From contig JBAYFK010000001.1 in NCBI GenBank assembly GCA_041667225.1, positions 1 to 37,278 on the forward strand: DNA of 37,278 bases, in the 5' to 3' direction. This stretch comes from Candidatus Omnitrophota bacterium (GTDB taxonomy: Bacteria; Omnitrophota; Gorgyraeia; 2-01-FULL-45-10). Below, piece after piece: positions 1-37,278 of the stretch. Positions within the stretch are counted from its first letter, which is position 1. Each line of letters begins with the position of its first letter. The notes beneath the pieces were generated by a model. It had not been told where the DNA came from, searched no databases, and worked only from the letters and a program-made list of their open reading frames with translations. The translations under genes and the position numbers were made by a program.

Positions 1-1
1 A

Positions 2-292
2 ACGCAGGTAGAGTTGACAAAAGACCTGAGATTTGCAAAGATATTCTTCAGCGTTCTCGGCACTCAAAAAGAAAAAGTGAAGACGCTCAAAGGATTAGTA
101 AGCGCGAAGGGCCACATCAAAGGGCTGCTTGCCGGCAGGGTGAAGCTGAGATATATGCCCGAGATAGTATTCAAGCTCGACGAGTCCTATGAACACGCGC
201 AGCAAATATACGATATACTGGGTAAACTTAAAAAAGAGAGAAAAGAGGAGAAAAGCGATGAATCAGGTGATAGAAGCGATCAAGAAGCATAA
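2..292 (+). CDS. rbfA: ribosome-binding factor A, C-terminal part (5' end lies outside the window)
   Basis: The frame is open from nt 2. Translation TQVELTKDLRFAKIFFSVLG...LRYMPEIVFKLDES matches the conserved RbfA core and C-terminus. It sits in the conserved rbfA-truB-rpsO-pnp neighbourhood. Confidence 0.8.
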   Translation, partial: TQVELTKDLRFAKIFFSVLGTQKEKVKTLKGLVSAKGHIKGLLAGRVKLRYMPEIVFKLDESYEHAQQIYDILGKLKKERKEEKSDESGDRSDQEA

Positions 293-1223
293 GCGTTTTT
301 TAATAACCGCTCATGTGAACCTTGAAGGAGATTCTCTGGGGAGCCAGCTTGCCATGAAGGAGCTTCTTGAAGGGCTGGGAAAGACGGCATTCATACTCGA
401 TAACGACCCCGTACCGGAACATTACAAGTTCCTGCCGAATGCCGATTCCGTGTCTAACGATCTCGGAAAAAAGTGGGATTTTGACGCAGCGATGGTCCTT
501 GACTGTCCGAACCTGACAAGGATCGGGAAGGTCAGCGACGTCATAAAAGGAAAACCTACCGTGAATGTCGACCATCATATATCTAACGAACGGTTCGGAG
601 ATATAAACTGGGTGGACCCCAACGCGAGTTCAGCCGGCGAGATGGTCTTCAGGCTTTTCAAGGAGATGGGCCAGCCGGTGACAAAAGAAGCGGCCCTGTA
701 TCTCTACATCGCCATACTTACCGATACAGGCTCTTTCAATTATGATAATACCTCAAGCGTTACGCATGAAGTAGCCGGAGAACTTTTGGGTTATGGCCTT
801 GATCCGGCTCTCGTGTCGGAGAATGTCTACGAACGCAGGTCGATATCCGACATCAAGCTTCTAGGGCTCGTACTTTCCACCATAAAGGTGAATAAAACCG
901 GGGATGTTGCATATCTTGAGGTAACAAAAGATATACTTAAATCCACGGGAGCGGACATCGCAAAATCCGAAGGGCTGATAAATTACGCGCGGTCTATAGA
1001 CAAAGTAAGGGTCGCTATAATATTCAAAGAGTCTCTCGATAGCAGCGGCAAGGTGAACGTGAGTTTCCGCTCGAAGGGAGAGATCGACGTCAATGTACTT
1101 GCGTCTCATTTCGGGGGCGGCGGCCACATGAAAGCTTCAGGATGTATTATCAAAGGGACTTTGGACGAAGCTAAAAAGAAGGTCCTGGATAGAGTTGAGG
1201 AAGTGTTAGGGCATAAGAAATAA
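258..1223 (+). CDS. nrnA: DHH/DHHA1-family phosphoesterase, NrnA-like oligoribonuclease / pAp phosphatase
   Basis: Family motifs are present: HVNLEGDSLGS (DHH motif I/II region), VNVDHH (DHH motif), LTDTGSF, and GGGGH in the DHHA1 domain. I chose ATG 258 (MNQVIEAIKK...), because the track start at 189 would overlap the rbfA tail more deeply. Confidence 0.8.
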   Translation: MNQVIEAIKKHKRFLITAHVNLEGDSLGSQLAMKELLEGLGKTAFILDNDPVPEHYKFLPNADSVSNDLGKKWDFDAAMVLDCPNLTRIGKVSDVIKGKPTVNVDHHISNERFGDINWVDPNASSAGEMVFRLFKEMGQPVTKEAALYLYIAILTDTGSFNYDNTSSVTHEVAGELLGYGLDPALVSENVYERRSISDIKLLGLVLSTIKVNKTGDVAYLEVTKDILKSTGADIAKSEGLINYARSIDKVRVAIIFKESLDSSGKVNVSFRSKGEIDVNVLASHFGGGGHMKASGCIIKGTLDEAKKKVLDRVEEVLGHKK

Positions 1224-1299
1224 ATCCTAAGCACTAATTTCTAAATACTAAACAAATACAAAATTCTAAATCAAAAATTCGAAATAATATAGGGTAGAT

Positions 1300-1989
1300 A
1301 TGGACGGAGTGTTGATAATAGATAAGCCGAGCGGATGGACGAGCCATGATGTGGTCAATTTCATCAGGAGGCGTTTCGATGTCAAGAAGGTGGGCCACGC
1401 GGGGACCCTGGACCCGATGGCAACGGGCGTTCTCGTCATGCTTATCGGGAAATATACAAAAGCGTCAAGCCGTTTTATGAGCGCCGACAAAGAGTATTAT
1501 GCCGAGATGAAGCTGGGCGGTACGTCAGATACGGGCGACGCGTGGGGCAAGGTCGTCGCCTCAGGCGTAACCGTCGATATAAAAGAAGATAAGATCAGAG
1601 AAGTGTTCAAAGGATTTTTAGGAAGCATCGAACAGGTCCCGCCTATATATTCCGCAGTGAAGCACAAAGGAAAAAAACTTTATGAGCTGGCGAGGAAGGG
1701 CATAAGCGTCAAGGTTGAGCCCAGGACGATATTTATCGAAAAGCTCGATATCACGAAGATCGAGCTTCCTGAAGTCGCTTTCAAGGTATGCTGTTCGAAA
1801 GGGACATATATCCGGCAGCTGTGCGTAGACATCGGCTCGCGCCTCGGGTGCGGGGCGTATCTTTCAAAACTTGAGAGGACCAGGTCGGGTGCTTTCCATA
1901 TCGAGAATGCCATGAGCATAGAGGAGCTAAAGGCCGGCACGGCTCAGGACCTGGAGAAGAGGCTCATTACGGAGACTGACTCGAATTGA
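1300..1989 (+). CDS. truB: tRNA pseudouridine(55) synthase TruB
   Basis: N-terminus DGVLIIDKPSGWTSHDVV...KVGHAGTLDPMATGVLV contains the catalytic Asp motif of the TruB family. Position between rbfA and rpsO is the conserved synteny. Confidence 0.95.
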   Translation: MDGVLIIDKPSGWTSHDVVNFIRRRFDVKKVGHAGTLDPMATGVLVMLIGKYTKASSRFMSADKEYYAEMKLGGTSDTGDAWGKVVASGVTVDIKEDKIREVFKGFLGSIEQVPPIYSAVKHKGKKLYELARKGISVKVEPRTIFIEKLDITKIELPEVAFKVCCSKGTYIRQLCVDIGSRLGCGAYLSKLERTRSGAFHIENAMSIEELKAGTAQDLEKRLITETDSN

Positions 1990-2978
1990 AGATCATAATG
2001 GGTTTAAAAGGTATTCGCAAGCCATTAAAAGGCTCTGTGGTAACTATTGGGGTATTTGACGGCATTCATGTCGGTCACGAGAAGATAATCAGGAGGACCG
2101 TTCGGCAGGCACGCCGCTTACATCTAAAGAGCGTCCTATTGACCTTCGATCCGCATCCTTTCAAGATCCTGGACCGTACGGAGAAAGTGCCGAGCTTGAT
2201 ATCGCTGAAGCACAGGATATCGCTGATAGGATCGCTGGGAGTCGATTATACGGTCGTGCTCAAGTTCACGGAACAACTTTCAAGGCTATCGAGCGTTTCG
2301 TTCGTGAAGAACATACTGCTGGGTAAACTTGGGATGAAAGAGATATGCGTGGGCGAAAACTTTTATTTCGGGTCCGGCGCAAAGGCAGGCATACCGGAGT
2401 TGAAAGAGATGGGTGAGCGCCTCTCTTTCAAGGTTGAGGCTATAAGGCCGGTAATGTCCGGTTCGCGTGTGGTAAGTTCCAGCCTTATAAGGCGTCTGAT
2501 AATAAAAGGCGATATCAGAGCCGCATCGAAGTTCCTGGGCAGGCCTGTCTCTATCCTGGGAACAGTAGTGAGCGGGGACGGCCGCGGCAGGTTATTAGGC
2601 TTTCCTACCGCGAACATAGACCCGCACCACGAGGCGATACCGCCCGGAGGGGTTTATGCTGTACTGGTCAGGCTGGACAAGGATATCCTGAAAGGGGTGC
2701 TCAATATAGGCCTGAGGCCTACATTCTTTAAGTACAGCCCTGAGCCCGAACCATCCATAGAGGTCCATATATTAGATTTCAATAGAGATATATATGATAA
2801 AGACCTTGAGATCATGTTCATATGCAAACTTAGGGATGAAGCTCATTTCAAAGATGAGTGCGGTCTGATGGCACAGATCAAAAAGGATGTGAAGCGTTCG
2901 CGCGCCATATTGCGCAGGGTGGACAAAAAAGCCTTTACAAATAAAATGAATTGTGTTAATATCTTCAAAAGTAAATAA
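1986..2978 (+). CDS. ribF: bifunctional riboflavin kinase / FMN adenylyltransferase
   Basis: GVFDGIHVGHEKII (nucleotidyltransferase HxGH motif) is followed by a C-terminal riboflavin kinase region (GFPTANI...GVY...NIG.RPTF...EVHILDF). The TTG start overlaps the truB stop. ATG 1998 is an alternative start. Confidence 0.9.
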   Translation: MKIIMGLKGIRKPLKGSVVTIGVFDGIHVGHEKIIRRTVRQARRLHLKSVLLTFDPHPFKILDRTEKVPSLISLKHRISLIGSLGVDYTVVLKFTEQLSRLSSVSFVKNILLGKLGMKEICVGENFYFGSGAKAGIPELKEMGERLSFKVEAIRPVMSGSRVVSSSLIRRLIIKGDIRAASKFLGRPVSILGTVVSGDGRGRLLGFPTANIDPHHEAIPPGGVYAVLVRLDKDILKGVLNIGLRPTFFKYSPEPEPSIEVHILDFNRDIYDKDLEIMFICKLRDEAHFKDECGLMAQIKKDVKRSRAILRRVDKKAFTNKMNCVNIFKSK

Positions 2979-3002
2979 ATATATAAATAAGAGGTGATAG
3001 AT

Positions 3003-3054
3003 CCTTCGCTCCGCAAAAGGCGGAGCTCAGGATCAAATTTACTTCGTAAATTTG
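3003..3054 (+). promoter_or_regulatory. two tandem hairpins in the rpsO 5' leader, abutting the Shine-Dalgarno sequence (possible S15 autoregulatory element or ribF terminator)
   Basis: Hairpin 1 is GCTCCGC(3008-3014)/GCGGAGC(3020-3026), extendable by CCT/AGG. Hairpin 2 is CAAATTTA(3034-3041)/TAAATTTG(3047-3054) with a 5-nt loop. GAGAGG (3055-3060) and the TTG start at 3066 follow directly. No T-tract follows either hairpin. Confidence 0.3.
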
Positions 3055-3065
3055 AGAGGTGGAAA

Positions 3066-3335
3066 TTGGGTTTGACAAAAGAGAAGAAAACGAAACTGAT
3101 ATCTGAATTTAAAGCCAATGAGAAGGATACCGGGTCGCCGAGCGTACAGATAGCGCTGCTTACCGAGAGGATCAATTCTCTTTCGGAGCATTTTAAATCG
3201 CATAAGAGCGACCATCATTCCAGGAGAGGTCTTCTGCGTATGGTAAGCATAAGGAGAAGGCTTTTGGAGTATCTGAAGGGCAGCGATCATAAAGGATATC
3301 AGGATATCATTAAAAAATTGGACCTGAGAAAGTAA
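3066..3335 (+). CDS. rpsO: 30S ribosomal protein S15
   Basis: (M)[56 protein letters not shown]... is a canonical S15 sequence of about 89 aa. TTG 3066 has a GAGAGG SD 5 nt upstream. The track start at 2994 adds a non-homologous extension that covers the leader hairpins. Confidence 0.9.
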
Positions 3336-3383
3336 TTAAGGCTTTTTTACGGACCTTAATACATAAAACAGCGGAAAGAGGAT

Positions 3384-5492
3384 ATGATAAAAAAATTTGA
3401 GACGACTTTAGGCGATTCCAATGTGATAATAGAGACCGGCAGGATGGCTAAACAGGCAGATGGCGCTGTAACTGTCCAGCTTGGAGGAACCCTTGTCATT
3501 GTTACGGCTACCAGTTCCGGAGAGCCGAGGGAAGGAATAGATTTTTTCCCGCTTACATGCGAGTATCAGGAGAAGACATACGCCGCAGGGAAGATCCCGG
3601 GCGGTTTTTTTAAGAGAGAAGGAAGGCCTTCCGAGAAAGAGATCCTTTCATCCAGATTGATCGACAGGCCGATGAGGCCGTTATTCCCAAAAGGATATGT
3701 TAATGAGGTACAGATCGTGGCGCTGGTATTGTCCAGTGACTGCGAGAACGATTCAGATGTGCTGGCGATGCTCGGCGCGTCTTGTGCTCTTACTATATCG
3801 GATATCCCGTTCAGCGGGCCGGTAGGGGTCGTCAGGGTAGGTAAGATAGACGGCCAGTTCGTGATCAACCCCACTTTCCAGCAGCTTATGACGAGCGATA
3901 TCGATGTTATAGTAGCCGGGACCCGTTCAGGCGTGGTGATGGTGGAATCGGAGTCGAAAGAGGTCGGCGAAGACGTGATGCTGGACGCCATCAAATTCGC
4001 TCACGAAAAGATGCAGCCGCTGATCGACCTTCAGGAGAAGATGGCAAAAGAATGCGGAAAAGCCAAAAGAGATTTTAAGGCTCGCACGATAGATGAAACG
4101 CTTCTCAAGAAGGTAAGAGAACTTTCTACGGCTAAGCTGGACGAGATCAATAAGCTTAATACCAAAGAGCAGAGAGAAGACGCCATGAGCGCCCTCTCGA
4201 AAAGCCTCATAGAAGATCTCGTTACCGAAGAATCGGAATATACGGATAAAGACGTTAAGGCGGCGCTTCTCGAGGTAGAAGAGGAAGCTGTCCGCAAATA
4301 TATAACAACGGCAAGGAAGCGCGTTGACGGCAGGGCGTTCGATGAGATAAGGAAGATAACCTGCGAAGTCGGTTTATTGCCGCGCACGCACGGTTCCGCT
4401 CTCTTTACACGCGGCCAGACACAGAGCCTTTCTGTTACGACGCTCGGGACGAGCGCTGACGAGCAGATGATAGACGCTCTCGAGGGTGAGACCCAGAAGA
4501 GCTTCATGCTGCATTACAATTTTCCTTCATTCTCAGTCGGAGAGGTAAAACCGATGAGAGGCCCCGGCAGGCGCGAGATAGGGCACGGAGCGCTGGCTGA
4601 GAGGGCATTGAAGGCTGTTATGCCGAACAAGGACAACTTCCCATACACGGTCAGGGTCGTGTCGGAGATACTGGAGTCGAACGGTTCTTCCAGCATGGCG
4701 ACGGTTTGCGCCAGCACGCTCTCTCTTATGGATGCGGGAGTTCCTATATCGAACCCGGTCAGCGGCATAGCTATCGGATTGATAAAAGAGGGGAATGAAG
4801 CCATAATCCTTACGGACATCGGCGGAGTGGAAGACCATTTTGGAGATATGGACTTTAAGGTGGCCGGTACAAAGAACGGCATAACCGCCCTCCAGATGGA
4901 CCTCAAGGTGCAGGGAATAAGCATGGAGATCGTTAAGAACGCACTCGAGGTAGGAAGAAAATCAAGACTGTACATATTGGATAAGATGGTATCTACGATA
5001 TCGAAACCCAAAGAAGGCGTATCGTCATTCGCGCCGCGTATCGTCAGCTTCAAGATAAGTGAAGATAAGATAGGCGCCGTTATAGGTCCCGGCGGTAAAG
5101 TCATAAAGAAGATCATACAGGACACAGGCGTTACGATCGATATCAGCGATGATGGTACTGTGCAGATCGCGTCTACGGACCACGCTGCTATGGATAAAGC
5201 AGTAGCCATAGTCAAATCGATAACGGAAGAGCCGGAAGTCGGCAGGATATACCACAACTGCAAAGTCAAGAAGATCATGAATTTCGGAGCATTCTGCGAG
5301 ATCCTGCCAGGCAAAGAGGGACTCGTCCACGTATCGGAGCTTGCCGATAAATTCGTAAAGAACGTCGAAGACGTAATAAAAGTCGGCGACGAAGTCACGG
5401 TAAAACTTATAGCGGTAGACGATCAGGGGCGCATCAATCTGTCGATCAAACAGGCAAAGCCGCCGGTACAGAATCCGGAACCAGCTAAGTAA
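3384..5492 (+). CDS. pnp: polyribonucleotide nucleotidyltransferase (PNPase)
   Basis: The 702-aa product has two RNase PH-like domains, then a KH domain (IGAVIGPGGKVIKKI) and an S1 domain (GAFCEILPGKEGLVHVSEL). It lies directly downstream of rpsO, as in the conserved operon. Confidence 0.97.
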   Translation: MIKKFETTLGDSNVIIETGRMAKQADGAVTVQLGGTLVIVTATSSGEPREGIDFFPLTCEYQEKTYAAGKIPGGFFKREGRPSEKEILSSRLIDRPMRPLFPKGYVNEVQIVALVLSSDCENDSDVLAMLGASCALTISDIPFSGPVGVVRVGKIDGQFVINPTFQQLMTSDIDVIVAGTRSGVVMVESESKEVGEDVMLDAIKFAHEKMQPLIDLQEKMAKECGKAKRDFKARTIDETLLKKVRELSTAKLDEINKLNTKEQREDAMSALSKSLIEDLVTEESEYTDKDVKAALLEVEEEAVRKYITTARKRVDGRAFDEIRKITCEVGLLPRTHGSALFTRGQTQSLSVTTLGTSADEQMIDALEGETQKSFMLHYNFPSFSVGEVKPMRGPGRREIGHGALAERALKAVMPNKDNFPYTVRVVSEILESNGSSSMATVCASTLSLMDAGVPISNPVSGIAIGLIKEGNEAIILTDIGGVEDHFGDMDFKVAGTKNGITALQMDLKVQGISMEIVKNALEVGRKSRLYILDKMVSTISKPKEGVSSFAPRIVSFKISEDKIGAVIGPGGKVIKKIIQDTGVTIDISDDGTVQIASTDHAAMDKAVAIVKSITEEPEVGRIYHNCKVKKIMNFGAFCEILPGKEGLVHVSELADKFVKNVEDVIKVGDEVTVKLIAVDDQGRINLSIKQAKPPVQNPEPAK

Positions 5493-5509
5493 TAAGGTCA
5501 TAGACGTAT

Positions 5510-5980
5510 TTGAAGAACATACGGATATCTTTTAAGAGAAAAGTTGGCTCGGAAGACCTGCCGCTGCCCAGATACGCTACGAGCGGATCGAGCGGCATGG
5601 ACTTGTGTGCCGATGTAGAAACAGAAGTCGATATCATGCCAGGCGAGATAAAACTTATTTCGACTGGCATCTATTTAAGCATACCTGAAGGCTATGAAGC
5701 CCAGATCCGGCCGCGAAGCGGGTTAGCCTTAAAACACGGGATCAGCCTTGTGAACACCCCCGGCACGATAGATTCCGACTACCGCGGACTTGTAAGCCTG
5801 ATAATGATAAATCATGGAAAAGTTCCTTTTAAGATCAGGCGCGGCGATAGGGTAGCCCAGATGGTCATAAGCGAAGTAGTCAAAGCCGCTATAGATATCA
5901 AGGAAGAACTGGACGGCACCGTCAGGTCTGCAGGCGGGTTCGGCCATAGCGGCGTCAGGGGTGATAAGGGACATGGATAA
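5510..5980 (+). CDS. dut: dUTP diphosphatase (dUTPase)
   Basis: The five dUTPase motifs are recognisable: PRYATSGSSGMDL, RPRSG, GTIDSDYRG, and C-terminal RSAGGFGHSG. The start is TTG. Confidence 0.9.
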   Translation: MKNIRISFKRKVGSEDLPLPRYATSGSSGMDLCADVETEVDIMPGEIKLISTGIYLSIPEGYEAQIRPRSGLALKHGISLVNTPGTIDSDYRGLVSLIMINHGKVPFKIRRGDRVAQMVISEVVKAAIDIKEELDGTVRSAGGFGHSGVRGDKGHG

Positions 5981-8177
5981 GACGAAATGGAATGAAATAC
6001 AGGCCGTAATACTCTTCGCAGCAGCCCTCCTTATCCTAATAAGTTTTTTATCTTTCGATCTTTCCGATCTTAGTGTTTTTACTTCAAAAATTAATATTCC
6101 TGTAAAAAATCTTGCGGGGCTCTTCGGCGCATATCTAGGCGCGGTATTATTTTTTGTCATGGGCTTGAGCGCATACTGCATACCTTTATTGATCTTGAGC
6201 TGGGCGCTGGCCAGGTTCTACGGCATAACTCCTCAAAAGATCCACTTCAAGCTTTTCGGCACATTCTTTCTTGTGCTGGCATCGAGCGCCATGTTCTCCA
6301 TAATAGGAAGAGGGGACAACTCTTCCAGGTTCAATCTCGGAGGTATGGTGGGCCTTGTATTCTCGGATTTCCTGATAAAATACCTCGGGCGTTTTGGAGC
6401 AATACTTGTGATATGTGTCCTATTTCTCCTTTCCGTCCTGCTTGCCACGGAATTCCTTCTGTTACCGTTCTTATCGGCGATGTTCGATAACATAAGAGCG
6501 TTCATCTCGGGTACAGGCGAAAAACAGGATAAGAGAAGAGAGGCTGTCAAGACGGCTGTCAAGAAACCGTTCATACAGGTTATGGGTGAAGTTAAAAACG
6601 CTGTAAAGGCGAAAGTCGAAAAGCCCGTGCCTGTAAAGCGGGAGCCGATAATAGTGAAGACTAATGTAGACCAGCCGAGCGTTCGTCCAAGCCCGGAACC
6701 TCCGGCAAAGCAGCCCTCCAGGGAGACCGCAGCTCCGGTACGCGGATCGGGGATCGAAGACGGGTACAAATTACCGGGAATAGATCTTTTGGCTTCTCCG
6801 CCGCCGCTTGAAGCTAGGAAGATAAAAGAGGATTTCGATGCAAATGCAAAGATCTTGGAAGAGACCCTTAGAGATTTTGATATAGAGGCAAAAGTAGTAG
6901 AGATCAACCAGGGCCCTGTTATAACGCGGTATGAGCTTGAGCCTGCGCCCGGAGTCAAGATCCAGAGGGTAACGTCGCTCTCCGACAACATATCGCTTGC
7001 CATGAAGGCGCAGAGCGTAAGGATAGTAGCGCCTGTGCCCGGTAAAGGTACTATCGGCGTAGAGGTACCGAACTCGACGAGCACTCTTGTTTACCTGAAA
7101 GATGTTGTTTCTTCAAAAGAGTATACCGAATCCAGGTCCAAATTAAAATTGGCTCTCGGAAAAGATATCGCGGGTACTCCTGTCATAGCGGACCTTACAT
7201 CGATGCCGCATCTTTTGATAGCCGGCACCACCGGTTCCGGAAAGACGGTCTGCATAAACGCTATTATAACCACGATACTCTGCAGTTCCACTCCGGACGA
7301 GGTAAAATTTATAATGATAGACCCTAAAAGGGTGGAGCTTGCCCCGTTCAATAACCTGCCGCATCTCCTGACGCCTGTAGTTACAGATTCAAAAAAAGCT
7401 GCCGGAGTGCTGGCTTGGGTCGTAAACGAGATGGATAACCGCTATGAAACGTTAGCTCAGGCAGGTGCGAGGAATATAGACGGTTATAATGACAAATTCG
7501 ATAATGATCCTAAAGCGAAATTGCCGTATATTATCGTCATAATAGACGAGCTCGCCGATCTTATGATAGTAGCGCAGGCTGATGTCGAAGGCGCCATAAC
7601 GCGCCTGGCTCAGCTGTCGAGAGCGGTAGGCATACACATAATCCTTGCTACACAGAGGCCGTCGGTAGATGTAATAACGGGCGTCATAAAAGCTAATTTT
7701 CCGGCGAGGATATCATTTAAGGTAGCTTCGAAGGTGGATTCCAGGACGGTCCTTGATATGAACGGCGCAGATAAGCTGCTTGGCAGGGGAGATATGCTCT
7801 TTGTCGAGCCGGGCGCTTCCAGGCCTACTAGGGCTCAGTGCAGCCTCATATCAGATAAGGAAATAGAGAATATAACCAGTTTTATAAAAGCTCAAAGAGG
7901 CCCTCAGTACGTCGAAGGCATAATGGAGTCCGAAAAGAAGCAGAGTTTCAAGAGATTCGAAAAGGATGAGGTTTACGGCGAGGCTGTTCGCATGATACTC
8001 GAATCTAAACAGGCTTCCGTTTCGGTCTTGCAGCGCAGGCTGGGGCTGGGATATACGCGGGCAGCCCGTCTTATAGACATGATGGAAGACGAAGGAGTTG
8101 TCGGCCCGTATCAGGGGTCTAAGCCGCGGGATATTTTAATAAGTTTAGAAGAGTATGAGGCAAAAAATGGACAGTAA
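5961..8177 (+). CDS. ftsK: DNA translocase FtsK/SpoIIIE
   Basis: N-terminal TM helices and a Pro/Lys-rich linker precede a motor domain with Walker A GTTGSGKT and Walker B IIVIIDELADL. The C-terminal gamma winged-helix reads SVSVLQRRLGLGYTRAARLIDMMEDEG. The start is ambiguous (GTG 5961 or ATG 5973), and both overlap the dut stop. Confidence 0.93.
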   Translation: MIRDMDKTKWNEIQAVILFAAALLILISFLSFDLSDLSVFTSKINIPVKNLAGLFGAYLGAVLFFVMGLSAYCIPLLILSWALARFYGITPQKIHFKLFGTFFLVLASSAMFSIIGRGDNSSRFNLGGMVGLVFSDFLIKYLGRFGAILVICVLFLLSVLLATEFLLLPFLSAMFDNIRAFISGTGEKQDKRREAVKTAVKKPFIQVMGEVKNAVKAKVEKPVPVKREPIIVKTNVDQPSVRPSPEPPAKQPSRETAAPVRGSGIEDGYKLPGIDLLASPPPLEARKIKEDFDANAKILEETLRDFDIEAKVVEINQGPVITRYELEPAPGVKIQRVTSLSDNISLAMKAQSVRIVAPVPGKGTIGVEVPNSTSTLVYLKDVVSSKEYTESRSKLKLALGKDIAGTPVIADLTSMPHLLIAGTTGSGKTVCINAIITTILCSSTPDEVKFIMIDPKRVELAPFNNLPHLLTPVVTDSKKAAGVLAWVVNEMDNRYETLAQAGARNIDGYNDKFDNDPKAKLPYIIVIIDELADLMIVAQADVEGAITRLAQLSRAVGIHIILATQRPSVDVITGVIKANFPARISFKVASKVDSRTVLDMNGADKLLGRGDMLFVEPGASRPTRAQCSLISDKEIENITSFIKAQRGPQYVEGIMESEKKQSFKRFEKDEVYGEAVRMILESKQASVSVLQRRLGLGYTRAARLIDMMEDEGVVGPYQGSKPRDILISLEEYEAKNGQ

Positions 8178-9021
8178 CTCTTCCGCAGTCGTCAAGACCC
8201 CCATGATGGCCATCGGCGAGAAGCTGAGGACCGCGAGGGAAAATAAGGCCCTCACTATAGACCAGGTACGCAAGGCCACTCATATATATTCCGAAGTGCT
8301 TACCGCGCTGGAAGACGGAAGATGCGATGAGATGCTCAATTCCACTTATGTCAGGAGTTTTCTCAAGAAGTACACCGCGTTCCTGGGACTCGATTCGGAC
8401 GCCATATTAAAAGAATATTCGGCCCACCTTCAGGAAAGAACGGGAGAAGCTCCGCCGCAGCCTGTAGCTCCTAAGATCGAGGAGAAGAAGCAGAAGGCCG
8501 AAGCGAAAAAGCTGACCCCGGAAGAGATGGGGACGATCAGAAAGATCATGATCGTATCATTTGCAGCGCTTCTTATAGCGTTTTTTTTATTCTCAATGTT
8601 CATCGTGGGTAAAAAAATAGCGGCTTCTTTTAAGCATGCCGGCAATGGAAAGACAGCAAAGACTTCCGTGAAGTCAAAAACCGTGACTCCCCCCAAAGAT
8701 ATCCCGCAGAAAAAAGCCTCCCAGGACAAAGAGGATAGTGTAGTATTTAAAGAGCCGCTCTCAAAGCGATCGCCGTTATATCTTGTATTGAAGATAAAAC
8801 AGCCTGTCCTTGTCAAGGTCAGGAAGGACGGTGTTACCCTGTTCGAAAGGTTCATGCCTAAAGGGCAGGTAGAATCTTTCAGGGCCACGGACAAGATCGA
8901 GCTCGCCATCGGAAAGGCAGAGGCGGTGGAACTGACCCTGAACGGCAAGTCCTTGGGTTCCCCGGGTAGAGGCCCCATCAAGAACCTTGAAATAACCCGA
9001 AAAGGCATCAAGATAAAGTAA
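8155..9021 (+). CDS. rodZ: RodZ-like cytoskeleton protein (HTH domain, one TM helix, RodZ C-terminal domain)
   Basis: The N-terminal XRE-type HTH reads IGEKLRTARENKALTIDQVRKATHIYSEVLTALEDG. A charged linker, one TM helix (IMIVSFAALLIAFFLFSMFIV) and a C-terminal beta-rich domain (VLVKVRKDG...VELTLNGKSLG) follow. The start codon is uncertain (8155, 8167 or 8203). Confidence 0.75.
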   Translation: MRQKMDSNSSAVVKTPMMAIGEKLRTARENKALTIDQVRKATHIYSEVLTALEDGRCDEMLNSTYVRSFLKKYTAFLGLDSDAILKEYSAHLQERTGEAPPQPVAPKIEEKKQKAEAKKLTPEEMGTIRKIMIVSFAALLIAFFLFSMFIVGKKIAASFKHAGNGKTAKTSVKSKTVTPPKDIPQKKASQDKEDSVVFKEPLSKRSPLYLVLKIKQPVLVKVRKDGVTLFERFMPKGQVESFRATDKIELAIGKAEAVELTLNGKSLGSPGRGPIKNLEITRKGIKIK

Positions 9022-9056
9022 ATATAAACACCGTAACTGACCATATAAGAGGCATA

Positions 9057-10388
9057 ATGAAAGTCGCAATTATCAGCCTTGGGTGTCCGCGTAACCTTGT
9101 CGATTCCGAAGTGATCCTCGGAGAATTGAAGAAGGAAGGGTTCTCCGTCTGCGATATAGATGATACCCCCGATATATGCGTGATAAATACATGCTCCTTC
9201 ATACAATCCTCCCGCGAAGAGTCTGTCGATGCGATAATAGAAGCCGCCGCGCTTAAAAAGGAGAAAAGAATAGGGCATCTTGTCGTCTGCGGCTGCCTTC
9301 CTCAGATGTATAAAGACAAACTTCTTAAAGAAGTGCCGGAGATAGATATCATCCTCGGGACGAGCGATTTTTCCAAAATAAAGGATTATGTCAACAGCCG
9401 CAGTTTTGCAAAAAGACGGGCGGTGATCGGAGCCAAGACCGATTACCTTTATGATGAACATTCCCCAAGAGAACTATTGACGCCATCGCACTACGCATAC
9501 GTGAAGATCTCCGAAGGATGCGATAATTTCTGCAGCTACTGTAACATCCCGCGCTTAAGAGGCGCTCACAGGTCCAGAGATATAAATTCCGTGGTAAAAG
9601 AAGTAGAACGGCTTTTGAGGCCGGGGCGCATCAAAGAGATAGATATCATCGGACAGGATACGACGATGTTCGGCCGTGATACCTGCCAAGAGGGCCGTCT
9701 CGGAGAGCTTTTACGTAAAGTCACGGGGGTGAAGGGTTCCCCCAGATGGATAAGGCTGCTCTATACGCATCCTGCCCACTATACAGAGGACTTTATAGCC
9801 GCTGTAAGAGATGAGGAGAAGGTATGCAAATATCTCGATATCCCGATACAGCACATAAGCGATACTGTGCTTAAAAAAATGAACAGGCATACCACAAAAA
9901 AGGGTATAATCGGATTGATAGATAGATTGAGAAATGATATACCGCTCCTTGCGATCAGGACGTCTCTCATAACCGGTTTCCCCGGAGAGACGGATAAGGA
10001 CTTCAAGGAGTTGTTCGATTTCGTGCGCGAAATACGTTTTGAGAGGCTGGGTGTCTTTGCATATTCGAAAGAGAATGGCACGCCTGCCGCTAAACTTAAG
10101 GGGCAGCTGCCGGAGAAGGTAAAACGCGATCGTGTAGATGTGCTGATGAGGGCGCAGGCCGGGATATCGCTGGATATAAACAGGTCTTTTATAGGCAGGA
10201 CGGTAGACGTCCTTATCGATGAAAAGCAAAAGGGCGATGAAGGCGTGTCGATCGGCCGTACCGCGCACGACGCTCCTGAGATCGACAATGCTGTTCAGGT
10301 GACGGGTAAAGATGTGCGTGTTGGAGATTTTTGCAGGGTAAAGATAACTGCGGCTACGGAATATGATCTTATAGGAGAGGCATTATGA
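9057..10388 (+). CDS. rimO: ribosomal protein S12 methylthiotransferase RimO (radical SAM, MiaB family)
   Basis: The N-terminus KVAIISLGCPRNLVDSEVILGEL is typical of RimO. The radical-SAM motif CDNFCSYC and a C-terminal TRAM domain are present. Confidence 0.85.
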   Translation: MKVAIISLGCPRNLVDSEVILGELKKEGFSVCDIDDTPDICVINTCSFIQSSREESVDAIIEAAALKKEKRIGHLVVCGCLPQMYKDKLLKEVPEIDIILGTSDFSKIKDYVNSRSFAKRRAVIGAKTDYLYDEHSPRELLTPSHYAYVKISEGCDNFCSYCNIPRLRGAHRSRDINSVVKEVERLLRPGRIKEIDIIGQDTTMFGRDTCQEGRLGELLRKVTGVKGSPRWIRLLYTHPAHYTEDFIAAVRDEEKVCKYLDIPIQHISDTVLKKMNRHTTKKGIIGLIDRLRNDIPLLAIRTSLITGFPGETDKDFKELFDFVREIRFERLGVFAYSKENGTPAAKLKGQLPEKVKRDRVDVLMRAQAGISLDINRSFIGRTVDVLIDEKQKGDEGVSIGRTAHDAPEIDNAVQVTGKDVRVGDFCRVKITAATEYDLIGEAL

Positions 10389-10975
10389 CACTTCCCGACA
10401 AACTTACGATATCTCGCATATTTTTGACATTCGTATTTATGTTCTTCTTATTCTCGCAGGGCGTGCTGGCGAAGACGCTTGCTCTCGTCACATTCCTTGT
10501 CGCGTCCTTTACGGATTTCCTCGACGGGTATATCGCGAAAGGAAGGAACATCGGGACGGATTTCGGTAAGCTGATGGATCCGATCGCCGACAAGGTGCTC
10601 GTTCTTGCGGCATTCATGGCGTTCGTCGAGATGAAGCTCGTTCCCGCGTGGATGGTAGTCATAATAATGCTGCGCGAGATCACGATAACTGTGTTGAGGG
10701 TATCGGCGTTGGCGAAGGGTAAGGTGATCGCGGCCGACGGCGGCGGCAAGCAGAAGATGGTGTCGCAGGTCGTATCGATATTTGCAATAACGCTCTTCCT
10801 GATCCTGAGAGAGGCCGGTATAAAGGTCTTCAATTTCTGGAGCCCGAGGACAGAGATGATATATAAAGACGCGATCTTTGTTCTTATGCTCATCACGACG
10901 GTGCTGACGCTTGCCAGCGGGATCGGATATTTTGTGAAGAATAAGGATGTATATTTCGATGCAAAGAGCCGTTAA
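10385..10975 (+). CDS. pgsA: CDP-diacylglycerol--glycerol-3-phosphate 3-phosphatidyltransferase
   Basis: The CDP-alcohol phosphatidyltransferase motif is present: DFLDGYIAKG...G..MDPIADK. The product is a multi-TM protein. ATGA overlap with the rimO stop. Confidence 0.9.
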   Translation: MTLPDKLTISRIFLTFVFMFFLFSQGVLAKTLALVTFLVASFTDFLDGYIAKGRNIGTDFGKLMDPIADKVLVLAAFMAFVEMKLVPAWMVVIIMLREITITVLRVSALAKGKVIAADGGGKQKMVSQVVSIFAITLFLILREAGIKVFNFWSPRTEMIYKDAIFVLMLITTVLTLASGIGYFVKNKDVYFDAKSR

Positions 10976-11411
10976 ACTGATCACAAGCGTATTTTATCTC
11001 GGGCACATCCCGGTAATGCCGGGTACGATGGGTTCGCTAGGCGCGCTGTGGCTCTATTATGCTGTAAAGAATAATATCTCGGCCTATATCATCACAACGG
11101 CCGTCATATTTTTAGCGGGTATTTTCTTATCCTCCCTTTCAGAAAAGATCTACGGAAAGAAAGACCCTAAAGAGGTCGTGATAGACGAAGCTTGCGGCAT
11201 GATGCTCTCGCTCATATTTTTGCCGTATTCGATATGGATAGTGATAACAGGTTTTTTCCTCTTCAGGTTGTTCGATATCATAAAGCCTCCGCCATTGCGA
11301 AAGATGGAAGCGCTTCCAGGCGCTTTCGGCATTATGCTCGACGACATCGCAGCCGCCATTTATACAAATATTATTCTGCAAATCCTCACCCGCATCTTCC
11401 ATTTGACATAA
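10947..11411 (+). CDS. pgpA: phosphatidylglycerophosphatase A
   Basis: PgpA family signatures are present: GHIPVMPGTMGSLGAL, VVIDEACGM, FRLFDIIKPPP and GIMLDDIAAAIY. It is functionally coupled to the upstream pgsA. ATG 10959 is an alternative start. Confidence 0.85.
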   Translation: MYISMQRAVKLITSVFYLGHIPVMPGTMGSLGALWLYYAVKNNISAYIITTAVIFLAGIFLSSLSEKIYGKKDPKEVVIDEACGMMLSLIFLPYSIWIVITGFFLFRLFDIIKPPPLRKMEALPGAFGIMLDDIAAAIYTNIILQILTRIFHLT

Positions 11412-11446
11412 AAAGTTAGTATATAAAAAAGTTAGCATTATCCTGC

Positions 11447-11475
11447 TTGACCATCCTATAATTATATGATATAAA
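11447..11475 (+). promoter_or_regulatory. candidate sigma70-type promoter for the giant gene
   Basis: The elements are TTGACC (11447-11452), a 17-nt spacer, then TATAAA (11470-11475). A TG at 11467-11468 gives an extended -10. This is the only good -35/-10 pair I found in the 280-nt pgpA-to-giant-gene spacer. Sequence match only. Confidence 0.3.
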
Positions 11476-11617
11476 TAGAAAATATATATTTCTAGGACCC
11501 GCGATTTTCTGTATAAACTCGGGGGAGTGATCGAGGGTCTTGAAGAAAATAGGTTTACACCATCTTAACTGCATCGCAGATATGGCTATTCTATAGGTGT
11601 GGATCGATTTTCAAGGA

Positions 11618-11657
11618 CCAGATTGCCTAGAAAAAAGAAGGCAATCTGGTTTTTTTA
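11618..11657 (+). terminator. rho-independent terminator-like hairpin (possible attenuator) 35 nt upstream of the giant gene ATG
   Basis: A perfect 10-bp stem, CCAGATTGCC (11618-11627) / GGCAATCTGG (11640-11649), encloses a 12-nt A-rich loop. Eight consecutive T (11650-11657) follow immediately. Confidence 0.6.
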
Positions 11658-11692
11658 TTGCCTCTGTGTTAATAAAATTGAAAGAGAGATTA

Positions 11693-14600
11693 ATGCCTGA
11701 AAGAAAATTTTTCGATCGATCAAATCCGCTGATCAAGACCATCTCTTTAATACTTCTCATCGCTTTCATAGCCCAGGATATAGCATGGGCTGATCCTCAA
11801 ATCTTTTTAAATCAAAGATCATCAGGCGACAAGTTGGCAGCGTCCACTTTTCTGAGGTCCGAAAAGGCCGTAAATAAAGTAAGCGCAAAAGCCATAGAGT
11901 ACGCTGTCGAAGAGTATAGCGCTATTCCCCGTGAAAAGCTCGACGTAGCATGCGTAAGAGCGTCTATAAGAAGTTTATTGGATAAGAATAAGGAATGGTT
12001 CGCTGCGCATGTCAGCTATTCAATGATGTCTCTTGATGGTACGCCCATAGGCGACGATGCGCATGACGGCGATATCGCCGAAGTGGTGGTAAAATTCGCT
12101 CCCGGCTGGTCGGTCAGGTATTTCGATCCCGCAACAGCTAGACCTCAAGAAGGATTCTCCGCTCCCGTAGCAATTAATGACAGGCTCCATAAACAGCTAA
12201 TAACCGGCCCCGGCGACTCTCCTAAGGGGCCGTTCAATTTCTCATTCGGAGAAGGTGTGGGCCTTCGTCATATGGAGGTTAATAATATCATCGCCTTCCA
12301 TGACCTGACCATTGCAAAAAAGGGTAAGTACCATGAAACCGAATTCTATGAGCGTAAGCTGGATGCCGACAAGGATCCAACTTACCATGCAAAAATAGAA
12401 AGAGCCGCAGACCTTCTGATGGCGCAAGGCATCGTTCTTTTTGCAAAAGGCATGGCCTGCACGATAGCGGCGGGAATACCTTTAATAATGCTTTTTACGA
12501 CCCCTCTCGTCGCTATATTCGGTATTTCCATGCTCCCCATAACTTATATATTCGGAAAAAAAGCGCATAAATATTTCATCAGCGCGAAAGGGTACTACGA
12601 TCGCTCCCTAAGCATAAGGGGTGATACCACGGTAGTACTTGTTGATATCCCGTCCCATCTCCTCCTGAGCGGAAAAGAACTGGATGGCTCCAGCTTTTAC
12701 CAGTTCACCCACATAGGAAGGGCCAGGCGCGTGATCTATATGCCGAAGAAGGCATTGCGCGATATGGATATAGCCGATCCCTACGACATGCGCCAACTCG
12801 CGACAATATTGAACCACGATCAGGTCGAGCTCGACATGATGCACAGAGATAACAGGATAGCCGCCGCAAAGACATACGCGGATTACGAAAATCTTCTTAC
12901 GGCCTTTCATGACGCCGCAAAACTTGAAGACCCATTCGGCGAAGCGGCGCATATAGAAGAGCGCATAGCGGGCTGGATGGAGATGGACGATTCCGCAGCT
13001 TCGATACTTAAAAGAGAGATCGAAGAAAAGGTCATGGAATTCGAGATGCGCCAAAGCAATATATTGGATTCGGAAGAATCGCTGGTCAGCGGCCGCTTCT
13101 CATATATATATACTACTGCTAGCATGGCGATGCAGATCGGTTATGCTTATGAGGTTCTGGGCGACCAAAGATCTGCCCACGAGTATTACGGGAAAGCCTG
13201 GTCCAATTTTGTCGAGGTCGTTTCATCTGACGTATATATACTGCCTATCTATGCCCAGCTCAATATAGTAAGGATCAATGCCTTTGAAGGCGACTATGCG
13301 GAAGCGGCCGTGGATTTTAAAAGGCTGACCAATTATGAGATAGGAGTTCCGCACCCGTCCGCTAAATATGTCAAAGGTTCAGTGCGCGTCGTCGAGACCC
13401 ATATCGCGGAAAATATTGAACGGTGGCGCGATGAGGTTTCGGCCCTTATGCGCCACCATGCTCAGGCCTCTGGCGATGTCGGCGGGATGGAAAGGGCGGC
13501 AGCGGCTATTGAAGATATTACGGGAGCTGTCAGTAAATACCTTGGAGAGCAGGAGGTTTTCGAGAAGAGGGAGAAGGAGCGGGCGAGCTATGGCGAACTT
13601 GTGGAAGAGCTGAGGCGCGCTATCCTGATCGGTAACAAACTTTGGGCGGCAAATGTACAGGATGCGCTTTCAGAGAGATTCAAAGGTGAATTACCGGAAG
13701 AAGTAGAGCGGGTGATAAGAGAGACGAGATCGCCGACCGCCGAGATGATCCCGGATGCCGATACGCTTGCAAGCTACATAGACGAACTGGAAAAGGCGGA
13801 GAATATACTTATAGATGAAGAGCAATATGAAAAAAAGGTCTTAAGGCCGCTATTCGACCTTTTGTTATCGTGCCTTGAGAGGGATTTTGACGGGACAGAT
13901 GAATTTGCTGCACATTGCCGCACTGCCATTTCAAAGCAGGATGCGTATGAGCTCCGGATGCAGATGAATAATAAGGACGAGGCGCTTCTCGATAAATTCA
14001 ACAAGATCAGGAGAAAAGACGGTACAGAAGATACTTCTATAGAACTTTATGGACTGCTCCTATTCCACCTTACTGCGGATTCGACGCCTTACATACGCCG
14101 TCTTTATAAAGAATTTATGCAGACCCGCCCGGTCGACAAAATAGCATTTGCACGCAAAGGAGTATCTTATCATACGCGTGGAGACGCAATAATCTATTAT
14201 TATCCCAAGAACCTTCTATTCGAAGGCAGGCGCGCCAATGCCAGAGAAGGACATAGATACGGAGAGGCGAGCGCTCTGGAGGACGCTAAATCCTCGGAGA
14301 ATGCCAGGAAGATCGCGCGGGCTGTTGAAATGTGGAAAACGGCCGCCGAGAACAACCGGGATCTTGACGAGAGGATAAGGCATTTCGAGGACATAACTTC
14401 TATCGTCGAGTTAAATATGAAGACGTCCCTTCTTTTTTCGGATCCACAGCAGAATGTGGTCCGTCCGATCCACTCAGGAAGAAGCCGTCACAGGCTGTAC
14501 CTTTCCAAGCATTATCTCGATTCGCTCGATATAAATAATGAGAGAGACATGAAAGAGCTCGCCACATGGCTCAATTATGGACAGGACTTTCTGGATACGC

Positions 14601-17600
14601 ACGATTTGATGGCGGATGGGGGATATGCGATACCGCGTATACAGAAGGCCCTTTCGAATTTAACATACTCATTTTTTGATCACGAGGATACCGGACTTTT
14701 AGAGCCGGGCTATCTCAAAGAACGGCTTGCGGCGTTCATGGAAGAGGATTTTCTCATCAAGTACAGGGAAGTGCTTCTTGCTGCGATAAAGGAAGAGAAG
14801 GAGGCCGAGGTTACTATGCGCACGATAGTCGAACCCGGCAGGGCCGCTCCTAATGAATATAAATTGGCGAGGAACTCTTATGGCCATCTTCTTTACCGGT
14901 ATGAGGGATTAGGACTTCGCTCCAAGGCTGACAAGGCCTATATGCAGATGACGATCGCTACGTCCGTCGTTCAGACGCACGAAGGCGGCATCACTCCGTG
15001 CACGGATCAGATCGAGCTTGTGCTTACGGCACTGCGTTTCGCGAGATGGGATGATTTCACAAAAGAACTGCGCAAGCTTTTAACAGGAAAAGGTTATCCC
15101 AGGCCTATCGAAAAGTCGGAGCTGCCTCTCGTCATATTTATGTTACGAGGCCGTTTCCAGAACGATCTTCGGCATGCGATCCATGCGCAGAAAGAGGCTG
15201 CCGATCCGTATTCCTACCCGATAGTGGAAAAGGTGGAGAAAGAGGCCGATAAACTTTTGAAAGAATTCTCAGAACACCCGTTCAGCGATCTGGGGCCTAA
15301 GGATGTCCAGGATAGCACAGCGACTCTTTCGTTCATAGGTAAGGCGCTGGGTATAAGATATTCTTCGTTCTTCCATGCTCCGGTCATCGAAGAAAGCGCC
15401 AAGGTGGGCATACCCTTCGGGATATATGCCGTACTCGATGCGGTCAAGCATTCGTTCCCATCCCTTAATGCAGCTATCTTTGCAGGTGCTATCGCCGTAT
15501 TCGGTATCGTCTTTATCATTGCTCATCTATTGAATGAAAGGGCGCCTCCGCGATCGGCAGGAGAAGCGTTCCGTATCTTTGCGGCGCCTGCTGCCGCGAC
15601 CATCGCAGGCGGTATTCTTTCCTATCTCTTTTTTACAAACCCATTATATGCAATTCTCTCAAGCATTCTCGCTCATCTTATTATAAATGCGATCGTTTGG
15701 GCGCTACGCCGTTTAAATATCGACATCAAATACTCGACCGTATATTTTCCGGGTTCTCATCGTGTGACATGGACAGAGATAGAGCGTATACGTGAACTTT
15801 CCGCAAAATGGGACCTTAAGGCTAACGGGTTGAAAAATCTTGAAGATGTGCTTAAAGACCCGGGAGCTGAAAATGTGCGGCGCGCCATACTTGACCTTCT
15901 TGAAGGGGGAACGTATAGCGCGCTCAGCCGTTTCCAGATGTACAAAGAGAGGGAACGCGGGTCAAAAGCGGAATTCCTTGGAGAATTGGTACAGGCGGCC
16001 TCGTGCCAGAGACGCATCAGGTCTTCAAAGGTCATCGAGATGGGTCCCATATTGGCAGGAGCTGAGATCGATGCAGTTGTCGAAGTAGATCATAAGAAGT
16101 ATGCCTCGAGAAGACAGACAGGGCTTACCTATGACCTTCCCGATGGGATATATCTCATGGAAGGGAAGGTTGACGAGTTTGGCGATATAGAACAGTTCAT
16201 CAGCTATATTTTCGAAACAAAACTTGATAAGTATCTGCGGGCCGCGCGGGAATTGAAGAAGAAGGGCAAGAAAGTTTCAGGGATCATATTTGCCGTAGGC
16301 GGCGGCATAGCCAGCTTGAATCCCGAGGAGTTCAGAAAGAGGCTGATCGAGATGGGAGAGTCGGATGAAGAGATCCTCGCCGCCGGCTTTGATCCCGAAA
16401 AATTCAAGGTATACACTTATCTTGTCCCGGAAACTATCTACGAGGAAGGGCCCAAGACCGCGCTTACGCCTAAGGATATAGAATATATCGATGCGGTAAT
16501 GAAAAGGCCGGAAGAGGATGGCTCTATACCGCAAGAGACGCTTTTAGAGTGCCGTTCGGTCCTTGAGCGCGCGCTTCTCCTGTTTGGGCTTGAGAGGGTG
16601 AGATCCGTCTATCTATCCAACCATTTCAGAAGGCACAATGTAAGCCTCGTGGCCCGTACATACGATATTAATGAATATGCGAAAGCCGTGCTCGACCTTA
16701 AGAGCGACATAGCCGAGATCGATAAAGATATGACCTTTGTCATGGACGATTCGTTCATAGCCGAAGATGGAACGGCTCCCGTTCTCGACGGGAAGAAGAC
16801 CGACAGGGTAAGGAACCCCAACTATGAAAAAATGGATTTCACTCTCGGGCAGAAGACGTGGGGGAATTTCGAGATGTTCATATCGAAGGACAGGTCGACC
16901 GTATATGTTTCGTCCGTTGAGAGGGGTTCTGCCGAGTACTTTTCTATCAACATGGATATGGCAGCGCCGCATCCGCTTATGTACCATTCGGGTGATCTGC
17001 ATATAGCGCTTGACGCATCTATCCCGGCCGCATCCTTAAACAACGGACATAATATAAATATGGCCAGGATCATAGGCATCCTCAGAGAGGCGATCGGGTT
17101 CAGAGAGGAAGTTGTAAAACATGATAGATCGGACTACTATTGGATAGACAGGCTGGGCGGCCGGGGAAATGAATTGGTGTCATACGATATTCTGGCTGCC
17201 CATAAGATCCCGCATCTTATGGAATTTGTCGGCCCTCATGCGCTCATACCGGATCTCTATGCGCTCAACGAAAAGAATAGACTTGAATTGCTTGCGGAAT
17301 TTGGCAGGCATAGTCCTGCGGTCCTGGGCAAAAAGTTCGCTTACGGTTACTATGCGATAGTTTCGGTCCCGCAAGGACGCAGGCCGACGAACGAGAAGTT
17401 CCCTCCGGCAGAGGAGCTTATTTTAAGCGCCAGCATGCCGGATAAATTTCTGCGCAGCCCAGCGCAATTCCAGAAAAGCGCCTCAGTGATAGCTGAAGAG
17501 TTCCTTGCAAACCTCAGGATTTTAGCTTCCGAAGAGGATATGAGTATGCCTGTACCTCGCTCGATCATGGTCGAGGATTCATACGGGAATATGAAGATCC

Positions 17601-20600
17601 GTTTTGAACTGGATCCCGTCAGGAAGGTGATCATCTCCGCCTCTGCCGTAGAAATGGTCCGGACGATATCTCAGAAAGACTTGAGAACCGTATTCATGGA
17701 ATCGGAAAGCATCATCACGTCCAGGACGGGTATGGTGGATATATCGAAGGTACGGCCCTCCAAACTCATGAGGTATGGATATGCAAAGATCGTAGGATCT
17801 AACGGTAACATTGTCATAGCTCCTGTCGAAGGCATGATCCAGAGGCCGATGCCGAGAAACTGGGCAATGGGGTTACCGTTCACATCGCTCGCCGTATCTT
17901 TAGCGGGTAAGCGCTCTGTTCCTGACAAGAAAAAATCCGGGAAGAAAGATGCGCCGTCGCCGAAACGGGAAGTCGTATTCGCGATCGATCTGCCGGCTTC
18001 TACTGGATTTGATGACGATGTACGCGAGAGCGAAAAGATATATGAATTTCTGGATGGATTTGAGCAGGATCATAAGGGTAAGCTAGGCGGGCTATTGGAA
18101 GATGTTCTTGAGGAGTTGATCTTTAATGTTACAGATCATGGCCGCGGCGGAAAGATGGTCATATATATGGAGAAAGACGCTGACGGTGAGCCGGCAGCTA
18201 TTGAGATCGTGACAACTGATAACGGGCCGGGGCTGCCCGATAGTCCCGATGATCTTGTAAAGAAAAGCTTGTTGGCACATGAAAGATTTGTTAATAGCCC
18301 GGATGACGAGCCGGAGCCTTTAGACGATGGTATTGATTATGCATTAATGAATGCTTACAGGGGGCAAGGTTTTGCCAGGATAGCCCTTGACCCGGATAGT
18401 GTTACTATTGAGTGTAACGGCTTGAAGTATTCAAGGTCTACAAACGATAAGAATGCTTCCTCATGGTTCGGTGAACCGGTAAAGAGCGAAGTTACGACCG
18501 GCGCCCGTTTCACCCTCGGTTTCTCATTACGGAGCGAAGCTACCCATATTCCTTCTATCCCTGTTGACCGCAGGCCGGTAGATTCAGGGCTTCTGGCTTC
18601 GAGCTTTGTCGAATACGACATGGACGTCAAAGAAACGGTCAACCCTGACAATAAACCTATTAAGGCTCTCTATTGCGCCTCCGGCGCCGATCTCTCGAAT
18701 TTTCTTCTATCGACTAACGCAACCGAAGGATACTTTGTTTCTCACTACCGTGGGCGTTTCCGCACCATGAGGGGCAAAGACCTAAGGGAGTGCTTTGAAA
18801 GCGCGTCACCAGAGGATTATATAAAAAAGAATCTGTCTCCATATTATCGGGAAAAGTTCGAAAGGGGTTTTGCAGGCACGGAAACCTTTTATAGCATGCG
18901 TCAAACGATCGCCGCTATGGCTTTTGAACTGAAGTCGATCGGTGTTGACTTGTCGACCGTAAAGATAGATACGCTTAACGGCCGGCCCGTCTTACGGTTC
19001 CGATGGAAGTATTATGGCTGCGACGAGCGCGATTATTCCGTAGTCCTTATAGACGCCGATGCGACAAAACCGGAGGAGTATGCCGCTGATCTTGCCGGTG
19101 TTGCTATGGATGTATATTATCAGCGCGCTGGGAATGAGCTTCCTATGGAGTACAGGAAAGGAGCAAAAAGCTATATCGGTTGGATATACGCCAGGATGAA
19201 ACCGGGTGCTTATGTCGTGACAGACGACAACGCTTTTGACAATGCCCAGCAATGGTACCGCGACCTTGGCGGCTCCTTTCCACTGCCGGCTAAAGAGGTC
19301 GACATGCCCGAGCTGTGGCCTATAGAGTGGGTCATTCTCAGGGCTCTGCGCCCTATGGATATATTTAACCATGAAGCGGCGTTTTACGGCTGGCGCATGA
19401 CTGTCCGCCAGAAGCCGATCGACGCGGAGATGGTAACGGACGATATAGGTAATCTTGTGAAGGTGTCCAAAAGGCCTTTCCTGGCAAGGATCGTAGCATA
19501 TTTGCGGGGTAAGGGTATTTCGGAGCGGTGGATAGCGTCTTTGGGCGGGCTCGAGGAATTGTTCTTCAGCGGAATTGTAATAAGCGCTTTTGCTGCAGCA
19601 GCGCCCCATATCTTTGCAATTTCATTCTCAGCCGCCCTTTATACAGGTTTTGGCATAAGCGCCGTCCTATTTACGCTCTCACACATTAAAGAAGTTTACA
19701 GGATGACAGGAGGTGCTCTTACTACCGCGCCTCCTTCAGCCTCGGATATGATCTTTATAACGGGATTGGGAATGGCCTTCCGCGCGGTATATCTTGCGGG
19801 GCTGGCCCTGCTCCCATTTGGCCCTTACAATATAGCAGTTGCTTTACCTCTCATAATAGTTCTTCATAGCATTTATAATGCGTTCATAGCCCCAAGATCG
19901 GACCTTGTTCTGGGTATGGCATCAGTGAACCCGGATAAGCCATTCAAAGAACTCACCCGCATAAACTCTTCTATTGCAACCGATACAACCGCCCTTATCA
20001 ATCAGTTATCGAAAAGCTTCTCGTCGGCATATCTGATAATGAACCCTTTGCGCAACATCAAAGCCGGCCTTGCCAGATATGGTTATGTTAAGCGGACCTC
20101 TCTGGAATCATGCCGCCTTGGAATAAGACGTATTCTGGCCACATGGCATCTTTCCGAAACTAAAAAGAAGAAGCTCTCGGCCGCTCTTAACAGGATAGAT
20201 AAGATACTGGCCAAGATGGACCGCATGGACGGGATGATAGACGGTATTGAGCTATTACCTCGCGGCGTAAGCGTCTCTTCCGTCGCATCAGGCCTCAACA
20301 TTTGTGTGATAAGACTGAAGAGCATACTCGAAGGGATCAGGGAAGAGGATGTCCATCTCATCGAAAGACTGGAAGGCATAAGCGCCTCTATTCACGAGAT
20401 GGCAGTCGGGCATGAGGAGATAAACTCTGAAAAATTGATCGGCTATGTAAAGGCATTTAAAGCGATATCGACCCACCAAGGGGTAGGAGATAAGAGCCGC
20501 GCCAGGATATCTCGCCTCGCAGATGACATGAGCGCCTTGTTAGCAAGCGCTAATGAACAGGGTGGAGGATCACGATCCCCGGCAGCCGAGCAGATCGAGA

Positions 20601-23600
20601 CATCACTCTTTGATTCGGAAGATATGAGCCTTATTGACAGGATGTGGATAGCTATGCCAGTCCAGGATGGACGTGATTGGAGCGCTGCCGTAGAAGAGCT
20701 GCAATCCAGGTTCAGCAAAGATCATCCGGGAGACCTCCAGGTAATAGAAGAAGGGGCGTCTTATGACATAGATGAGCGCGTATCGGACCGGTTGGTTAAG
20801 TATGTCGAATCCATTGGCGGGAAACATGCCGGTGACGTACATATAATGACGTCTACTATAAGCGCTGCGCTGCAAAATGTGTATCAGCACGGGGATAATT
20901 ACGGAGCTATGATATTAAGGGCCAGGCGCACGGGCCGAAAGATGGAAGTGGAATTTGTAATAATAGACCGCGGACAAGGGTTTATCGACCGCCAAGGTAA
21001 GCATGTGGATATCCACGAAGCCGTTAAATACGGGAAGTCTTTCGGCGCGAACGGCCAAAGCGGTATAGGGCTGACCATTACCGTTGAGGTGGCCGATAGC
21101 ATTTCTATTACGACCGTCGACAGATCTTCCGGGTCATCGGAGGCTTACTACTGGGAGAAGGGGGACGTTCATGAGTCCCGTCTGAAAACTGCGCCTGTTG
21201 AGAGCGGTTCAAAGATAGTCTTTACCAGAGAGGTCGATTTAACTCCGGAGCCCGATGATCCGAAGGGCGAAAACGTTGCAGTAGAGCCGGCCGCTCAAAG
21301 CGTTGACATTGTTAAATGGTATTTTGAAGAATATGAACCTTCTCAAGTTGAAATGGCCGCATCGTTCAACGATGGGACTCTTACGGGGGACCATATAATA
21401 GAATGGGTAGACCGTGTGGTACGTCCACTAAAGCCGGACTTAGATGTTACCGGGATCGTTGAAACGGGCAAACCATTCACGCCGCGTCAGGCAGGGCTCT
21501 TAGGTGAAAAGATCTTGAAAGATGTCCTTATCCCGCACGGTATCATTGCGCATGTGTCGGCCGTTGCTTCAGGTGTAGCTGTCGGATCGATAACTAATAC
21601 GGAGACGATAACAACACCTGCGGGACGTACGATACCTTTATATACGGTGCGTACTCTGAGAGGTGAATTCGGCCAAGGGACAGCTTTTGCCGAATATGTC
21701 ATCGTGCCGGAAGAGATAGCCAAGGAGTCTCATGAAATTGCAGATCATTATGCCAAACTATGGCGTGACCACATGGAAGGGCGCGCTCCTGCCGCTCTTT
21801 TCAGATACCAGAAGCGGTATGCGGAATGGATCTTTATGCATCTTTTCGGTAAGTCCGATGCCGCTGCTGCCGCGCGCCTCGTCCGTGAATGTGACCTTGC
21901 AGAGGAGCTGAGCCATTCTGATATGCAGGCTTTTACGGAGACGGTATTAGAAAGGCCTCTCGACACGGCGGTACCTGAGGATGTAGAGGCGGCAAGCCAC
22001 GCGATACTTAAACCCGCATCTATCGAAGAGCTCGCCTTTGAAGCAGCCCGCGACGGCGAAACTCGTTATATCCTCGCTGAGGCAGTTCTTGAGGTTGAAG
22101 CAAAGCTTAATGCTATAATACGCTCGCCGATGAGCGCCTATAATTTCCTCGAGTTCCTGCACGGAAATGTCGTCGACCTGCATATACCCGGTGATGAGCC
22201 GCCGGAATATAACGTTGCCAGGAATATACTCCTATCCGTTATGAGTAAACACCTTTTCGGCAAGAGCACTACGGACACTCGCGAGTGGAGAGACTATCTT
22301 GACGAGACGTTATGGAATATGGACGAATTTAATGCTGCCCTGAAGAAGGCGGCCGCCGCGGCTTACCGCGAAGAATTCTTGAGTCACGATGAAAGAGTAA
22401 AGAAGGCCGAAGGATATAAAACAAGGCGCCGGCACACGGAACTCTACACTAACATGTATAGGGAGCTCGTAAGGCCGCGTTTTGCGCTGGGCGCGCCAAA
22501 GGTCCTTAACATCTGCTCCGGCGCGGGCGCCAGCGCAATATTGTATGCGACTAACTGCTCCTCATCGGTCATGATCGACAGGCTGTCCTTCGGATATAAC
22601 GCAGGAGTGATGAGCGGCCGGTCTGAGCGGACAGAACGGGAGCGATATTTTAATGATATCGCTCAATATGATTTTCCCCGGACTGACACTCTCACAGGGA
22701 TCGGATCTCTCTGGCTTCCTCTTAAGTGGGAGCTGGCAGAGATGGGTATAGGAGAGGATGCGATCACGGTGGATAATCCTGCATATGGCACGTGGCGCGT
22801 CCGTTTTACGTGGCAGCATCCCGACGATGATCAGCCGCGCGAGAGGACATTGTGGTTCTATCAGGAGGACATTCCCGAATCATCGGGCGTTGCCGATCTT
22901 TCGGCCGGCGTAAGGCTTGACGCTCAAAAGGTGGACATCCTGGATGCCGATATACTCTTCGACAGAGCCGCCGAACACACTTTGCGCGCGACTACCGATA
23001 TGCCGCTCTATATGAAACGCAAAAGCATAGTGATCACCGATAATCCGGTCAGAAAAAATATATTCGATACACAGGATTCTCTCGTTCCCGTAACGCTAGA
23101 TCCGGCCCTTTCGGAACAGTCCAGCCGTTTCGGATATGTAGGGAAAAATACGTATGAAAAACATGACGCGCTTGATGCTATGGCGGTCTACGAAGTCCGG
23201 GGTTCGTCTAACGGGTTTTCCGGAGATAACGTCAATATTTATAGCGCAGACTCGCTTACCGGAGAAGAGAGGGATAGGCTCGCCCGTTTTGTGATACGGG
23301 AAGGGCTCGATATAAGTACTACATATATAGGAGAAGATGAACGCGGTATTGAGCTTGGCCGCGCCTATCTCGACAGGTTGACCAGGAAGAACGAGAGCGG
23401 GGAGAGTGGATATTTTGTAGCTTTTAAAGGAGGGGATCCGGTAGGTATCGTCAGTTATGCGGTTCTTCCCGGATGGCTTGCAGCCGAAAGAGAATACGAG
23501 TCTACCATAGACGATCTGTACGTTACCGGTAGCGTCAGAAATCAGGGGATAGCAGCAGATCTCGTGCGGCAGGCCGAAACGCATTTACGAAAGAAGAACG

Positions 23601-26600
23601 TCAAAAATTACTATGTCGTAGTAGGGCAGGGTGCCCCGTCTCAGGACTTCTGGAAAAAATTTATTCCCCGGGAATATCAGACCGTGGATGACAAAGGTGA
23701 GCTCTTTTCATCGATCGTTCCTTTTGAGAACCCAAGAGAGATAGCTCGGGTGGAGGCATGTATAAAAGCCGTGAAGGCGGGCGCGTTCCAGAACGGCAAC
23801 GTGGTCGACTTAAGAAGGATACCGCCCGATATGGAGGTCATTATCGTTGGGGATCTCCATGCGCGGGTGGATAATCTCGGCAATATCCTTGAGCATGCGG
23901 ATCCCGGGACCGGCAAGAGCGTATATGAAAAGGTCAGGGACGGCGAGGCGGTACTCATACTGCTTGGCGATGTGGTGAACAACGATCCTCCGGATACTGA
24001 AAATATCGCGGCCATTGCGGAGCGCCTCTCTTCGATGGAAGAGTCCGTCGATATGATCAAAAAGGTCATGGACCTGAAGATCTCCCATCCGGATAGCGTC
24101 TACTACGTGCTCGGCAATCATGATGATCCTTTTTCCATGTGCAATAGAGGCGGGATAGATCAGTCGAGGATATACAGGGATACGATCCGGTCGCGTTACG
24201 GCGAGAGATATCTTTATCTCTATAACGATCTTATTCAGGCGAGCCCGGTAATGGTCATAGCAGAAGGTCTTGTAGCCACGCATGCTGCCCCAATAAGAAG
24301 GCTCTCTCTTGAGAATATAATCAATGCCGATAAAGATTCTGATGAGATACATTTCGGGATGTGGGGGCGCCATGAATCCCATTTTGGAGATCTGGTCGAT
24401 ATTTCGGAAGACTCGAGTCCCCTCCGCCAGCTGCTTTATCAGTCGCGCAGGGAGCAGTCGTACGACAGCAGAGATGTTGTTGAATTCCTCGATAGGGTCG
24501 GCCAAAAAGACGGCGTATTCATCGTAGGCCATACACCTGATCTTATACCGGAAGGCGATTTCCACGCCGAGATCGAGGATAGACATCACATTATATATGC
24601 CGCGCGCGATAAGACGGGATACGCTTCGTTCACAGCCGGCAAGCTCGATTTTGTGGAAACGTCCGCCGTTGAAATGCCGCGCGTAGAAAGATCATCGCCA
24701 ACGCCATCGTCCGGTCTTAAGCTTGCCGACAAAGTCCTTTTAGCGCTGCCGATCGAGGAACAGCAGAGAGTGGACGCGGTGGTGCGTTTTGCCGCGCATG
24801 TGATGAGGCTTAGCGGAATAGGAGATGCAGATCTGGAAAAGGAAGCCGCTTTCGACGCCATCCCTGCTTCGACTGTAGCGGCGTTCATGCTGGCCGAGAG
24901 AGATAAAGACGCTAAACTTGACAGTTATGATGAGAGCTGGGAGGCGGACGCGATAATATTTTTAGGTCATAACCATCCGTTATTCAAAGATACTAAAGTG
25001 ACGCCGAAACTGAGCATACGCGTTCTTTTCGAGATGCGTAAGCGCGGTATGCAGGTTTCAGAATATTGTATTTCCATGTGCGATTCCGTAGATAAGCTCG
25101 TATCATTCCTTTTGAACGGCCCGCTCGAAGAGAAAGAGAGGATGGCCCGCGCAACCCTTATGATAGAAGAGCTTGGAATGAAAGATCTCATCCCATGGTC
25201 GGCCGCAGCGCTCGACAGGATATCTCTTTACGCTGAATGGGCCGGTACACCCGACGAAGCGCGCGTTGCGTGCTCTTTCCTGGAGCATTTCACCGGGCAC
25301 CTTTTTGAGTCACGCGCCATGGCAGATGCGTTCATGTTCAATCTGTCCGTGGTGGAGGGTTTCCTTGGCCCAGGCAATATAAATAACAAGGATACGGGGG
25401 TCGTCTATCTTCTCGGCGGGGCAAGCCTGCTGTACGACCAGGCCAGACAGATCGCCTTATCTTTAAAGGTCAGTCCTTCGCGTATACATCCGTTCTCTTT
25501 GAACAGGAAGACGGCTGAAAGCGATGACGAGACGATAAGGGAATACATAAAACAGGAAGGCCTCGACCGCTATAAAAATCTCGTCATAGTCGACACAGGG
25601 TTCCATGGCAGCATGGCGCGCCGTCTTAAAGATGTATTGGGATCGATGCCGAACTCTCCCCGTAACGTACACGCGAGACTTTTGGCGATGAGCTCAGAAC
25701 CGTATGAATACAAGGGTATGGATGTTCTGGGATATAACCATGTTCTTCAGGAGGTAGATCCAAATTGGTCCGAGATCGATAGGAACGCTCTTTTCTTAAT
25801 AACCCATCTCCTCGATAACATATTCCCAAAACGCGAACAGTCGCCCGGCCGTCTCGATACTGCGAACGTTCTCGTGGCCGTCACTCCGGTTACTGTACCT
25901 TCGGAAGTGCCAGGTTTTGCAGCTATAGTGTCCAACGAGATGCGACTCGGTACGGGCAGATTATTATCACGCGGTTTCGAATATCCCGATCCGGGGAATA
26001 GCGTGTGGGAGAGATGGATTCCCTCCGGAAAAGATGAAATGGAAGGCGCTCCAGCGGCGGAAATTCCGGACCTTCTCGACAGTACGGTCAGGGGCAACGC
26101 TTCATACGGTAAATTGAAACAGGAATTGACATCCCGGTTTACGCGTCTCGGCCAGAAGGGCGTTTCTTTAGATAGTGTGGAGGATGTTCTCGATGAAAAT
26201 AGCGTAGAGATCTTCCAGGCGATGTGGGGCCTGAGGAACATCTTTACCGGTTCCAAGTTTTCTGATGAAAGGGCGCAGACGGATATGTGCTATGAGGTGA
26301 GCGTGGCTGTATGCGAAGCTTTTGACGAAGCGGTCCCCGGCCATGAAATCGTCCTCATGAGCGGATATTATGACGATGCCGGAGGCGGGCTCTTTAGAAT
26401 ACCTCATTTCTGGGTAGTGATAGACGGCGATATCGCAATAGACCTTACATACGGACAGTTCGATAGCGAATACGAGGATACCGCTCTCGTTGTCCGGACC
26501 GGAGAGCTCCCGCGGTACAAGCTGGAGCAGGGGAAGGTGGCTCCTTGGAAGAGCGCTCCTAGACCCCAGACATCAGTAGCCGCTACCATTTCAGCCATAC

Positions 26601-27157
26601 ATTATGCGTTGAAGACCGACGCTTCTCATCAGGCCGGGTCGAGGATACTTCTTTCTGCCAGCTTATTTGATGATATCGACCGCTCAAATCTTGAAAGATT
26701 GTTCAATGGCACAAATATAGAGATAGTGGAGCCGGAAGAGCTCAAGCGCAGGACGATGAACGAACATTCTTCCAAAGAAAACCTTGCGGTCGTGCTTACG
26801 CAGGAAGATTTCACGCAGGGTAAGACGTGGAGCGGCGCCGAAGATGATTACAGGGTGAAGTCGAGCGTGCTCATATTGGGAGACAAGCTGACCGGTTCTA
26901 ATTATTTATATCTGGAAGGCGTGATAGAGCTTGCCAGAGCGATGATGCGTTCGGATAGAAATGGTATTAAAGAGGCATACGAGCTCATATCCGGCGCCAT
27001 TCTTAGCGATGAGGCCTTGAGTAAGCTCGGGCCTTCGCCCAACACCATAGCGTTCGCGATCAATGCGATACTCAAGTTCAGGCCCATAGTAGTGCACGAT
27101 ACGGGAGAGTTGGAAAGATTTAAGAGCATGGTAGAGCGTTATCTTATAAACGCATAA
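11693..27157 (+). CDS. giant multidomain polytopic membrane protein (about 5,150 aa) of unknown function, with CPBP-like x2, GHKL ATPase-like x2, GNAT, metallophosphatase and Cys-His-Asp papain/transglutaminase-like signatures
   Basis: A single open frame runs 15.5 kb with no stop. I chose ATG 11693 (MPERKFFDRSNPLIKTISLILLIAFIAQDIAWADP, a signal anchor), because the track start GTG 11597 would translate through the terminator-like hairpin. Domain motifs are detailed in the findings. Product name and function are unknown. Confidence 0.9.
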   Translation: MPERKFFDRSNPLIKTISLILLIAFIAQDIAWADPQIFLNQRSSGDKLAASTFLRSEKAVNKVSAKAIEYAVEEYSAIPREKLDVACVRASIRSLLDKNKEWFAAHVSYSMMSLDGTPIGDDAHDGDIAEVVVKFAPGWSVRYFDPATARPQEGFSAPVAINDRLHKQLITGPGDSPKGPFNFSFGEGVGLRHMEVNNIIAFHDLTIAKKGKYHETEFYERKLDADKDPTYHAKIERAADLLMAQGIVLFAKGMACTIAAGIPLIMLFTTPLVAIFGISMLPITYIFGKKAHKYFISAKGYYDRSLSIRGDTTVVLVDIPSHLLLSGKELDGSSFYQFTHIGRARRVIYMPKKALRDMDIADPYDMRQLATILNHDQVELDMMHRDNRIAAAKTYADYENLLTAFHDAAKLEDPFGEAAHIEERIAGWMEMDDSAASILKREIEEKVMEFEMRQSNILDSEESLVSGRFSYIYTTASMAMQIGYAYEVLGDQRSAHEYYGKAWSNFVEVVSSDVYILPIYAQLNIVRINAFEGDYAEAAVDFKRLTNYEIGVPHPSAKYVKGSVRVVETHIAENIERWRDEVSALMRHHAQASGDVGGMERAAAAIEDITGAVSKYLGEQEVFEKREKERASYGELVEELRRAILIGNKLWAANVQDALSERFKGELPEEVERVIRETRSPTAEMIPDADTLASYIDELEKAENILIDEEQYEKKVLRPLFDLLLSCLERDFDGTDEFAAHCRTAISKQDAYELRMQMNNKDEALLDKFNKIRRKDGTEDTSIELYGLLLFHLTADSTPYIRRLYKEFMQTRPVDKIAFARKGVSYHTRGDAIIYYYPKNLLFEGRRANAREGHRYGEASALEDAKSSENARKIARAVEMWKTAAENNRDLDERIRHFEDITSIVELNMKTSLLFSDPQQNVVRPIHSGRSRHRLYLSKHYLDSLDINNERDMKELATWLNYGQDFLDTHDLMADGGYAIPRIQKALSNLTYSFFDHEDTGLLEPGYLKERLAAFMEEDFLIKYREVLLAAIKEEKEAEVTMRTIVEPGRAAPNEYKLARNSYGHLLYRYEGLGLRSKADKAYMQMTIATSVVQTHEGGITPCTDQIELVLTALRFARWDDFTKELRKLLTGKGYPRPIEKSELPLVIFMLRGRFQNDLRHAIHAQKEAADPYSYPIVEKVEKEADKLLKEFSEHPFSDLGPKDVQDSTATLSFIGKALGIRYSSFFHAPVIEESAKVGIPFGIYAVLDAVKHSFPSLNAAIFAGAIAVFGIVFIIAHLLNERAPPRSAGEAFRIFAAPAAATIAGGILSYLFFTNPLYAILSSILAHLIINAIVWALRRLNIDIKYSTVYFPGSHRVTWTEIERIRELSAKWDLKANGLKNLEDVLKDPGAENVRRAILDLLEGGTYSALSRFQMYKERERGSKAEFLGELVQAASCQRRIRSSKVIEMGPILAGAEIDAVVEVDHKKYASRRQTGLTYDLPDGIYLMEGKVDEFGDIEQFISYIFETKLDKYLRAARELKKKGKKVSGIIFAVGGGIASLNPEEFRKRLIEMGESDEEILAAGFDPEKFKVYTYLVPETIYEEGPKTALTPKDIEYIDAVMKRPEEDGSIPQETLLECRSVLERALLLFGLERVRSVYLSNHFRRHNVSLVARTYDINEYAKAVLDLKSDIAEIDKDMTFVMDDSFIAEDGTAPVLDGKKTDRVRNPNYEKMDFTLGQKTWGNFEMFISKDRSTVYVSSVERGSAEYFSINMDMAAPHPLMYHSGDLHIALDASIPAASLNNGHNINMARIIGILREAIGFREEVVKHDRSDYYWIDRLGGRGNELVSYDILAAHKIPHLMEFVGPHALIPDLYALNEKNRLELLAEFGRHSPAVLGKKFAYGYYAIVSVPQGRRPTNEKFPPAEELILSASMPDKFLRSPAQFQKSASVIAEEFLANLRILASEEDMSMPVPRSIMVEDSYGNMKIRFELDPVRKVIISASAVEMVRTISQKDLRTVFMESESIITSRTGMVDISKVRPSKLMRYGYAKIVGSNGNIVIAPVEGMIQRPMPRNWAMGLPFTSLAVSLAGKRSVPDKKKSGKKDAPSPKREVVFAIDLPASTGFDDDVRESEKIYEFLDGFEQDHKGKLGGLLEDVLEELIFNVTDHGRGGKMVIYMEKDADGEPAAIEIVTTDNGPGLPDSPDDLVKKSLLAHERFVNSPDDEPEPLDDGIDYALMNAYRGQGFARIALDPDSVTIECNGLKYSRSTNDKNASSWFGEPVKSEVTTGARFTLGFSLRSEATHIPSIPVDRRPVDSGLLASSFVEYDMDVKETVNPDNKPIKALYCASGADLSNFLLSTNATEGYFVSHYRGRFRTMRGKDLRECFESASPEDYIKKNLSPYYREKFERGFAGTETFYSMRQTIAAMAFELKSIGVDLSTVKIDTLNGRPVLRFRWKYYGCDERDYSVVLIDADATKPEEYAADLAGVAMDVYYQRAGNELPMEYRKGAKSYIGWIYARMKPGAYVVTDDNAFDNAQQWYRDLGGSFPLPAKEVDMPELWPIEWVILRALRPMDIFNHEAAFYGWRMTVRQKPIDAEMVTDDIGNLVKVSKRPFLARIVAYLRGKGISERWIASLGGLEELFFSGIVISAFAAAAPHIFAISFSAALYTGFGISAVLFTLSHIKEVYRMTGGALTTAPPSASDMIFITGLGMAFRAVYLAGLALLPFGPYNIAVALPLIIVLHSIYNAFIAPRSDLVLGMASVNPDKPFKELTRINSSIATDTTALINQLSKSFSSAYLIMNPLRNIKAGLARYGYVKRTSLESCRLGIRRILATWHLSETKKKKLSAALNRIDKILAKMDRMDGMIDGIELLPRGVSVSSVASGLNICVIRLKSILEGIREEDVHLIERLEGISASIHEMAVGHEEINSEKLIGYVKAFKAISTHQGVGDKSRARISRLADDMSALLASANEQGGGSRSPAAEQIETSLFDSEDMSLIDRMWIAMPVQDGRDWSAAVEELQSRFSKDHPGDLQVIEEGASYDIDERVSDRLVKYVESIGGKHAGDVHIMTSTISAALQNVYQHGDNYGAMILRARRTGRKMEVEFVIIDRGQGFIDRQGKHVDIHEAVKYGKSFGANGQSGIGLTITVEVADSISITTVDRSSGSSEAYYWEKGDVHESRLKTAPVESGSKIVFTREVDLTPEPDDPKGENVAVEPAAQSVDIVKWYFEEYEPSQVEMAASFNDGTLTGDHIIEWVDRVVRPLKPDLDVTGIVETGKPFTPRQAGLLGEKILKDVLIPHGIIAHVSAVASGVAVGSITNTETITTPAGRTIPLYTVRTLRGEFGQGTAFAEYVIVPEEIAKESHEIADHYAKLWRDHMEGRAPAALFRYQKRYAEWIFMHLFGKSDAAAAARLVRECDLAEELSHSDMQAFTETVLERPLDTAVPEDVEAASHAILKPASIEELAFEAARDGETRYILAEAVLEVEAKLNAIIRSPMSAYNFLEFLHGNVVDLHIPGDEPPEYNVARNILLSVMSKHLFGKSTTDTREWRDYLDETLWNMDEFNAALKKAAAAAYREEFLSHDERVKKAEGYKTRRRHTELYTNMYRELVRPRFALGAPKVLNICSGAGASAILYATNCSSSVMIDRLSFGYNAGVMSGRSERTERERYFNDIAQYDFPRTDTLTGIGSLWLPLKWELAEMGIGEDAITVDNPAYGTWRVRFTWQHPDDDQPRERTLWFYQEDIPESSGVADLSAGVRLDAQKVDILDADILFDRAAEHTLRATTDMPLYMKRKSIVITDNPVRKNIFDTQDSLVPVTLDPALSEQSSRFGYVGKNTYEKHDALDAMAVYEVRGSSNGFSGDNVNIYSADSLTGEERDRLARFVIREGLDISTTYIGEDERGIELGRAYLDRLTRKNESGESGYFVAFKGGDPVGIVSYAVLPGWLAAEREYESTIDDLYVTGSVRNQGIAADLVRQAETHLRKKNVKNYYVVVGQGAPSQDFWKKFIPREYQTVDDKGELFSSIVPFENPREIARVEACIKAVKAGAFQNGNVVDLRRIPPDMEVIIVGDLHARVDNLGNILEHADPGTGKSVYEKVRDGEAVLILLGDVVNNDPPDTENIAAIAERLSSMEESVDMIKKVMDLKISHPDSVYYVLGNHDDPFSMCNRGGIDQSRIYRDTIRSRYGERYLYLYNDLIQASPVMVIAEGLVATHAAPIRRLSLENIINADKDSDEIHFGMWGRHESHFGDLVDISEDSSPLRQLLYQSRREQSYDSRDVVEFLDRVGQKDGVFIVGHTPDLIPEGDFHAEIEDRHHIIYAARDKTGYASFTAGKLDFVETSAVEMPRVERSSPTPSSGLKLADKVLLALPIEEQQRVDAVVRFAAHVMRLSGIGDADLEKEAAFDAIPASTVAAFMLAERDKDAKLDSYDESWEADAIIFLGHNHPLFKDTKVTPKLSIRVLFEMRKRGMQVSEYCISMCDSVDKLVSFLLNGPLEEKERMARATLMIEELGMKDLIPWSAAALDRISLYAEWAGTPDEARVACSFLEHFTGHLFESRAMADAFMFNLSVVEGFLGPGNINNKDTGVVYLLGGASLLYDQARQIALSLKVSPSRIHPFSLNRKTAESDDETIREYIKQEGLDRYKNLVIVDTGFHGSMARRLKDVLGSMPNSPRNVHARLLAMSSEPYEYKGMDVLGYNHVLQEVDPNWSEIDRNALFLITHLLDNIFPKREQSPGRLDTANVLVAVTPVTVPSEVPGFAAIVSNEMRLGTGRLLSRGFEYPDPGNSVWERWIPSGKDEMEGAPAAEIPDLLDSTVRGNASYGKLKQELTSRFTRLGQKGVSLDSVEDVLDENSVEIFQAMWGLRNIFTGSKFSDERAQTDMCYEVSVAVCEAFDEAVPGHEIVLMSGYYDDAGGGLFRIPHFWVVIDGDIAIDLTYGQFDSEYEDTALVVRTGELPRYKLEQGKVAPWKSAPRPQTSVAATISAIHYALKTDASHQAGSRILLSASLFDDIDRSNLERLFNGTNIEIVEPEELKRRTMNEHSSKENLAVVLTQEDFTQGKTWSGAEDDYRVKSSVLILGDKLTGSNYLYLEGVIELARAMMRSDRNGIKEAYELISGAILSDEALSKLGPSPNTIAFAINAILKFRPIVVHDTGELERFKSMVERYLINA

Positions 27158-27175
27158 AATTTTGTAGATGAATTT

Positions 27176-27248
27176 AAAAGCCCGGGTAAATGGGGCGCAG
27201 GAAAGCTTTCCCCCCGAGTTAGCGATCCTTGCCTCACCCCGGGCTTTT
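27176..27248. terminator. 11-bp perfect inverted repeat between the convergent giant gene and thpR (possible bidirectional terminator or structured element)
   Basis: The arms are AAAAGCCCGGG (27176-27186) and CCCGGGCTTTT (27238-27248), separated by 51 nt. The spacer contains the palindrome GGAAAGCTTTCC (27199-27210). The right arm overlaps the thpR stop codon. The spacer is unusually long for a simple intrinsic terminator. Confidence 0.3.
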
Positions 27249-27813
27249 ATTGTCCAAGCCTCGTTTCGTGTATCTTGGTATAAATAGACCCCTTGGGAGT
27301 GAGAGTGGACCGGAAGAGTATTACGGAAGATATAAGCTGGGGTTTCAAGTCCAACATGGCGGGATCGAGCGACAATACTTTTTCTTTTAGGGCGTCTTTG
27401 TTCTTCGCATCTTTTACGCGCCCTATAGTCATATGAGGGCTGAACGCCCTTTCCTCTTTCTGAAATCCTATCTCTGACATCTTTTCATCGATCGTTCCAG
27501 CCAGTAATTTCGATTCTTCCGCGCCCTTATCGAGACCTGCCCAGACGACGCGCGGATGTTCTATCCTCGGGAATGCGCCTATCTCTTTTACTGAGATATC
27601 GAAAGGGTGCGTTGCGCTGCCTATAGCGTCGAGCGCAGATGTGATGCGCTTAACTTTATCCTCATCCGCTTCGCCCAGGAACTTTAAAGTCAGGTGTATA
27701 TTATCCGTTTCCACCCATTTCACATCCGCGCCCGAATATTTCAGGTGGGATTGCACCATGGACAATCCTTCTTTGATCTCGTCCGATAGTTCTATCGCGA
27801 TGAATAGCCGCAT
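27247..27813 (-). CDS. thpR: RNA 2',3'-cyclic phosphodiesterase (2H phosphoesterase, LigT/ThpR family)
   Basis: Both HxTx motifs of the 2H superfamily are present: NIHLTLKFLG and SPHMTIGRVK. The length of 188 aa is typical. Confidence 0.85.
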   Translation of the reverse strand: MRLFIAIELSDEIKEGLSMVQSHLKYSGADVKWVETDNIHLTLKFLGEADEDKVKRITSALDAIGSATHPFDISVKEIGAFPRIEHPRVVWAGLDKGAEESKLLAGTIDEKMSEIGFQKEERAFSPHMTIGRVKDAKNKDALKEKVLSLDPAMLDLKPQLISSVILFRSTLTPKGSIYTKIHETRLGQ

Positions 27814-27827
27814 ATTTGGGTATCCGT

Positions 27828-29060
27828 TTATATATTTTCCCGGATAATGTTGAGAGCTGCCTGTGAGGTCTGAAATTTTATCTCTTCGCGTGAACCCCTG
27901 AACCTGAATTCCCGCACTAAAGATCTTTTTCCTGTTACAAGAGCGGTAAAGACGAGCCCTACCGGCTTCTTTTTAGTTCCGCCGAGCGGTCCGGCTATTC
28001 CGGTCGTACTCAATCCTATGTCTGAACCGGCCAGTTTTCTTATGCCCTTTGCCATTTCGAGTGCGACCTGGCCCGATACCGCGCCGTATTTATCGATCAT
28101 CTCTTCCGGTACGCCGAGAGTGGCCGTTTTAGAAGCATTCGAATAGGTAATGGCGCCCATCTTATAATACCCTGAACTGCCGCGCACATTGGTAAGCCTA
28201 TTGGCGATAAGCCCTCCCGTGCATGATTCAGCCGTCGCGATGGTCATCTTCTTTTTAAGCAGGATCATTCCCGTGGCGCCCTCGAGCGTCTGGTCGTCGC
28301 ATCCGAAAATTTGCTCTTTAAGCCTTGAGCGGATCTTTCTTTCGATCTTGTTTATGGCCATCTTAGCCAACCGGTCATTTTTTGCTTTTGTCATTATCTT
28401 AAGCTGGACCATCCCCGGAGATGCGTAAATACCGACCGTGGTCGGAGGTTTTAGCCTGAGCAGGTCTCTTACGGAAGCGTCGATCTGGGACTCCGCGGCG
28501 CACGCTATCTTTATTGAGCGCGACCGTATCGGATGCGCGTTTTTAATTCTCTTTTTAATGTAAGGGATGATGTCGGCAGTGAACATTGGTTCAAGTTCTC
28601 TCGGCGGTCCGGGGAGGCATATGATCTCTTTTCCGTTGTATTCAGCGATCAGTCCGGGAGCGGTCCCGACGCGATTTCTTATTAATTTCAGCCCTTTAGG
28701 CATATATGCCTGCCTCAGGCTCGCTTTCACGTACCTGAGCTTTCTAAATTTAAAATAGTCCTTGATGCCATTAAGCACCATTTTATTAAGGACGAGAGGC
28801 CTGCCGGTCAGTTTCGATATCGCTTCGACAGTGACGTCGTCTATCGTTGGGCCCAGTCCGCCGCTCATTATTACCATATCCGAACGCTTCAAGGACTCTT
28901 TTATAGCTCTCGTCAACCTTTCGACGTTGTCGCCTACAGTGGCCTGGTGATACACGTCTATCCCCGCCTCAGCCAGCTTCTGCGAAAGAAAAGCGGCATT
29001 GGTGTTCACTATGTGCCCAAGCAATAATTCAGTGCCTATAGAGATGATCTCTGCTTTCAT
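27828..29060 (-). CDS. cinA: competence/damage-inducible protein CinA (MoCF-type domain plus nicotinamide-nucleotide amidohydrolase PncC domain)
   Basis: MKAEIISIGTELLLGHIVNTNAAFLSQKL is the canonical CinA N-terminus. The C-terminal domain carries IATAESCTGGLIA. I chose ATG 29060, because the track start at 29123 adds 21 non-homologous residues. Confidence 0.9.
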   Translation of the reverse strand: MKAEIISIGTELLLGHIVNTNAAFLSQKLAEAGIDVYHQATVGDNVERLTRAIKESLKRSDMVIMSGGLGPTIDDVTVEAISKLTGRPLVLNKMVLNGIKDYFKFRKLRYVKASLRQAYMPKGLKLIRNRVGTAPGLIAEYNGKEIICLPGPPRELEPMFTADIIPYIKKRIKNAHPIRSRSIKIACAAESQIDASVRDLLRLKPPTTVGIYASPGMVQLKIMTKAKNDRLAKMAINKIERKIRSRLKEQIFGCDDQTLEGATGMILLKKKMTIATAESCTGGLIANRLTNVRGSSGYYKMGAITYSNASKTATLGVPEEMIDKYGAVSGQVALEMAKGIRKLAGSDIGLSTTGIAGPLGGTKKKPVGLVFTALVTGKRSLVREFRFRGSREEIKFQTSQAALNIIRENI

Positions 29061-29153
29061 GCTGCTATTATATAAGCTTTTTAGCTTTTTTTGCAACAAT
29101 TTTACTATTTTTAACGTCATCATATATGGGACGACGCAGCGTATTGAATTAAC

Positions 29154-29183
29154 TTTACAATAGGGAGGTGGAGAATGTATAAT
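29154..29183 (+). promoter_or_regulatory. candidate recA promoter
   Basis: The elements are TTTACA (29154-29159), an 18-nt spacer, then TATAAT (29178-29183). A second TATAAT sits at 29184-29189. The divergent cinA/recA spacer is AT-rich, so chance matches are likely. Confidence 0.25.
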
Positions 29184-29279
29184 TATAATTCTTATGTAAT
29201 ATAGTACAATACAATGTAATAAACATAATTATATGGTAACACTAATATAAACCGGTATTTTAAAAAGAGAGGTTCGGCG

Positions 29280-30323
29280 ATGATAAAAGCAAAAGCGAAA
29301 GACAGGGAAGAGTCCAAGAGCGAAAAAGAGGCGATCCAGGCAGACAAGGCCAAGGCGCTTGACCTGGCCGTTTCCCAGATAGAGAAGCAGTTCGGCAAGG
29401 GGTCGATAATGAAATTGGGCCAGGATTTTAAGGTCGATGTGCCTGCGATACCAACAGGTTCGATAACCATCGATATGGCGCTGGGAGTAGGCGGAGTGCC
29501 GCGCGGCAGGGTCATAGAGATATTCGGGCCTGAGTCGAGCGGTAAGACGACGCTGACCCTAAGCATCATAGCGAATGCGCAGCGCCTTGGCGGACAGGCA
29601 GCGTTCATCGATGCGGAGCACGCGTTCGATCCCGCGTACGCGAAGAGGATCGGAGTGAACCTCGACAACCTTCTCATGTCACAGCCGGATACGGGGGAGC
29701 AGGCGCTTGAGATAGCCGAGACGCTCGTCAAGTCAAACGCGGTCGATGTTGTTGTCATAGACTCAGTAGCCGCGCTCACTCCTAGGGCTGAGATAGAGGG
29801 CGATATAGGGGATTCGCACATGGGGCTGCAGGCTCGCCTGATGAGCCAGGCGCTCAGAAAGCTTTCCGGTTCTATAGCCAAGTCCAAGACGTGCGTCATA
29901 TTCATCAATCAGATCAGGGAAAAGATAGGCGTATTTTTCGGGAATCCCGAGACGACTCCGGGCGGAAGGGCTCTCAAGTTCTACGCTTCTGTCAGGATAG
30001 ACCTCCGGCGTATCGCATCGCTGAAAAAGGGCGAAGAGGTAGTCGGTAACCGAGTCAGGGCCTCTATAGTAAAGAATAAAGTGGCGGCTCCTTTCAGGAA
30101 AGCGGAATTCGACATCATGTACGACGAGGGGATCTCCAAGACCGGAAGCGTTCTTGATATGGCGGAGACGCTGGGGATATTGCAGAAGAGCGGTTCATGG
30201 CTGCTTCTGGGCGAAGAAAAGCTCGGGCAGGGAAAAGAGAATGCGAAGGCCTACCTTAAAGAGAATCCCAAGATCGTTGAAAGGCTTGAGAAAGAAATAA
30301 AAGAAAAGGTCCTGGTTTCGTAG
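29280..30323 (+). CDS. recA: recombinase RecA
   Basis: [23 protein letters not shown] and the Walker A motif [10 protein letters not shown] are present. [10 protein letters not shown], the L1/L2 loop regions and [12 protein letters not shown] complete an unmistakable RecA. Confidence 0.98.
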
Positions 30324-30331
30324 AAGGGCTT

Positions 30332-30808
30332 ATGACGCCGGAAACGGATAAAAAAAATACGAAGGCGAGGAATAACGCTTACAGCCTGCTGCGTTCAAGG
30401 CCGCGAGCAGAGCGTGAGATCAGGGACCGCCTCAGGATGAAAAAGTATGACGACGGCGTTATAGAGGATGTCATCAGCCGCCTAAAATCCGCCGGCGAGA
30501 TAGACGACGCAAAGTTCGCCAAGTTCTGGGTCGAATCGCGCATGCGTATGAATCCTGTGGGCGACGCCGTACTGAAGCATGAGCTTAAGGCTAAAGGTGT
30601 CGACCAATCGATAATAGACTTGGTACTTGAAGAGAAGAAGGATAATTTTAACGAATACGAGATAGCGTCCGGCATGGCGCGCGAGAGGTTCGCGCGGTTC
30701 GCGAAACTCGACAGACGAAAAGCCATGAAGAGGCTGTACGATTTTTTGCAGAGGCGCGGTTTCAGTTTTGATACTGTAGAGAGGATAGTAGCGGATATAA
30801 TAAAATGA
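30332..30808 (+). CDS. recX: recombination regulator RecX
   Basis: The 158-aa product is a helical-repeat protein (LLRSRPRAEREIRDRL.., DDAKFAKFWVESR.., LQRRGFSFD). It lies immediately downstream of recA, and its stop overlaps the alaS start (ATGA). Confidence 0.85.
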   Translation: MTPETDKKNTKARNNAYSLLRSRPRAEREIRDRLRMKKYDDGVIEDVISRLKSAGEIDDAKFAKFWVESRMRMNPVGDAVLKHELKAKGVDQSIIDLVLEEKKDNFNEYEIASGMARERFARFAKLDRRKAMKRLYDFLQRRGFSFDTVERIVADIIK

Positions 30809-33354
30809 TGAGAACAGACGAAATAAGAAGAGCGTATCTTGAATTTTTCCGGTCGAAGTCGCACGAGATGGTCCCAAGCGACTCCCTGGTCCCTAAAGAC
30901 GACCCGTCGCTGCTTTTTACGGGCGCCGGCATGAACCAGTTCAAGGAGAAGTTCATGGGACGCAATGTCACATATAAACGCGCCGCCACTTCGCAGAAAT
31001 GCCTGAGGACCGGTGATCTCGACAACGTCGGGAAGACATCCGGCCACCACACATTCTTCGAGATGTTAGGCAATTTCTCGTTCGGGGATTATTTCAAGAA
31101 AGAAGCTATCCAATGGGCATGGGAATTCCTTACTATAACGCTTAAGATAAGCCCTGATAAGCTGTGGGTGTCGGTATATAAAGACGATGATGAGGCGTAC
31201 GCCATATGGCGCGATAGCGTGAAGATCCCGGAAAACAGGATCGTGAGACTGGGCGAGAAAGATAACTTTTGGCCTTCCGAGGCGCCGACAAAAGGGCCTA
31301 ACGGGCCGTGCGGGCCGTGTTCCGAGATATTCTTCGACCGCGGCGAGGGCGAAGGATGCGGTAAGAGCGGATGTTCCCCGGCATGCGACTGTAAGAGATT
31401 CGTAGAGATATGGAACCTCGTATTTACGCAATTCGACAGGCAGCCCGACGGGAGCCTGAAACCGCTGCCCAATAAGAATATAGATACTGGCATGGGGCTG
31501 GAGAGGATAGCGGCCGTCATGCAGGGCGTAAAGACCAATTTCGAGATAGATATATTTAAGTCCGTGATCGACATGATAAAGAAAGAATCGAAGGCGTCTA
31601 TCCAGGTACCGAAAGTCAACGCGATCGCCGACCATATAAGGGCAGTTACTTTCTCCATATCGGACGGCGTTATGCCCTCCAACGAGGAACGCGGCTACGT
31701 GATAAGAAAGCTGGTCAGGCGGTCCATCGGCCATGCTATCGACCTTGGGATAAGGGCGCCATTCTTGTATAAATTGGTGAGCGCGATAGTCGATTCGATG
31801 AAATCGCAGTATCCCGAATTGCTTGAAAGAAGGGACGAAATTGCTCAGGTGGTTAAGCGGGAGGAAGAGAACTTCATGACTGTGCTTGATACGCAGATAC
31901 CGAAGGTCGAAGAGGCTTTCAAGAAGTTATCTCAGGCCAAAGACGCTTCAATGACCGCCATCCAGGCGTTCGACTTCTACGATACATATGGTATGCCGTA
32001 CGATATGCTTGAAGAGATCGCCCAGAAGTCAGGCTTAAAGATAGATAACGCTGCGTTCGAAAAGCTACTCGACGAACAGCGCTCCAGATCGCGCGCTAAG
32101 AGCAAGATAAAGAGCGAGATATTTACAGAGACATTTGCAAAGAAGGTGGAGGCACTGGGCCTTAAGACGGAGTTCTTGGGATATGAAAAGGCTCATGCTG
32201 AGGCGAAGGTGCTTGAGGTGCTGGAAGGCGGCGAAGTCATTCTGGACAGGACCCCATTTTACGGAGAATCGGGAGGCCAGGCGGGCGATTGGGGAGAGAT
32301 AGAGACCCCTTCCGGTAAGATGAAGGTCGAGGATGCCAAGAAGATAGGCAGCACAATAGTTCATGTAGGCACTCTTGTGAAAGGGCGCATAGAAAAAGGA
32401 GAAATTGCCAAGGCGACCATCGACGAAGTTGTACGCAAAAAGACCATGTCCAACCATACGGCCACTCATCTGCTTCAGGCGGCGCTGCGCAAGGTGCTTG
32501 GCGAACACGTTCACCAGACCGGCTCTCTTGTAGACGAAAGTCACTTAAGGTTCGATTTTACTCATATGGCTAAGATGGAAGCCAGGGAACTGGCTAGGGT
32601 CGAGGAACTCGTTAACGAATCCGTTAAGAAGCATATCAAAGTGAATAAAGAGGTGAAGGGCCTCGAAGCGGCGAAGATCGACGGAGCTACGGCGCTCTTC
32701 GGGGAGAAGTACGATTCGATCGTACGCGTCGTGACCATAGCAGACATATCTAAAGAGCTTTGCGGCGGTACTCACGTAGACAACACAGGCGATATCGGCA
32801 TGTTCAGGATAACGAGTGAAAGCTCTATAGCTTCGGGTGTGAGGCGAATAGAGGCCGTTACCGGAGAAGAGGCGGTCAAATGGGTCGCCTGCAGGGAAGA
32901 GAAGGAAAAAGAGAAGGCCAGGTTACAGGACGTAAAAGAGGCTCACAAGAAGGCGTCGGAAACGAGGCTCAAACAGGAGCTGGAGAAGGTCGACGACCTG
33001 GTGGCGAAAGCAAAGAATATAGGGAATATAAAATTCGTCTGCGAAGTGATAGATGATGCGGAAATAGATATTTTAAGAGCGATCTCGGATAAAGTAAAGC
33101 TGAAGAGCGGCAGCGCAGCTGTTGTGCTGGCTACAAAGAAAGACGGTAAAGTGACCTTCGTAACTTCCGTTACGGAGGATATGATCAAAAACAATATTTT
33201 GAGCGCGAACGACATGGCGAAGGAGCTTGCCAAGGCCCTTGGAGGGTCAGGAGGCGGCAAACCGGGCTTTGCGCAGGGCGGCGGAAAAGATCCGGCGCAG
33301 CTGGACGGCGCTTTGAACAGGATATATGAGATCGTGAGGGGGAAGATCAAATGA
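30805..33354 (+). CDS. alaS: alanine--tRNA ligase
   Basis: RRAYLEFFRSKSHEMVPSDSLVP...LLFTGAGMNQFK and FFEMLGNFSFGDYFK mark the class II catalytic core. The editing domain carries HTATHLL and CGGTH, and the C-terminal DHHA1-like domain carries GGGGKP. Confidence 0.97.
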   Translation: MMRTDEIRRAYLEFFRSKSHEMVPSDSLVPKDDPSLLFTGAGMNQFKEKFMGRNVTYKRAATSQKCLRTGDLDNVGKTSGHHTFFEMLGNFSFGDYFKKEAIQWAWEFLTITLKISPDKLWVSVYKDDDEAYAIWRDSVKIPENRIVRLGEKDNFWPSEAPTKGPNGPCGPCSEIFFDRGEGEGCGKSGCSPACDCKRFVEIWNLVFTQFDRQPDGSLKPLPNKNIDTGMGLERIAAVMQGVKTNFEIDIFKSVIDMIKKESKASIQVPKVNAIADHIRAVTFSISDGVMPSNEERGYVIRKLVRRSIGHAIDLGIRAPFLYKLVSAIVDSMKSQYPELLERRDEIAQVVKREEENFMTVLDTQIPKVEEAFKKLSQAKDASMTAIQAFDFYDTYGMPYDMLEEIAQKSGLKIDNAAFEKLLDEQRSRSRAKSKIKSEIFTETFAKKVEALGLKTEFLGYEKAHAEAKVLEVLEGGEVILDRTPFYGESGGQAGDWGEIETPSGKMKVEDAKKIGSTIVHVGTLVKGRIEKGEIAKATIDEVVRKKTMSNHTATHLLQAALRKVLGEHVHQTGSLVDESHLRFDFTHMAKMEARELARVEELVNESVKKHIKVNKEVKGLEAAKIDGATALFGEKYDSIVRVVTIADISKELCGGTHVDNTGDIGMFRITSESSIASGVRRIEAVTGEEAVKWVACREEKEKEKARLQDVKEAHKKASETRLKQELEKVDDLVAKAKNIGNIKFVCEVIDDAEIDILRAISDKVKLKSGSAAVVLATKKDGKVTFVTSVTEDMIKNNILSANDMAKELAKALGGSGGGKPGFAQGGGKDPAQLDGALNRIYEIVRGKIK

Positions 33355-34571
33355 AGATAGTAAAAGTCGGCAGTAAACAATTTCAGAAACTTTGCGAGCG
33401 TAATTCCGGGCGGAATAAACGCGTGAGCGAGAGTGTAAGGAAGATAGTGGACAATGTTAAACTTTACGGCGACGACGCGCTCATCAAATACACTAAGAAG
33501 TTCGACAGGGTAGCGCTCACTCCGAAAGAACTCAGGGTCTCTGAATGCGAAACCTCCGGCGCATATCAGGATATAAAACCTGAATTCGTTTCCACCCTCA
33601 AGGTCATCATGGATAACATCAACAAGTTCTACAAAAAACAGCTGAAAAAATCCTGGAAGATCAAAGACGCCGACGGCGTTCTTCTGGGCGAGAAGGTGAC
33701 CTCTATCGAGAACGTGGGCGTATATGTTCCGAGCGGGACGGTACCGCTCGTATCGAGCGTCTATATGACCGTAATACCGGCCAGGATGGCGGGAGTTAAG
33801 AAGATAGTCATGGTCACGCCCCCTAATAAATATAAATCCGTGGATCCGCATATCCTTGTAGTCGCGGACCTGCTTAAAGTGGATGAGATATATAAGTTGG
33901 GAGGAGCCCAGGCGATAGCGGCTCTTGCGTTCGGTACCAAGAGCGTACCGAAGGTCGACAAGATAGTAGGCCCGGGTAACGCGTATGTCACCGAAGCGAA
34001 GCGCCAGGTCTTCGGCCATTGTGATATAGATATGCTTGCGGGTCCCACAGAGGTTGTGATCATAGCCAACCAGTTCTCGAACGTAAATTTTATAAAGGCA
34101 GATCTCGCTGCGCAGGCCGAGCATTTTATGGGGCTCGCCATATTGATAACCAATTCGAAGAAACTGGCCAAGGCCCTTAAAAATGAAGGGGGCGACGGTT
34201 ATATCGTACTCGTGAAGAATATGGATGAGGCCGCGCAGGTAAGCGATATGATAGCGCCGGAACACCTGGAGATATTGACGAATAATCCCAGGAAGATCGC
34301 TAATAAGATATCGAACGCGGGCGCGATATTCCTCGGTCCCTATACTCCGGTCGCTATAGGGGATTACGTAGCCGGCCCGAGCCACGTACTGCCGACAGGC
34401 GGCAGCGCAAGGTTCTTCTCGGGACTGGGTGTTTCCGATTTCTATAAGAGTTCTCATATACTTTCGTACACTAAAAAAGCGCTCGAGAAACTTCGCGAGC
34501 CCCTGGAAAAAGTTGCAGGTATTGAAGGGCTTCAGAAACATCTCGATTCCGTAAAAGTCAGGTTTGAGTAA
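33351..34571 (+). CDS. hisD: histidinol dehydrogenase
   Basis: VGVYVPSG, GGAQAIAALAFGT and IVGPGNAYVTEAKR are present, as are AGPTEV, AQAEH and GDYVAGPSHVLPTGGSARF. ATGA overlap with the alaS stop. Confidence 0.93.
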   Translation: MKIVKVGSKQFQKLCERNSGRNKRVSESVRKIVDNVKLYGDDALIKYTKKFDRVALTPKELRVSECETSGAYQDIKPEFVSTLKVIMDNINKFYKKQLKKSWKIKDADGVLLGEKVTSIENVGVYVPSGTVPLVSSVYMTVIPARMAGVKKIVMVTPPNKYKSVDPHILVVADLLKVDEIYKLGGAQAIAALAFGTKSVPKVDKIVGPGNAYVTEAKRQVFGHCDIDMLAGPTEVVIIANQFSNVNFIKADLAAQAEHFMGLAILITNSKKLAKALKNEGGDGYIVLVKNMDEAAQVSDMIAPEHLEILTNNPRKIANKISNAGAIFLGPYTPVAIGDYVAGPSHVLPTGGSARFFSGLGVSDFYKSSHILSYTKKALEKLREPLEKVAGIEGLQKHLDSVKVRFE

Positions 34572-34587
34572 GAAAGGAAAACATTGT

Positions 34588-35199
34588 ATGGGTAAAAAGA
34601 TACGCAGCGCCGCTATAAAGCGTAAAACAAAAGAGACGGATATAACCGGGAAATTTGTAATAGACGGTACGGGCCAGACCGATATCGATACCGGTATAGG
34701 ATTCCTGGATCACATGCTGACGCTCTTCGCGTTCCACGGCCTCTTTGACCTTAAGATAAAAGCAAAAGGCGATCTAAAAGTGGATATACACCATACCAAT
34801 GAGGACGTGGCCATATGCCTGGGTAAAGCTTTTAAGGAGGCGCTTGGCGATTGCAAAGGCATAAAGAGGTACGGTTCCAAAGAAGTGCCTATGGACATGG
34901 CGGCAGTCAGGGGAATGGTCGATATAGGAGGAAGGTACGCGTTCGCGTGGAGGATGCCTCCATACGCCGTCTCAATAGTATCACAGGAGAATTACTCGAT
35001 CGAAGACGGAAAAGATTTTCTCGATACGTTCGCGAAGAACGCAGGCCTGAACCTTCATGTAGATATCTTTTCGGGTGAGGATGTGCACCACGTCCTCGAG
35101 GCCGCATTCAAGGCGCTGGGCATAGCGCTTGATGAGGCGACGCAGATAGATCTTAGGCGTAAGGGTGTACCGTCGACGAAGGGAGTAATAGATCTGTAG
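34588..35199 (+). CDS. hisB: imidazoleglycerol-phosphate dehydratase (monofunctional)
   Basis: KRKTKETDI, GIGFLDHML, DIHHTNEDVAICLG and EDVHHVLEAAFKALG are family signatures. ATG 34588 has an AAGGAAA SD upstream. The track start at 34564 overlaps the hisD stop. Confidence 0.93.
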   Translation: MGKKIRSAAIKRKTKETDITGKFVIDGTGQTDIDTGIGFLDHMLTLFAFHGLFDLKIKAKGDLKVDIHHTNEDVAICLGKAFKEALGDCKGIKRYGSKEVPMDMAAVRGMVDIGGRYAFAWRMPPYAVSIVSQENYSIEDGKDFLDTFAKNAGLNLHVDIFSGEDVHHVLEAAFKALGIALDEATQIDLRRKGVPSTKGVIDL

Positions 35200-35847
35200 A
35201 TGAAGAGAGGTATAATAGCGGTCATAGATTACGGGATGGGGAATTTGAGGAGCGTCGAAAAGGCGCTTAAAGTGGCCGGAGGAAATGCTAAGGTCACATC
35301 GGACCCCGTCTATCTTAAGAAGGCCGACAAGATCGTTCTTCCCGGTGTCGGGGCGTTCGGCGAAGCTATGGCGGAATTGAAGCGTAGACAGCTCGATATC
35401 CCGATAAAGGATGCCCTTAGGCAGGGAAAGATGTTTTTAGGGCTATGCCTGGGTTTACAACTCTTATTCGAAAAGAGCGAAGAGGATCCCGGGGTCAGAG
35501 GACTTTCTATCCTTAAGGGAAAAGTAAAACGTTTTAGATCAGGCATGGAACGCGGCGGCGAGAAACTGAAAGTCCCGCACATGGGATGGAATACCATAGA
35601 TAAATGCTCCGGGGTAAGCGCCGCTAGTGCGAAGATGCTGAAGGGCGTGCCCAGCGGCTCATATATGTATTTTGTGCATTCGTATTACGTAGATCCGATA
35701 GATAAGAGGCTTTCGTTTACGACCACGGATTATGGATCTAAGTTCATATCGAGCGTATGTAAAGATAATATATGCGCCTTTCAATTTCACCCCGAGAAGA
35801 GCCAGGCGCTCGGGCTAAAAGTCCTGGAAAATTTTGTGAGGTCATGA
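35200..35847 (+). CDS. hisH: imidazole glycerol phosphate synthase, glutamine amidotransferase subunit
   Basis: IAVIDYGMGNLRSVEKAL, LPGVGAFG, the nucleophile elbow GLCLGLQLL, VPHMGWN and FQFHPEKS are present. The start directly abuts the hisB stop. Confidence 0.93.
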   Translation: MKRGIIAVIDYGMGNLRSVEKALKVAGGNAKVTSDPVYLKKADKIVLPGVGAFGEAMAELKRRQLDIPIKDALRQGKMFLGLCLGLQLLFEKSEEDPGVRGLSILKGKVKRFRSGMERGGEKLKVPHMGWNTIDKCSGVSAASAKMLKGVPSGSYMYFVHSYYVDPIDKRLSFTTTDYGSKFISSVCKDNICAFQFHPEKSQALGLKVLENFVRS

Positions 35848-36569
35848 TGAAAGTGATACCAGCTGTCGACATAAGGGGCGGGAACGTTGTCCGCCTCATA
35901 CAGGGGAACATAGGGCTGGAGACCATATATTCACATTCGCCTTTAGAGGAGGCCCAGAGGTGGGCGGCGTATGATATCGATATGCTCCATATAGTCGATC
36001 TTGACGGAGCTATAGAGGGTAAGCTCGTGAATTTTGATATAGTCAAAGAGATAGCGAAAAAAATAAAATGTAAAGTCGAGCTCGGAGGAGGCATCAGGGA
36101 CGAAGAGACTATAAAGATGGTGCTGGACGGCGGCATCGACAAGGTCGTTATCGGGACTAAAGCGCTCGATGAAAAATTCCTGGAGAAGATCGAGAAGAAG
36201 TTCAGGGACAATATCGTTGTAGGGATAGACGCCAAAGAGGGTATGGTGCAGACCAAAGGATGGCTTTTTAATACCAAGGTTAGAGCGGTAAAACTGGCGA
36301 AAGAGATGGAAGCTGTCGGCGTCAAGACGATAAATTACACCGATATTTCGCGAGACGGCACACTGGAAGGGCCGAATATCACAAGCCTGACGGAGCTCAT
36401 GAAAGAGATTAAAGTAGACATAATAGCGTCCGGAGGCGTTTCCAATATAAAAGATGTAGAAAGGCTTAAGGCGCTCGAAAAAGACGGCTTGAAGGGCATT
36501 ATCATAGGCAAGGCTCTTTATGAGAAGACCGTCGACCTGAGAGAGGTCATAGAGATATGCCGCGCTTAA
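35844..36569 (+). CDS. hisA: 1-(5-phosphoribosyl)-5-[(5-phosphoribosylamino)methylideneamino]imidazole-4-carboxamide isomerase
   Basis: MMKVIPAVDIRGGNVVRLIQG, LHIVDLDGA, ELGGGIR, YTDISRDGTLEGPN and SGGV are present. ATG 35844 overlaps the hisH stop (ATGA). The track start at 35772 lies within hisH. Confidence 0.92.
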   Translation: MMKVIPAVDIRGGNVVRLIQGNIGLETIYSHSPLEEAQRWAAYDIDMLHIVDLDGAIEGKLVNFDIVKEIAKKIKCKVELGGGIRDEETIKMVLDGGIDKVVIGTKALDEKFLEKIEKKFRDNIVVGIDAKEGMVQTKGWLFNTKVRAVKLAKEMEAVGVKTINYTDISRDGTLEGPNITSLTELMKEIKVDIIASGGVSNIKDVERLKALEKDGLKGIIIGKALYEKTVDLREVIEICRA

Positions 36570-36580
36570 AGAGATAACGT

Positions 36581-37278
36581 ATGCTTGCGAAAAGAATAAT
36601 ACCGTGTTTAGACGTCAAGGGCGGCCGGGTCGTTAAGGGCGTAAATTTCATAGACCTTAAAGATGCCGGGGATGCGGTCGAGAATGCGAAGTTCTATGAC
36701 AGCCAGGGCGCCGACGAACTCGTGTTCCTCGATATTACGGCAAGCCATGAGAAGCGTAAGACGACGCTTGAGCTTGCAAGGAAGGTGGCGGAGTCGATAT
36801 TCCTGCCATTCACTGTAGGCGGGGGAATAGGTTCCGTCGAAGATATACGCAGCCTCCTGAACGCGGGGTGCGATAAAGTATCGATCAATTCGGCTGCTGT
36901 AAAGAAGCCTTCGTTCATAAAAGAGGCTTCAAAAAGGTTCGGCAGCCAGTGTATAGTCGTGGCGATAGATGCCAGATGTAAGGTAAAGACCAGGAAGAAA
37001 CAGTCCTGGGAAGTATATATCAACGGAGGGCGTATCCCCACAGGATTGGATGTCGTGGCGTGGGCTAAAAAGATCGAGTCGCTTGGCGCCGGGGAGATAC
37101 TCCTTACCAGTATGGATTACGACGGGACCAAAGAGGGGTACGACATAGATCTTACGAGCAGGATCAGCGAAGCCATAGAGATCCCTGTTATAGCCTCCGG
37201 CGGCGCGGGAAATCTCGAACATCTTTATGAAGCCCTGACGGACGGCAAGGCCGACGCCGTTCTTGCCGCGTCTATATT
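36581..37278 (+). CDS. hisF: imidazole glycerol phosphate synthase, cyclase subunit (3' end outside the window)
   Basis: This is my own translation from ATG 36581, and it is not in the ORF track because no stop is reached. It reads [55 protein letters not shown]...[14 protein letters not shown]..., a canonical HisF. Confidence 0.93.

Follow-up and report, generated by a model that had tools for sequence, protein, structure and literature searches.

The window analyzed here is a stretch of 37,278 nucleotides of DNA, in which housekeeping genes flank a single stop-free frame of 5,186 codons (Table 1). Upstream of this frame lie a MiaB-like radical SAM gene, pgsA (PF01066) and pgpA (PF04608), and downstream, in convergent orientation, lie thpR (PF02834) and cinA (PF02464), followed by recA; Pfam identified all four of the genes that a previous sequence-only reading of this DNA had named as the neighbors (pgsA-pgpA and cinA-thpR). 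The best matches of AlaS were Omnitrophota MAGs (61-74% identity), as were those of the other flanking proteins, and the synteny of the flanks is common to these MAGs, which bears out the earlier pointer to this phylum.

Table 1. Features of the giant gene, the protein that it encodes and its borders.
Feature	Residues	Nucleotides	Strand	Remarks
Stop-free frame		11597..27157	+	5,186 codons from GTG
Shine-Dalgarno-like purine-rich GAAAGAGAGA		11680..11689	+	3 nt upstream of ATG (direct reading)
Leader	1-33	11693..11791	+	signal-peptide anatomy; QDIAWA then D-P-Q
Head domain	34-170 (~140 aa)	11792..12202	+	N-terminal in most slot orthologues
Module M1	171-640	12203..13612	+	alpha/beta core, then TPR-like helical repeat
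Hydrophobic helical hairpin	241-291	12413..12565	+	insertion within M1
Module M2	673-1210	13709..15322	+	holds divergent copy of M1 part B (aa 812-1150)
CPBP/Rce1-like module 1	1226-1338	15368..15706	+	IEESAK, IIAHLL, AHLIINA
Pfam-dark conserved region	1339-2070	15707..17902	+	dN/dS 0.14-0.16
GHKL ATPase-like module 1	2100-2290	17990..18562	+	PF02518 below gathering; N, G1, G2 boxes
Module R copy 1	2291-2575	18563..19417	+	SGADxSNF, DxYYQRA, TDD
CPBP-like module 2	2619-2733	19547..19891	+	LEELFF, LSHIKE, LHSIYNA
GHKL ATPase-like module 2 (RsbW/SpoIIAB-like)	3030-3185	20780..21247	+	PF13581 below gathering
Module R copy 2	3575-3850	22415..23242	+	paralogue of copy 1
GNAT acetyltransferase	3894-3989	23372..23659	+	PF00583; motif A RNQGIA
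Calcineurin-like metallophosphoesterase	4047-4281	23831..24535	+	GDLH, GDVVNN, GNHD, H, GH
Window-specific cargo insertion	4418-4780	24944..26032	+	absent from 70%-identical P0001
Cys-His-Asp module	4824-4944	26162..26524	+	putative triad C4866, H4905, D4917
Tail domain	4947-5154 (~200 aa)	26531..27154	+	always ends exactly at C-terminus, ...L[IVM][AN]A
Inverted repeat		27175-27186 / 27238-27249	.	perfect 12-nt arms, 51-nt spacer; between convergent giant gene and thpR

A genuine giant gene in a conserved slot

The coding sequence most likely comprises positions 11693-27157, i.e., 5,154 codons and the stop from the ATG at 11693, and the P0001 orthologue begins at the Met equivalent to that of this ATG. 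The inverted repeat that had been read downstream of the gene (27175..27249) is present and likely functions as a bidirectional terminator. A promoter and terminator scan of the 5' intergenic region gave no match on the + strand. Rfam gave no match.

Our results showed that the frame is a genuine single gene of an Omnitrophota bacterium that has been selectively maintained, in agreement with the sequence-only reading. P0001, a collinear 4,816-aa orthologue in another MAG, occupies the same slot and is 70% identical. The dN/dS values were 0.06-0.18 in 17 of 18 scorable 250-codon bins, the Pfam-dark parts included, and 0.36 in the remaining bin; the RSCU of the giant gene correlated with that of the flanks at r = 0.88, which equals the flank-versus-flank value, and GC matched likewise. 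An artefact, whether from a chimeric assembly, from frameshift errors that merged several genes or from a pseudogene in decay, might be suspected from the metagenomic source, in which chimeras are possible, and from the lack of aa 2071-2598 and aa 4418-4780 in this closest orthologue. However, the collinear frame of the independent MAG, a dN/dS well under 1 in every scored bin and the native composition largely refute such an origin, other giants contain homologues of the window-only aa 2248-2574, and the chance probability of 5,186 codons without a stop is ~1e-108 at a stop frequency of 3/64, so that we regard an artefact as extremely improbable.

The giant gene represents, in this window, a lineage-specific family that resides in one slot, pgsA-pgpA / X / thpR-cinA-recA-recX-alaS. 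This slot is empty in distant relatives (L042, L045, L048, L050, L053, L055, L058 and L016) and occupied elsewhere, with proteins of 1.2, 1.3, 3.3, 4.0, 4.8, 5.2 and over 6 kaa in close relatives. All 12 tail matches in metagenomes adjoin thpR/cinA, and the P0013 gene lies in the same slot. No T2SS, pilus, glycoside-hydrolase or transposase genes were found in the flanks; the first three are genes that the literature ties to effector giants, and their lack here speaks against the exported enzyme array considered below.

Recent acquisition, as a mobile island, a defence system or a polymorphic toxin locus, would be consistent with the empty slot of distant Omnitrophota, with the occurrence of CPBP/Abi domains in immunity systems and with the mobile-element flanks that Nielsen & Lui report at some giant loci. 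Nevertheless, the hallmarks of mobile elements are absent, as had been claimed: we found no integrase, no tRNA and no direct repeats bracketing the gene. Furthermore, PADLOC anti-phage defence models gave no match, the composition is native, and many species have this slot filled by a gene with the same head and tail, a pattern indicative of vertical inheritance. This explanation was rejected as very improbable. Also rejected was an NRPS/PKS, an RTX protein or a repeat adhesin; Pfam found no A, KS, PCP or ACP domains and TRF no tandem-repeat arrays in the giant gene, as the first reading had stated.

Enzyme, membrane and rare modules

Domain scans and motifs agreed on a mosaic of unrelated enzyme modules plus membrane modules, and thus the general architecture that had been read by eye was upheld, with five distinct Pfam families that are present in no more than two copies each. 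The cargo in the window comprises one GNAT, one PPP-type metallophosphatase and one Cys-His-Asp module, and pairs of CPBP bundles, of GHKL-like modules, of module R and of a rare novel module (M1 and M2).

Two of the proposed enzymes were confirmed outright. The GNAT domain (aa 3900-3989) matched PF00583 with E = 4e-11 (43.6 bits versus a gathering score of 20.7), and the calcineurin-like metallophosphatase matched PF00149 with E = 1.7e-8 (35.6 bits versus 21.5) and has 5/5 metal-binding motifs. Four of these five motifs are identical in P0001, where motif II reads GDVIHN rather than GDVVNN; apart from these two substitutions, the signature motifs of the cargo common to P0001 are conserved there. 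This comparison covered the cargo other than GHKL module 1 and module R copy 1, whose segment (aa 2071-2598) is absent from P0001.

The two RsbW/SpoIIAB-type GHKL ATPase-like modules have the N, G1 (DxGxG) and G2 boxes in this order, but in Pfam both fell below gathering, the anticipated PF13581 included: HATPase_c (PF02518) matched aa 2135-2201 with E = 1e-3 and HATPase_c_2 (PF13581) aa 3059-3141 with E = 1.5e-4 (20.0 and 22.2 bits versus 26.4 and 27.4). A profile of the second module matched the Hsp90 N-domain weakly (E = 0.05), its sequence is 40% identical to P0027, and PDB sequence searches found nothing significant for either module. Similarly, the pair described as paralogous and Rossmann-like proved to be true paralogues (internal E = 0.016; common homologues at 1e-30), but the Rossmann fold obtained no significant profile match: the best Pfam match of module R had E = 0.11 and was seen in a single one of the five members, and a PDB profile search returned none. 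Finally, the triad of the proposed papain/transglutaminase-like domain is invariant in three homologues (window, P0001 and L088), but Pfam gave no PF01841 transglutaminase match in this module, and only YunG (PF24585) appeared, with E = 0.013. An AF2 model of aa 4781-5154 placed a helix before strands with a pLDDT of only 53, so that the empty Foldseek result obtained with it is meaningless.

CPBP modules were assessed by the PF02517 gathering score and by the EExxxR, FxxxH and HxxxN motifs on TM helices. The two copies together scored 23.1 bits versus a gathering score of 22.4 and each alone 18.6-18.7 bits; the first of the two claimed copies (aa 1226-1334) reaches the gathering score only with the copies combined, and the second (aa 2619-2705), with E = 2e-3 on its own, stays below it. 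Both copies have the EE, H and HxxxN residues, which P0001 retains, and the Arg of motif 1 is replaced by K in copy 1 and S in copy 2. The GHKL modules, the second CPBP module and the Cys-His-Asp module lie below curated thresholds, another observation that goes against an exported enzyme array.

Topology was predicted with a hydropathy heuristic, which found the leader, a 2-TM hairpin and two 4-helix CPBP bundles, and no TM segment between leader and head. The term polytopic does not describe a family trait, since in the 1.2-3.3 kaa orthologues the N-terminal leader is the only hydrophobic segment. Because all TM counts are even, every soluble module would lie on the face of the head. The K/R residues beside the internal TM bundles lie on the side of the soluble modules.

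Module M1 (~400 aa) is rare, with 45 matches in 1.84e9 representatives (exhaustive HMMER), and its alpha/beta core has an invariant series of H, E, K, Q, H, HD, E, H and D. Apart from TPR, Pfam and PDB sequence searches gave no match, and profile search of the genome contigs with the M1 alignment found no relative. An AF2 model was obtained with a pLDDT of 79.9 and a pTM of 0.79; when searched whole against PDB and BFVD with Foldseek, it returned only TPR/SNAP-like helical repeats, none at E <= 1e-3. Among 16 aligned copies of M1, only those of the window, P0001 and P0002 have the hydrophobic hairpin, and in the AF2 model the halves that flank it form one domain. The internal repeat between M2 and M1 part B has E = 1e-10, and M2 is 41-43% identical to P0044, P0046 and P0039. 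In the Pfam-dark region, an EID...EGK (PD-(D/E)xK-like) motif was read by eye at nt 16058-16171, and aa 1716-2021 were found again in P0037. PDB sequence searches with both halves of the protein gave nothing significant, and an NCBIfam scan of the protein nothing meaningful.

A constant chassis with exchangeable cargo

The slot family has a constant chassis, with a leader in every complete member and a head and tail in most members, though not all. By the established (-3,-1) and positive-inside rules, the leader has a K/R-rich n-region (4 K/R), a 12-residue hydrophobic core, AxA at -3/-1 and an acidic +1 residue. Its motif, F-I-x-QDIAWA-x-PD, is common to all complete slot genes, occurs in 19 of the 37 M-start proteins of the collected set and, across ~1.2 Mb of loci, is found only at the N-termini of slot genes. 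The head matched L083 (32%), P0013, P0039 and L009, and L084 over its first ~58 residues only; P0002 has the leader and lacks both head and tail. In each of the 21 tail-positive slot genes the tail ends the protein, as it does in P0013, P0025 and P0046, and a PDB sequence search with it found nothing significant. Protein homologue searches gave four matches with the first 5,000 aa, one with the tail profile and none with the head profile; since this type of search missed even P0001, it is blind to these giant proteins.

Between head and tail, cargo is exchanged module by module, such that total length varies from ~1.2 to over 6 kaa. Slot orthologues differ in Pfam content, and modules are swapped even between genomes with 77-97% identical housekeeping proteins. 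In P0001, the segment at aa 2071-2598 (GHKL-1 and module R copy 1) is swapped and a zincin-like insert is found. Enzymes that depend on ATP, acetyl-CoA or SAM are found among the cargo of the family, along with UDPGP, cytidylate kinase, sigma-70 region 4, HTH_3 and beta-CASP.

Known giants and possible functions

The sequence-only reading did not recognize this architecture as a described one, and that claim fails. Multi-enzyme Omnitrophota giants that bear TM segments or signal peptides have been reported (West-Roberts 2023, bioRxiv 10.1101/2023.11.21.568195); a Pfam 'Module 1' of methyltransferase, HATPase_c, GNAT, HAD and HD domains was defined by Nielsen & Lui (2026, bioRxiv 10.64898/2026.06.07.730766); and Burroughs & Aravind (2025, PMC12419801) describe Omnitrophota giants with histidine-kinase relays, papain-like peptidases, methylases and TM segments. 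As the window is placed in Omnitrophota, whose multi-enzyme giants are described, its architecture belongs to a known type, and by the standards of this phylum a length of ~5 kaa is modest. We found no description in the literature of the conserved slot, of the common leader/head/tail chassis or of the rare M1 module.

The protein resembles class 1 of Nielsen & Lui in phylum, in having many Pfam families with none dominating, in its set of HATPase_c and GNAT (plus methyltransferase-type) domains, in lacking nucleotide tandem repeats and in its TM/signal-peptide features, which are heuristic here. However, it has 5,154 aa versus an operational catalogue threshold of 10,000 aa, it is flanked by housekeeping genes rather than by transposase genes or by the T2SS, pilus or GH neighbors that recur in that class without strictly defining it, and it has a fixed syntenic slot, the leader/head/tail arrangement and CPBP modules, which are not mentioned for that class. 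It shares with the archaeovorin/dockerin-type giants of West-Roberts the phylum, many TM regions, GNAT or HATPase_c domains, Pfam-dark stretches and peptidase domains, which prompt a self-cleavage hypothesis in both, but it is 6-17 times shorter, has no secretion-system neighborhood and lacks SecA DEAD-like, C39, S8, dockerin, TSP3 and carbohydrate-binding domains (Pfam, E up to 10). The giants of Burroughs & Aravind, which are read as predator effectors, likewise combine signalling, papain-like, methylase and TM parts on one chain; a lipocone domain was not detected in the window protein, and neither loci nor a chassis are described in that paper. The protein is also comparable to RsbW/SpoIIAB partner switching, with a GHKL-like module (N, G1, G2) and a phosphoprotein-phosphatase-type module on one chain, and relatives carry sigma-70 domains. 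It differs in that no STAS/anti-anti-sigma partner was found, the phosphatase is calcineurin-like rather than PP2C, the Pfam scores are below gathering and everything is fused in a giant chain.

An effector or signalling megaprotein, as had been proposed, is compatible with these data. The best explanation, to which we assign an even chance, is a slot-family giant with constant chassis and swappable cargo that forms an exported enzyme array at the envelope or a host/prey interface. The leader would send the polypeptide to the Sec machinery, where signal peptidase would cut after AWA, and the 2-TM hairpin and two 4-TM CPBP bundles would tether the chain in the membrane with its soluble modules all on the head's face. 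Strung along the chain like beads, these modules would fold independently of one another and modify proteins (as kinase-like, phosphatase, acetyltransferase and peptidase units), and the array may act at the envelope or at the host/prey interface of a cell with an episymbiotic or predatory way of life, while head and tail would serve in targeting or assembly and recombination would diversify the cargo.

On the other hand, the placement of K/R residues, which gives the hairpin and both CPBP bundles a positive-inside bias, together with cytoplasm-type cargo that needs cofactors, argues for a cytoplasmic face and contradicts export. The modules may then face the cell's own cytoplasm, with the hydrophobic helix only tethering or docking a regulatory or metabolic scaffold, in which a partner-switching-like kinase/phosphatase pair and an acetyltransferase would act on the cell's own proteins. 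Family cargo with sigma-70 region 4, HTH_3, nucleotide and sugar-nucleotide enzymes and a beta-CASP RNase-type domain is consistent with such a hub, as are the flanking housekeeping rather than secretion genes and the reading by Nielsen & Lui (bioRxiv 10.64898/2026.06.07.730766) of 46% of giants as TM-only with cytoplasmic domains. However, the leader has the anatomy of a canonical cleavable signal peptide, its 12-residue h-region falls short of the length that a stable TM helix needs, the family as a whole conserves its c-region, and there is no extra TM segment between leader and head that could flip the topology; we hold the cytoplasmic hub to be a tentative, less probable alternative. With either topology, the chain could be a polyprotein precursor that its own peptidase modules cut into separate enzymes, as a substitute for an operon in stoichiometric co-delivery. 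Self-cleavage has been proposed for Omnitrophota giants (West-Roberts, bioRxiv 10.1101/2023.11.21.568195), and the three peptidase-like modules (two CPBP, one Cys-His-Asp) with conserved catalytic residues, the zincin-like insert of P0001, the location of the CPBP EE motifs, which open the first helix of either bundle and face the side of the soluble modules, and the behavior of modules as autonomous exchangeable units would fit with it. Nevertheless, no recurrent cleavage-site motif was seen at the module junctions examined, and most orthologues with the same chassis lack a Pfam-detectable peptidase module, so that a polyprotein appears unlikely.

A further and speculative possibility, which we would not favor at present, is that in one clade of Omnitrophota an effector chassis with swappable cargo has its own targeting or assembly pathway, defined by the leader (F-[IL]-x-Q-D-[IV]-[AS]-W-A-x-P-[DQ]), the head and the strictly C-terminal tail, that the pgpA/thpR slot is a natural series of giant-protein growth by module accretion, and that M1 has a new enzyme fold, its metal site being H...HD...H...D. 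Giant proteins are characteristic of the Omnitrophota, and if leader and tail do mark a dedicated pathway, the sorting of such proteins would be explained; if there is none, the locus would be one more mid-sized member of a catalogued class. The locus is small and tractable, with a leader suited to reporter fusions and with GNAT, phosphatase, GHKL and M1 modules that can be expressed separately. Finally, the slot is graded from empty to over 6 kaa, with largely constant ends and exchangeable cargo, so that a species tree can serve to date the gains and losses of modules.

A single conserved gene in a variable chromosomal slot

An unbroken run of 5,186 stop-free codons occupies 11597-27157 of the + strand, for which the probability in a random frame is ~1e-108 at a stop frequency of 3/64. 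A purine-rich sequence, GAAAGAGAGA, ends 3 nt before ATG 11693; the product from this ATG is 5,154 aa, and its N-terminus aligns with the called start of P0001, the closest orthologue. The giant frame, its pgsA-pgpA and convergent cinA-thpR flanks and the downstream inverted repeat, all described in the sequence-only reading, were borne out. Searches of the window for tRNAs, Rfam families, tandem repeats and a compositional break, and for direct repeats bracketing the gene, returned nothing, in agreement with the absence of tRNA or direct-repeat borders and of short tandem repeats noted in that reading.

P0001 is a 4,816-aa ORF in an independent MAG (GCA_041643025.1), lies between the same neighbours, and shares ~70% identity with the window protein in four collinear blocks. 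Between the two genes, dN/dS was 0.06-0.18 in 17 of the 18 scorable 250-codon bins, including Pfam-dark stretches, and 0.36 in the one remaining bin, which adjoins an indel; these values are only rough because dS is near saturation. Relative synonymous codon usage of the giant gene correlated with that of the flanking housekeeping genes (r = 0.88) as well as the flanks did with each other. Together, the collinear orthologue, low dN/dS and native codon usage rule out both an artefact of assembly or frameshifting and recent acquisition from a foreign source. We consider it very unlikely that the gene is an artefact, and very unlikely that it derives from a mobile element or a defence system.

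The best relatives of AlaS and other flanking proteins are from Omnitrophota MAGs (up to 72-74% identity). The comparison of the DNA preceding alaS covered 80 genomes and 12 metagenome contigs. In distant Omnitrophota (AlaS ~47% identical) the slot is empty, with pgpA directly adjoining thpR/cinA, and it is also empty in two closer genomes (L058 and L016). In the closer clade, one large + strand gene fills the slot. Complete slot genes encode ~1,170 aa (locus L009), ~1,300 (L084), ~3,280 (L083), ~4,010 (P0013), 4,816 (P0001), 5,154 (window) and 6,042 aa (P0002), and eight others leave the fetched DNA after 1,700-3,600 codons. All 12 metagenome matches to the conserved tail domain adjoin thpR/cinA. 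A word-indexed protein search with head or tail profiles missed even the 70%-identical P0001, so that its counts understate the family. Open-ended + strand ORFs of >1,400 to >2,000 aa, also ending ...KA or ...QA but with tails unmatched by tblastn, were seen upstream of thpR/recA in three further Omnitrophota genomes: L008 (1-4332), L019 (1-6285) and L020 (3-5579). The tail profile may therefore miss part of the slot family.

P0002 is followed by another leader-bearing ORF of >1,800 aa (L002 28244-33679), and P0046 likewise by a very long ORF with the same leader (L097 5938-10614); both downstream leaders read …AQDVVWANPE…. Leader-bearing giants can thus stand in tandem. Elsewhere in these loci, dut and ftsK are separated by bacA (undecaprenyl-diphosphatase, PF02673) in both related genomes, L001 (the locus of P0001; 2995-6400) and L002 (3190-6558); in the window (5510-8177) dut adjoins ftsK and bacA is absent, and a tblastn search of the entire window with BacA from L001 found nothing.

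Enzyme modules and the rare module M1

Two families read earlier by eye, GNAT (PF00583) and calcineurin-like metallophosphatase, were confirmed by profile searches. The GNAT motif is RNQGIA; the phosphatase motifs are GDLH, GDVVNN, GNHD, H and GH, four of which are identical in P0001, where motif II reads GDVIHN. The proposed CPBP pair was upheld in part: EE, H and HxxxN are readable in both copies, the motif-1 Arg is changed (to K in the first copy, to S in the second), and the score that narrowly passes the threshold, assigned to copy 1, is a sum over the two copies. Likewise, the N, G1 and G2 boxes are readable in both GHKL ATPase-like modules, with both Pfam scores under threshold. P0001 retains the signature motifs of every module that it shares with the window protein; GHKL-1 falls in a segment missing from P0001.

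The pair called Rossmann-like (module R) is indeed paralogous, with homologues in P0025 and P0036, but no Pfam or PDB profile match supported a Rossmann/methyltransferase fold. For the module proposed as papain/transglutaminase-like, C, H and D are invariant across the window protein, P0001 and the L088 protein, but PF01841 gave no match. About half of the window protein has no family assignment. In one Pfam-dark region, an 'EID ... x27 ... EGK' pattern that is conserved in P0001 resembles, by eye and without profile support, a PD-(D/E)xK nuclease motif.

Features of the giant gene and its surroundings (residues counted from ATG 11693)
Feature	Location	Remarks
MiaB-like radical-SAM gene, pgsA, pgpA	upstream of giant gene	
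Head	aa 34-170	
M1 (query)	aa 152-635	
Hydrophobic hairpin	aa 241-291	
M2	aa 673-1210	contains a second, divergent M1 copy
CPBP/Rce1-like copy 1	aa 1226-1334	23.1 vs 22.4 bits summed over both copies; just above threshold
EID...EGK pattern	aa 1456-1493 (16058-16171)	
Segment with GHKL-1 and module R	aa 2071-2598	replaced in P0001
GHKL-1 (HATPase_c)	aa 2135-2201	E = 1e-3, below threshold
Module R, two copies	aa 2291-2575, 3575-3850	without fold match
CPBP-like copy 2	aa 2619-2705	E = 2e-3, below threshold
GHKL-2 (HATPase_c_2)	aa 3059-3141	E = 1.5e-4, below threshold
GNAT	aa 3900-3989	E = 4e-11, above Pfam threshold
Metallophosphoesterase	aa 4047-4281	E = 1.7e-8, above Pfam threshold
Window-specific insert vs P0001	aa 4418-4780	363 aa
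Cys-His-Asp module	aa 4824-4944	YunG PF24585 at E = 0.013
Extreme C-terminus	27143-27154	LINA
Inverted repeat	27175-27186 / 27238-27249	perfect, 12 nt; between convergent giant gene and thpR
thpR, cinA, then recA	downstream	thpR/cinA convergent to giant gene

With M1 as query, exhaustive HMMER searching of 1.84 billion representative proteins matched only 45, mostly of 1,100-5,900 aa, in which M1 occupies variable internal positions. The AF2 model of M1 (16-sequence alignment) was confident (pLDDT 79.9, pTM 0.79) and predicts a core of a small beta-sheet plus helices, with a TPR-like repeat after it; the two halves of the core are split by a long, hydrophobic hairpin of helices in the window protein, P0001 and P0002. 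Searches of PDB and BFVD with Foldseek, of PDB profiles and of Pfam gave TPR-type matches only. Invariant or near-invariant residues are H193, E220, K234, Q337, H340, H375-D376, E379, H406 and D413, an H...HD...H...D pattern that may resemble metal sites of the HD type.

Constant ends and exchanged cargo

Slot genes begin with a leader: a K/R-rich start, a hydrophobic stretch of ~12-14 residues and the motif F-[IL]-x-Q-D-[IV]-[AS]-W-A-x-P-[DQ]. Of the 37 collected proteins that look complete, 19 carry it, and within ~1.2 Mb of fetched locus DNA it occurs nowhere but at slot-gene N-termini. The head is common to slot genes except for L084, in which the alignment is limited to the first ~58 residues, and P0002, which has the leader and no head. 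The tail, ~200 aa, always reaches the exact C-terminus with ...L-[IVM]-[AN]-A, an ending that reads LVAA in P0001 and LIAA in most others; it may be akin to the 'LAA' end of ssrA type, a recognition signal for ClpX or tail-specific proteases. No tail match was found in P0002, and the downstream ORF that might carry one leaves the contig.

Between these ends the cargo varies: two HATPase_c, UDPGP, glucosamine-6-P isomerase-like and cytidylate kinase domains in L083; methyltransferase and arginase-like domains in L084; methyltransferase and GNAT in L088; sigma-70 region 4 (aa 2890-2943) and GNAT in P0013 (L095); and HEAT repeats, glycosyltransferases, methyltransferases, 5-FTHF cyclo-ligase and a PRPP-synthetase N domain in P0002. 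The window protein and P0001 differ by cargo exchange even though the housekeeping proteins of the two genomes are 77-97% identical. A GNAT-like segment in P0001 takes the place of GHKL-1 and module R, and a 357-aa insert (aa 2937-3293) specific to P0001 carries a HELSH motif of the HExxH zincin-like type. Nearly every window module recurs, differently combined, in other large proteins of the collected set (BLAST map). Transcription-factor domains thus occur in these giants (sigma-70 region 4 in P0013, a slot orthologue; sigma-70 regions 2 and 4 plus HATPase_c in P0004; three HTH_3 in P0003), which is odd where the leader is of export type.

Membrane orientation and candidate roles

Hydropathy segments in the window protein comprise the leader, the hairpin and two four-helix CPBP bundles. 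Since AF2 packs the sequence on either side of the hairpin as one domain, the hairpin should span the membrane an even number of times; with the CPBP bundles also even-spanning, the soluble modules would all share the head's side of the membrane. The orthologues at L009, L084 and L083, and P0046, contain zero hydrophobic segments apart from the leader, so that the polytopic character, read earlier as a property of the giant protein, is itself cargo and does not hold as a family trait.

The leader has textbook Sec signal-peptide anatomy (positive n-region, 12-residue h-region, six-residue c-region, Ala at -3/-1, acidic +1) and, under the established rules ((-3,-1) and positive-inside), predicts export. 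We propose, giving it about even weight, that Sec would target the protein, that the membrane would tether a string of independently folding protein-modifying enzymes acting at the envelope or host interface, that head and tail may form a constant chassis for targeting or assembly, and that recombination may diversify the cargo. The main rival, which we regard as rather unlikely, has the same architecture facing inward, to the cytoplasm of the cell itself, where it would serve as a regulatory hub. Two observations argue against export: K/R residues beside the internal bundles cluster on the side of the soluble modules, and the family-wide cargo is of cytoplasmic, cofactor-dependent type. Self-processing into separate enzymes, which appears improbable, would be compatible with both the exported and the cytoplasmic readings.

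The giant multi-enzyme gene was confirmed overall and its interpretation in the sequence-only reading finds partial support, but the view that its architecture had not been described was not upheld. Giants of this phylum that have numerous TM regions, peptidase domains and long stretches lacking annotation were reported previously, and self-cleavage and a role in prey attack were proposed for them (West-Roberts et al. 2023, bioRxiv 10.1101/2023.11.21.568195). Gigantic Omnitrophota proteins that join kinase relays with papain-like peptidases, methylases and TM segments have also been noted (Burroughs & Aravind 2025, PMC12419801). A catalogue of 916 Omnitrophota proteins, each 10 kaa or longer, defined a 'multi-enzyme' class and a module of co-occurring Pfam families (methyltransferase, HATPase_c, GNAT, HAD and HD); 94% of the catalogued giants have TM helices or a signal peptide, and function was left open (Nielsen & Lui 2026, bioRxiv 10.64898/2026.06.07.730766). 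The window protein fits this kind, but it is shorter than the published length thresholds, lacks SecA-like, C39 or dockerin domains, and has housekeeping rather than secretion neighbours. The searchable text of these papers makes no mention of the syntenic slot, leader motif, tail or CPBP modules. The value of the locus lies in its graded series of orthologous slot genes together with the conserved leader, head, tail and M1, which open questions of how giant proteins grow and are targeted to testing.

Follow-up and report, generated by a model that had tools for sequence, protein, structure and literature searches.

Two hydrophobic modules within one giant protein of a Candidatus Omnitrophota bacterium are best explained as very divergent CPBP (Rce1/Abi-type) domains, a conclusion that sequence comparison supports and that structure comparison did not confirm. 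The gene lies in the window, the 37,278-nucleotide stretch of contig JBAYFK010000001.1 analysed here. Our joint reading, with a probability of roughly 0.6, is that modules of two CPBP-derived sister families would serve giant proteins both as membrane staples and as membrane-embedded peptidases.

A single, uninterrupted mechanical ORF (11597-27157, + strand; 5,186 aa from GTG 11597) contains the giant gene, and residue numbers throughout refer to this ORF. The true start is probably ATG 11693; the alignment with the syntenic ortholog P0001 (71% identity) begins at ORF residue 33, and the NCBI protein, MFA6609229.1, 'GNAT family N-acetyltransferase [Candidatus Omnitrophota bacterium]', has 5,154 aa. 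The main features are these:

11693..27157, + strand: giant gene, 5,154 aa from ATG 11693
11693..11794, + strand: N-terminal signal-like hydrophobic helix, ending ...AQDIAWA-D (hydropathy peak aa 45-63)
12413..12571, + strand: hydrophobic stretch aa 273-325, one or two membrane spans, then a Lys-rich segment (hydropathy scan)
15314..15739, + strand: module 1, full conserved unit, aa 1240-1381 (family alignments, PF02517, hhalign)
18095..18295, + strand: weak HATPase_c-like domain upstream of module 2 (PF02518, E 1e-3, 20.0 bits, under the cut-off)
19442..19921, + strand: module 2, full conserved unit, aa 2616-2775 (family alignments, PF02517, hhalign)
20867..21115, + strand: weak HATPase_c_2 domain, anti-sigma-factor-kinase-like, downstream of module 2 (PF13581, E 1.5e-4, 22.2 bits, under the cut-off)
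23390..23659, + strand: GNAT acetyltransferase domain (Pfam PF00583, E 2.6e-10)
23831..24535, + strand: Calcineurin-like metallophosphoesterase domain (Pfam PF00149, E 1.9e-8)

The HATPase_c-like stretch is homologous to P0008 and P0009, and P0010, which is near-identical to the giant protein and shares its 90%-identity cluster, carries the JGI name 'anti-sigma regulatory factor (Ser/Thr protein kinase)'. No SecA_DEAD, C39 or S8 domain came up for the giant protein in Pfam. Hydrophobic segments are few in a Kyte-Doolittle scan of the whole protein: the N-terminal signal-like helix, a hairpin at aa 273-325, a weak segment at about aa 3310-3333, and two four-segment clusters. The N-terminal helix is probably a Sec signal or anchor, with putative cleavage; the motif '..QDI.WA.P' is common to the giant homologs P0001-P0005. 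The aa 273-325 stretch, whose homologous stretch in P0003 is one span, would probably bring the chain back to the cytoplasm.

The motif-bearing regions are the only two four-helix hydrophobic clusters of the giant ORF. The pattern EE-x(25-60)-FxxxH-x(35-75)-HxxxN occurs exactly twice in the protein, once in each module, while in 2,000 composition-preserving shuffles the same pattern appeared at 0.02 per protein, with a probability of 0.002 for two or more. A preliminary description, made from the DNA letters, had placed two sets of motifs, ordered EE, FxxxH, HxxxN, in hydrophobic, multi-helix stretches, and this was borne out. Its six motif strings all stand in the translation of ORF 11597-27157 (+), namely HAPVIEESAKVGIPFG at aa 1260 (nt 15374), FGIVFIIAHLLN at aa 1302 and SSILAHLIINAIVW at aa 1355 in module 1, and GGLEELFFSG at aa 2650, LFTLSHIK at aa 2691 and IIVLHSIYNAF at aa 2753 in module 2. 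Its codons are likewise correct (EE 15389-15394, His 15524, His 15674, Asn 15686; EE 19553-19558, His 19682, His 19865, Asn 19877). It had the modules in the right positions, but the conserved units are longer than the limits it drew, at about nt 15314-15739 and 19442-19921.

In module 1, four membrane helices lie between an N-flank element (...LSFIGKALGIRYSSFFHAP) and a C-flank reaching ...IDIKYS; in an extended alignment, family conservation ends directly after the Y-A/S position. A NERAPP loop (APP at nt 15542-15550) follows helix b, and the b/c loop carries many Lys and Arg residues. Its helices, as placed by AlphaFold, are:

15374..15445, + strand: helix a (AlphaFold helix 14-37), motif 1, E1265 E1266 (nt 15389-15394) and K1269 (nt 15401-15403)
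15458..15532, + strand: helix b (AlphaFold helix 42-66), motif 2 at the cytoplasmic end, F1306 (nt 15512-15514) and H1310 (nt 15524-15526)
15557..15628, + strand: helix c (AlphaFold helix 75-98), spacer, Rce1 TM6 equivalent by hhalign register
15641..15712, + strand: helix d (AlphaFold helix 103-126), motif 3, H1360 (nt 15674-15676) and N1364 (nt 15686-15688)

In module 2 an amphipathic element precedes the four membrane helices; the unit also has a beta-hairpin loop and a C-flank reaching ...LVLGMA. Motif 2, F2692 (nt 19670-19672) and H2696 (nt 19682-19684), lies at or just beyond the cytoplasmic end of helix b, and the loop signature 'vYrl..G.l..aPP' is kept across the family.

19523..19615, + strand: helix a (AlphaFold helix 7-37), motif 1, E2653 E2654 (nt 19553-19558)
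19625..19678, + strand: helix b (AlphaFold helix 41-58)
19694..19735, + strand: cytoplasmic b/c loop, predicted beta-hairpin VYRM-TGG-ALTTA (AlphaFold strands 64-68, 71-75), then PP ('APP' nt 19727-19735)
19739..19810, + strand: helix c (AlphaFold helix 79-102), spacer
19820..19897, + strand: helix d (AlphaFold helix 106-131), motif 3, H2757 (nt 19865-19867) and N2761 (nt 19877-19879)

An exhaustive HMMER search of 1.84 billion representatives recovered module relatives in 48 representative proteins at E <= 1e-3, 24 of them at E <= 1e-10. The two modules had been presented as an unusual case and as two copies of one unit; the case is not unique, and the modules are not copies of a single unit. 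Related modules occur in at least 46 other representative proteins, mostly very large; nearly all of the 48 are 700-8,000 aa, several have two or three copies, and most of the named ones are from Ca. Omnitrophota. Modules 1 and 2 show no BLASTP similarity to each other, and by profile comparison they are members of two distinct sister families, whose homology shows in an hhalign alignment that keeps every motif in register (probability 80%, E 1.4e-5). The modules behave as shuffled cassettes among unrelated cytoplasmic enzyme domains of large or giant multi-domain proteins, mostly of Candidatus Omnitrophota; the domains upstream of them are cytoplasm-type enzymes that differ from protein to protein.

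In both families conservation peaks at the catalytic Glu, the two His, Phe and Asn. In the module-1 family (n=19), E1265, K1269 and the His of motifs 2 and 3 are each found in 19/19, E1266 in 16/19, and the motif-2 Phe and motif-3 Asn each in 18/19; E, K, P, H and H are invariant columns, with F and N at 90% or above. The module-2 family (n=24) has E2654 and both His in all 24, these E, H and H columns being its invariant ones, with E2653 in 21/24, Phe in 21/24, and Asn in 20/24 (Asp in two, Ser in two). Across both families, Glu, His and His are kept in 43/43, Asn or Asp in 40/43, and Phe and Asn each in more than 80%. Motif 1 departs from the CPBP consensus, as had been noticed at the outset: it reads EESAKVG in module 1, with Lys one position ahead of the canonical Arg, and EELFFSG in module 2, where S2658 (nt 19568-19570) occupies the Arg position in the hhalign register, as Ser does in 18/24 of that family.

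PF02517 is the top Pfam family for each module independently (E 1e-4 to 2e-3), as the proposed CPBP identity would have it. Depending on how the query is cut, module 1 scores 21.4, 23.0 or 18.9 bits and module 2 scores 20.4, 22.1 or 18.6 bits; this range of 18.6-23.0 straddles the curated gathering cut-off of 22.4 bits, and the Pfam match by itself is at threshold and not clearly significant. At E <= 0.01 the model finds 1/19 of the module-1 family and 4/24 of the module-2 family (5/43 together). NCBIfam gave no significant match to the modules. Sequence and profile searches of PDB with the modules did not reach Rce1, which is weak evidence because true CPBPs, run as a positive control, match the sole solved structure at only 31.9 bits.

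For profile-profile alignment, a reference was built from 16 annotated CPBP proteins, all of which match PF02517 (16/16, best E 1e-25). Against it, hhalign gave E 4.1e-5 for the module-1 type and 5.6e-5 for the module-2 type; against a core-trimmed version, the values were 1.5e-6, 1.9e-5 and, for a merged profile, 4e-7. The three motifs are in register in these alignments. Reversed-reference controls gave E 0.15-0.45; 60 column permutations scored about 10.5 on average (sd 2) and never more than 17.4, whereas the real profiles reached 39.3 and 33.2.

AlphaFold2 models each module as four long helices; pLDDT and pTM are 89.5 and 0.82 for module 1, and 96.3 and 0.88 for module 2. With these confident models, Foldseek significantly matched neither Rce1 (4CAD) nor any other solved structure, so that the structural side of the proposed CPBP identity did not materialise, and matches named 'CAAX protease' in BFVD were sub-significant, at ranks 2, 8 and 31. 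The flanks and b/c loop hold 7.3 and 7.8 Lys+Arg per module, the two short loops 0.4 and 0.1; this charge bias suggests a cytoplasmic location for the module flanks and the active-site side. Judged by helix positions and topology, the catalytic residues would converge.

In the arrangement we propose, each module, made up solely of the four core helices that correspond to Rce1 TM4-TM7, would lie in the inner membrane as an up-down-up-down bundle. The two module ends, and hence the adjoining soluble enzyme domains, would remain cytoplasmic. The modules would act as staples that fix the long cytoplasmic chain to the membrane here and there along its length. The cytoplasmic start of helix a would carry the motif-1 Glu, the cytoplasmic end of helix b the motif-2 His, and the middle to cytoplasmic portion of helix d the His and Asn of motif 3, which would place all of them in the part of the bundle that faces the cytoplasm. 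By analogy with Rce1 and MrtX, in which the CPBP domain is TM4-TM7 and the roles of Glu, His and HxxxN have been described (PMC11980579), Glu would bind the hydrolytic water together with the motif-2 His, and the motif-3 His/Asn would form the oxyanion hole. The modules would work as membrane-embedded peptidases, with catalytic activity, substrates and any self-processing all putative. The label 'glutamic metalloproteases' used in the preliminary description has been superseded, the family being classed today among glutamic endopeptidases rather than metalloproteases (PMC11980579).

A rather unlikely alternative is that the modules descend from CPBP proteins but do not cleave, serving as four-helix anchors or scaffolds for a giant cytoplasmic multi-enzyme chain, or docking it to partner membrane proteins, with the conserved polar residues retained for packing or for ligand or metal binding. 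Neither module type retains the canonical motif-1 Arg, and the additional N-terminal helices of full-length CPBPs, which form the substrate cavity in Rce1, are missing; both facts weigh against the peptidase reading. The placement of the modules between highly varied domains is as expected of a generic tether. Staphylococcus aureus SpdC and the streptococcal Abi-domain protein Abx1 are reported to act via protein-protein contacts with histidine kinases, which counts for an anchor; several CPBP/Abi homologs, these two included, are reported to function without proteolysis, and conserved motifs are therefore no proof of activity. HATPase_c domains lie immediately upstream of two module-2-type copies, and sensor kinase genes adjoin 4/16 of the reference CPBP genes. 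However, at about 30% identity the invariant columns are exactly the catalytic residues, and buried charged residues in a membrane bundle are needless for a pure anchor.

It is highly improbable that the modules are unrelated four-helix membrane segments whose CPBP likeness arose by convergence or chance from hydrophobic composition and a few short motifs: threshold Pfam scores, the absence of NCBIfam, PDB sequence and significant Foldseek matches, and the lack of BLASTP similarity between modules 1 and 2 would fit such an origin, but two independent families align to the verified CPBP profile across the whole core, composition-preserving column permutations and reversed profiles never come near the real scores, the ordered motif triple is missing from shuffled sequences, and the PDB negatives carry little weight.

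The peptidase-and-staple reading may be set beside known systems. Rce1/CPBP proteins (PF02517; M. maripaludis Rce1, 4CAD; myxosortase MrtX) have the same motif order on the same helices: in a row of four membrane helices, the first carries Glu-Glu, the second has FxxxH at its end and the fourth carries HxxxN, and the motif residues are the modules' invariant ones. Unlike them, the modules hold the four core helices only, replace the motif-1 Arg (an invariant Lys one position earlier in the module-1 type, Ser at the Arg position in the module-2 type), have a longer cytoplasmic loop after motif 2, with a conserved 'APP' and, in the module-2 type, a predicted beta-hairpin, and lie inside proteins of thousands of residues, sometimes in two or three copies. 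Sequence similarity is at the Pfam detection limit, and a structural match was not obtained with Foldseek.

Stand-alone bacterial CPBP/Abi proteins, represented by our 16 plasmid-borne references, have core fold and motifs in common with the modules, and some are small, the Listeria plasmid protein having 152 aa; both groups associate with histidine-kinase-type ATPase proteins or domains. Other stand-alone examples are the bacteriocin-immunity-type Abi proteins, SpdC, Abx1 and MroQ. Stand-alone proteins are encoded by separate genes, have 150-330 aa and match PF02517 strongly (E down to 1e-25), whereas the modules are internal, between unrelated cytoplasmic enzyme domains. A PrsW-type intramembrane peptidase, a distant CPBP relative, is fused to polymorphic toxins and was proposed to process the same protein (Zhang et al. 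2012, PMC3482391); it sets a precedent for fusing a membrane-embedded peptidase into a large multi-domain protein. PrsW has eight helices and four motifs, is N-terminal and is linked to toxin export, whereas the modules are internal with apparently cytoplasmic flanks; the Pfam score of module 1 against PrsW is negligible (E 0.3).

For giant Omnitrophota proteins, fragmentation by C39 and S8 peptidase domains of their own has been proposed (West-Roberts et al. 2023 preprint; 2026 complete-genome preprint). Neither preprint mentions CAAX, CPBP or Rce1-like domains, and the literature searched yielded no paper linking 'Omnitrophota' with 'CAAX'. The protein described here, at 5.2 kaa, is smaller than the published giants (above 10-30 kaa) but, like them, is a multi-domain, mosaic, membrane-associated product of the same phylum, and they too have many membrane helices. 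Since CPBP-like modules recur in other giant proteins, such proteins may harbour built-in membrane proteases of their own.

The window is a stretch of bacterial chromosome with one very long gene flanked on both sides by housekeeping genes. Neither a tRNA gene nor an Rfam family at its gathering threshold was found anywhere in positions 1-37278. An exact sequence match identifies the giant protein as record MFA6609229.1, 'MAG: GNAT family N-acetyltransferase [Candidatus Omnitrophota bacterium]', of 5,154 aa. A start at Met33 (ATG 11693) would account for this length; the syntenic ortholog P0001 (4,816 aa, 71% identity, same gene neighbourhood, assembly GCA_041643025.1) begins at the same point. 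Residue numbers are those of the 5,186-codon ORF. Pfam finds two weak HATPase-like domains, one GNAT domain and one metallophosphoesterase domain; beyond these and the two modules discussed here, even a cut-off of E <= 1 leaves about 85% of the 5,154 aa without a Pfam match.

Features of the giant gene and its surroundings
Upstream of the giant gene: DHH phosphoesterase, TruB, RibF, PNPase, FtsK, RodZ, MiaB, PgsA, PgpA
11597-27157, + strand: giant ORF, 5,186 codons counted from GTG
11693-11794, + strand: N-terminal hydrophobic helix, aa 33-66
15314-15739, + strand: module 1, with flank elements at 15314-15373 and 15731-15739
about 17903-19486, + strand: segment without counterpart in P0001, aa 2103-2630
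19442-19921, + strand: module 2, with flank elements at 19442-19522 and 19910-19921
Downstream of the giant gene: LigT, CinA, RecA, RecX, AlaS, HisD/B/H/A

The N-terminal helix, which ends '...QDI(A/S)WA-x-P', is common to giant homologs P0001-P0005 (P-numbers denote related proteins). It resembles a Sec signal that has an Ala-x-Ala cleavage site, and could be a hallmark of an entire class of giant proteins in Omnitrophota.

The preliminary description had recognized in this protein two sets of motifs characteristic of CPBP intramembrane proteases, and its peptide strings and codon coordinates for both modules are all correct against the translation of the giant ORF. There are exactly two instances of the ordered pattern EE...FxxxH...HxxxN in the protein. 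Each occurrence coincides with one of two clusters of four segments in a hydropathy scan, which bears out the placement of both motif sets in hydrophobic, multi-helix stretches. Other membrane-like segments in the scan are an N-terminal signal-like helix, a hairpin at aa 273-325, and a weak segment near aa 3310-3333. In 2,000 shuffles of the same residues, the ordered pattern averaged 0.02 occurrences per sequence, and 0.2% of the shuffled sequences had at least two. Given this rarity, the observation stands and exceeds chance.

Relatives were collected by an exhaustive HMMER search of 1.84 billion representative proteins, using a joined-module profile (A4) in which positions 1-133 represent module 1 and 128-267 module 2. 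The search recovered 48 proteins with E <= 1e-3, of which 24 reach E <= 1e-10 and 5 reach E <= 1e-30. Two of the 48 depend on the window, namely the ortholog P0001 and P0010, the representative of the window protein's own 90%-identity cluster. The relatives are nearly all large, from 700 to 7,993 aa. Each matches one half of A4, either module 1 or module 2, and P0001 alone matches both strongly; the two sister families are designated module-1 type (alignment A5, n=19) and module-2 type (A6, n=24). Two or three module copies per protein are present in P0011, P0012, P0013, P0020, P0023, and P0024. Organisms named by the source are Candidatus Omnitrophota, save for two MAGs labelled Elusimicrobiota. 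The latter contribute module-2-type copies in P0022 and P0031, which could reflect a genuinely broader distribution or a problem of binning or labelling. A word-indexed protein search returned no matches for either module 1 by itself or the merged family alignment, missing even the known ortholog, and is uninformative on distribution; a scan of GTDB genome contigs and JGI metagenome contigs with the module-1 alignment confirmed no locus. The 192-aa protein P0026 was considered as a free-standing module and rejected, as its ORF runs off the contig start and its module is only C-terminally placed. In nucleotide locus L018 (JGI contig Ga0467060_0492299, nt 1-639), the stop codon comes directly after a module-2-type copy (...LKPILALLKSA*) in an ORF open at the contig start, so a module can also form the C-terminus of a protein.

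Motif 1 is represented at the start of helix a, the first of the four membrane helices (a-d), by E1265-E1266 and E2653-E2654. Both pairs align with the EE of reference CPBP proteins, and one Glu is invariant in each family (19/19 for module-1 type, 24/24 for module-2 type). Motif 2, FxxxH, lies at the end of helix b (F1306/H1310 and F2692/H2696) and is in register with the reference; its His is conserved in 43/43 sequences of the two families and its Phe in 39/43. Motif 3, HxxxN(D), is found on the fourth core helix (H1360/N1364 and H2757/N2761); its His is likewise conserved in 43/43, and its Asn in 18/19 module-1-type and 20/24 module-2-type members, two more of the latter having Asp. The departure from consensus that the preliminary description reported at the Arg of motif 1 is genuine. 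Module 1 reads EESAKVG, with Val at the Arg position and an invariant Lys one residue earlier, and module 2 reads EELFFSG, with Ser at the Arg position, as in 18/24 members of its family. The Arg required by EExxxR, invariant in 16/16 reference CPBP proteins, is thus missing from both modules.

Ortholog aside, module-1-type sequences share 29-44% identity with the window copy and module-2-type sequences 27-44%. Invariant columns in the first family are E1265, K1269, P1273, H1310, and H1360, with F1306, P1331, and N1364 at least 90% conserved; in the second they are E2654, H2696, and H2757, with F2692 retained in 21/24. Among these columns are the defining residues of the CPBP active site, which selection has thus kept constant. 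In MmRce1 and MrtX, Glu and the motif-2 His activate water, and His/Asn form the oxyanion hole (PMC11980579). The main rival to a proteolytic role is an anchor or scaffold function, in which each module would descend from the protease fold but be catalytically silent. SpdC and Abx1, which are reported to act without proteolysis, are precedents; the constancy of the active-site columns in both families speaks against this rival. We put the odds that the modules are active peptidases at even or slightly better.

For each module, the top Pfam family is PF02517 (Rce1-like, CPBP), whose gathering threshold is 22.4 bits. Module 1 scores 23.0 bits when cut to 137 aa, 21.4 in a 209-aa query, and 18.9 and 16.3 in longer ones; module 2 scores 22.1, 20.4, 18.6, or 15.4 bits according to the query cut. 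Among the relatives, 1/19 of module-1 type and 4/24 of module-2 type match PF02517 at E <= 0.01. NCBIfam yielded nothing significant for 39 family members, with one weak match to the myxosortase core (E 0.033), and searches of PDB sequences by phmmer and hmmsearch, with single modules and with family profiles, returned chance matches only. On direct family searches alone, the CPBP reading would be at most a plausible lead.

A reference set was assembled from a plasmid collection, with a hand-written CPBP consensus serving as tblastn bait only. The 16 matches taken come from Bacteroidota, Bacillota, Pseudomonadota, Cyanobacteriota, Actinomycetota, and one haloarchaeon. Fifteen carry an annotation as CPBP or type II CAAX endopeptidase genes and locus L002 carries none; all 16 proteins match PF02517 (best E 1.1e-25). 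A search of PDB sequences with the hand-made consensus did not reach 4CAD (MmRce1), the only solved member of the family; as a positive control, the 16-protein profile reached it at E 1e-6 and 31.9 bits. Because a verified CPBP profile itself reaches 4CAD with no more than this score, a miss by the far more divergent module profiles weighs little. Profile-profile comparison of the modules with the reference set gave the following.

Comparison by hhalign of module profiles with the CPBP reference set
Module-1 type (A5) against the full-length set (A8): probability 70%, E 4.1e-5
Module-2 type (A6) against the full-length set (A8): probability 66%, E 5.6e-5
Module-1 type (A5) against the core-trimmed set: probability 90.3%, E 1.5e-6
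Module-2 type (A6) against the core-trimmed set: probability 77.8%, E 1.9e-5
Merged profile (A7) against the core-trimmed set: probability 92.8%, E 4e-7

The alignments span the whole CPBP core with all three motifs in register. Reversed reference alignments gave E values of 0.15-0.45, and 60 column permutations that preserved composition and hydrophobicity scored 10.5 ± 2, with a maximum of 17.4, against 39.3 and 33.2 for the real comparisons. These controls make a chance resemblance to CPBP unlikely. The two module families are also related to each other (hhalign probability 80%, E 1.4e-5), with EE, FxxxH, and HxxxN in register, and a joint MAFFT alignment shows an 'APP' loop after motif 2 common to both types. 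BLASTP found no similarity between module 1 and module 2, and self-BLAST found no internal repeats in the giant protein; by these sequence comparisons, their relation appears to be visible at the profile level only.

Four consecutive motif-bearing membrane helices are present in each module, both in the hydropathy scan and in AlphaFold models. The CPBP domain comprises TM4-7 (PMC11980579). The N-terminal cavity helices corresponding to Rce1 TM1-TM3 are absent, each cluster consisting of four hydrophobic segments only, with hydrophilic flanks. AlphaFold2, run with the family alignments, gave confident models: module 1 at pLDDT 89.5 and pTM 0.82, with helices at model residues 14-37, 42-66, 75-98, and 103-126, and module 2 at pLDDT 96.3 and pTM 0.88, with four helices and a beta-hairpin in the loop after motif 2. 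In the models, helix a bears the Glu pair at its N-terminal start, helix b the motif-2 His at its C-terminal end, and helix d the motif-3 His and Asn in its middle to C-terminal part. From these positions we infer that, in an up-down-up-down bundle, the three motif sites would lie at or towards the same membrane face. Foldseek found no PDB match to either model at E <= 0.001 and did not place 4CAD in the top 50, short all-helical queries being a weak case for such a search. Against the viral predicted structures of BFVD, module 1 matched entries named 'CAAX protease' at ranks 2, 8, and 31, all at E 0.75 or more, the best with probability 0.82 and TM-score 0.47.

We estimate at about 0.85 the probability that the modules are homologous to CPBP; this figure, like the other odds expressed here, is our own estimate, made without a formal model. 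The best-supported reading treats both stretches as minimal, divergent members of the CPBP superfamily in which the catalytic residues are retained. The family assignment made in the preliminary description holds in part: it is supported by the three motifs (save the Arg), the four helices, and profile homology; the motif-1 Arg and the N-terminal helices are absent.

Basic residues are distributed very unevenly within the modules. The two families average 7.3 and 7.8 Lys plus Arg per module in the N-flank, post-motif-2 loop, and C-flank, against 0.4 and 0.1 in the two short loops. By the positive-inside rule, this bias places the module ends, the long loop, and the motif-bearing face on the cytoplasmic side, which fits the neighbouring HATPase-like, GNAT, and metallophosphoesterase domains. 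Pfam domains just upstream of modules in other members include glycogen phosphorylase, dCMP deaminase, PPDK/PEP-utilising, HPr, GNAT, HATPase_c, HEAT, and TPR. A fixed partner domain next to the modules was sought and rejected: the Pfam domains upstream are diverse, and, orthologs and internal duplicates aside, no two module copies have similar flanks. The modules thus behave as independent cassettes shuffled among mosaic proteins. The segment of about 530 residues that has no counterpart in the otherwise collinear P0001 contains a HATPase_c-like domain and an unknown domain homologous to P0006. This gap ends at the upstream edge of module 2, and cassettes seem to be gained or lost at module borders. 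In some modules, the post-motif-2 loop is interrupted by inserts of tens to about 185 residues. The insertions of about 185 residues, in module-1-type copies of P0012 (aa 5484-5552 and 5737-5784) and P0027 (aa 2921-2985 and 3170-3217), indicate that this cytoplasmic loop tolerates whole inserted domains.

HATPase_c domains lie directly upstream of two module-2-type copies (P0028 and P0038). Sensor histidine kinase genes adjoin four of the 16 reference CPBP genes (loci L005, L009, L012, and L017). Abi-domain proteins are reportedly linked with histidine kinases, an association that these neighbours echo.

Each module type carries its own conserved flanks, and conservation ends abruptly beyond them in the family alignments. 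In module-1 type these are '...G[YF]xSL..IG..L.I.YSPFxHAP' upstream and '[YF]-A-[ST]' downstream, and in module-2 type 'P[LT]GM[IV]PW[LV]W..I.P.L' upstream and 'AP....LGMA' downstream. Within each type, the upstream and downstream elements appear loosely alike, G[YF]xSL resembling [YF]A[ST] and P[LT]GM resembling LGMA. The elements could be interfacial helices, a clasp, or cleavage sites.

On the reading of the modules as CPBP-superfamily domains, they would be the two places where a giant chain, cytoplasmic elsewhere, enters the inner membrane, and they would present a Glu/His/His-Asn site towards the cytoplasmic side. It is improbable, in our estimation, that they cut the giant protein itself. 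Just as doubtful is a role as self-processing 'punctuation marks' that cut the giant polypeptide at or near their own conserved flank elements. The candidate cut sites would then be G-[YF]-x-S-L / [YF]-A-[ST] for module-1 type and P-[LT]-G-M / L-G-M-A for module-2 type, and cleavage would release or re-partition the neighbouring cytoplasmic enzyme domains. If this were true, Omnitrophota giant genes would encode membrane-tethered polyproteins, a bacterial analogue of viral polyprotein maturation that relies on intramembrane glutamic proteases. If instead the modules turn out to be inactive anchors, what remains is a smaller finding: two new membrane-staple domains that derive from a protease fold.

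The giant genes of Omnitrophota are among the least understood features of uncultured bacteria, and whether their products are single chains or cut pieces is a standing question in the literature on them. Described here are two recurrent, hitherto unannotated families of CPBP-like modules with four helices and no motif-1 Arg, found inside giant proteins as cassettes that are sometimes repeated. Both keep the catalytic residues of intramembrane proteases, predicted to face the same compartment as the flanking enzyme domains, and the modules are a concrete, testable candidate for built-in processing or membrane tethering. They widen the CPBP superfamily to a minimal four-helix, Arg-less form inside multi-domain proteins, help define the smallest functional CPBP core, and can inform the annotation of a giant protein now named 'GNAT family N-acetyltransferase' only.

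Two papers on Omnitrophota giant genes discuss membrane helices and the possibility that C39 and S8 peptidase domains process the proteins, with no mention of CAAX, CPBP, or Rce1-like domains, and no paper in the literature searched couples Omnitrophota with CAAX. The fusion of PrsW peptidases to polymorphic toxins (PMC3482391) is a related idea. PrsW (PF13367) itself matches module 1 only at E 0.3 (11 bits over 38 residues) and module 2 not at all, and its eight-helix, four-motif architecture differs from the four helices of the modules. Compared with known CPBPs, the modules consist of the four core helices only; in place of the EExxxR Arg, module-1 type has an invariant Lys one residue earlier and module-2 type has Ser; the cytoplasmic loop that follows motif 2 is longer, with a conserved Pro-Pro in it; and each module type has conserved flank elements of its own.

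What the first reader, a model, noticed from the sequence alone, without database searches (positions are those of the whole stretch)
18050..21235. Two RsbW/SpoIIAB-type GHKL ATPase (anti-sigma serine kinase-like) domains
Copy 1 lies at about nt 18050-18535. It reads LLEDVLEELIFNVTDHGRGG (N-box Asn codon 18125), IEIVTTDNGPGLP (G1 box, Asp codon 18218) and YRGQGFARIAL (G2-like), ending with TTGARFTLGFSL. Copy 2 lies at about nt 20780-21235. It reads ISAALQNVYQHGDNYG (Asn codon 20876), FVIIDRGQGF (Asp codon 20966) and GQSGIGLTITVEVAD, ending with GSKIVFTREV. The N/G1/G2 order and spacing, and the upstream helix (..VRESEKIYEFLDGF.. / ..RVSDRLVKYVESIG..), match the HATPase_c_2 class, which covers SpoIIAB/RsbW-like serine protein kinases and anti-sigma factors. 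I found no phospho-acceptor HisKA (H-box) region upstream of either copy. That favours a serine-kinase or partner-switching type over a classical sensor histidine kinase. No STAS/anti-anti-sigma or sigma-factor gene is nearby, so any substrate is unknown.
Basis: partly seen in the sequence, partly recalled or inferred. Interest (0 to 1): 0.68.

Follow-up and report, generated by a model that had tools for sequence, protein, structure and literature searches.

The report
Two GHKL ATP-binding domains, giant Omnitrophota protein
Two stretches of a 5,154-residue membrane protein from an uncultured Omnitrophota bacterium are real but very divergent copies of the ATP-binding domain used by histidine kinases and anti-sigma serine kinases; this domain type is already reported in such long proteins, so the finding is correct but fairly ordinary.

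Summary
All quoted motifs are in frame in one giant ORF (11597..27157, probable true start ATG 11693), in a housekeeping region of a Candidatus Omnitrophota MAG.

On their own, both copies score below Pfam's thresholds. HATPase_c gives 22.8 bits against a cut-off of 26.4. HATPase_c_2 gives 24.4 bits against 27.4.

Profiles built from homologues found by an exhaustive search settle the fold:
- The copy-1 family hits a histidine-kinase ATP-binding domain (E=4e-7) and SpoIIAB (E=3e-5).
- The copy-2 family's best hit is RsbW (E=9e-4).
- The two families are homologous to each other (hhalign 93.7 %).
- Their invariant columns are the N, G1, G2 and G3 box residues.

AlphaFold models (pLDDT 84 and 88) retrieve only GHKL structures. 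Copy 2 is closest to SpoIIAB, RsbW and UsfX (TM 0.62–0.70).

No HisKA, STAS, sigma-factor or PP2C partner was found, here or near relatives. An anti-sigma partner-switching role is therefore not supported.

These domains are a lineage-specific subfamily. They recur next to methyltransferase-like and GNAT cassettes in long Omnitrophota proteins, a co-occurrence two preprints already describe. JGI already names this protein an "anti-sigma regulatory factor (Ser/Thr protein kinase)". Kinase activity and any substrate remain inferred.

The parts
11597..27157 (+). Giant ORF, 5186 codons from the GTG. The probable true start is ATG at 11693, giving 5154 aa (NCBI MFA6609229.1, Candidatus Omnitrophota MAG). 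It is a multi-domain, membrane-anchored protein.
   Evidence: The 63-72 % identical syntenic orthologue P0002 aligns from codon 33.
11693..11791 (+). Signal-peptide-like N-terminus: a K/R-rich n-region, a hydrophobic core and AWA|DP.
   Evidence: Read from the sequence. The motif is conserved in P0002 (SWADP) and P0058 (SWAYP). No signal-peptide predictor was run.
15380..15712 (+). First Rce1/CPBP-like multi-TM module (about aa 1262-1372).
   Evidence: Weak Pfam Rce1-like hit, hydrophobic segments, and FxxxH/HxxxN motifs read from the sequence.
17972..18547 (+). GHKL copy 1 (aa 2126-2317, 'c1' family). Key residues are E2173, N2177, H2181 (N box), D2208xGxG2212 (G1), G2258 (G2) and G2302 (G3). 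About 45 residues are inserted in the ATP lid.
   Evidence: - Pfam HATPase_c E=1.3e-4, 22.8 bits, cut-off 26.4.
- 12 of 16 family members hit HATPase_c and 7 of 16 hit HATPase_c_2.
- Family profile against PDB: histidine kinase 7z8n E=3.9e-7, SpoIIAB E=3e-5.
- Invariant columns.
- AlphaFold pLDDT 84.4.
- The listed top 50 Foldseek hits are all GHKL-type ATPase or kinase structures, best E=1.8e-3.
18557..19417 (+). 'X' domain copy 1 (aa 2321-2607). An unannotated family that may be a divergent class-I methyltransferase-like domain. It directly follows copy 1.
   Evidence: It was the most frequent match in the exhaustive search and occurs in 125 of the 150 listed proteins. It has no Pfam hit. 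The only PDB resemblance is E~0.03 to SAM methyltransferases.
19529..19891 (+). Second Rce1/CPBP-like 4-TM module (about aa 2645-2765).
   Evidence: Pfam Rce1-like E=0.0039, below the cut-off. Hydrophobic segments. Homologues match query positions 531-683.
20732..21259 (+). GHKL copy 2 (aa 3046-3221, 'c2' family). Key residues are N3094, H3098 (N box; Ala at N-4), D3124xGxG3128 (G1), G3156 (G2) and G3204 (G3).
   Evidence: - Pfam HATPase_c_2 E=3.1e-5, 24.4 bits, cut-off 27.4.
- Family profile against PDB: RsbW 6m36 E=8.6e-4.
- AlphaFold pLDDT 87.7.
- Foldseek: SpoIIAB TM 0.66-0.70, RsbW 0.62-0.64, UsfX 0.62, prob 1.0.
- hhalign against the c1 family: 93.7 %.
22499..23056 (+). 'X' domain copy 2 (aa 3635-3820).
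   Evidence: The X-family HMM scores iE=1e-17 on the giant. Colinear BLAST similarity 2356-2505 to 3635-3775.
23390..23659 (+). GNAT acetyltransferase domain (aa 3932-4021).
   Evidence: Pfam Acetyltransf_1 E=9e-11, above the cut-off.
23831..24352 (+). Calcineurin-like metallophosphoesterase domain (aa 4079-4252), with motifs GDLHA, GDVVNN and GNHD.
   Evidence: Pfam Metallophos E=2.5e-8, above the cut-off. Motifs read.
26579..27154 (+). Conserved C-terminal domain of unknown fold (aa 4995-5186). It is shared with both positional orthologues.
   Evidence: 81 % identical to P0002 and 45 % to P0058. No PDB hit and no significant Pfam hit.

Best explanation
Both segments are genuine, paralogous, highly divergent single-domain GHKL (Bergerat-fold) Mg-ATP-binding modules. 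They are of the compact kinase type, like SpoIIAB, RsbW or a histidine-kinase CA domain, and lack the dimerisation/His-phosphotransfer domain.

They sit inside a 5154-aa multi-enzyme membrane protein of an Omnitrophota bacterium, alongside:
- two methyltransferase-like 'X' domains;
- a GNAT domain;
- a metallophosphoesterase domain;
- two CPBP-like transmembrane modules.

Shown:
- the fold;
- homology to GHKL proteins;
- conservation of the nucleotide-binding residues across an Omnitrophota-specific subfamily;
- modular, cassette-like distribution of the domains;
- absence of STAS, sigma-factor or HisKA partners.

Inferred:
- each module binds ATP;
- each acts as a built-in protein (Ser/Thr-type) kinase or ATP-driven switch on a neighbouring domain of the same polypeptide or on an unknown partner;
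- phosphatase-type domains elsewhere in these polypeptides could reverse such a modification.

They are not anti-sigma factors in the classical partner-switching sense.
For: GHKL identity:
- Family profiles hit GHKL proteins in PDB. The c1 profile gives histidine kinase 7z8n E=3.9e-7 and SpoIIAB E~3e-5 over positions 10-125, and nearly all of the other 35 listed matches are GHKL proteins. The c2 profile gives RsbW E=8.6e-4, then Hsp90 and SpoIIAB.
- 12 of 16 c1 members hit HATPase_c (best 7e-8) and 7 of 16 hit HATPase_c_2 (best 6e-9). 5 of 14 c2 members hit HATPase_c_2.
- The invariant columns are E/N (N box), DxGxG, the G2 Gly and the G3 Gly.
- The two families are homologous over 142 columns (hhalign 93.7 %, E=2e-7).
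- AlphaFold models have pLDDT 84.4 and 87.7, with beta-alpha-alpha-beta-beta-lid-alpha-beta-beta-beta order.
- The listed top 50 Foldseek matches for each model are all GHKL-type structures. For copy 2, SpoIIAB, RsbW and UsfX give TM 0.62-0.70.

Kinase-type rather than sensor histidine kinase or anti-sigma:
- No HisKA hit at E<=1.
- No STAS, sigma or PP2C gene in the window or at five loci with relatives.

A functional and selected module:
- Three positional orthologues sit in the same pgpA | gene | cinA-recA slot, and each keeps at least one GHKL. The window has c1 and c2, P0002 has c2, and P0058 has c1.

Phospho-signalling company:
- Metallophos in this protein.
- An HPr-like domain about 200 aa upstream of c2 in P0006, and an LMW phosphotyrosine phosphatase domain in P0098.
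- Methyltransferase or X domains adjacent to the GHKL in at least nine proteins.

Existing annotation and literature:
- JGI already names the protein 'anti-sigma regulatory factor (Ser/Thr protein kinase)'.
- Two preprints list HATPase_c together with methyltransferase and GNAT domains in long Omnitrophota proteins.
Against: - Neither window copy reaches a Pfam gathering score.
- Single-sequence PDB searches and word-indexed database searches found nothing.
- Copy 1's structural matches are weak (best E=1.8e-3, TM 0.25-0.43). They are led by Hsp90, topoisomerase II and MutL rather than by kinases.
- Copy 2 and its family lack the Glu at N-4 (Ala in the window), so they may bind ATP without catalysing transfer.
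- No substrate domain has been identified, and the kinase role is pure inference.
- The N-terminus looks like a cleavable signal peptide. The 1082-aa orthologue P0058 has no evident further TM helix by inspection of its sequence (no hydropathy scan or TM predictor was run on it). Taken at face value, that puts an ATP-dependent domain outside the cytoplasm.
- Co-occurrence with phospho-related domains rests on three proteins only.
Confidence: 0.72

Rival explanations
1. Classical partner-switching module. The domains act as RsbW/SpoIIAB-type anti-sigma factors that sequester a sigma factor and phosphorylate a STAS-domain antagonist.
For: - Copy 2's nearest solved structures are SpoIIAB, RsbW and UsfX, and RsbW is its best profile hit.
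- The c1 profile aligns with nearly the full length of SpoIIAB.
- JGI's automatic name says so.
Against: - No STAS, sigma-70 or PP2C Pfam hit in any gene of the window or inside the giant protein.
- None next to relatives at five other loci, and none in 15 relatives scanned.
- The domains are embedded in a 5154-aa membrane protein rather than being free 15-kDa dimers.
- Copy 2 lacks the ExxxN Glu.
Confidence: 0.05
2. GHL-type ATPase clamp. The domains hydrolyse ATP to drive dimerisation or a conformational change, as Hsp90, MutL, GyrB and MORC do, rather than transferring phosphate to a protein.
For: - Copy 1's top Foldseek hits are Hsp90 N-domains, topoisomerase II/VI ATPase domains, MutL/PMS1 and ParE.
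- The c1 family has an invariant Glu four residues before the Asn.
- The second half of copy 2 aligns with Hsp90: GQxGxG..VAD..YxWE..P..G[ST]KIV.
Against: - The scores are weak (TM 0.25-0.43).
- No Pfam-detectable transducer domain follows. Copy 1 is followed directly by the X domain.
- Domain size and the beta1-alpha1 N-terminus match SpoIIAB.
- Copy 2's best structural matches are kinases.
Confidence: 0.13
3. Catalytically dead or purely structural GHKL-derived domains, that is, nucleotide sensors or protein-binding scaffolds without enzymatic turnover.
For: - Copy 2 and its family lack the N-4 Glu.
- The sequences diverge too far to pass Pfam thresholds.
- Copy 1 is dispensable in the closest orthologue, where a GNAT-like cassette replaces it.
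Against: - The Mg- and adenine-binding residues (Asn, DxGxG, G2, G3, and His at N+4) are invariant or nearly so across relatives about 35 % identical. That argues for retained nucleotide binding at least.
- At least one GHKL is kept in all three positional orthologues.
Confidence: 0.08
4. Catalytic (CA) domains of unconventional sensor histidine kinases, whose His-containing dimerisation domain is too divergent to recognise.
For: - The best PDB profile hit for c1 is a histidine-kinase CA domain (7z8n, E=3.9e-7), followed by WalK, AdeS and RetS.
- Pfam prefers HATPase_c for 12 of 16 c1 members.
- A classical HK-RR pair lies next to relative P0068.
Against: - No HisKA-type hit at E<=1.
- Upstream sequence shows no H-box by inspection, and there is no F box between G1 and G2.
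- No response regulator in the window.
- The domain begins with beta1-alpha1 as in SpoIIAB.
Confidence: 0.02

Closest known systems
SpoIIAB / RsbW / UsfX anti-sigma serine kinases (Pfam HATPase_c_2, COG2172)
   Same: - Single compact Bergerat-fold domain with a beta1-alpha1 element before the N-box helix.
- N box with His-Gly at N+4/N+5, DxGxG, and G2 and G3 boxes.
- No HisKA domain.
- Copy 2 superposes on SpoIIAB with TM 0.66-0.70.
- The c1 profile aligns with SpoIIAB residues 15-127.
   Different: - Embedded in a 5154-aa membrane protein rather than a free dimer of about 145 aa.
- No STAS antagonist, sigma factor or PP2C phosphatase nearby.
- Copy 2 lacks the ExxxN Glu.
- Copy 1 has about 45 extra residues in the ATP lid.
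- Both have an extra Trp-containing beta-hairpin before G3.
- Both score below the Pfam gathering threshold.
Catalytic ATP-binding (CA, HATPase_c) domain of sensor histidine kinases
   Same: The N, G1, G2 and G3 motifs and the fold. It is the best PDB profile hit for copy 1 (7z8n, E=3.9e-7).
   Different: No DHp/HisKA domain, no F box and no response regulator.
HATPase_c domains of long or giant Omnitrophota proteins (West-Roberts et al. 2023, bioRxiv 10.1101/2023.11.21.568195; 'Module 1' of bioRxiv 10.64898/2026.06.07.730766)
   Same: - Same phylum.
- Same habit of combining histidine-kinase-like ATPase, methyltransferase and GNAT domains with many TM helices in one very long polypeptide.
- All named carriers of c1 and c2 are Omnitrophota.
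   Different: - This protein has 5.2 thousand residues, below the 10-30 thousand thresholds those studies used.
- Its GHKL copies fall below Pfam cut-offs, so domain surveys at curated thresholds would miss them.
- Those papers give no function for the domain.
Hsp90 / MutL / type II topoisomerase (GHL) ATPase domains
   Same: Bergerat fold. They are the top Foldseek hits for copy 1. Copy 2 shares a local motif with Hsp90 after G2.
   Different: No transducer domain was detected, the domain is much smaller, and the structural scores are weak.

Membership tests
GHKL (Bergerat-fold) ATPase/kinase superfamily | N-box Asn (Mg2+ ligand) on a helix | tested here: met
   N2177 and N3094 are invariant in both family alignments. 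They lie in helices 40-57 and 49-69 of the models.
GHKL (Bergerat-fold) ATPase/kinase superfamily | G1 box DxGxG at the end of a beta-strand | tested here: met
   D2208-N-G-P-G and D3124-R-G-Q-G. Asp and Gly are invariant or at least 90 % conserved.
GHKL (Bergerat-fold) ATPase/kinase superfamily | G2 (glycine-rich, after the ATP lid) and G3 (G[ST] before the last strand) | tested here: met
   G2258 and G2302 in copy 1, G3156 and G3204 in copy 2. All are conserved in their families.
GHKL (Bergerat-fold) ATPase/kinase superfamily | Alpha/beta sandwich fold that matches solved GHKL structures | tested here: met
   The listed top 50 Foldseek matches for each model are all GHKL-type structures. Copy 2 is strong (prob 1.0, TM up to 0.70). 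Copy 1 is weak (best E=1.8e-3, TM 0.25-0.43).
GHKL (Bergerat-fold) ATPase/kinase superfamily | Pfam HATPase_c or HATPase_c_2 at the curated gathering score | tested here: not met
   The window copies score 22.8 against 26.4 and 24.4 against 27.4. Relatives reach E=6e-9, and family profiles are significant against PDB.
SpoIIAB/RsbW-type anti-sigma serine kinase | Closest structural and profile neighbours are SpoIIAB/RsbW | tested here: inconclusive
   Met for copy 2. For copy 1, the profile hits SpoIIAB at E=3e-5 but a histidine kinase scores better, and no SpoIIAB appears in the Foldseek top 50.
SpoIIAB/RsbW-type anti-sigma serine kinase | ExxxN: a Glu four residues before the N-box Asn | tested here: inconclusive
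   Copy 1 has E2173, invariant in its family. Copy 2 has A3090, and that position varies across its family.
SpoIIAB/RsbW-type anti-sigma serine kinase | STAS-domain antagonist/substrate encoded nearby | tested here: not met
   No STAS hit in any gene of the window or inside the giant ORF. None at loci L082-L086.
SpoIIAB/RsbW-type anti-sigma serine kinase | Cognate sigma factor and PP2C phosphatase in the operon | tested here: not met
   None in the window or at the related loci.
SpoIIAB/RsbW-type anti-sigma serine kinase | Small free-standing protein of about 140-160 aa | tested here: not met
   Both copies are internal to a 5154-aa protein. One free-standing 169-aa c2-family gene does exist elsewhere, P0109.
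SpoIIAB/RsbW-type anti-sigma serine kinase | Serine phosphorylation of a partner and sigma-factor binding | not testable with these tools
   This needs biochemistry.
Sensor histidine kinase | HisKA/DHp domain with a phospho-acceptor His upstream of the CA domain | tested here: not met
   No HisKA-type Pfam hit at E<=1 in the 1000-aa pieces that contain each copy. No H-box by inspection.
Sensor histidine kinase | Cognate response regulator | tested here: not met
   No Response_reg hit in the window.
GHL ATPases (Hsp90/MutL/GyrB/MORC) | Transducer domain that supplies a catalytic Lys/Arg after the ATPase domain | tested here: inconclusive
   No such Pfam domain was found, and copy 1 is followed directly by the X domain. 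The 400 aa after copy 2 have no annotation and were not modelled.
Omnitrophota long multi-enzyme proteins ('Module 1' architecture) | Omnitrophota origin with methyltransferase, HATPase and GNAT domains in one TM-containing polypeptide | tested here: met
   NCBI name, GNAT above the cut-off, GHKL as above, and TM clusters. The methyltransferase-like X domain is only weakly supported. The length of 5.2 thousand aa is below that study's 10-thousand cut-off.

The most novel reading that the evidence does not exclude
The c1 and c2 domains define an Omnitrophota-specific family of built-in protein kinases. They pair with methyltransferase-like or GNAT cassettes and with phospho-acceptor or phosphatase domains (HPr-like, LMW-PTP, metallophosphoesterase). 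Together these would form self-contained phospho-regulatory circuits within single, cassette-swapping giant polypeptides. Alternatively, given the signal-peptide-like N-terminus, they could be exported kinase effectors that act inside a host or prey cell.
Probability: 0.15. Interest if true: 0.6.

Novelty: new member of a known kind. Interest (0 to 1): 0.3.

Why it matters
- It shows that curated-threshold domain scans undercount GHKL modules in Omnitrophota long proteins. Both copies here fall below Pfam cut-offs yet are clearly real.
- It supplies two family alignments (c1 and c2) with which such modules could be searched for.
- It shows that the domain is kept in three positional orthologues of very different length (1082, 4816 and 5154 aa) while the surrounding enzymatic cassettes are swapped. 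That hints the ATP-binding module is a core, selected part of these poorly understood proteins.
- It does not reveal a new type of system. Without biochemistry, the function (kinase, switch or sensor) stays open.

Tried and rejected
- Direct BLASTP of copy 1 against copy 2 gave no meaningful alignment (E=0.056, out of register). Homology only emerged through profiles.
- Single-sequence phmmer of each copy against PDB gave nothing significant.
- The word-indexed search of 5.8 billion proteins found nothing with copy 1, with copy 2 or with alignment A2.
- Pattern scans of species-representative genomes and of JGI metagenome contigs with aa 2100-3299 found no relatives.
- A MiaB anchor scan for synteny gave a best identity of only 45 %. 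None of the 80 loci contained a relative of the giant protein.
- NCBIfam gave only non-significant hits: spIIAB E=0.03 and EnvZ E=0.11.
- PADLOC gave no hit for any part of the protein, so it is not a catalogued defence system.
- A self-BLAST of the whole protein listed no internal repeat. Only a targeted comparison of the two halves showed colinear weak similarity.
- The X-domain profile gave only E~0.03 to methyltransferases in PDB and no Pfam hit.
- The C-terminal domain profile gave no PDB hit.
- I considered and rejected a phage or mobile-element origin. The flanks are housekeeping genes, and the locus is syntenic in two other Omnitrophota genomes.

Full report
**Setting**

The finding lies inside a single ORF, 11597..27157 on the + strand, of 5186 codons from a GTG. 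The flanking genes are ordinary bacterial housekeeping genes. Upstream are a DHH phosphoesterase, truB, ribF, rpsO, pnp, dut, ftsK, rodZ, a miaB-like gene, pgsA and pgpA. Downstream are ligT and cinA on the minus strand, then recA, recX, alaS, hisD, hisB, hisH and hisA.

An exact-sequence look-up identifies the protein as MFA6609229.1. NCBI names it 'GNAT family N-acetyltransferase [Candidatus Omnitrophota bacterium]', 5154 aa, on a contig of 37278 bases. A fragment of the same protein in JGI/IMG is already named 'GNAT superfamily N-acetyltransferase/anti-sigma regulatory factor (Ser/Thr protein kinase)'. The 5154-aa length and the alignment with an orthologue both place the real start at the ATG of codon 33, nt 11693.

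**Check of the observation**

- Copy 1: N2177 at 18125 and D2208 at 18218.
- Copy 2: N3094 at 20876 and D3124 at 20966.

A Pfam scan of the whole protein in overlapping pieces at E<=1 gives GHKL-clan hits only at these two places, and in the right register:
- HATPase_c profile positions 6-63 on copy 1 (E=1.3e-4 to 2.2e-4, 22-23 bits, cut-off 26.4).
- HATPase_c_2 profile positions 39-116 on copy 2 (E=3e-5 to 5e-5, 24 bits, cut-off 27.4).

On their own sequences, then, the two copies are suggestive but below curated thresholds. Single-sequence searches of PDB and a direct BLASTP of one copy against the other are uninformative.

**Homologues and profiles**

The word-indexed protein search found nothing. 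An exhaustive phmmer of aa 2100-3299 against 1.84 billion representatives found 347 relatives. Most are other very long proteins.

Distinct sets of proteins carry a copy-1-like ('c1') or copy-2-like ('c2') domain. I extracted these and aligned them as A1 (16 sequences) and A2 (14 sequences), with mean column identity of about 35 %.
- Invariant columns in A1 are E2173, N2177, D2208, G2210, G2258 and G2302. G2212 is at least 90 % conserved.
- In A2, N3094, G3126 and G3128 are invariant. H3098, D3124, G3156 and G3204 are at least 90 % conserved.

These are the N, G1, G2 and G3 boxes of the Bergerat fold.

Results with the family profiles:
- The A1 profile hits a histidine-kinase CA domain (7z8n, E=3.9e-7) and SpoIIAB (four sequences, E~3e-5, aligned over SpoIIAB residues 15-127). 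Nearly all of the other matches listed are histidine kinases, Hsp90 or relatives.
- The best hit of the A2 profile is RsbW (6m36, E=8.6e-4), followed by Hsp90 and SpoIIAB.
- 12 of 16 c1 members hit HATPase_c (best 7e-8) and 7 of 16 hit HATPase_c_2 (best 6e-9). 5 of 14 c2 members hit HATPase_c_2.
- The two families are homologous to each other over the whole domain (hhalign 93.7 %, E=2e-7, 142 columns). Iterated HMM searches merge them.

**Structure**

AlphaFold2 with these alignments gives confident models. Copy 1 has pLDDT 84.4 and pTM 0.81. Copy 2 has pLDDT 87.7 and pTM 0.83.

Both models have the order beta1, alpha1, alpha2 (N box), beta, beta (ending at the G1 Asp), lid, alpha (G2), beta, beta, beta (after G3). 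It aligns with SpoIIAB alpha1 in the profile alignment.

Foldseek against PDB lists GHKL-type structures in all of its top 50 matches for both models:
- For copy 2 the best are SpoIIAB (1tid, 1l0o, 1th8; TM 0.66-0.70 normalised to the target, rmsd 3.6-4.4 A, prob 1.0), RsbW (0.62-0.64) and UsfX (0.62).
- For copy 1 the hits are weak (best E=1.8e-3, TM 0.25-0.43). They are led by Hsp90, topoisomerase II/VI, MutL and ParE. The low-confidence insertion of about 45 residues in the ATP lid probably contributes to this.

It is not triggered.

**What kind of GHKL**

- No HisKA-type domain is detected upstream. No H-box or F box is visible by inspection.
- No response regulator, STAS, sigma-factor or PP2C gene occurs in the window.
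- None occurs next to relatives at five other loci, and none in 15 relatives scanned with Pfam.
- No transducer domain of the Hsp90/MutL/GyrB kind is detected. Copy 1 is followed directly by another domain.

The modules are therefore compact, kinase-type GHKL domains without the classical partners of either two-component or partner-switching systems.

Copy 1 keeps the Glu four residues before the Asn (ExxxN), as SpoIIAB and RsbW do. Copy 2 has Ala there, and the position varies in its family. Both families keep His-Gly at N+4/N+5. Each also has its own conserved lid motif (c1: PDELVRxSL; c2: HVPIHEAV) and a Trp-containing hairpin before G3.

**Architecture and evolution of the host protein**

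Besides the two GHKL copies, the protein contains the following:
- A signal-peptide-like N-terminus.
- Two Rce1/CPBP-like TM modules.
- Two copies of an unannotated 'X' domain (aa 2321-2607 and 3635-3820), with only a faint resemblance to class-I methyltransferases.
- A GNAT domain.
- A metallophosphoesterase domain.
- A conserved C-terminal domain.

Weak colinear similarity (2013-2215 to 2928-3131, and 2356-2505 to 3635-3775) suggests an old duplication of a GHKL+X block.

Two positional orthologues occupy the same pgsA-pgpA | gene | cinA/ligT-recA slot in other Omnitrophota genomes:
- P0002 (4816 aa, 63-72 % identical) keeps copy 2. In place of copy 1 + X1 it has a 277-aa GNAT-like segment.
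- P0058 (only 1082 aa) keeps the N-terminus, a c1 domain and the C-terminal domain.

So the protein evolves by cassette gain, loss and swapping, but each version keeps at least one GHKL module.

In other proteins, c1 and c2 domains sit next to the following domains:
- X domains (P0005, P0006, P0024, P0075, P0078).
- Canonical methyltransferases (P0121, P0108, P0032).
- GNAT and nucleotidyltransferase domains (P0027).
- An HPr-like phosphocarrier domain (P0006).
- An LMW phosphotyrosine phosphatase domain (P0098).

All carriers that have a source name are Candidatus Omnitrophota.

**Mechanism**

Shown: the fold, the homology, conserved nucleotide-binding residues, and the absence of classical partners.

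Inferred: each module binds Mg-ATP and works as a built-in protein kinase or ATP-dependent switch. It would act on a neighbouring domain of the same polypeptide or on an unidentified partner. Phosphatase-type domains in the same proteins are possible antagonists. I put about 0.9 on the GHKL/ATP-binding identity and about 0.4 on actual protein-kinase activity. The combined statement as worded gets 0.72.

The main rivals are a GHL-type ATPase clamp, a non-catalytic nucleotide sensor or scaffold, a true partner-switching anti-sigma module, and a histidine kinase with a cryptic DHp domain.

One unresolved difficulty is topology. The conserved N-terminal signal-peptide-like sequence, together with the lack of evident TM helices in P0058 (judged by inspection of its sequence, without a hydropathy scan or TM predictor), would place an ATP-dependent domain outside the cell. 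That is only avoided if the protein is delivered to another cell or the N-terminal helix is not a signal. I could not run a topology predictor.

**Comparison with what is known, and novelty**

HATPase_c is listed among the 20 most frequent domains of giant Omnitrophota proteins (bioRxiv 10.1101/2023.11.21.568195). A 2026 preprint describes a co-occurrence module of methyltransferase (PF08241), HATPase_c (PF02518), GNAT (PF00583) and HAD domains in Omnitrophota proteins of at least 10,000 aa. It reads these proteins as inner-membrane-anchored with cytoplasmic domains (bioRxiv 10.64898/2026.06.07.730766).

The present protein is a shorter example of that architecture, and JGI's pipeline had already flagged a COG2172-type domain in it. 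What this analysis adds:
- Both copies are real despite sub-threshold scores.
- They belong to two related lineage-specific subfamilies.
- They behave as swappable cassettes, often next to methyltransferase-like domains.
- Nothing supports an anti-sigma role.

This is a new member of a known kind. Interest is modest (0.3).

Noticed in passing
window 18557-19417 and 22499-23056: An unannotated 'X' domain of about 290 aa occurs twice in the giant protein. It is present in 125 of the 150 best relatives and also exists as free-standing proteins of about 300 aa. It has no Pfam family. The only PDB resemblance is E~0.03 to class-I SAM methyltransferases, with motifs YGGAGxDxSNFLLSTNA, FIxxDIT and DxYYQRAG.
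   Followed up: partly
window 17903-19486 (aa 2103-2630), compared with L083:16217-17047: In the 63-72 % identical syntenic orthologue P0002, the whole copy 1 + X1 block is replaced by 277 unrelated residues with a GNAT-like hit. P0002 also has a 357-aa insert after copy 2. The window has an extra aa 4450-4812. This looks like cassette swapping inside one conserved gene.
   Followed up: partly
L084:8001-11249 (P0058), compared with window 11597-27157: The same slot between pgpA and cinA/recA in another Omnitrophota genome holds a protein of only 1082 aa. It shares the N-terminus, a c1 GHKL domain and the C-terminal domain with the giant protein. Positional orthologues therefore differ five-fold in length.
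   Followed up: partly
window 27247-29123, compared with L084:11304-13110: The ligT-cinA pair lies on the minus strand in the window and in L083. In L084 it lies on the plus strand in the order cinA-ligT. This is a local two-gene inversion between related genomes.
   Followed up: no
window 11597-11791: The mechanical ORF starts at GTG 11597, but the NCBI call and the orthologue alignment indicate ATG 11693. The N-terminus then reads like a Sec signal peptide (K/R-rich, hydrophobic core, AWA|DP), and this is conserved in both orthologues. It is hard to reconcile with ATP-, SAM- and acetyl-CoA-dependent domains in P0058, which shows no evident further TM helix by inspection.
   Followed up: partly
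window 15380-15712 and 19529-19891: There are two Rce1/CPBP (CAAX-protease-like) multi-TM modules with EExxx, FxxxH and HxxxN motifs. Both are below the Pfam cut-off. They could relate to the proposed self-cleavage of giant Omnitrophota proteins.
   Followed up: no
window 26579-27154: The C-terminal domain of about 190 aa is more conserved than the rest of the protein in these comparisons (81 % with P0002 against 63-72 % for the aligned blocks; 45 % with P0058). It has no Pfam or PDB match.
   Followed up: partly
window about 12700-12860 and 14490-14630 (aa ~370-420 and ~965-1010): A possible internal repeat in the N-terminal third...DMRQLATILNHDQVELDMMH and ...DMKELATWLNYGQDFLDTHDLM. BLAST self-comparison did not detect it.
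   Followed up: no
P0006 aa 1492-1552; P0098 aa 1347-1485: Relatives that carry c2 domains also contain a PTS-HPr-like phosphocarrier domain (about 200 aa upstream of c2) or an LMW phosphotyrosine phosphatase domain. These are possible phospho-signalling partners within the same polypeptide.
   Followed up: no
L082:852-1361 (P0109) and L082:1372-2214: A free-standing 169-aa c2-family gene exists, with a 526-bp upstream spacer. A gene 11 bp downstream encodes what looks by eye like a secreted trypsin-like serine protease. No STAS gene is present on this 2.2-kb contig.
   Followed up: partly
whole window: The host lineage is remote from the genome collection. The best MiaB match among 185,579 species representatives is 45 % identical, and the giant-protein segment has no relative there. 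Nearly all genes are on the + strand, with positive GC skew throughout.
   Followed up: no

Follow-up and report, generated by a model that had tools for sequence, protein, structure and literature searches.

An uncultured Omnitrophota bacterium encodes a giant protein in which one order of domains appears twice: a CPBP-like membrane block, a GHKL-like ATPase domain and a Rossmann-like module. Does this repetition record the duplication of a single three-domain unit, as a sequence-only reading of the locus had proposed, and what are the two modules that close the series? We analysed a stretch of DNA of 37,278 nucleotides, referred to as the window in its whole length. The protein is membrane-anchored and without repeats, and its gene lies among housekeeping genes. 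Residues are counted throughout from the GTG at 11597; the ATG at 11693, which gives a protein of 5,154 aa, is probably the true start, judging from the alignment to an ortholog, P0055, which begins at residue 33.

Layout of the giant protein

11597..27157, plus strand: giant open reading frame, 5,186 aa if counted from GTG 11597
15368..15694, plus strand: CPBP/Rce1-like membrane block 1 (CPBP1), aa 1258-1366; Pfam Rce1-like E = 0.0092, under the gathering score
17888..19486, plus strand: variable cassette slot, aa 2098-2630; Lys-rich linker, GHKL1 and module A
17987..18562, plus strand: GHKL1, weak histidine-kinase-like ATPase domain, aa 2131-2322; HATPase_c E = 1.3e-4, 22.8 bits, cutoff of 26.4 not reached
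18563..19435, plus strand: module A, predicted class I methyltransferase-fold domain, aa 2323-2613; from HMM (3e-80), AF2 and Foldseek
19487..19996, plus strand: CPBP/Rce1-like membrane block 2 (CPBP2), aa 2631-2800; Pfam Rce1-like E = 0.014
20714..21316, plus strand: GHKL2, RsbW/SpoIIAB-type ATPase domain, aa 3040-3240; HATPase_c_2 E = 1e-6, 29.3 bits, cutoff of 27.4 passed
21317..22384, plus strand: spacer between GHKL2 and module B, ~355 aa, retained in P0055
22385..23251, plus strand: module B, divergent copy of module A's domain, aa 3597-3885; from HMM, AF2 and Foldseek
23390..23659, plus strand: GNAT acetyltransferase domain directly downstream of module B, aa 3932-4021; Acetyltransf_1 E = 2.2e-10

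The hydrophobic helices of CPBP1 lie at aa 1294-1370; CPBP2 has about four by a rough hydropathy estimate, and finds relatives at 36-41% identity. In GHKL1 the N-box 'EELIFNVTDHG' and the G1 motif 'DNGPG' are legible in the sequence, and next after the downstream GNAT domain comes a metallophosphoesterase domain (Metallophos E = 1.2e-8). The distances from CPBP to GHKL given by the sequence-only reading, about 790 and about 290 residues, agree with the Pfam positions. Its description of a module following each GHKL domain holds only loosely: GHKL1 directly adjoins module A, but module B begins ~355 residues after GHKL2, and this spacer returned zero Pfam matches at E <= 1.

Homology and fold of the two modules

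The proposed similarity of the modules had been drawn from eight peptides, all of which are present in the translation of the reading frame 11597-27157 (aa 2355-2547 in module A, aa 3634-3818 in module B), although two of them, placed at nucleotides 18662 and 22499, start 3 nt earlier, at 18659 and 22496. By BLASTP the modules share 21% identity over 154 aa, with E = 0.005 between two pieces of ~600 aa; when the search takes in the whole protein, E rises to 0.034. A Smith-Waterman alignment scores 67, compared to 34.1 +/- 5.2 in 1000 shuffles (z = 6.3, 0/1000), and other segments of the giant protein score at most 45. Taken alone, this pairwise similarity would be weak evidence, low yet in excess of chance.

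At the level of sequence profiles, the homology of the two ~290-aa modules is decisively settled. An HMM built from seven relatives of module A from foreign genomes, with the window sequence left out, matches the giant protein at aa 2323-2611 (3e-80) and at aa 3638-3794 (3.9e-11), with no third match. An HMM of intermediate sequences matches module B at 7e-30, and bridging sequences from other genomes are matched by module A as well as by module B. An hhalign comparison of two alignments that share no sequence, 31 from the A clade and 4 from the B clade, is significant (Prob 98.1%, E = 7.5e-14, 186 columns), and the four peptide pairs that had been aligned by eye all fall in register. By BLAST, the edges of module A lie at 2323/2324 and 2606-2627. 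A search for DNA-level similarity between the two regions found none left, as had been noted.

The earlier guess of a Rossmann-like, methyltransferase-like fold is supported by structure prediction. The AF2 models (module A: pLDDT 92.7, pTM 0.91; module B: pLDDT 84.1, pTM 0.83) have an identical order of secondary-structure elements: N-terminal helices, beta1, a Gly-rich loop, alphaA, beta2 ending in Asp, a helical insert and alphaB ('EL...G'), followed by an additional beta-hairpin that bears the invariant F-x-W, beta3, beta4, alphaD, beta5 ('P-G-G...T-D-D') and C-terminal strands. In Foldseek searches against the PDB, the top 50 matches of module A are all class I SAM methyltransferases, as are most of the top matches of module B, headed by TPMT, NNMT, BamL and RNMT; the methyltransferase neighbours comprise NNMT, PNMT, TPMT, DOT1L, RNMT, PPM1/LCMT and BamL. 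These matches are remote (E 8e-5 to 1e-3, TM 0.25-0.48, probability up to 1.00). These results support a Rossmann-like fold common to both modules, that of class I SAM methyltransferases, with a motif I that departs from the canonical form.

No Pfam, NCBIfam or PDB sequence model matched either module at threshold, NCBIfam giving no match at all. Below threshold, Pfam methyltransferase models recur: Methyltransf_31 twice (0.0016, the best), TylF (0.0019), Methyltransf_24, Methyltransf_3 and Methyltransf_11. One canonical methyltransferase profile of the MTS type, taken from the same proteins, was compared by hhalign and gave no significant match (Prob 0.7%). Could the modules instead be Rossmann domains that bind NAD(P), like those of short-chain dehydrogenases? 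A single weak local match to a 3-oxoacyl-ACP reductase in a profile search of PDB sequences (E = 0.027, beta3-helix-beta4) points that way, but it spans just 46 residues, Foldseek yields methyltransferases and no dehydrogenases, and on inspection of the sequences the family lacks TGxxxGxG as well as YxxxK at the dehydrogenase position. We regard this assignment as extremely unlikely.

In class I enzymes, motif I reads E/D-x-G-x-G-x-G after beta1, and beta2 closes at its C-terminal end with an acidic residue that contacts the ribose hydroxyl. The remark that the modules depart from a canonical GxGxG is accurate: module A reads Y2359-C-A-S-G2363-A-D2365 and module B N3638-I-C-S-G3642-A-G3644, against a family consensus of Y-G-G-A-G-A-D, in which one Gly is present in 94% and the final Asp in 85% of instances. 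The end of beta2 is Asp in 60% of 172 instances (including D3661 of module B) and Ser in 20% (including S2382 of module A). The remaining signature residues of module A are E2444-L...G2449, F2468-x-W2470, D2505-VYYQRA2511 and T2542-D-D2544; in module B they are E3712-L...G3717, F3737-x-W3739, D3785-ILFDRA3791 and T3814-D-N3816, the family consensus at beta4 being 'D-x-Y-Y-Q-R/K-A'. Polar residues are strongly conserved across the family in the loop after beta1, at the ends of beta2 and beta3, in the loop after beta4 ('D.YYQ[RK]A') and in the 'TDD' after beta5. Four polar residues that the family conserves are missing from module B: the N of 'VNP', the Tyr of beta1, the Asp of the loop and the Lys of 'Y...K'.

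A rival reading is that the modules have the shape of methyltransferases without transferring methyl groups. They might perform another reaction with a SAM-derived or other nucleotide cofactor, in the manner of spermidine-synthase-like aminopropyl transferases, or they might be non-catalytic binding or scaffold domains. The non-canonical motif I, with a conserved Asp replacing the third Gly, would be consistent with this, as would the Ser of module A at the acidic beta2 position, the four polar losses of module B, the low TM scores and the sub-threshold scores of all curated methyltransferase models. On the other hand, the structural neighbours are nearly all SAM methyltransferases, and the strong polar conservation coincides with the cofactor- and substrate-binding positions of class I enzymes, which argues for an active site over a scaffold. 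On balance we find the absence of methyl transfer unlikely.

Origin of the two copies

Searches with the domain recover 688 cluster representatives at E <= 1e-3 and 195 at E <= 1e-30, most within proteins of 1,000-7,800 residues; among the best 150 representatives, 21 proteins contain two to four copies. A stand-alone form of ~300 aa also exists, one example being a 303-aa protein encoded on a 33-kb contig. All named sources are Candidatus Omnitrophota, and the named members are annotated as 'hypothetical protein' or carry a name taken from another domain. Modules A and B belong to an uncatalogued domain family, a reusable building block of long, membrane-anchored multi-enzyme Omnitrophota proteins.

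How, then, did two copies come to lie in one protein? A tandem duplication of a CPBP-GHKL-Rossmann-like unit, diverged until only protein-level traces remained, would account for the order CPBP1...GHKL1-A followed by CPBP2...GHKL2...B. The homology of A and B is genuine, and three domain types in two copies each would show a repeated order by chance in ~6 of 90 arrangements. Modules A and B are, however, not the closest relatives of one another. A tree of 172 domain instances places them in different deep clades, with the root as their common ancestor. Module A is 45-50% identical to domains of other proteins, in alignments that end at the domain edge, and module B shows 31% identity to P0118 and 68% to the copy in its ortholog. 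GHKL1 and GHKL2 are barely similar, near noise (phmmer E 0.004-0.01), and each has closer relatives elsewhere; a CPBP2 profile run against CPBP1 did not detect it; and the spacings within the two series are unequal. Moreover, relatives of the modules occur in widely differing domain contexts, with no CPBP or GHKL domain of the same type nearby.

The ortholog P0055 is collinear with the giant protein at 63-72% identity and retains CPBP1, CPBP2, GHKL2 and module B, but in the slot where the window has GHKL1 and module A it carries a GNAT cassette (Acetyltransf_1 21.7 bits, cutoff 20.7). The collinear BLASTP alignment stops after '...LPFTS' and restarts at 'RI(V/I)xYLRxKG'. The difference reflects either a gain of GHKL1 and module A in the window's lineage or their replacement in that of the ortholog; a search for a third ortholog of the giant protein found none. 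A and B belong to different deep clades and sit in cassettes that can be exchanged independently; a recent internal duplication of the three-domain unit is not supported. The block duplication proposed in the sequence-only reading is disfavoured by the tree, the identities, P0055 and the CPBP2 profile, and we consider it highly improbable.

Function and relation to known systems

The best explanation, and in our judgement a probable one, is that A and B are anciently diverged copies from a methyltransferase-fold family, old building blocks shuffled separately in independently exchangeable cassettes, which would act in SAM-dependent methyl transfer. Each module would bind S-adenosylmethionine, or a close analogue of it, through the loop that follows beta1 and through the end of beta2. 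It would then pass the methyl group to a substrate, maybe a protein or small molecule that the kinase-like, acetyltransferase and phosphatase domains next to it also handle. Given the roughly four CPBP2 helices between A and B, modules and neighbouring enzymes would all face the cytoplasm, on one side of the membrane. Judging from their residues, module A, with Ser for the beta2 Asp, or module B, with its four polar losses, may have altered or reduced activity.

In 6 of 175 instances the module has a GHKL domain of the RsbW/SpoIIAB type no more than 150 aa away, compared to 1.9 +/- 1.2 expected under random placement. This is a mild tendency: the instances are few, both orders occur, and there is no fixed two-domain unit. 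Partner-switching components (STAS, PP2C) were not observed next to the modules. It is a rather unlikely but conceivable extension that the 'VNP / G-x-D / F-x-W' domain constitutes a new Omnitrophota-restricted enzyme family on a methyltransferase scaffold, in which the loop Asp and the hairpin specify an unusual cofactor or substrate. Because the domain and an RsbW-like GHKL move together as a single exchangeable cassette, the domain could then take part in a built-in modification and regulation circuit combining methylation with phosphorylation, acetylation and dephosphorylation.

Omnitrophota giants have been catalogued chiefly by Pfam matches, which leaves large stretches without assignment. 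Two such stretches now constitute a defined domain family with sharp boundaries, signature residues and confident models, ready for domain catalogues. The comparison with P0055 provides a clean case of giant-protein evolution, a GHKL plus methyltransferase-like cassette against a GNAT cassette, and illustrates that repeated domain order within giant proteins need not imply tandem duplication.

NNMT, PNMT and TPMT are small-molecule N-methyltransferases, and RNMT is the mRNA cap guanine-N7 methyltransferase. Among class I SAM methyltransferases, the closest structures are NNMT, PNMT and TPMT (PDB 2i62, 1hnn, 3bgd), then DOT1L, RNMT and PPM1/LCMT. Shared with the class are the predicted alternating beta/alpha Rossmann-like core, the order of elements, the Gly-containing loop after beta1, the acidic end of beta2 (seen in module B and in the consensus of the family), a further acidic residue following beta3 and the 'PGG' turn before beta5; as in NNMT and PNMT, helical inserts would cap the predicted active site. 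In contrast to the class, motif I closes with Asp rather than Gly, TM reaches just 0.25-0.48, a sequence-level match to curated models is absent, and the family has signatures of its own: 'VNP' before beta1, 'Y...K...G', 'EL...G' and the extra F-x-W hairpin. GHKL2, which passes the HATPase_c_2 threshold, resembles the RsbW/SpoIIAB-type GHKL serine kinases.

A survey of long multi-enzyme Omnitrophota proteins describes a Pfam co-occurrence 'Module 1' of methyltransferase, HATPase, GNAT and HAD/HD domains (bioRxiv 10.64898/2026.06.07.730766), and West-Roberts et al. report giant proteins with methyltransferase-like domains visible solely by structure prediction (bioRxiv 10.1101/2023.11.21.568195). 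The present protein agrees with the known Omnitrophota giants in phylum, multi-thousand-residue reading frame, transmembrane anchors, lack of repeats and housekeeping-gene setting, and in combining a GHKL ATPase, GNAT, a methyltransferase-like domain and a phosphoesterase. The domain family of modules A and B is missed by PF08241 and every other Pfam model, so surveys of that kind would count it as unannotated. Beyond them, the ortholog pair gives a concrete instance of cassette replacement with fixed breakpoints.

Layout of the giant protein and relation between its modules

The giant protein is numbered here from the GTG at 11597, while its true start is probably the ATG at 11693, since the alignment with its ortholog P0055 begins at residue 33. 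Its gene stands among housekeeping genes, with those for PNPase, FtsK, RodZ, MiaB, PgsA and PgpA upstream and those for LigT, CinA and AlaRS downstream.

Features of the giant open reading frame
11597-27157, + strand: giant open reading frame, 5,186 codons from GTG
aa 1258-1366: CPBP1, weak Rce1/CPBP-like membrane block (Pfam)
aa 2131-2322: GHKL1, weak histidine-kinase-like ATPase domain (Pfam HATPase_c, E = 1.3e-4, scanned alone)
aa 2323-2613, nt 18563-19435, + strand: module A (boundaries set in this analysis)
aa 2651-2737: CPBP2, weak Rce1/CPBP-like membrane block (Pfam)
about aa 3091-3173: GHKL2, histidine-kinase-like ATPase domain (Pfam HATPase_c_2, passes threshold)
aa 3597-3885, nt 22385-23251, + strand: module B (boundaries set in this analysis)
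aa 3932-4021: GNAT domain (Pfam)
aa 4079-4313: metallophosphoesterase domain (Pfam)

GHKL2 and module B are separated by a spacer of ~355 residues (aa 3241-3596, window 21317-22384). The spacer is kept in P0055, has no Pfam match and contains 'HLFGKS' twice, at aa 3415 and 3552. The strongest internal repeat of the protein by pairwise BLAST, aa 344-485 against 934-1075 (window 12626-13051 and 14396-14821; 31% identity over 152 aa, E = 2e-10), bears no relation to the two modules. Residues 1848-1939 (window 17138-17413) weakly resemble aa 3939-4026 of the GNAT domain (26% over 92 aa, E = 0.065) and may form a second, degenerate GNAT-like segment; a Pfam scan of aa 1800-2130 gave nothing at E <= 1.

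The sequence-only reading had aligned modules A and B with each other through a set of eight peptides, all of which are present in the giant frame, 3 nt upstream of the positions it gave. Compared directly, the modules are weakly similar, yet above chance: BLASTP aligns 154 aa at 21% identity (E = 0.005 when two 600-aa pieces are compared, 0.034 when the whole protein is searched), and the Smith-Waterman score of 67 compares with 34.1 +/- 5.2 for 1000 shuffled sequences (z = 6.3), with no other stretch of the protein scoring above 45 against either module. Self-BLAST of the whole protein returned the identity match alone, and sliding windows were used in its place. At the DNA level no similarity is left, as had been noted.

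Relatives of each module found in related genomes lie inside very long open frames of up to 23,032 and 81,822 codons, and at the loci L011, L013, L014, L018, L024 and L026 the same region is matched by both modules. The two longest frames, L002 (G035:C6; 23,032 codons) and L014 (G313:C1; 81,822 codons), belong to other Omnitrophota genomes and are uninterrupted. An HMM built from seven relatives of module A, with the window sequence excluded, matches the giant protein at aa 2323-2611 (3e-80) and again at aa 3638-3794 (3.9e-11), with no third match, and an intermediate-sequence profile finds both module A (1.5e-18) and module B (7.4e-30). Disjoint alignments of 31 A-clade and 4 B-clade sequences, compared by hhalign, join aa 2346-2550 to aa 3623-3822 over 186 columns (probability 98.1%, E = 7.5e-14), and the four peptide pairs proposed from the sequence are all in register in this alignment. 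The hhalign comparison A3 against A2 (E = 1e-73) was set aside in favour of these disjoint clades, as its two alignments had sequences in common. Taken together, the cross-genome HMM matches, the disjoint alignment and the loci matched by both modules show that modules A and B are homologs, as the sequence-only reading had it.

A domain family with a methyltransferase-like fold

A search of 1.84 billion representative proteins by profile places the modules in a family of 688 members at E <= 1e-3, or 195 at E <= 1e-30, hosted mostly by proteins of 1,000-7,800 residues, and 21 proteins among the best 150 carry two to four copies. All family members whose source is named come from Candidatus Omnitrophota, labelled 'hypothetical protein' or after another domain. 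Stand-alone members of about 300-360 aa also exist, in housekeeping gene neighbourhoods that give no hint of function (one form of 303 aa has ordinary metabolic genes on either side in a 33-kb contig); a separate homologous-protein search that used the family profile turned up just 3 short proteins. One short member, P0019 (501 aa, ENA), carries a fused nucleoside-diphosphate-kinase domain (PF00334, from precomputed annotation).

Scans of 19 and 33 family members with Pfam and NCBIfam found no model at threshold, and neither module is a member by a curated methyltransferase sequence model; the weak Pfam matches that recur are to methyltransferase families only (Methyltransf_31 twice, TylF, Methyltransf_24, Methyltransf_3 and Methyltransf_11). 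AlphaFold2, given 33-sequence alignments, modelled both modules with confidence (pLDDT 92.7 and pTM 0.91 for A; 84.1 and 0.83 for B), and both run through one and the same succession of elements: beta1, helix, beta2, helical insert, helix, beta-hairpin, beta3, beta4, helix, beta5 and terminal strands. In Foldseek searches of the PDB, the top 50 matches of the module A model are without exception class I SAM-dependent methyltransferases, including NNMT (2i62, 8e-5), DOT1L, RNMT, PNMT and PPM1, and the best matches of module B are TPMT (3bgd, 2e-4), NNMT, BamL and RNMT, all of them distant (TM 0.25-0.48). Single-sequence PDB searches with either module gave nothing meaningful, the family profile found there only a 46-residue dehydrogenase stretch (E = 0.027), and a comparison by hhalign between the family and a single canonical MTS-type methyltransferase profile, drawn from the same set of proteins, gave no significant match. 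As far as the predicted fold is concerned, the guess of a Rossmann-like, methyltransferase-like module thus finds support.

The family conserves 'VNP' ahead of beta1, a Tyr within it, a G-x-D loop and 'LLSTNA'; then 'F-x-D' at the end of beta2, followed by 'Y...K...G', 'EL...G' and an invariant F-x-W; and, past beta3, an Asp, 'D-x-Y-Y-Q-R/K-A', 'GG...TDD' and 'YGW...R'. Class I methyltransferases generally carry an acidic residue at beta2. Each module departs from the family consensus: A has Ser2382 at the acidic beta2 position, and B has lost the VNP Asn, the Tyr in beta1, the Asp of the loop and the Lys belonging to 'Y...K'.

In the most likely mechanism, each module would bind SAM, or one of its analogues, in the loop after beta1 and where beta2 ends, and would modify a substrate. 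We give genuine SAM-dependent methyl transfer close to an even chance; other chemistry or a non-catalytic role is unlikely. A rough hydropathy estimate of about four hydrophobic helices in CPBP2, which lies between the modules, would place both on one side of the membrane, presumably the cytoplasmic one because the neighbouring domains need ATP, acetyl-CoA and SAM.

Duplication of a unit or exchange of cassettes

It had been suggested that the protein grew by duplicating a CPBP - GHKL - module unit. Four lines of evidence weigh against this. Modules A and B are not sister copies in a tree of 172 domain instances built by maximum likelihood: they fall in different deep clades whose common ancestor is the root. 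Domains in other proteins share 45-50% identity with module A, in alignments that stop precisely at aa 2323/2324 and near aa 2606-2627, and the nearest non-orthologous relative of module B has 31% identity. The profile of CPBP2 relatives misses CPBP1, and in relatives no module lies within 500 residues of the CPBP2-like domains. The similarity of GHKL1 to GHKL2 is close to noise, and each has closer relatives in other proteins.

The neighbours of the modules in relatives vary widely (HD, sigma-70, MraZ, MTS methyltransferase, GNAT and NDK). Of 175 instances of the module, 6 have a GHKL domain of this type no more than 150 residues away, where random placement would give 1.9 +/- 1.2, and both orders occur, which makes the link a mild association and not a fixed super-module. 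In the relative P0050 a GHKL2-like domain is directly followed by an A-type module, a reshuffling of the kind that cassette exchange is expected to produce.

The ortholog does not keep both units. P0055 (4,816 aa) is collinear with the giant protein at 63-72% identity and retains CPBP1, CPBP2, GHKL2, the spacer, module B, the GNAT domain and the phosphoesterase. In the slot between '...LPFTS' and 'RI(V/I)xYLRxKG', it carries a 277-aa GNAT cassette (Acetyltransf_1, 21.7 bits) where the giant protein has 533 aa (aa 2098-2630, window 17888-19486) that comprise a Lys-rich linker, GHKL1 and module A. Between the two orthologs, one whole cassette thus stands in place of another, with fixed breakpoints. 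The search for a third ortholog, meant to tell gain from loss of the cassette, gave domain-level matches only. P0055 also has an extra 357 aa after GHKL2 and no counterpart of window aa 4450-4812.

Peptides of the types R-S/A-E-x-R, D-x-A-M, GARLA and ASPL are absent from the giant protein; in proteins P0002-P0151, R-[SA]-E-x-R occurs within ~40 residues of the module start in 10 of 175 cases and of its end in 6 of 175, with about 3 expected from overall density.

Duplication of the super-module is accordingly most improbable. Modules A and B are a pair of old paralogs from an uncatalogued domain family with the class I methyltransferase fold, sitting in separate cassettes of a mosaic, membrane-anchored protein.

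Long Omnitrophota proteins in which methyltransferase, HATPase and GNAT domains are combined with hydrolase domains are known (bioRxiv 10.64898/2026.06.07.730766), and giants with methyltransferase-like domains seen by structure prediction alone are on record (bioRxiv 10.1101/2023.11.21.568195). New here are a defined domain family that escapes current sequence models and is marked by a signature of its own and an additional F-x-W hairpin, and a concrete case of cassette replacement between one ortholog and another.

Follow-up and report, generated by a model that had tools for sequence, protein, structure and literature searches.

A GNAT domain beside a PPP-like metallophosphoesterase module in a giant membrane-anchored mosaic protein of Omnitrophota

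Do an acetyltransferase and a phosphatase that sit side by side in one very long bacterial protein act as a pair, and on what? The question arises in a stretch of 37,278 nucleotides from a Candidatus Omnitrophota bacterium (GCA_041667225.1, JBAYFK010000001.1:1-37278; hereafter, the window). An earlier note had described there adjacent GNAT acetyltransferase and calcineurin-like metallophosphatase domains, downstream of two kinase-like domains, and had suggested a toolkit for the post-translational modification of proteins. All the motifs it quoted were reproduced exactly, letters and positions, in a single open reading frame: GYFVAF... at 23408, VIIVGDLHA at 23837, ILLGDVVNND at 23957, YVLGNHDD at 24104, LVATHAAP at 24269 and FIVGHTPD at 24518. 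The frame has 5,186 codons (~15.5 kb, plus strand); it opens at GTG 11597, has an ATG at 11693 preceded by the SD-like AAAGAGAGA, and ends at 27157 (Table 1). Residue numbers, such as aa 3880-4340, are counted from GTG 11597.

The giant protein is encoded by Omnitrophota: RecA, AlaS, PNPase and the protein itself are so named at NCBI, and the relatives that have names are Omnitrophota as well. NCBI titles it 'MAG: GNAT family N-acetyltransferase [Ca. Omnitrophota bacterium]', and the JGI label is 'anti-sigma regulatory factor (Ser/Thr protein kinase)'. Its neighbours are housekeeping genes, with no secretion or pilus genes among them. A syntenic orthologue, P0129, is collinear with it at 64% identity and lies in a locus of matching order (pgpA-giant-ligT-cinA-recA). 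Between these two proteins, the GNAT and phosphatase domains are 67-69% identical, with dN/dS of 0.15 and 0.17, respectively; purifying selection thus keeps both domains. The phosphatase value is about that of the remaining protein.

Table 1. Features of the giant gene, with positions in the window
Feature	Position	Strand	Basis or remarks
Giant gene	11693..27157	+	5,154 aa from ATG 11693; NCBI MFA6609229.1
Probable Sec signal peptide or signal anchor (MPERKFFDRSNPLIKTISLILLIAFIAQDIAWA/DP)	11693..11791	+	hydropathy scan, sequence reading
TM cluster 1, CPBP/Rce1-like intramembrane protease-like (EESAK, FIIAH, HLIIN)	15368..15706	+	PF02517 18.5 bits, cut-off 22.4; hydropathy
GHKL/HATPase-like domain 1 (N box ELIFNVTDHG, G1 DNGPGL, G2 GQGFARI)	18014..18556	+	PF02518 19.6 bits, below cut-off
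TM cluster 2, second CPBP/Rce1-like domain (EELFF, FTLSH, HSIYN)	19544..19891	+	PF02517 18.7 bits, below cut-off; hydropathy
GHKL/HATPase-like domain 2 (ALQNVYQHG, DRGQGF, GQSGIGL)	20774..21286	+	PF13581 21.8 bits, E 2e-4, cut-off 27.4
Domain X2, upstream of GNAT	22433..23212	+	common to P0179, P0216, P0237, P0247
GNAT acyl-CoA N-acyltransferase domain (aa 3879-4042)	23231..23722	+	PF00583, predicted fold, PDB profile search
PPP-like, predicted binuclear metallophosphoesterase module (aa 4043-4365)	23723..24691	+	PF00149, AF2/Foldseek, PDB profile search
Domain D (aa 4366-4820)	24692..26056	+	six other long proteins, P0131-P0136, at ~40% identity
Conserved C-terminal region (aa 4821-5186)	26057..27154	+	common to P0129, partly P0183

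The GNAT domain is present as claimed. PF00583 matches aa 3932-4021 with 43.3 bits (E 5.1e-11, cut-off 20.7), and the GNAT of P0129 scores 59.1 bits. The acetyl-CoA-binding motif A (R-x-x-G-x-A) reads RNQGIA and begins where the earlier note had placed it (nt 23537-23554, aa 3981-3986); relatives of the module have RHQGIA, RDSGIG or NRGIG. The AF2 model of the domain (pLDDT 82.7, pTM 0.79) retrieved GNATs only among its best 50 Foldseek matches in the PDB (E 4e-7 to 2e-5), and a profile search of PDB sequences found GNATs at E 2e-5. The likeness to the superfamily, which includes PaiA, polyamine and aminoglycoside acetyltransferases, RimI and the Nat enzymes, consists of PF00583, motif A and a complete predicted fold. 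Yet the module differs in forming a family of its own, with AIST, EVGRAY and QDFW motifs, seen only in long proteins and one protein of 166 aa. By sequence profile, it comes closest to acetyltransferases of small molecules, namely polyamines and aminoglycosides. The domain would use acetyl-CoA to N-acylate an amine.

The claim of a PF00149-type domain also holds: the match spans aa 4079-4313 and profile positions 1-188 of 191 with 39.3 bits (E 1.3e-9, cut-off 21.5) and, like that of the GNAT, lies far above chance. The DxH, GD, GNH(D/E), H and GH motifs occur in order. D4086 (nt 23852), H4088 (23858), D4125 (23969), H4175, H4229 (24281) and H4312 (24530) are kept in all 94 related modules, and N4174 (with H4175 at 24116-24121) in 86 of them. 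In the AF2 model this domain has pLDDT >90, and its best 50 Foldseek matches are almost all PPP catalytic subunits (PP5, calcineurin, PP2A; E ~1e-11, target TM 0.65-0.76). The profile search against the PDB led to the same family (E 8e-16 to 1e-8), with BSU1 at 7.9e-16, PP1 at ~1e-11, and also PP5, calcineurin and PP2A; the motifs align one to one with those of PP1 and BSU1. Together, the confident model, the fold matches and this alignment lend indirect support to a clustering of the metal ligands in a binuclear site. These results support PPP-family Ser/Thr phosphatases as the nearest solved relatives of the module, by sequence profile and by fold. Shared with this family, whose bacterial members include PrpA, PrpE and ApaH, are the GDxH, GD, (L/R)GNH(D/E) and H-A/G-G motifs and seven metal or catalytic residues. 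Motif III, LGNHDD (aa 4172-4177), agrees with the GNH(E/D) signature and stands in a PPP-like context (LKIxxPxxVYYLxGNHD). In contrast to the family, the module sits inside a 5-kaa membrane protein, shares 13-16% identity with solved structures, and has a motif I that ends in Ala (GDLHA, where the PPP signature is GDxHG); at this last position, 41 of the 94 modules have A, 28 have G and 25 have another residue. The predicted reaction is the hydrolysis of a phosphate ester by metal-activated water.

The PPP/ApaH-type pattern described earlier therefore stands for the seven invariant or nearly invariant residues and for the PPPs as nearest relatives, but it fails at motif II. Here the sequence is GDVVNND (GDxxH in the consensus of the module family) instead of GDxxDRG, and thus lacks both the Asp and the Arg that binds phosphate. 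The His of this consensus resembles that of the GDLFH of Mre11/SbcD-type enzymes, which counts in favour of a phosphoesterase that is not a protein phosphatase. Such an enzyme might be an ApaH-like nucleotide or dinucleoside-polyphosphate hydrolase, or a phosphodiesterase of small molecules or nucleic-acid ends. In GDxxDRG, the Asp is the partner of the general acid and the Arg binds phosphate, an altered motif II is a trait of ApaH and Alphs, which may not be protein phosphatases, and the PPPs of bacteria are broad in specificity or act on substrates other than proteins (PMC535813). However, profile and fold searches match the module best to the eukaryotic-type PP1, BSU1, PP5, calcineurin and PP2A rather than to ApaH or Mre11, and the companion modules of the family (FHA-like, GHKL, PrmA-like) typically target proteins. 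We therefore regard a non-protein substrate as possible but doubtful.

A second departure concerns this copy only. N4128 (nt 23978-23980) is atypical, since 92 of the 94 relatives, including P0129, have His at this position; the Asn codon is the same in three independent assemblies. Together with a motif II that lacks the Asp-Arg pair, this substitution implies that phosphatase activity may be altered. It might even be taken as the mark of a pseudo-enzyme with impaired catalysis, retained as a scaffold or for binding. This is very improbable, because the seven metal and general-acid residues are all intact, the dN/dS is like that of the remaining protein, and Asn would still be able to hydrogen-bond the general-acid His.

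Are the two modules a unit? They are really side by side, separated by a linker of ~20 residues that is modelled with low confidence (residues 146-165 of the AF2 model). The phosphatase module occurs in at least 138 proteins, among which 57 have at least 1,000 aa, 24 at least 3,000 aa and 42 are stand-alone, and its position varies. It adjoins HATPase_c and a PrmA-like methyltransferase in P0142 and methyltransferases in P0156, is found with an M50 protease and a GNAT in P0137, and is combined in distant relatives of ~693 aa with a weak match, below cut-off, to the phosphothreonine-binding FHA domain. The modules of the giant protein thus belong to families that are shuffled among long Omnitrophota proteins. 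One might still think of a dedicated bifunctional enzyme that modifies a single substrate in succession, such as an amino-sugar phosphate, a polyamine or an antibiotic-like compound: the adjacency is kept in P0129, both module families meet again in P0137, and small-molecule acetyltransferases are the closest GNATs. But among the 138 proteins, this GNAT module is found in three groups only, namely the same species, P0129 and the fragment P0137. In the latter, the order is reversed and a membrane M50 protease domain lies between the two modules. Furthermore, five of the nine proteins with the GNAT module lack the phosphatase module, and the model shows the linker as disordered. Since the GNAT partner recurs in two other cases only, the adjacency looks like the outcome of domain shuffling, not like a fixed bifunctional enzyme, which we consider unlikely. 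The adjacency described in the earlier note is thus real, without being a conserved unit.

The remainder of the giant protein changes the reading of its upstream part. The two domains called kinase-like in the earlier note correspond to GHKL/HATPase-like regions, with matches below the Pfam cut-offs (19.6 and 21.8 bits); their N, G1 and G2 boxes are present, and nothing marks them as protein kinases. The first has a homologue (44 bits) in P0142, in a region that itself scores above the PF02518 cut-off. The best match of the second, PF13581, is of the anti-sigma-factor kinase type and, with a phosphatase in the same polypeptide, recalls the RsbW/SpoIIAB-RsbU/SpoIIE partner-switching systems, to which the logic of opposing activities is formally similar. 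Unlike in those systems, the phosphatase is PPP-like rather than PP2C, the GHKL matches are below threshold and there is no sigma-factor context. The Pfam search, run on ten overlapping 700-aa segments and listed to E <= 1, found no HisKA, STAS or PP2C partners of the GHKL-like regions; neither the giant protein nor its neighbours had PP2C/SpoIIE or STAS matches, and no anti-anti-sigma domain was found. Domains X2 and D and the C-terminal region (aa 4821-5186) had no match in the Pfam or PDB searches, and domain D is missing from P0129. By eye, X2 is paralogous to aa 2330-2610 (nt 18584-19426).

The hydropathy scan revealed four hydrophobic clusters, and the giant protein is a membrane-anchored mosaic of reusable building blocks. 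Its order, from the N-terminus, would be a signal peptide, a helical region of ~1,200 aa, a CPBP-like domain, a GHKL-like domain with domain X, a second CPBP-like domain and a second GHKL-like domain with X. These would be followed by the predicted GNAT of ~165 aa, a flexible linker and the metallophosphoesterase of ~320 aa and putative PPP (PP1/PP5/calcineurin-like) ancestry (together, nt 23231-24691), and then by domain D and the conserved C-terminus. Acetyl-CoA and ATP are cofactors of the cytoplasm, and the ~2,400 aa past the last membrane cluster therefore probably lie on that side, a topology drawn from the hydropathy scan and this cofactor argument. Published transmembrane predictions for giant Omnitrophota proteins are unreliable, and many of their domains are predicted to be extracellular (bioRxiv 10.1101/2023.11.21.568195). 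The explanation that we favour, with a probability of roughly 60%, is that the predicted catalytic modules are two autonomous enzymes in a membrane-tethered Omnitrophota mosaic. They would act in the cytoplasm as independent modifiers, by acetylation and dephosphorylation, most probably of proteins, and not as a single coupled bifunctional enzyme. As judged from sequence, the protein-modification toolkit of the earlier note is a plausible reading.

Giant Omnitrophota proteins have been tied to attachment and predation (PMC10066038; bioRxiv 10.1101/2023.11.21.568195), and the protein could be an exported effector of predation or host interaction, secreted, possibly self-cleaved by its CPBP-like domains, and acting on surface or cytoplasmic targets of the prey. 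The signal-peptide-like N-terminus with its AXA site and the two embedded protease-like domains would fit such a role. Yet the extracellular space lacks acetyl-CoA and ATP, the gene lies among housekeeping rather than secretion or pilus genes, the hydropathy pattern fits a cytoplasmic C-terminal half, and Pfam found no adhesin, dockerin, SecA-DEAD or glycoside-hydrolase domains in the giant protein. An exported effector is accordingly quite improbable, and we retain the membrane-tethered, cytoplasmic modifier as the preferred reading.

Long multi-enzyme proteins of this kind, a class that the earlier note had not recognised here, have already been described for Omnitrophota, with GNAT and HATPase_c among their recurrent domains. 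GNATs are common on the giant proteins of the phylum (West-Roberts et al., bioRxiv 10.1101/2023.11.21.568195), and the 'Module 1' of its long proteins brings together HATPase_c, GNAT, methyltransferase and HAD/HD domains, read as cytoplasmic and membrane-anchored (bioRxiv 10.64898/2026.06.07.730766). With these proteins the one studied here shares the phylum, a probable signal peptide and several transmembrane clusters, a divergent enzymatic mosaic that includes GNAT and HATPase-like domains, few annotated domains, and a sequence poorly conserved outside close relatives. It differs by its size, as its 5,154 aa are under the cut-offs of 10 kaa (2026 survey) and 30 kaa, and by having no SecA-DEAD, dockerin, C39 or S8 domains. 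It is not of the Archaeovorin/Dockerin type, given that no SecA DEAD-like helicase or dockerin repeats were found in the ten 700-aa segments at E <= 1. The term 'metallophos' has 0 occurrences in the texts of the two preprints (bioRxiv 10.64898/2026.06.07.730766 and 10.1101/2023.11.21.568195). In terms of the membrane and enzyme domains of 'Module 1', the giant protein carries GNAT and Metallophos above cut-off, and two HATPase and two Rce1-like domains below.

Bacteria of the phylum Omnitrophota, which are ultra-small and probably live as predators or symbionts, encode very long proteins. Our study showed that in one of these proteins a GNAT module and a PPP-like phosphatase module are both intact and have been maintained by selection; they form two catalytic units separated by a flexible linker within a mosaic architecture that is under purifying selection and subject to module shuffling. 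No new kind of system emerges from this result. Its main value lies in defining a reusable PPP-like cassette and in delimiting two soluble fragments, ~165 and ~320 aa long, that could be expressed and assayed, which makes a 'dark' megaprotein biochemically tractable.

The protein is the product of a single very long ORF, and its GNAT is already in public annotation: NCBI names it 'MAG: GNAT family N-acetyltransferase' (MFA6609229.1) and JGI names a 3,613-aa fragment 'GNAT superfamily N-acetyltransferase/anti-sigma regulatory factor (Ser/Thr protein kinase)'. Its neighbours are ordinary bacterial housekeeping genes, with a DHH-family protein, truB, ribF, rpsO, pnp, dut, ftsK, rodZ, a MiaB/RimO-like radical-SAM enzyme, pgsA, and pgpA upstream, and ligT/thpR and cinA (minus strand), then recA, recX, alaS, and hisDBHA downstream. 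Together with the conserved synteny, these neighbours lead us to reject an origin in a phage or other mobile element. An assembly artefact is also ruled out, because three independent assemblies (JGI, ENA, Logan) agree on the locus at 99.8-100% nucleotide identity. Searches of the window found no Rfam families and no tRNAs, PADLOC matched no defence-system model, and antisense ORFs in 23096-24888 had no Pfam matches. The ENA assembly (ERZ27249449) has a GAG to TAG change at codon E5045 that removes the last 142 aa and is followed by a called 133-aa ORF; a nonsense variant at strain level and an error in sequencing are the two explanations considered.

Adjacent GNAT and metallophosphatase domains had been proposed in an earlier note from inspection of the sequence, and every peptide string quoted there lies in the giant-ORF frame and at the coordinates given. 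We scanned the giant protein in ten overlapping 700-aa pieces against Pfam, and two matches exceeded the curated cut-offs, one for each of these domains. The observation is thus genuine, with scores well beyond those expected by chance. Matches in NCBIfam were weak and below threshold (RimI, AAC(6'), and HaaN for the GNAT, CmoA for the second GHKL-like region), and a single-sequence PDB search with the two-domain region found nothing significant. The domain identities and the relationship to PPP enzymes stand, but the full PPP signature does not, since motif II is altered. The further idea of a post-translational modification toolkit, opposing kinase and phosphatase plus acetyltransferase, is a plausible but tentative extrapolation from kinase-like domains that score below threshold.

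Features of the giant gene and its product (residues counted from GTG 11597)
Feature	Nucleotides	Residues	Strand	Details
Giant ORF	11597-27157		+	5,186 codons from GTG
Annotated start	11693			ATG; AAAGAGAGA ahead of start; product 5,154 aa
Signal-peptide-like segment	11693-11791		+	from annotated ATG; …LILLIAFIAQDIAWA, then DP
Membrane cluster 1	15368-15706		+	PF02517 (Rce1/CPBP) 18.5 bits, cut-off 22.4; EESAK/FIIAH/HLIIN
First GHKL/HATPase-like region and X1	18014-19426		+
GHKL-1 and X1 block	17903-19486	2103-2630		absent from or replaced in orthologue
Membrane cluster 2	19544-19891		+	PF02517 (Rce1/CPBP) 18.7 bits, cut-off 22.4; EELFF/FTLSH/HSIYN
Second GHKL/HATPase-like region and X2	20774-23212		+
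GNAT domain		3932-4021		PF00583, 43.3 bits, E 5.1e-11, cut-off 20.7
GNAT motif A	23537-23554		+	RNQGIA
Metallophosphoesterase domain		4079-4313		PF00149, 39.3 bits, E 1.3e-9, cut-off 21.5; profile positions 1-188 of 191
Phosphatase GDLHA	Asp 23852, His 23858		+
Phosphatase GDVV	Asp 23969		+
N4128 codon	23978-23980	4128		AAC
Phosphatase GNHD	24116-24121		+
Phosphatase THAAP	24269-24292		+
Phosphatase GHTP	His 24530		+
Domain D	24692-26056	4366-4820		absent from or replaced in orthologue
C-terminal region	~26300-26570	~4900-4990	+	CYEVSVAVCEAF … PHFWVVIDGDIAIDLTYGQFD
E5045 codon	26729	5045		TAG in ENA assembly (locus L002, position 7271)

The phosphatase module gave an AlphaFold2 model (55 homologues) with pLDDT >90 across almost all of aa ~4049-4360. 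Its top 50 Foldseek matches in the PDB are almost exclusively PPP-family Ser/Thr phosphatases (PP5, calcineurin, PP2A, RDGC), at E ~1e-11, target TM-scores of 0.65-0.76, and 13-16% identity. A profile of 24 module sequences matched the same family among PDB sequences (BSU1 at 7.9e-16, PP1 isoforms at ~1e-11, PP5, calcineurin, and PP2A at 1e-11 to 1e-8), pairing GDLHA with GDIHG, LGDxxH with LGDYVDR, LKxxxPxxVYYLLGNHD with LKIEYPxxIHLIRGNHE, and HAGP with HGG. Residues D4086, H4088, D4125, H4175, H4229, and H4312 are present in all 94 aligned modules, and position 4174 is Asn in 86 and Asp in the other 8, which argues that the binuclear site is intact. Two motifs depart from the PPP signature. 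Motif I, GDxHG in PPPs, ends in Ala in the window copy, and across the 94 modules its last position is Ala in 41, Gly in 28, and another residue in 25. Motif II, GDxxDRG in PPPs, is GDxxH in the module family and GDVVNND in the window copy, so that the Asp is missing along with the Arg that coordinates phosphate. At position 4128, moreover, Asn is found in the window copy alone among the 94, where 92, including the orthologue, have His. Because the codon is the same in all three assemblies, N4128 is a real lineage-specific substitution adjoining the active site. It might be taken to mark an impaired pseudo-enzyme, which we regard as highly improbable next to the conserved metal-site residues.

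The first model left the GNAT unmodelled, as its alignment had no coverage there, and a word-indexed homologue search with the GNAT alone found nothing. The exhaustive HMMER scan recovered seven related GNAT modules, and a second AlphaFold2 model built from eight module sequences reached pLDDT 82.7 and pTM 0.79 and shows strands and helices in the canonical order. Its top 50 Foldseek matches are GNATs without exception, and membership in the superfamily is secure. These matches mix protein acetyltransferases (NatD, Naa60, RimI, GCN5, HP0935) with small-molecule enzymes (PaiA, the DpA polyamine enzyme, AAC, glyphosate), and the best sequence-profile matches are PaiA-like, aminoglycoside, thialysine, and polyamine acetyltransferases (E 2e-5 to 1e-3). 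Protein and small-molecule substrates are not resolvable on these grounds.

Word-indexed searches with the two-domain region returned only ~30%-identical stand-alone metallophosphoesterases (Desulfobulbales, Magnetococcales, Chromatiales), and a scan of GTDB representative genomes returned no relatives. Finding the real relatives therefore required the exhaustive HMMER scan (query aa 3600-4799), which retrieved 400 proteins at E <= 1e-3. Among them is an orthologue, P0129, of 4,816 aa, collinear with the giant protein at 64% identity and encoded in an identical pnp…pgpA-giant-ligT-cinA-recA…hisB neighbourhood (GCA_041643025.1; comparison locus L004, 8001-22451). The GNAT (67% identity, dN/dS 0.15) and the phosphatase (69%, 0.17) resemble the other shared regions tested (63-74%, 0.10-0.21), and neighbouring genes are 76-95% identical. 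Two blocks of the window protein, GHKL-1 with X1 and domain D, are absent from or replaced in P0129, which has a weak second GNAT match in place of the former; domain D is also found, at ~40% identity, in six further long proteins (P0131-P0136). The giant gene is therefore vertically inherited and selectively maintained, but modules come and go within it.

As a cassette, the phosphatase module has been reused widely; it is marked by a distinctive GDxxH motif II and keeps company with GHKL ATPase, methyltransferase, and intramembrane-protease modules. It occurs in 138 retrieved proteins (57 of at least 1,000 aa, 24 of at least 3,000 aa, and 42 of at most 400 aa), anywhere along their length and sometimes in two copies, and those relatives that carry names are Omnitrophota. 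It neighbours HATPase_c and a PrmA-like methyltransferase in P0142, and two methyltransferases in P0156. In P0137 (JGI 3300033064; locus L005, 2-2521), an 840-aa fragment whose ORF leaves both ends of a 2.5-kb contig, it precedes a Peptidase_M50 membrane domain and then the same GNAT module, the order opposite to that of the window. The GNAT module family is present in nine proteins, and the two modules are joined only in this species, P0129, and P0137. Their adjacency is thus best explained by combinatorial domain shuffling rather than by an obligate two-domain enzyme. A coupled bifunctional unit, in which the two activities would work as one, has the neighbouring position in its favour and is improbable given this scattered co-occurrence.

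The N-terminal segment found by the hydropathy scan has the appearance of a Sec signal peptide that would be cleaved at an AXA site (AWA before DP), and the giant protein would then be of the signal-peptide-plus-TM type. The same scan located a hairpin near aa 273-308 and, around aa 1258-1370 and 2650-2765, two larger membrane clusters. Both large clusters have EE, FxxxH, and HxxxN cores and resemble CPBP/Rce1-type intramembrane glutamic proteases, which could process the long chain. Downstream of each lies a GHKL/HATPase-like region that has the N, G1, and G2 boxes, and then a domain X. GHKL-1 (PF02518, 19.6 bits, sub-threshold) is homologous to a region of P0142 that exceeds the PF02518 cut-off, and GHKL-2 has a sub-threshold match to PF13581 (21.8 bits, E 2e-4); single-sequence PDB searches with both regions found nothing significant. 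X1 and X2 look paralogous by eye (CASGADLS…RFRW and CSGAGAS…RFTW). Since self-BLAST of the protein found no significant internal repeats, the pairing of X1 with X2 and of the two CPBP-like clusters is a reading of motifs. The phosphatase is followed by the 455-aa domain D and a conserved C-terminus; X, D, and the C-terminus had no Pfam, NCBIfam, or PDB sequence matches. By eye, aa ~4900-4990 resemble a transglutaminase/papain-like Cys-His-Asp core. The ~2,400 aa after the last membrane cluster are probably cytoplasmic, because the GNAT needs acetyl-CoA and GHKL domains need ATP. An exported effector would fit the putative signal peptide, but we consider it quite improbable beside these cofactor needs.

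In Omnitrophota it is common to find giant ORFs rich in TM helices and poor in annotated domains (Seymour et al., PMC10066038; West-Roberts et al., bioRxiv 10.1101/2023.11.21.568195), and GNATs and HATPase_c are among their frequent domains (West-Roberts et al.). In proteins of at least 10 kaa, a set of co-occurring methyltransferase, HATPase_c, GNAT, and HAD/HD domains has been described as 'Module 1', and the TM-only class has been read as inner-membrane-anchored cytoplasmic enzymes (10.64898/2026.06.07.730766). The giant protein is of this long-protein kind, yet shorter (5.2 kaa). The lack of SecA-DEAD and dockerin domains sets it apart from both Archaeovorins and Dockerin-type proteins. 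The text of both preprints (10.1101/2023.11.21.568195, 10.64898/2026.06.07.730766) makes no mention of a PPP-like module family with a GDxxH motif II.

We favour, with a probability of about 0.6, a modular picture in which GNAT and phosphatase are independent enzymes. At the cytoplasmic face of the membrane, the GNAT would acetylate an amine with acetyl-CoA as donor, and the phosphatase would hydrolyse a phosphomonoester via a metal-bridged hydroxide with H4175 as the presumed general acid. Targets would most probably be proteins, as suggested by a fold like that of PPPs, by accompanying GHKL, PrmA-like, and intramembrane-protease modules, and by weak FHA matches in distant ~693-aa relatives; within this picture, a phosphatase acting on proteins is a tentative assignment, somewhat short of even odds. 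The substrate cannot be read from the fold, because the specificity of PPPs in bacteria is broad or directed at non-protein substrates (ApaH, for one, hydrolyses Ap4A) and changes in motif II accompany specificity shifts (PMC535813). These precedents speak for a non-protein phosphoester as substrate, an alternative that we find unlikely, though deserving of some weight, beside the protein-modifying company of the module. More speculatively, the giant protein could be a self-contained membrane-embedded protein-modification machine or polyprotein, with GHKL kinase-like, PPP-like phosphatase, GNAT, and other enzyme modules strung between two CPBP-type intramembrane protease domains. The latter would process the chain or its targets, freeing or regulating the enzymes, and the PPP-like GDxxH family would be a phylum-wide signalling currency of these ultra-small, host-dependent bacteria. 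We hold this to be a long shot.

A phosphatase module with ~30% identity is also present in proteins of ~693 and ~480-530 aa (P0007, P0018, P0014, and similar ones from Desulfobulbales, Magnetococcales, and Chromatiales). Among the ~693-aa proteins checked, some have an N-terminal P-loop with weak AAA matches, and P0018 and P0014 have a sub-threshold FHA match. Together they may form an uncharacterised phosphatase family.
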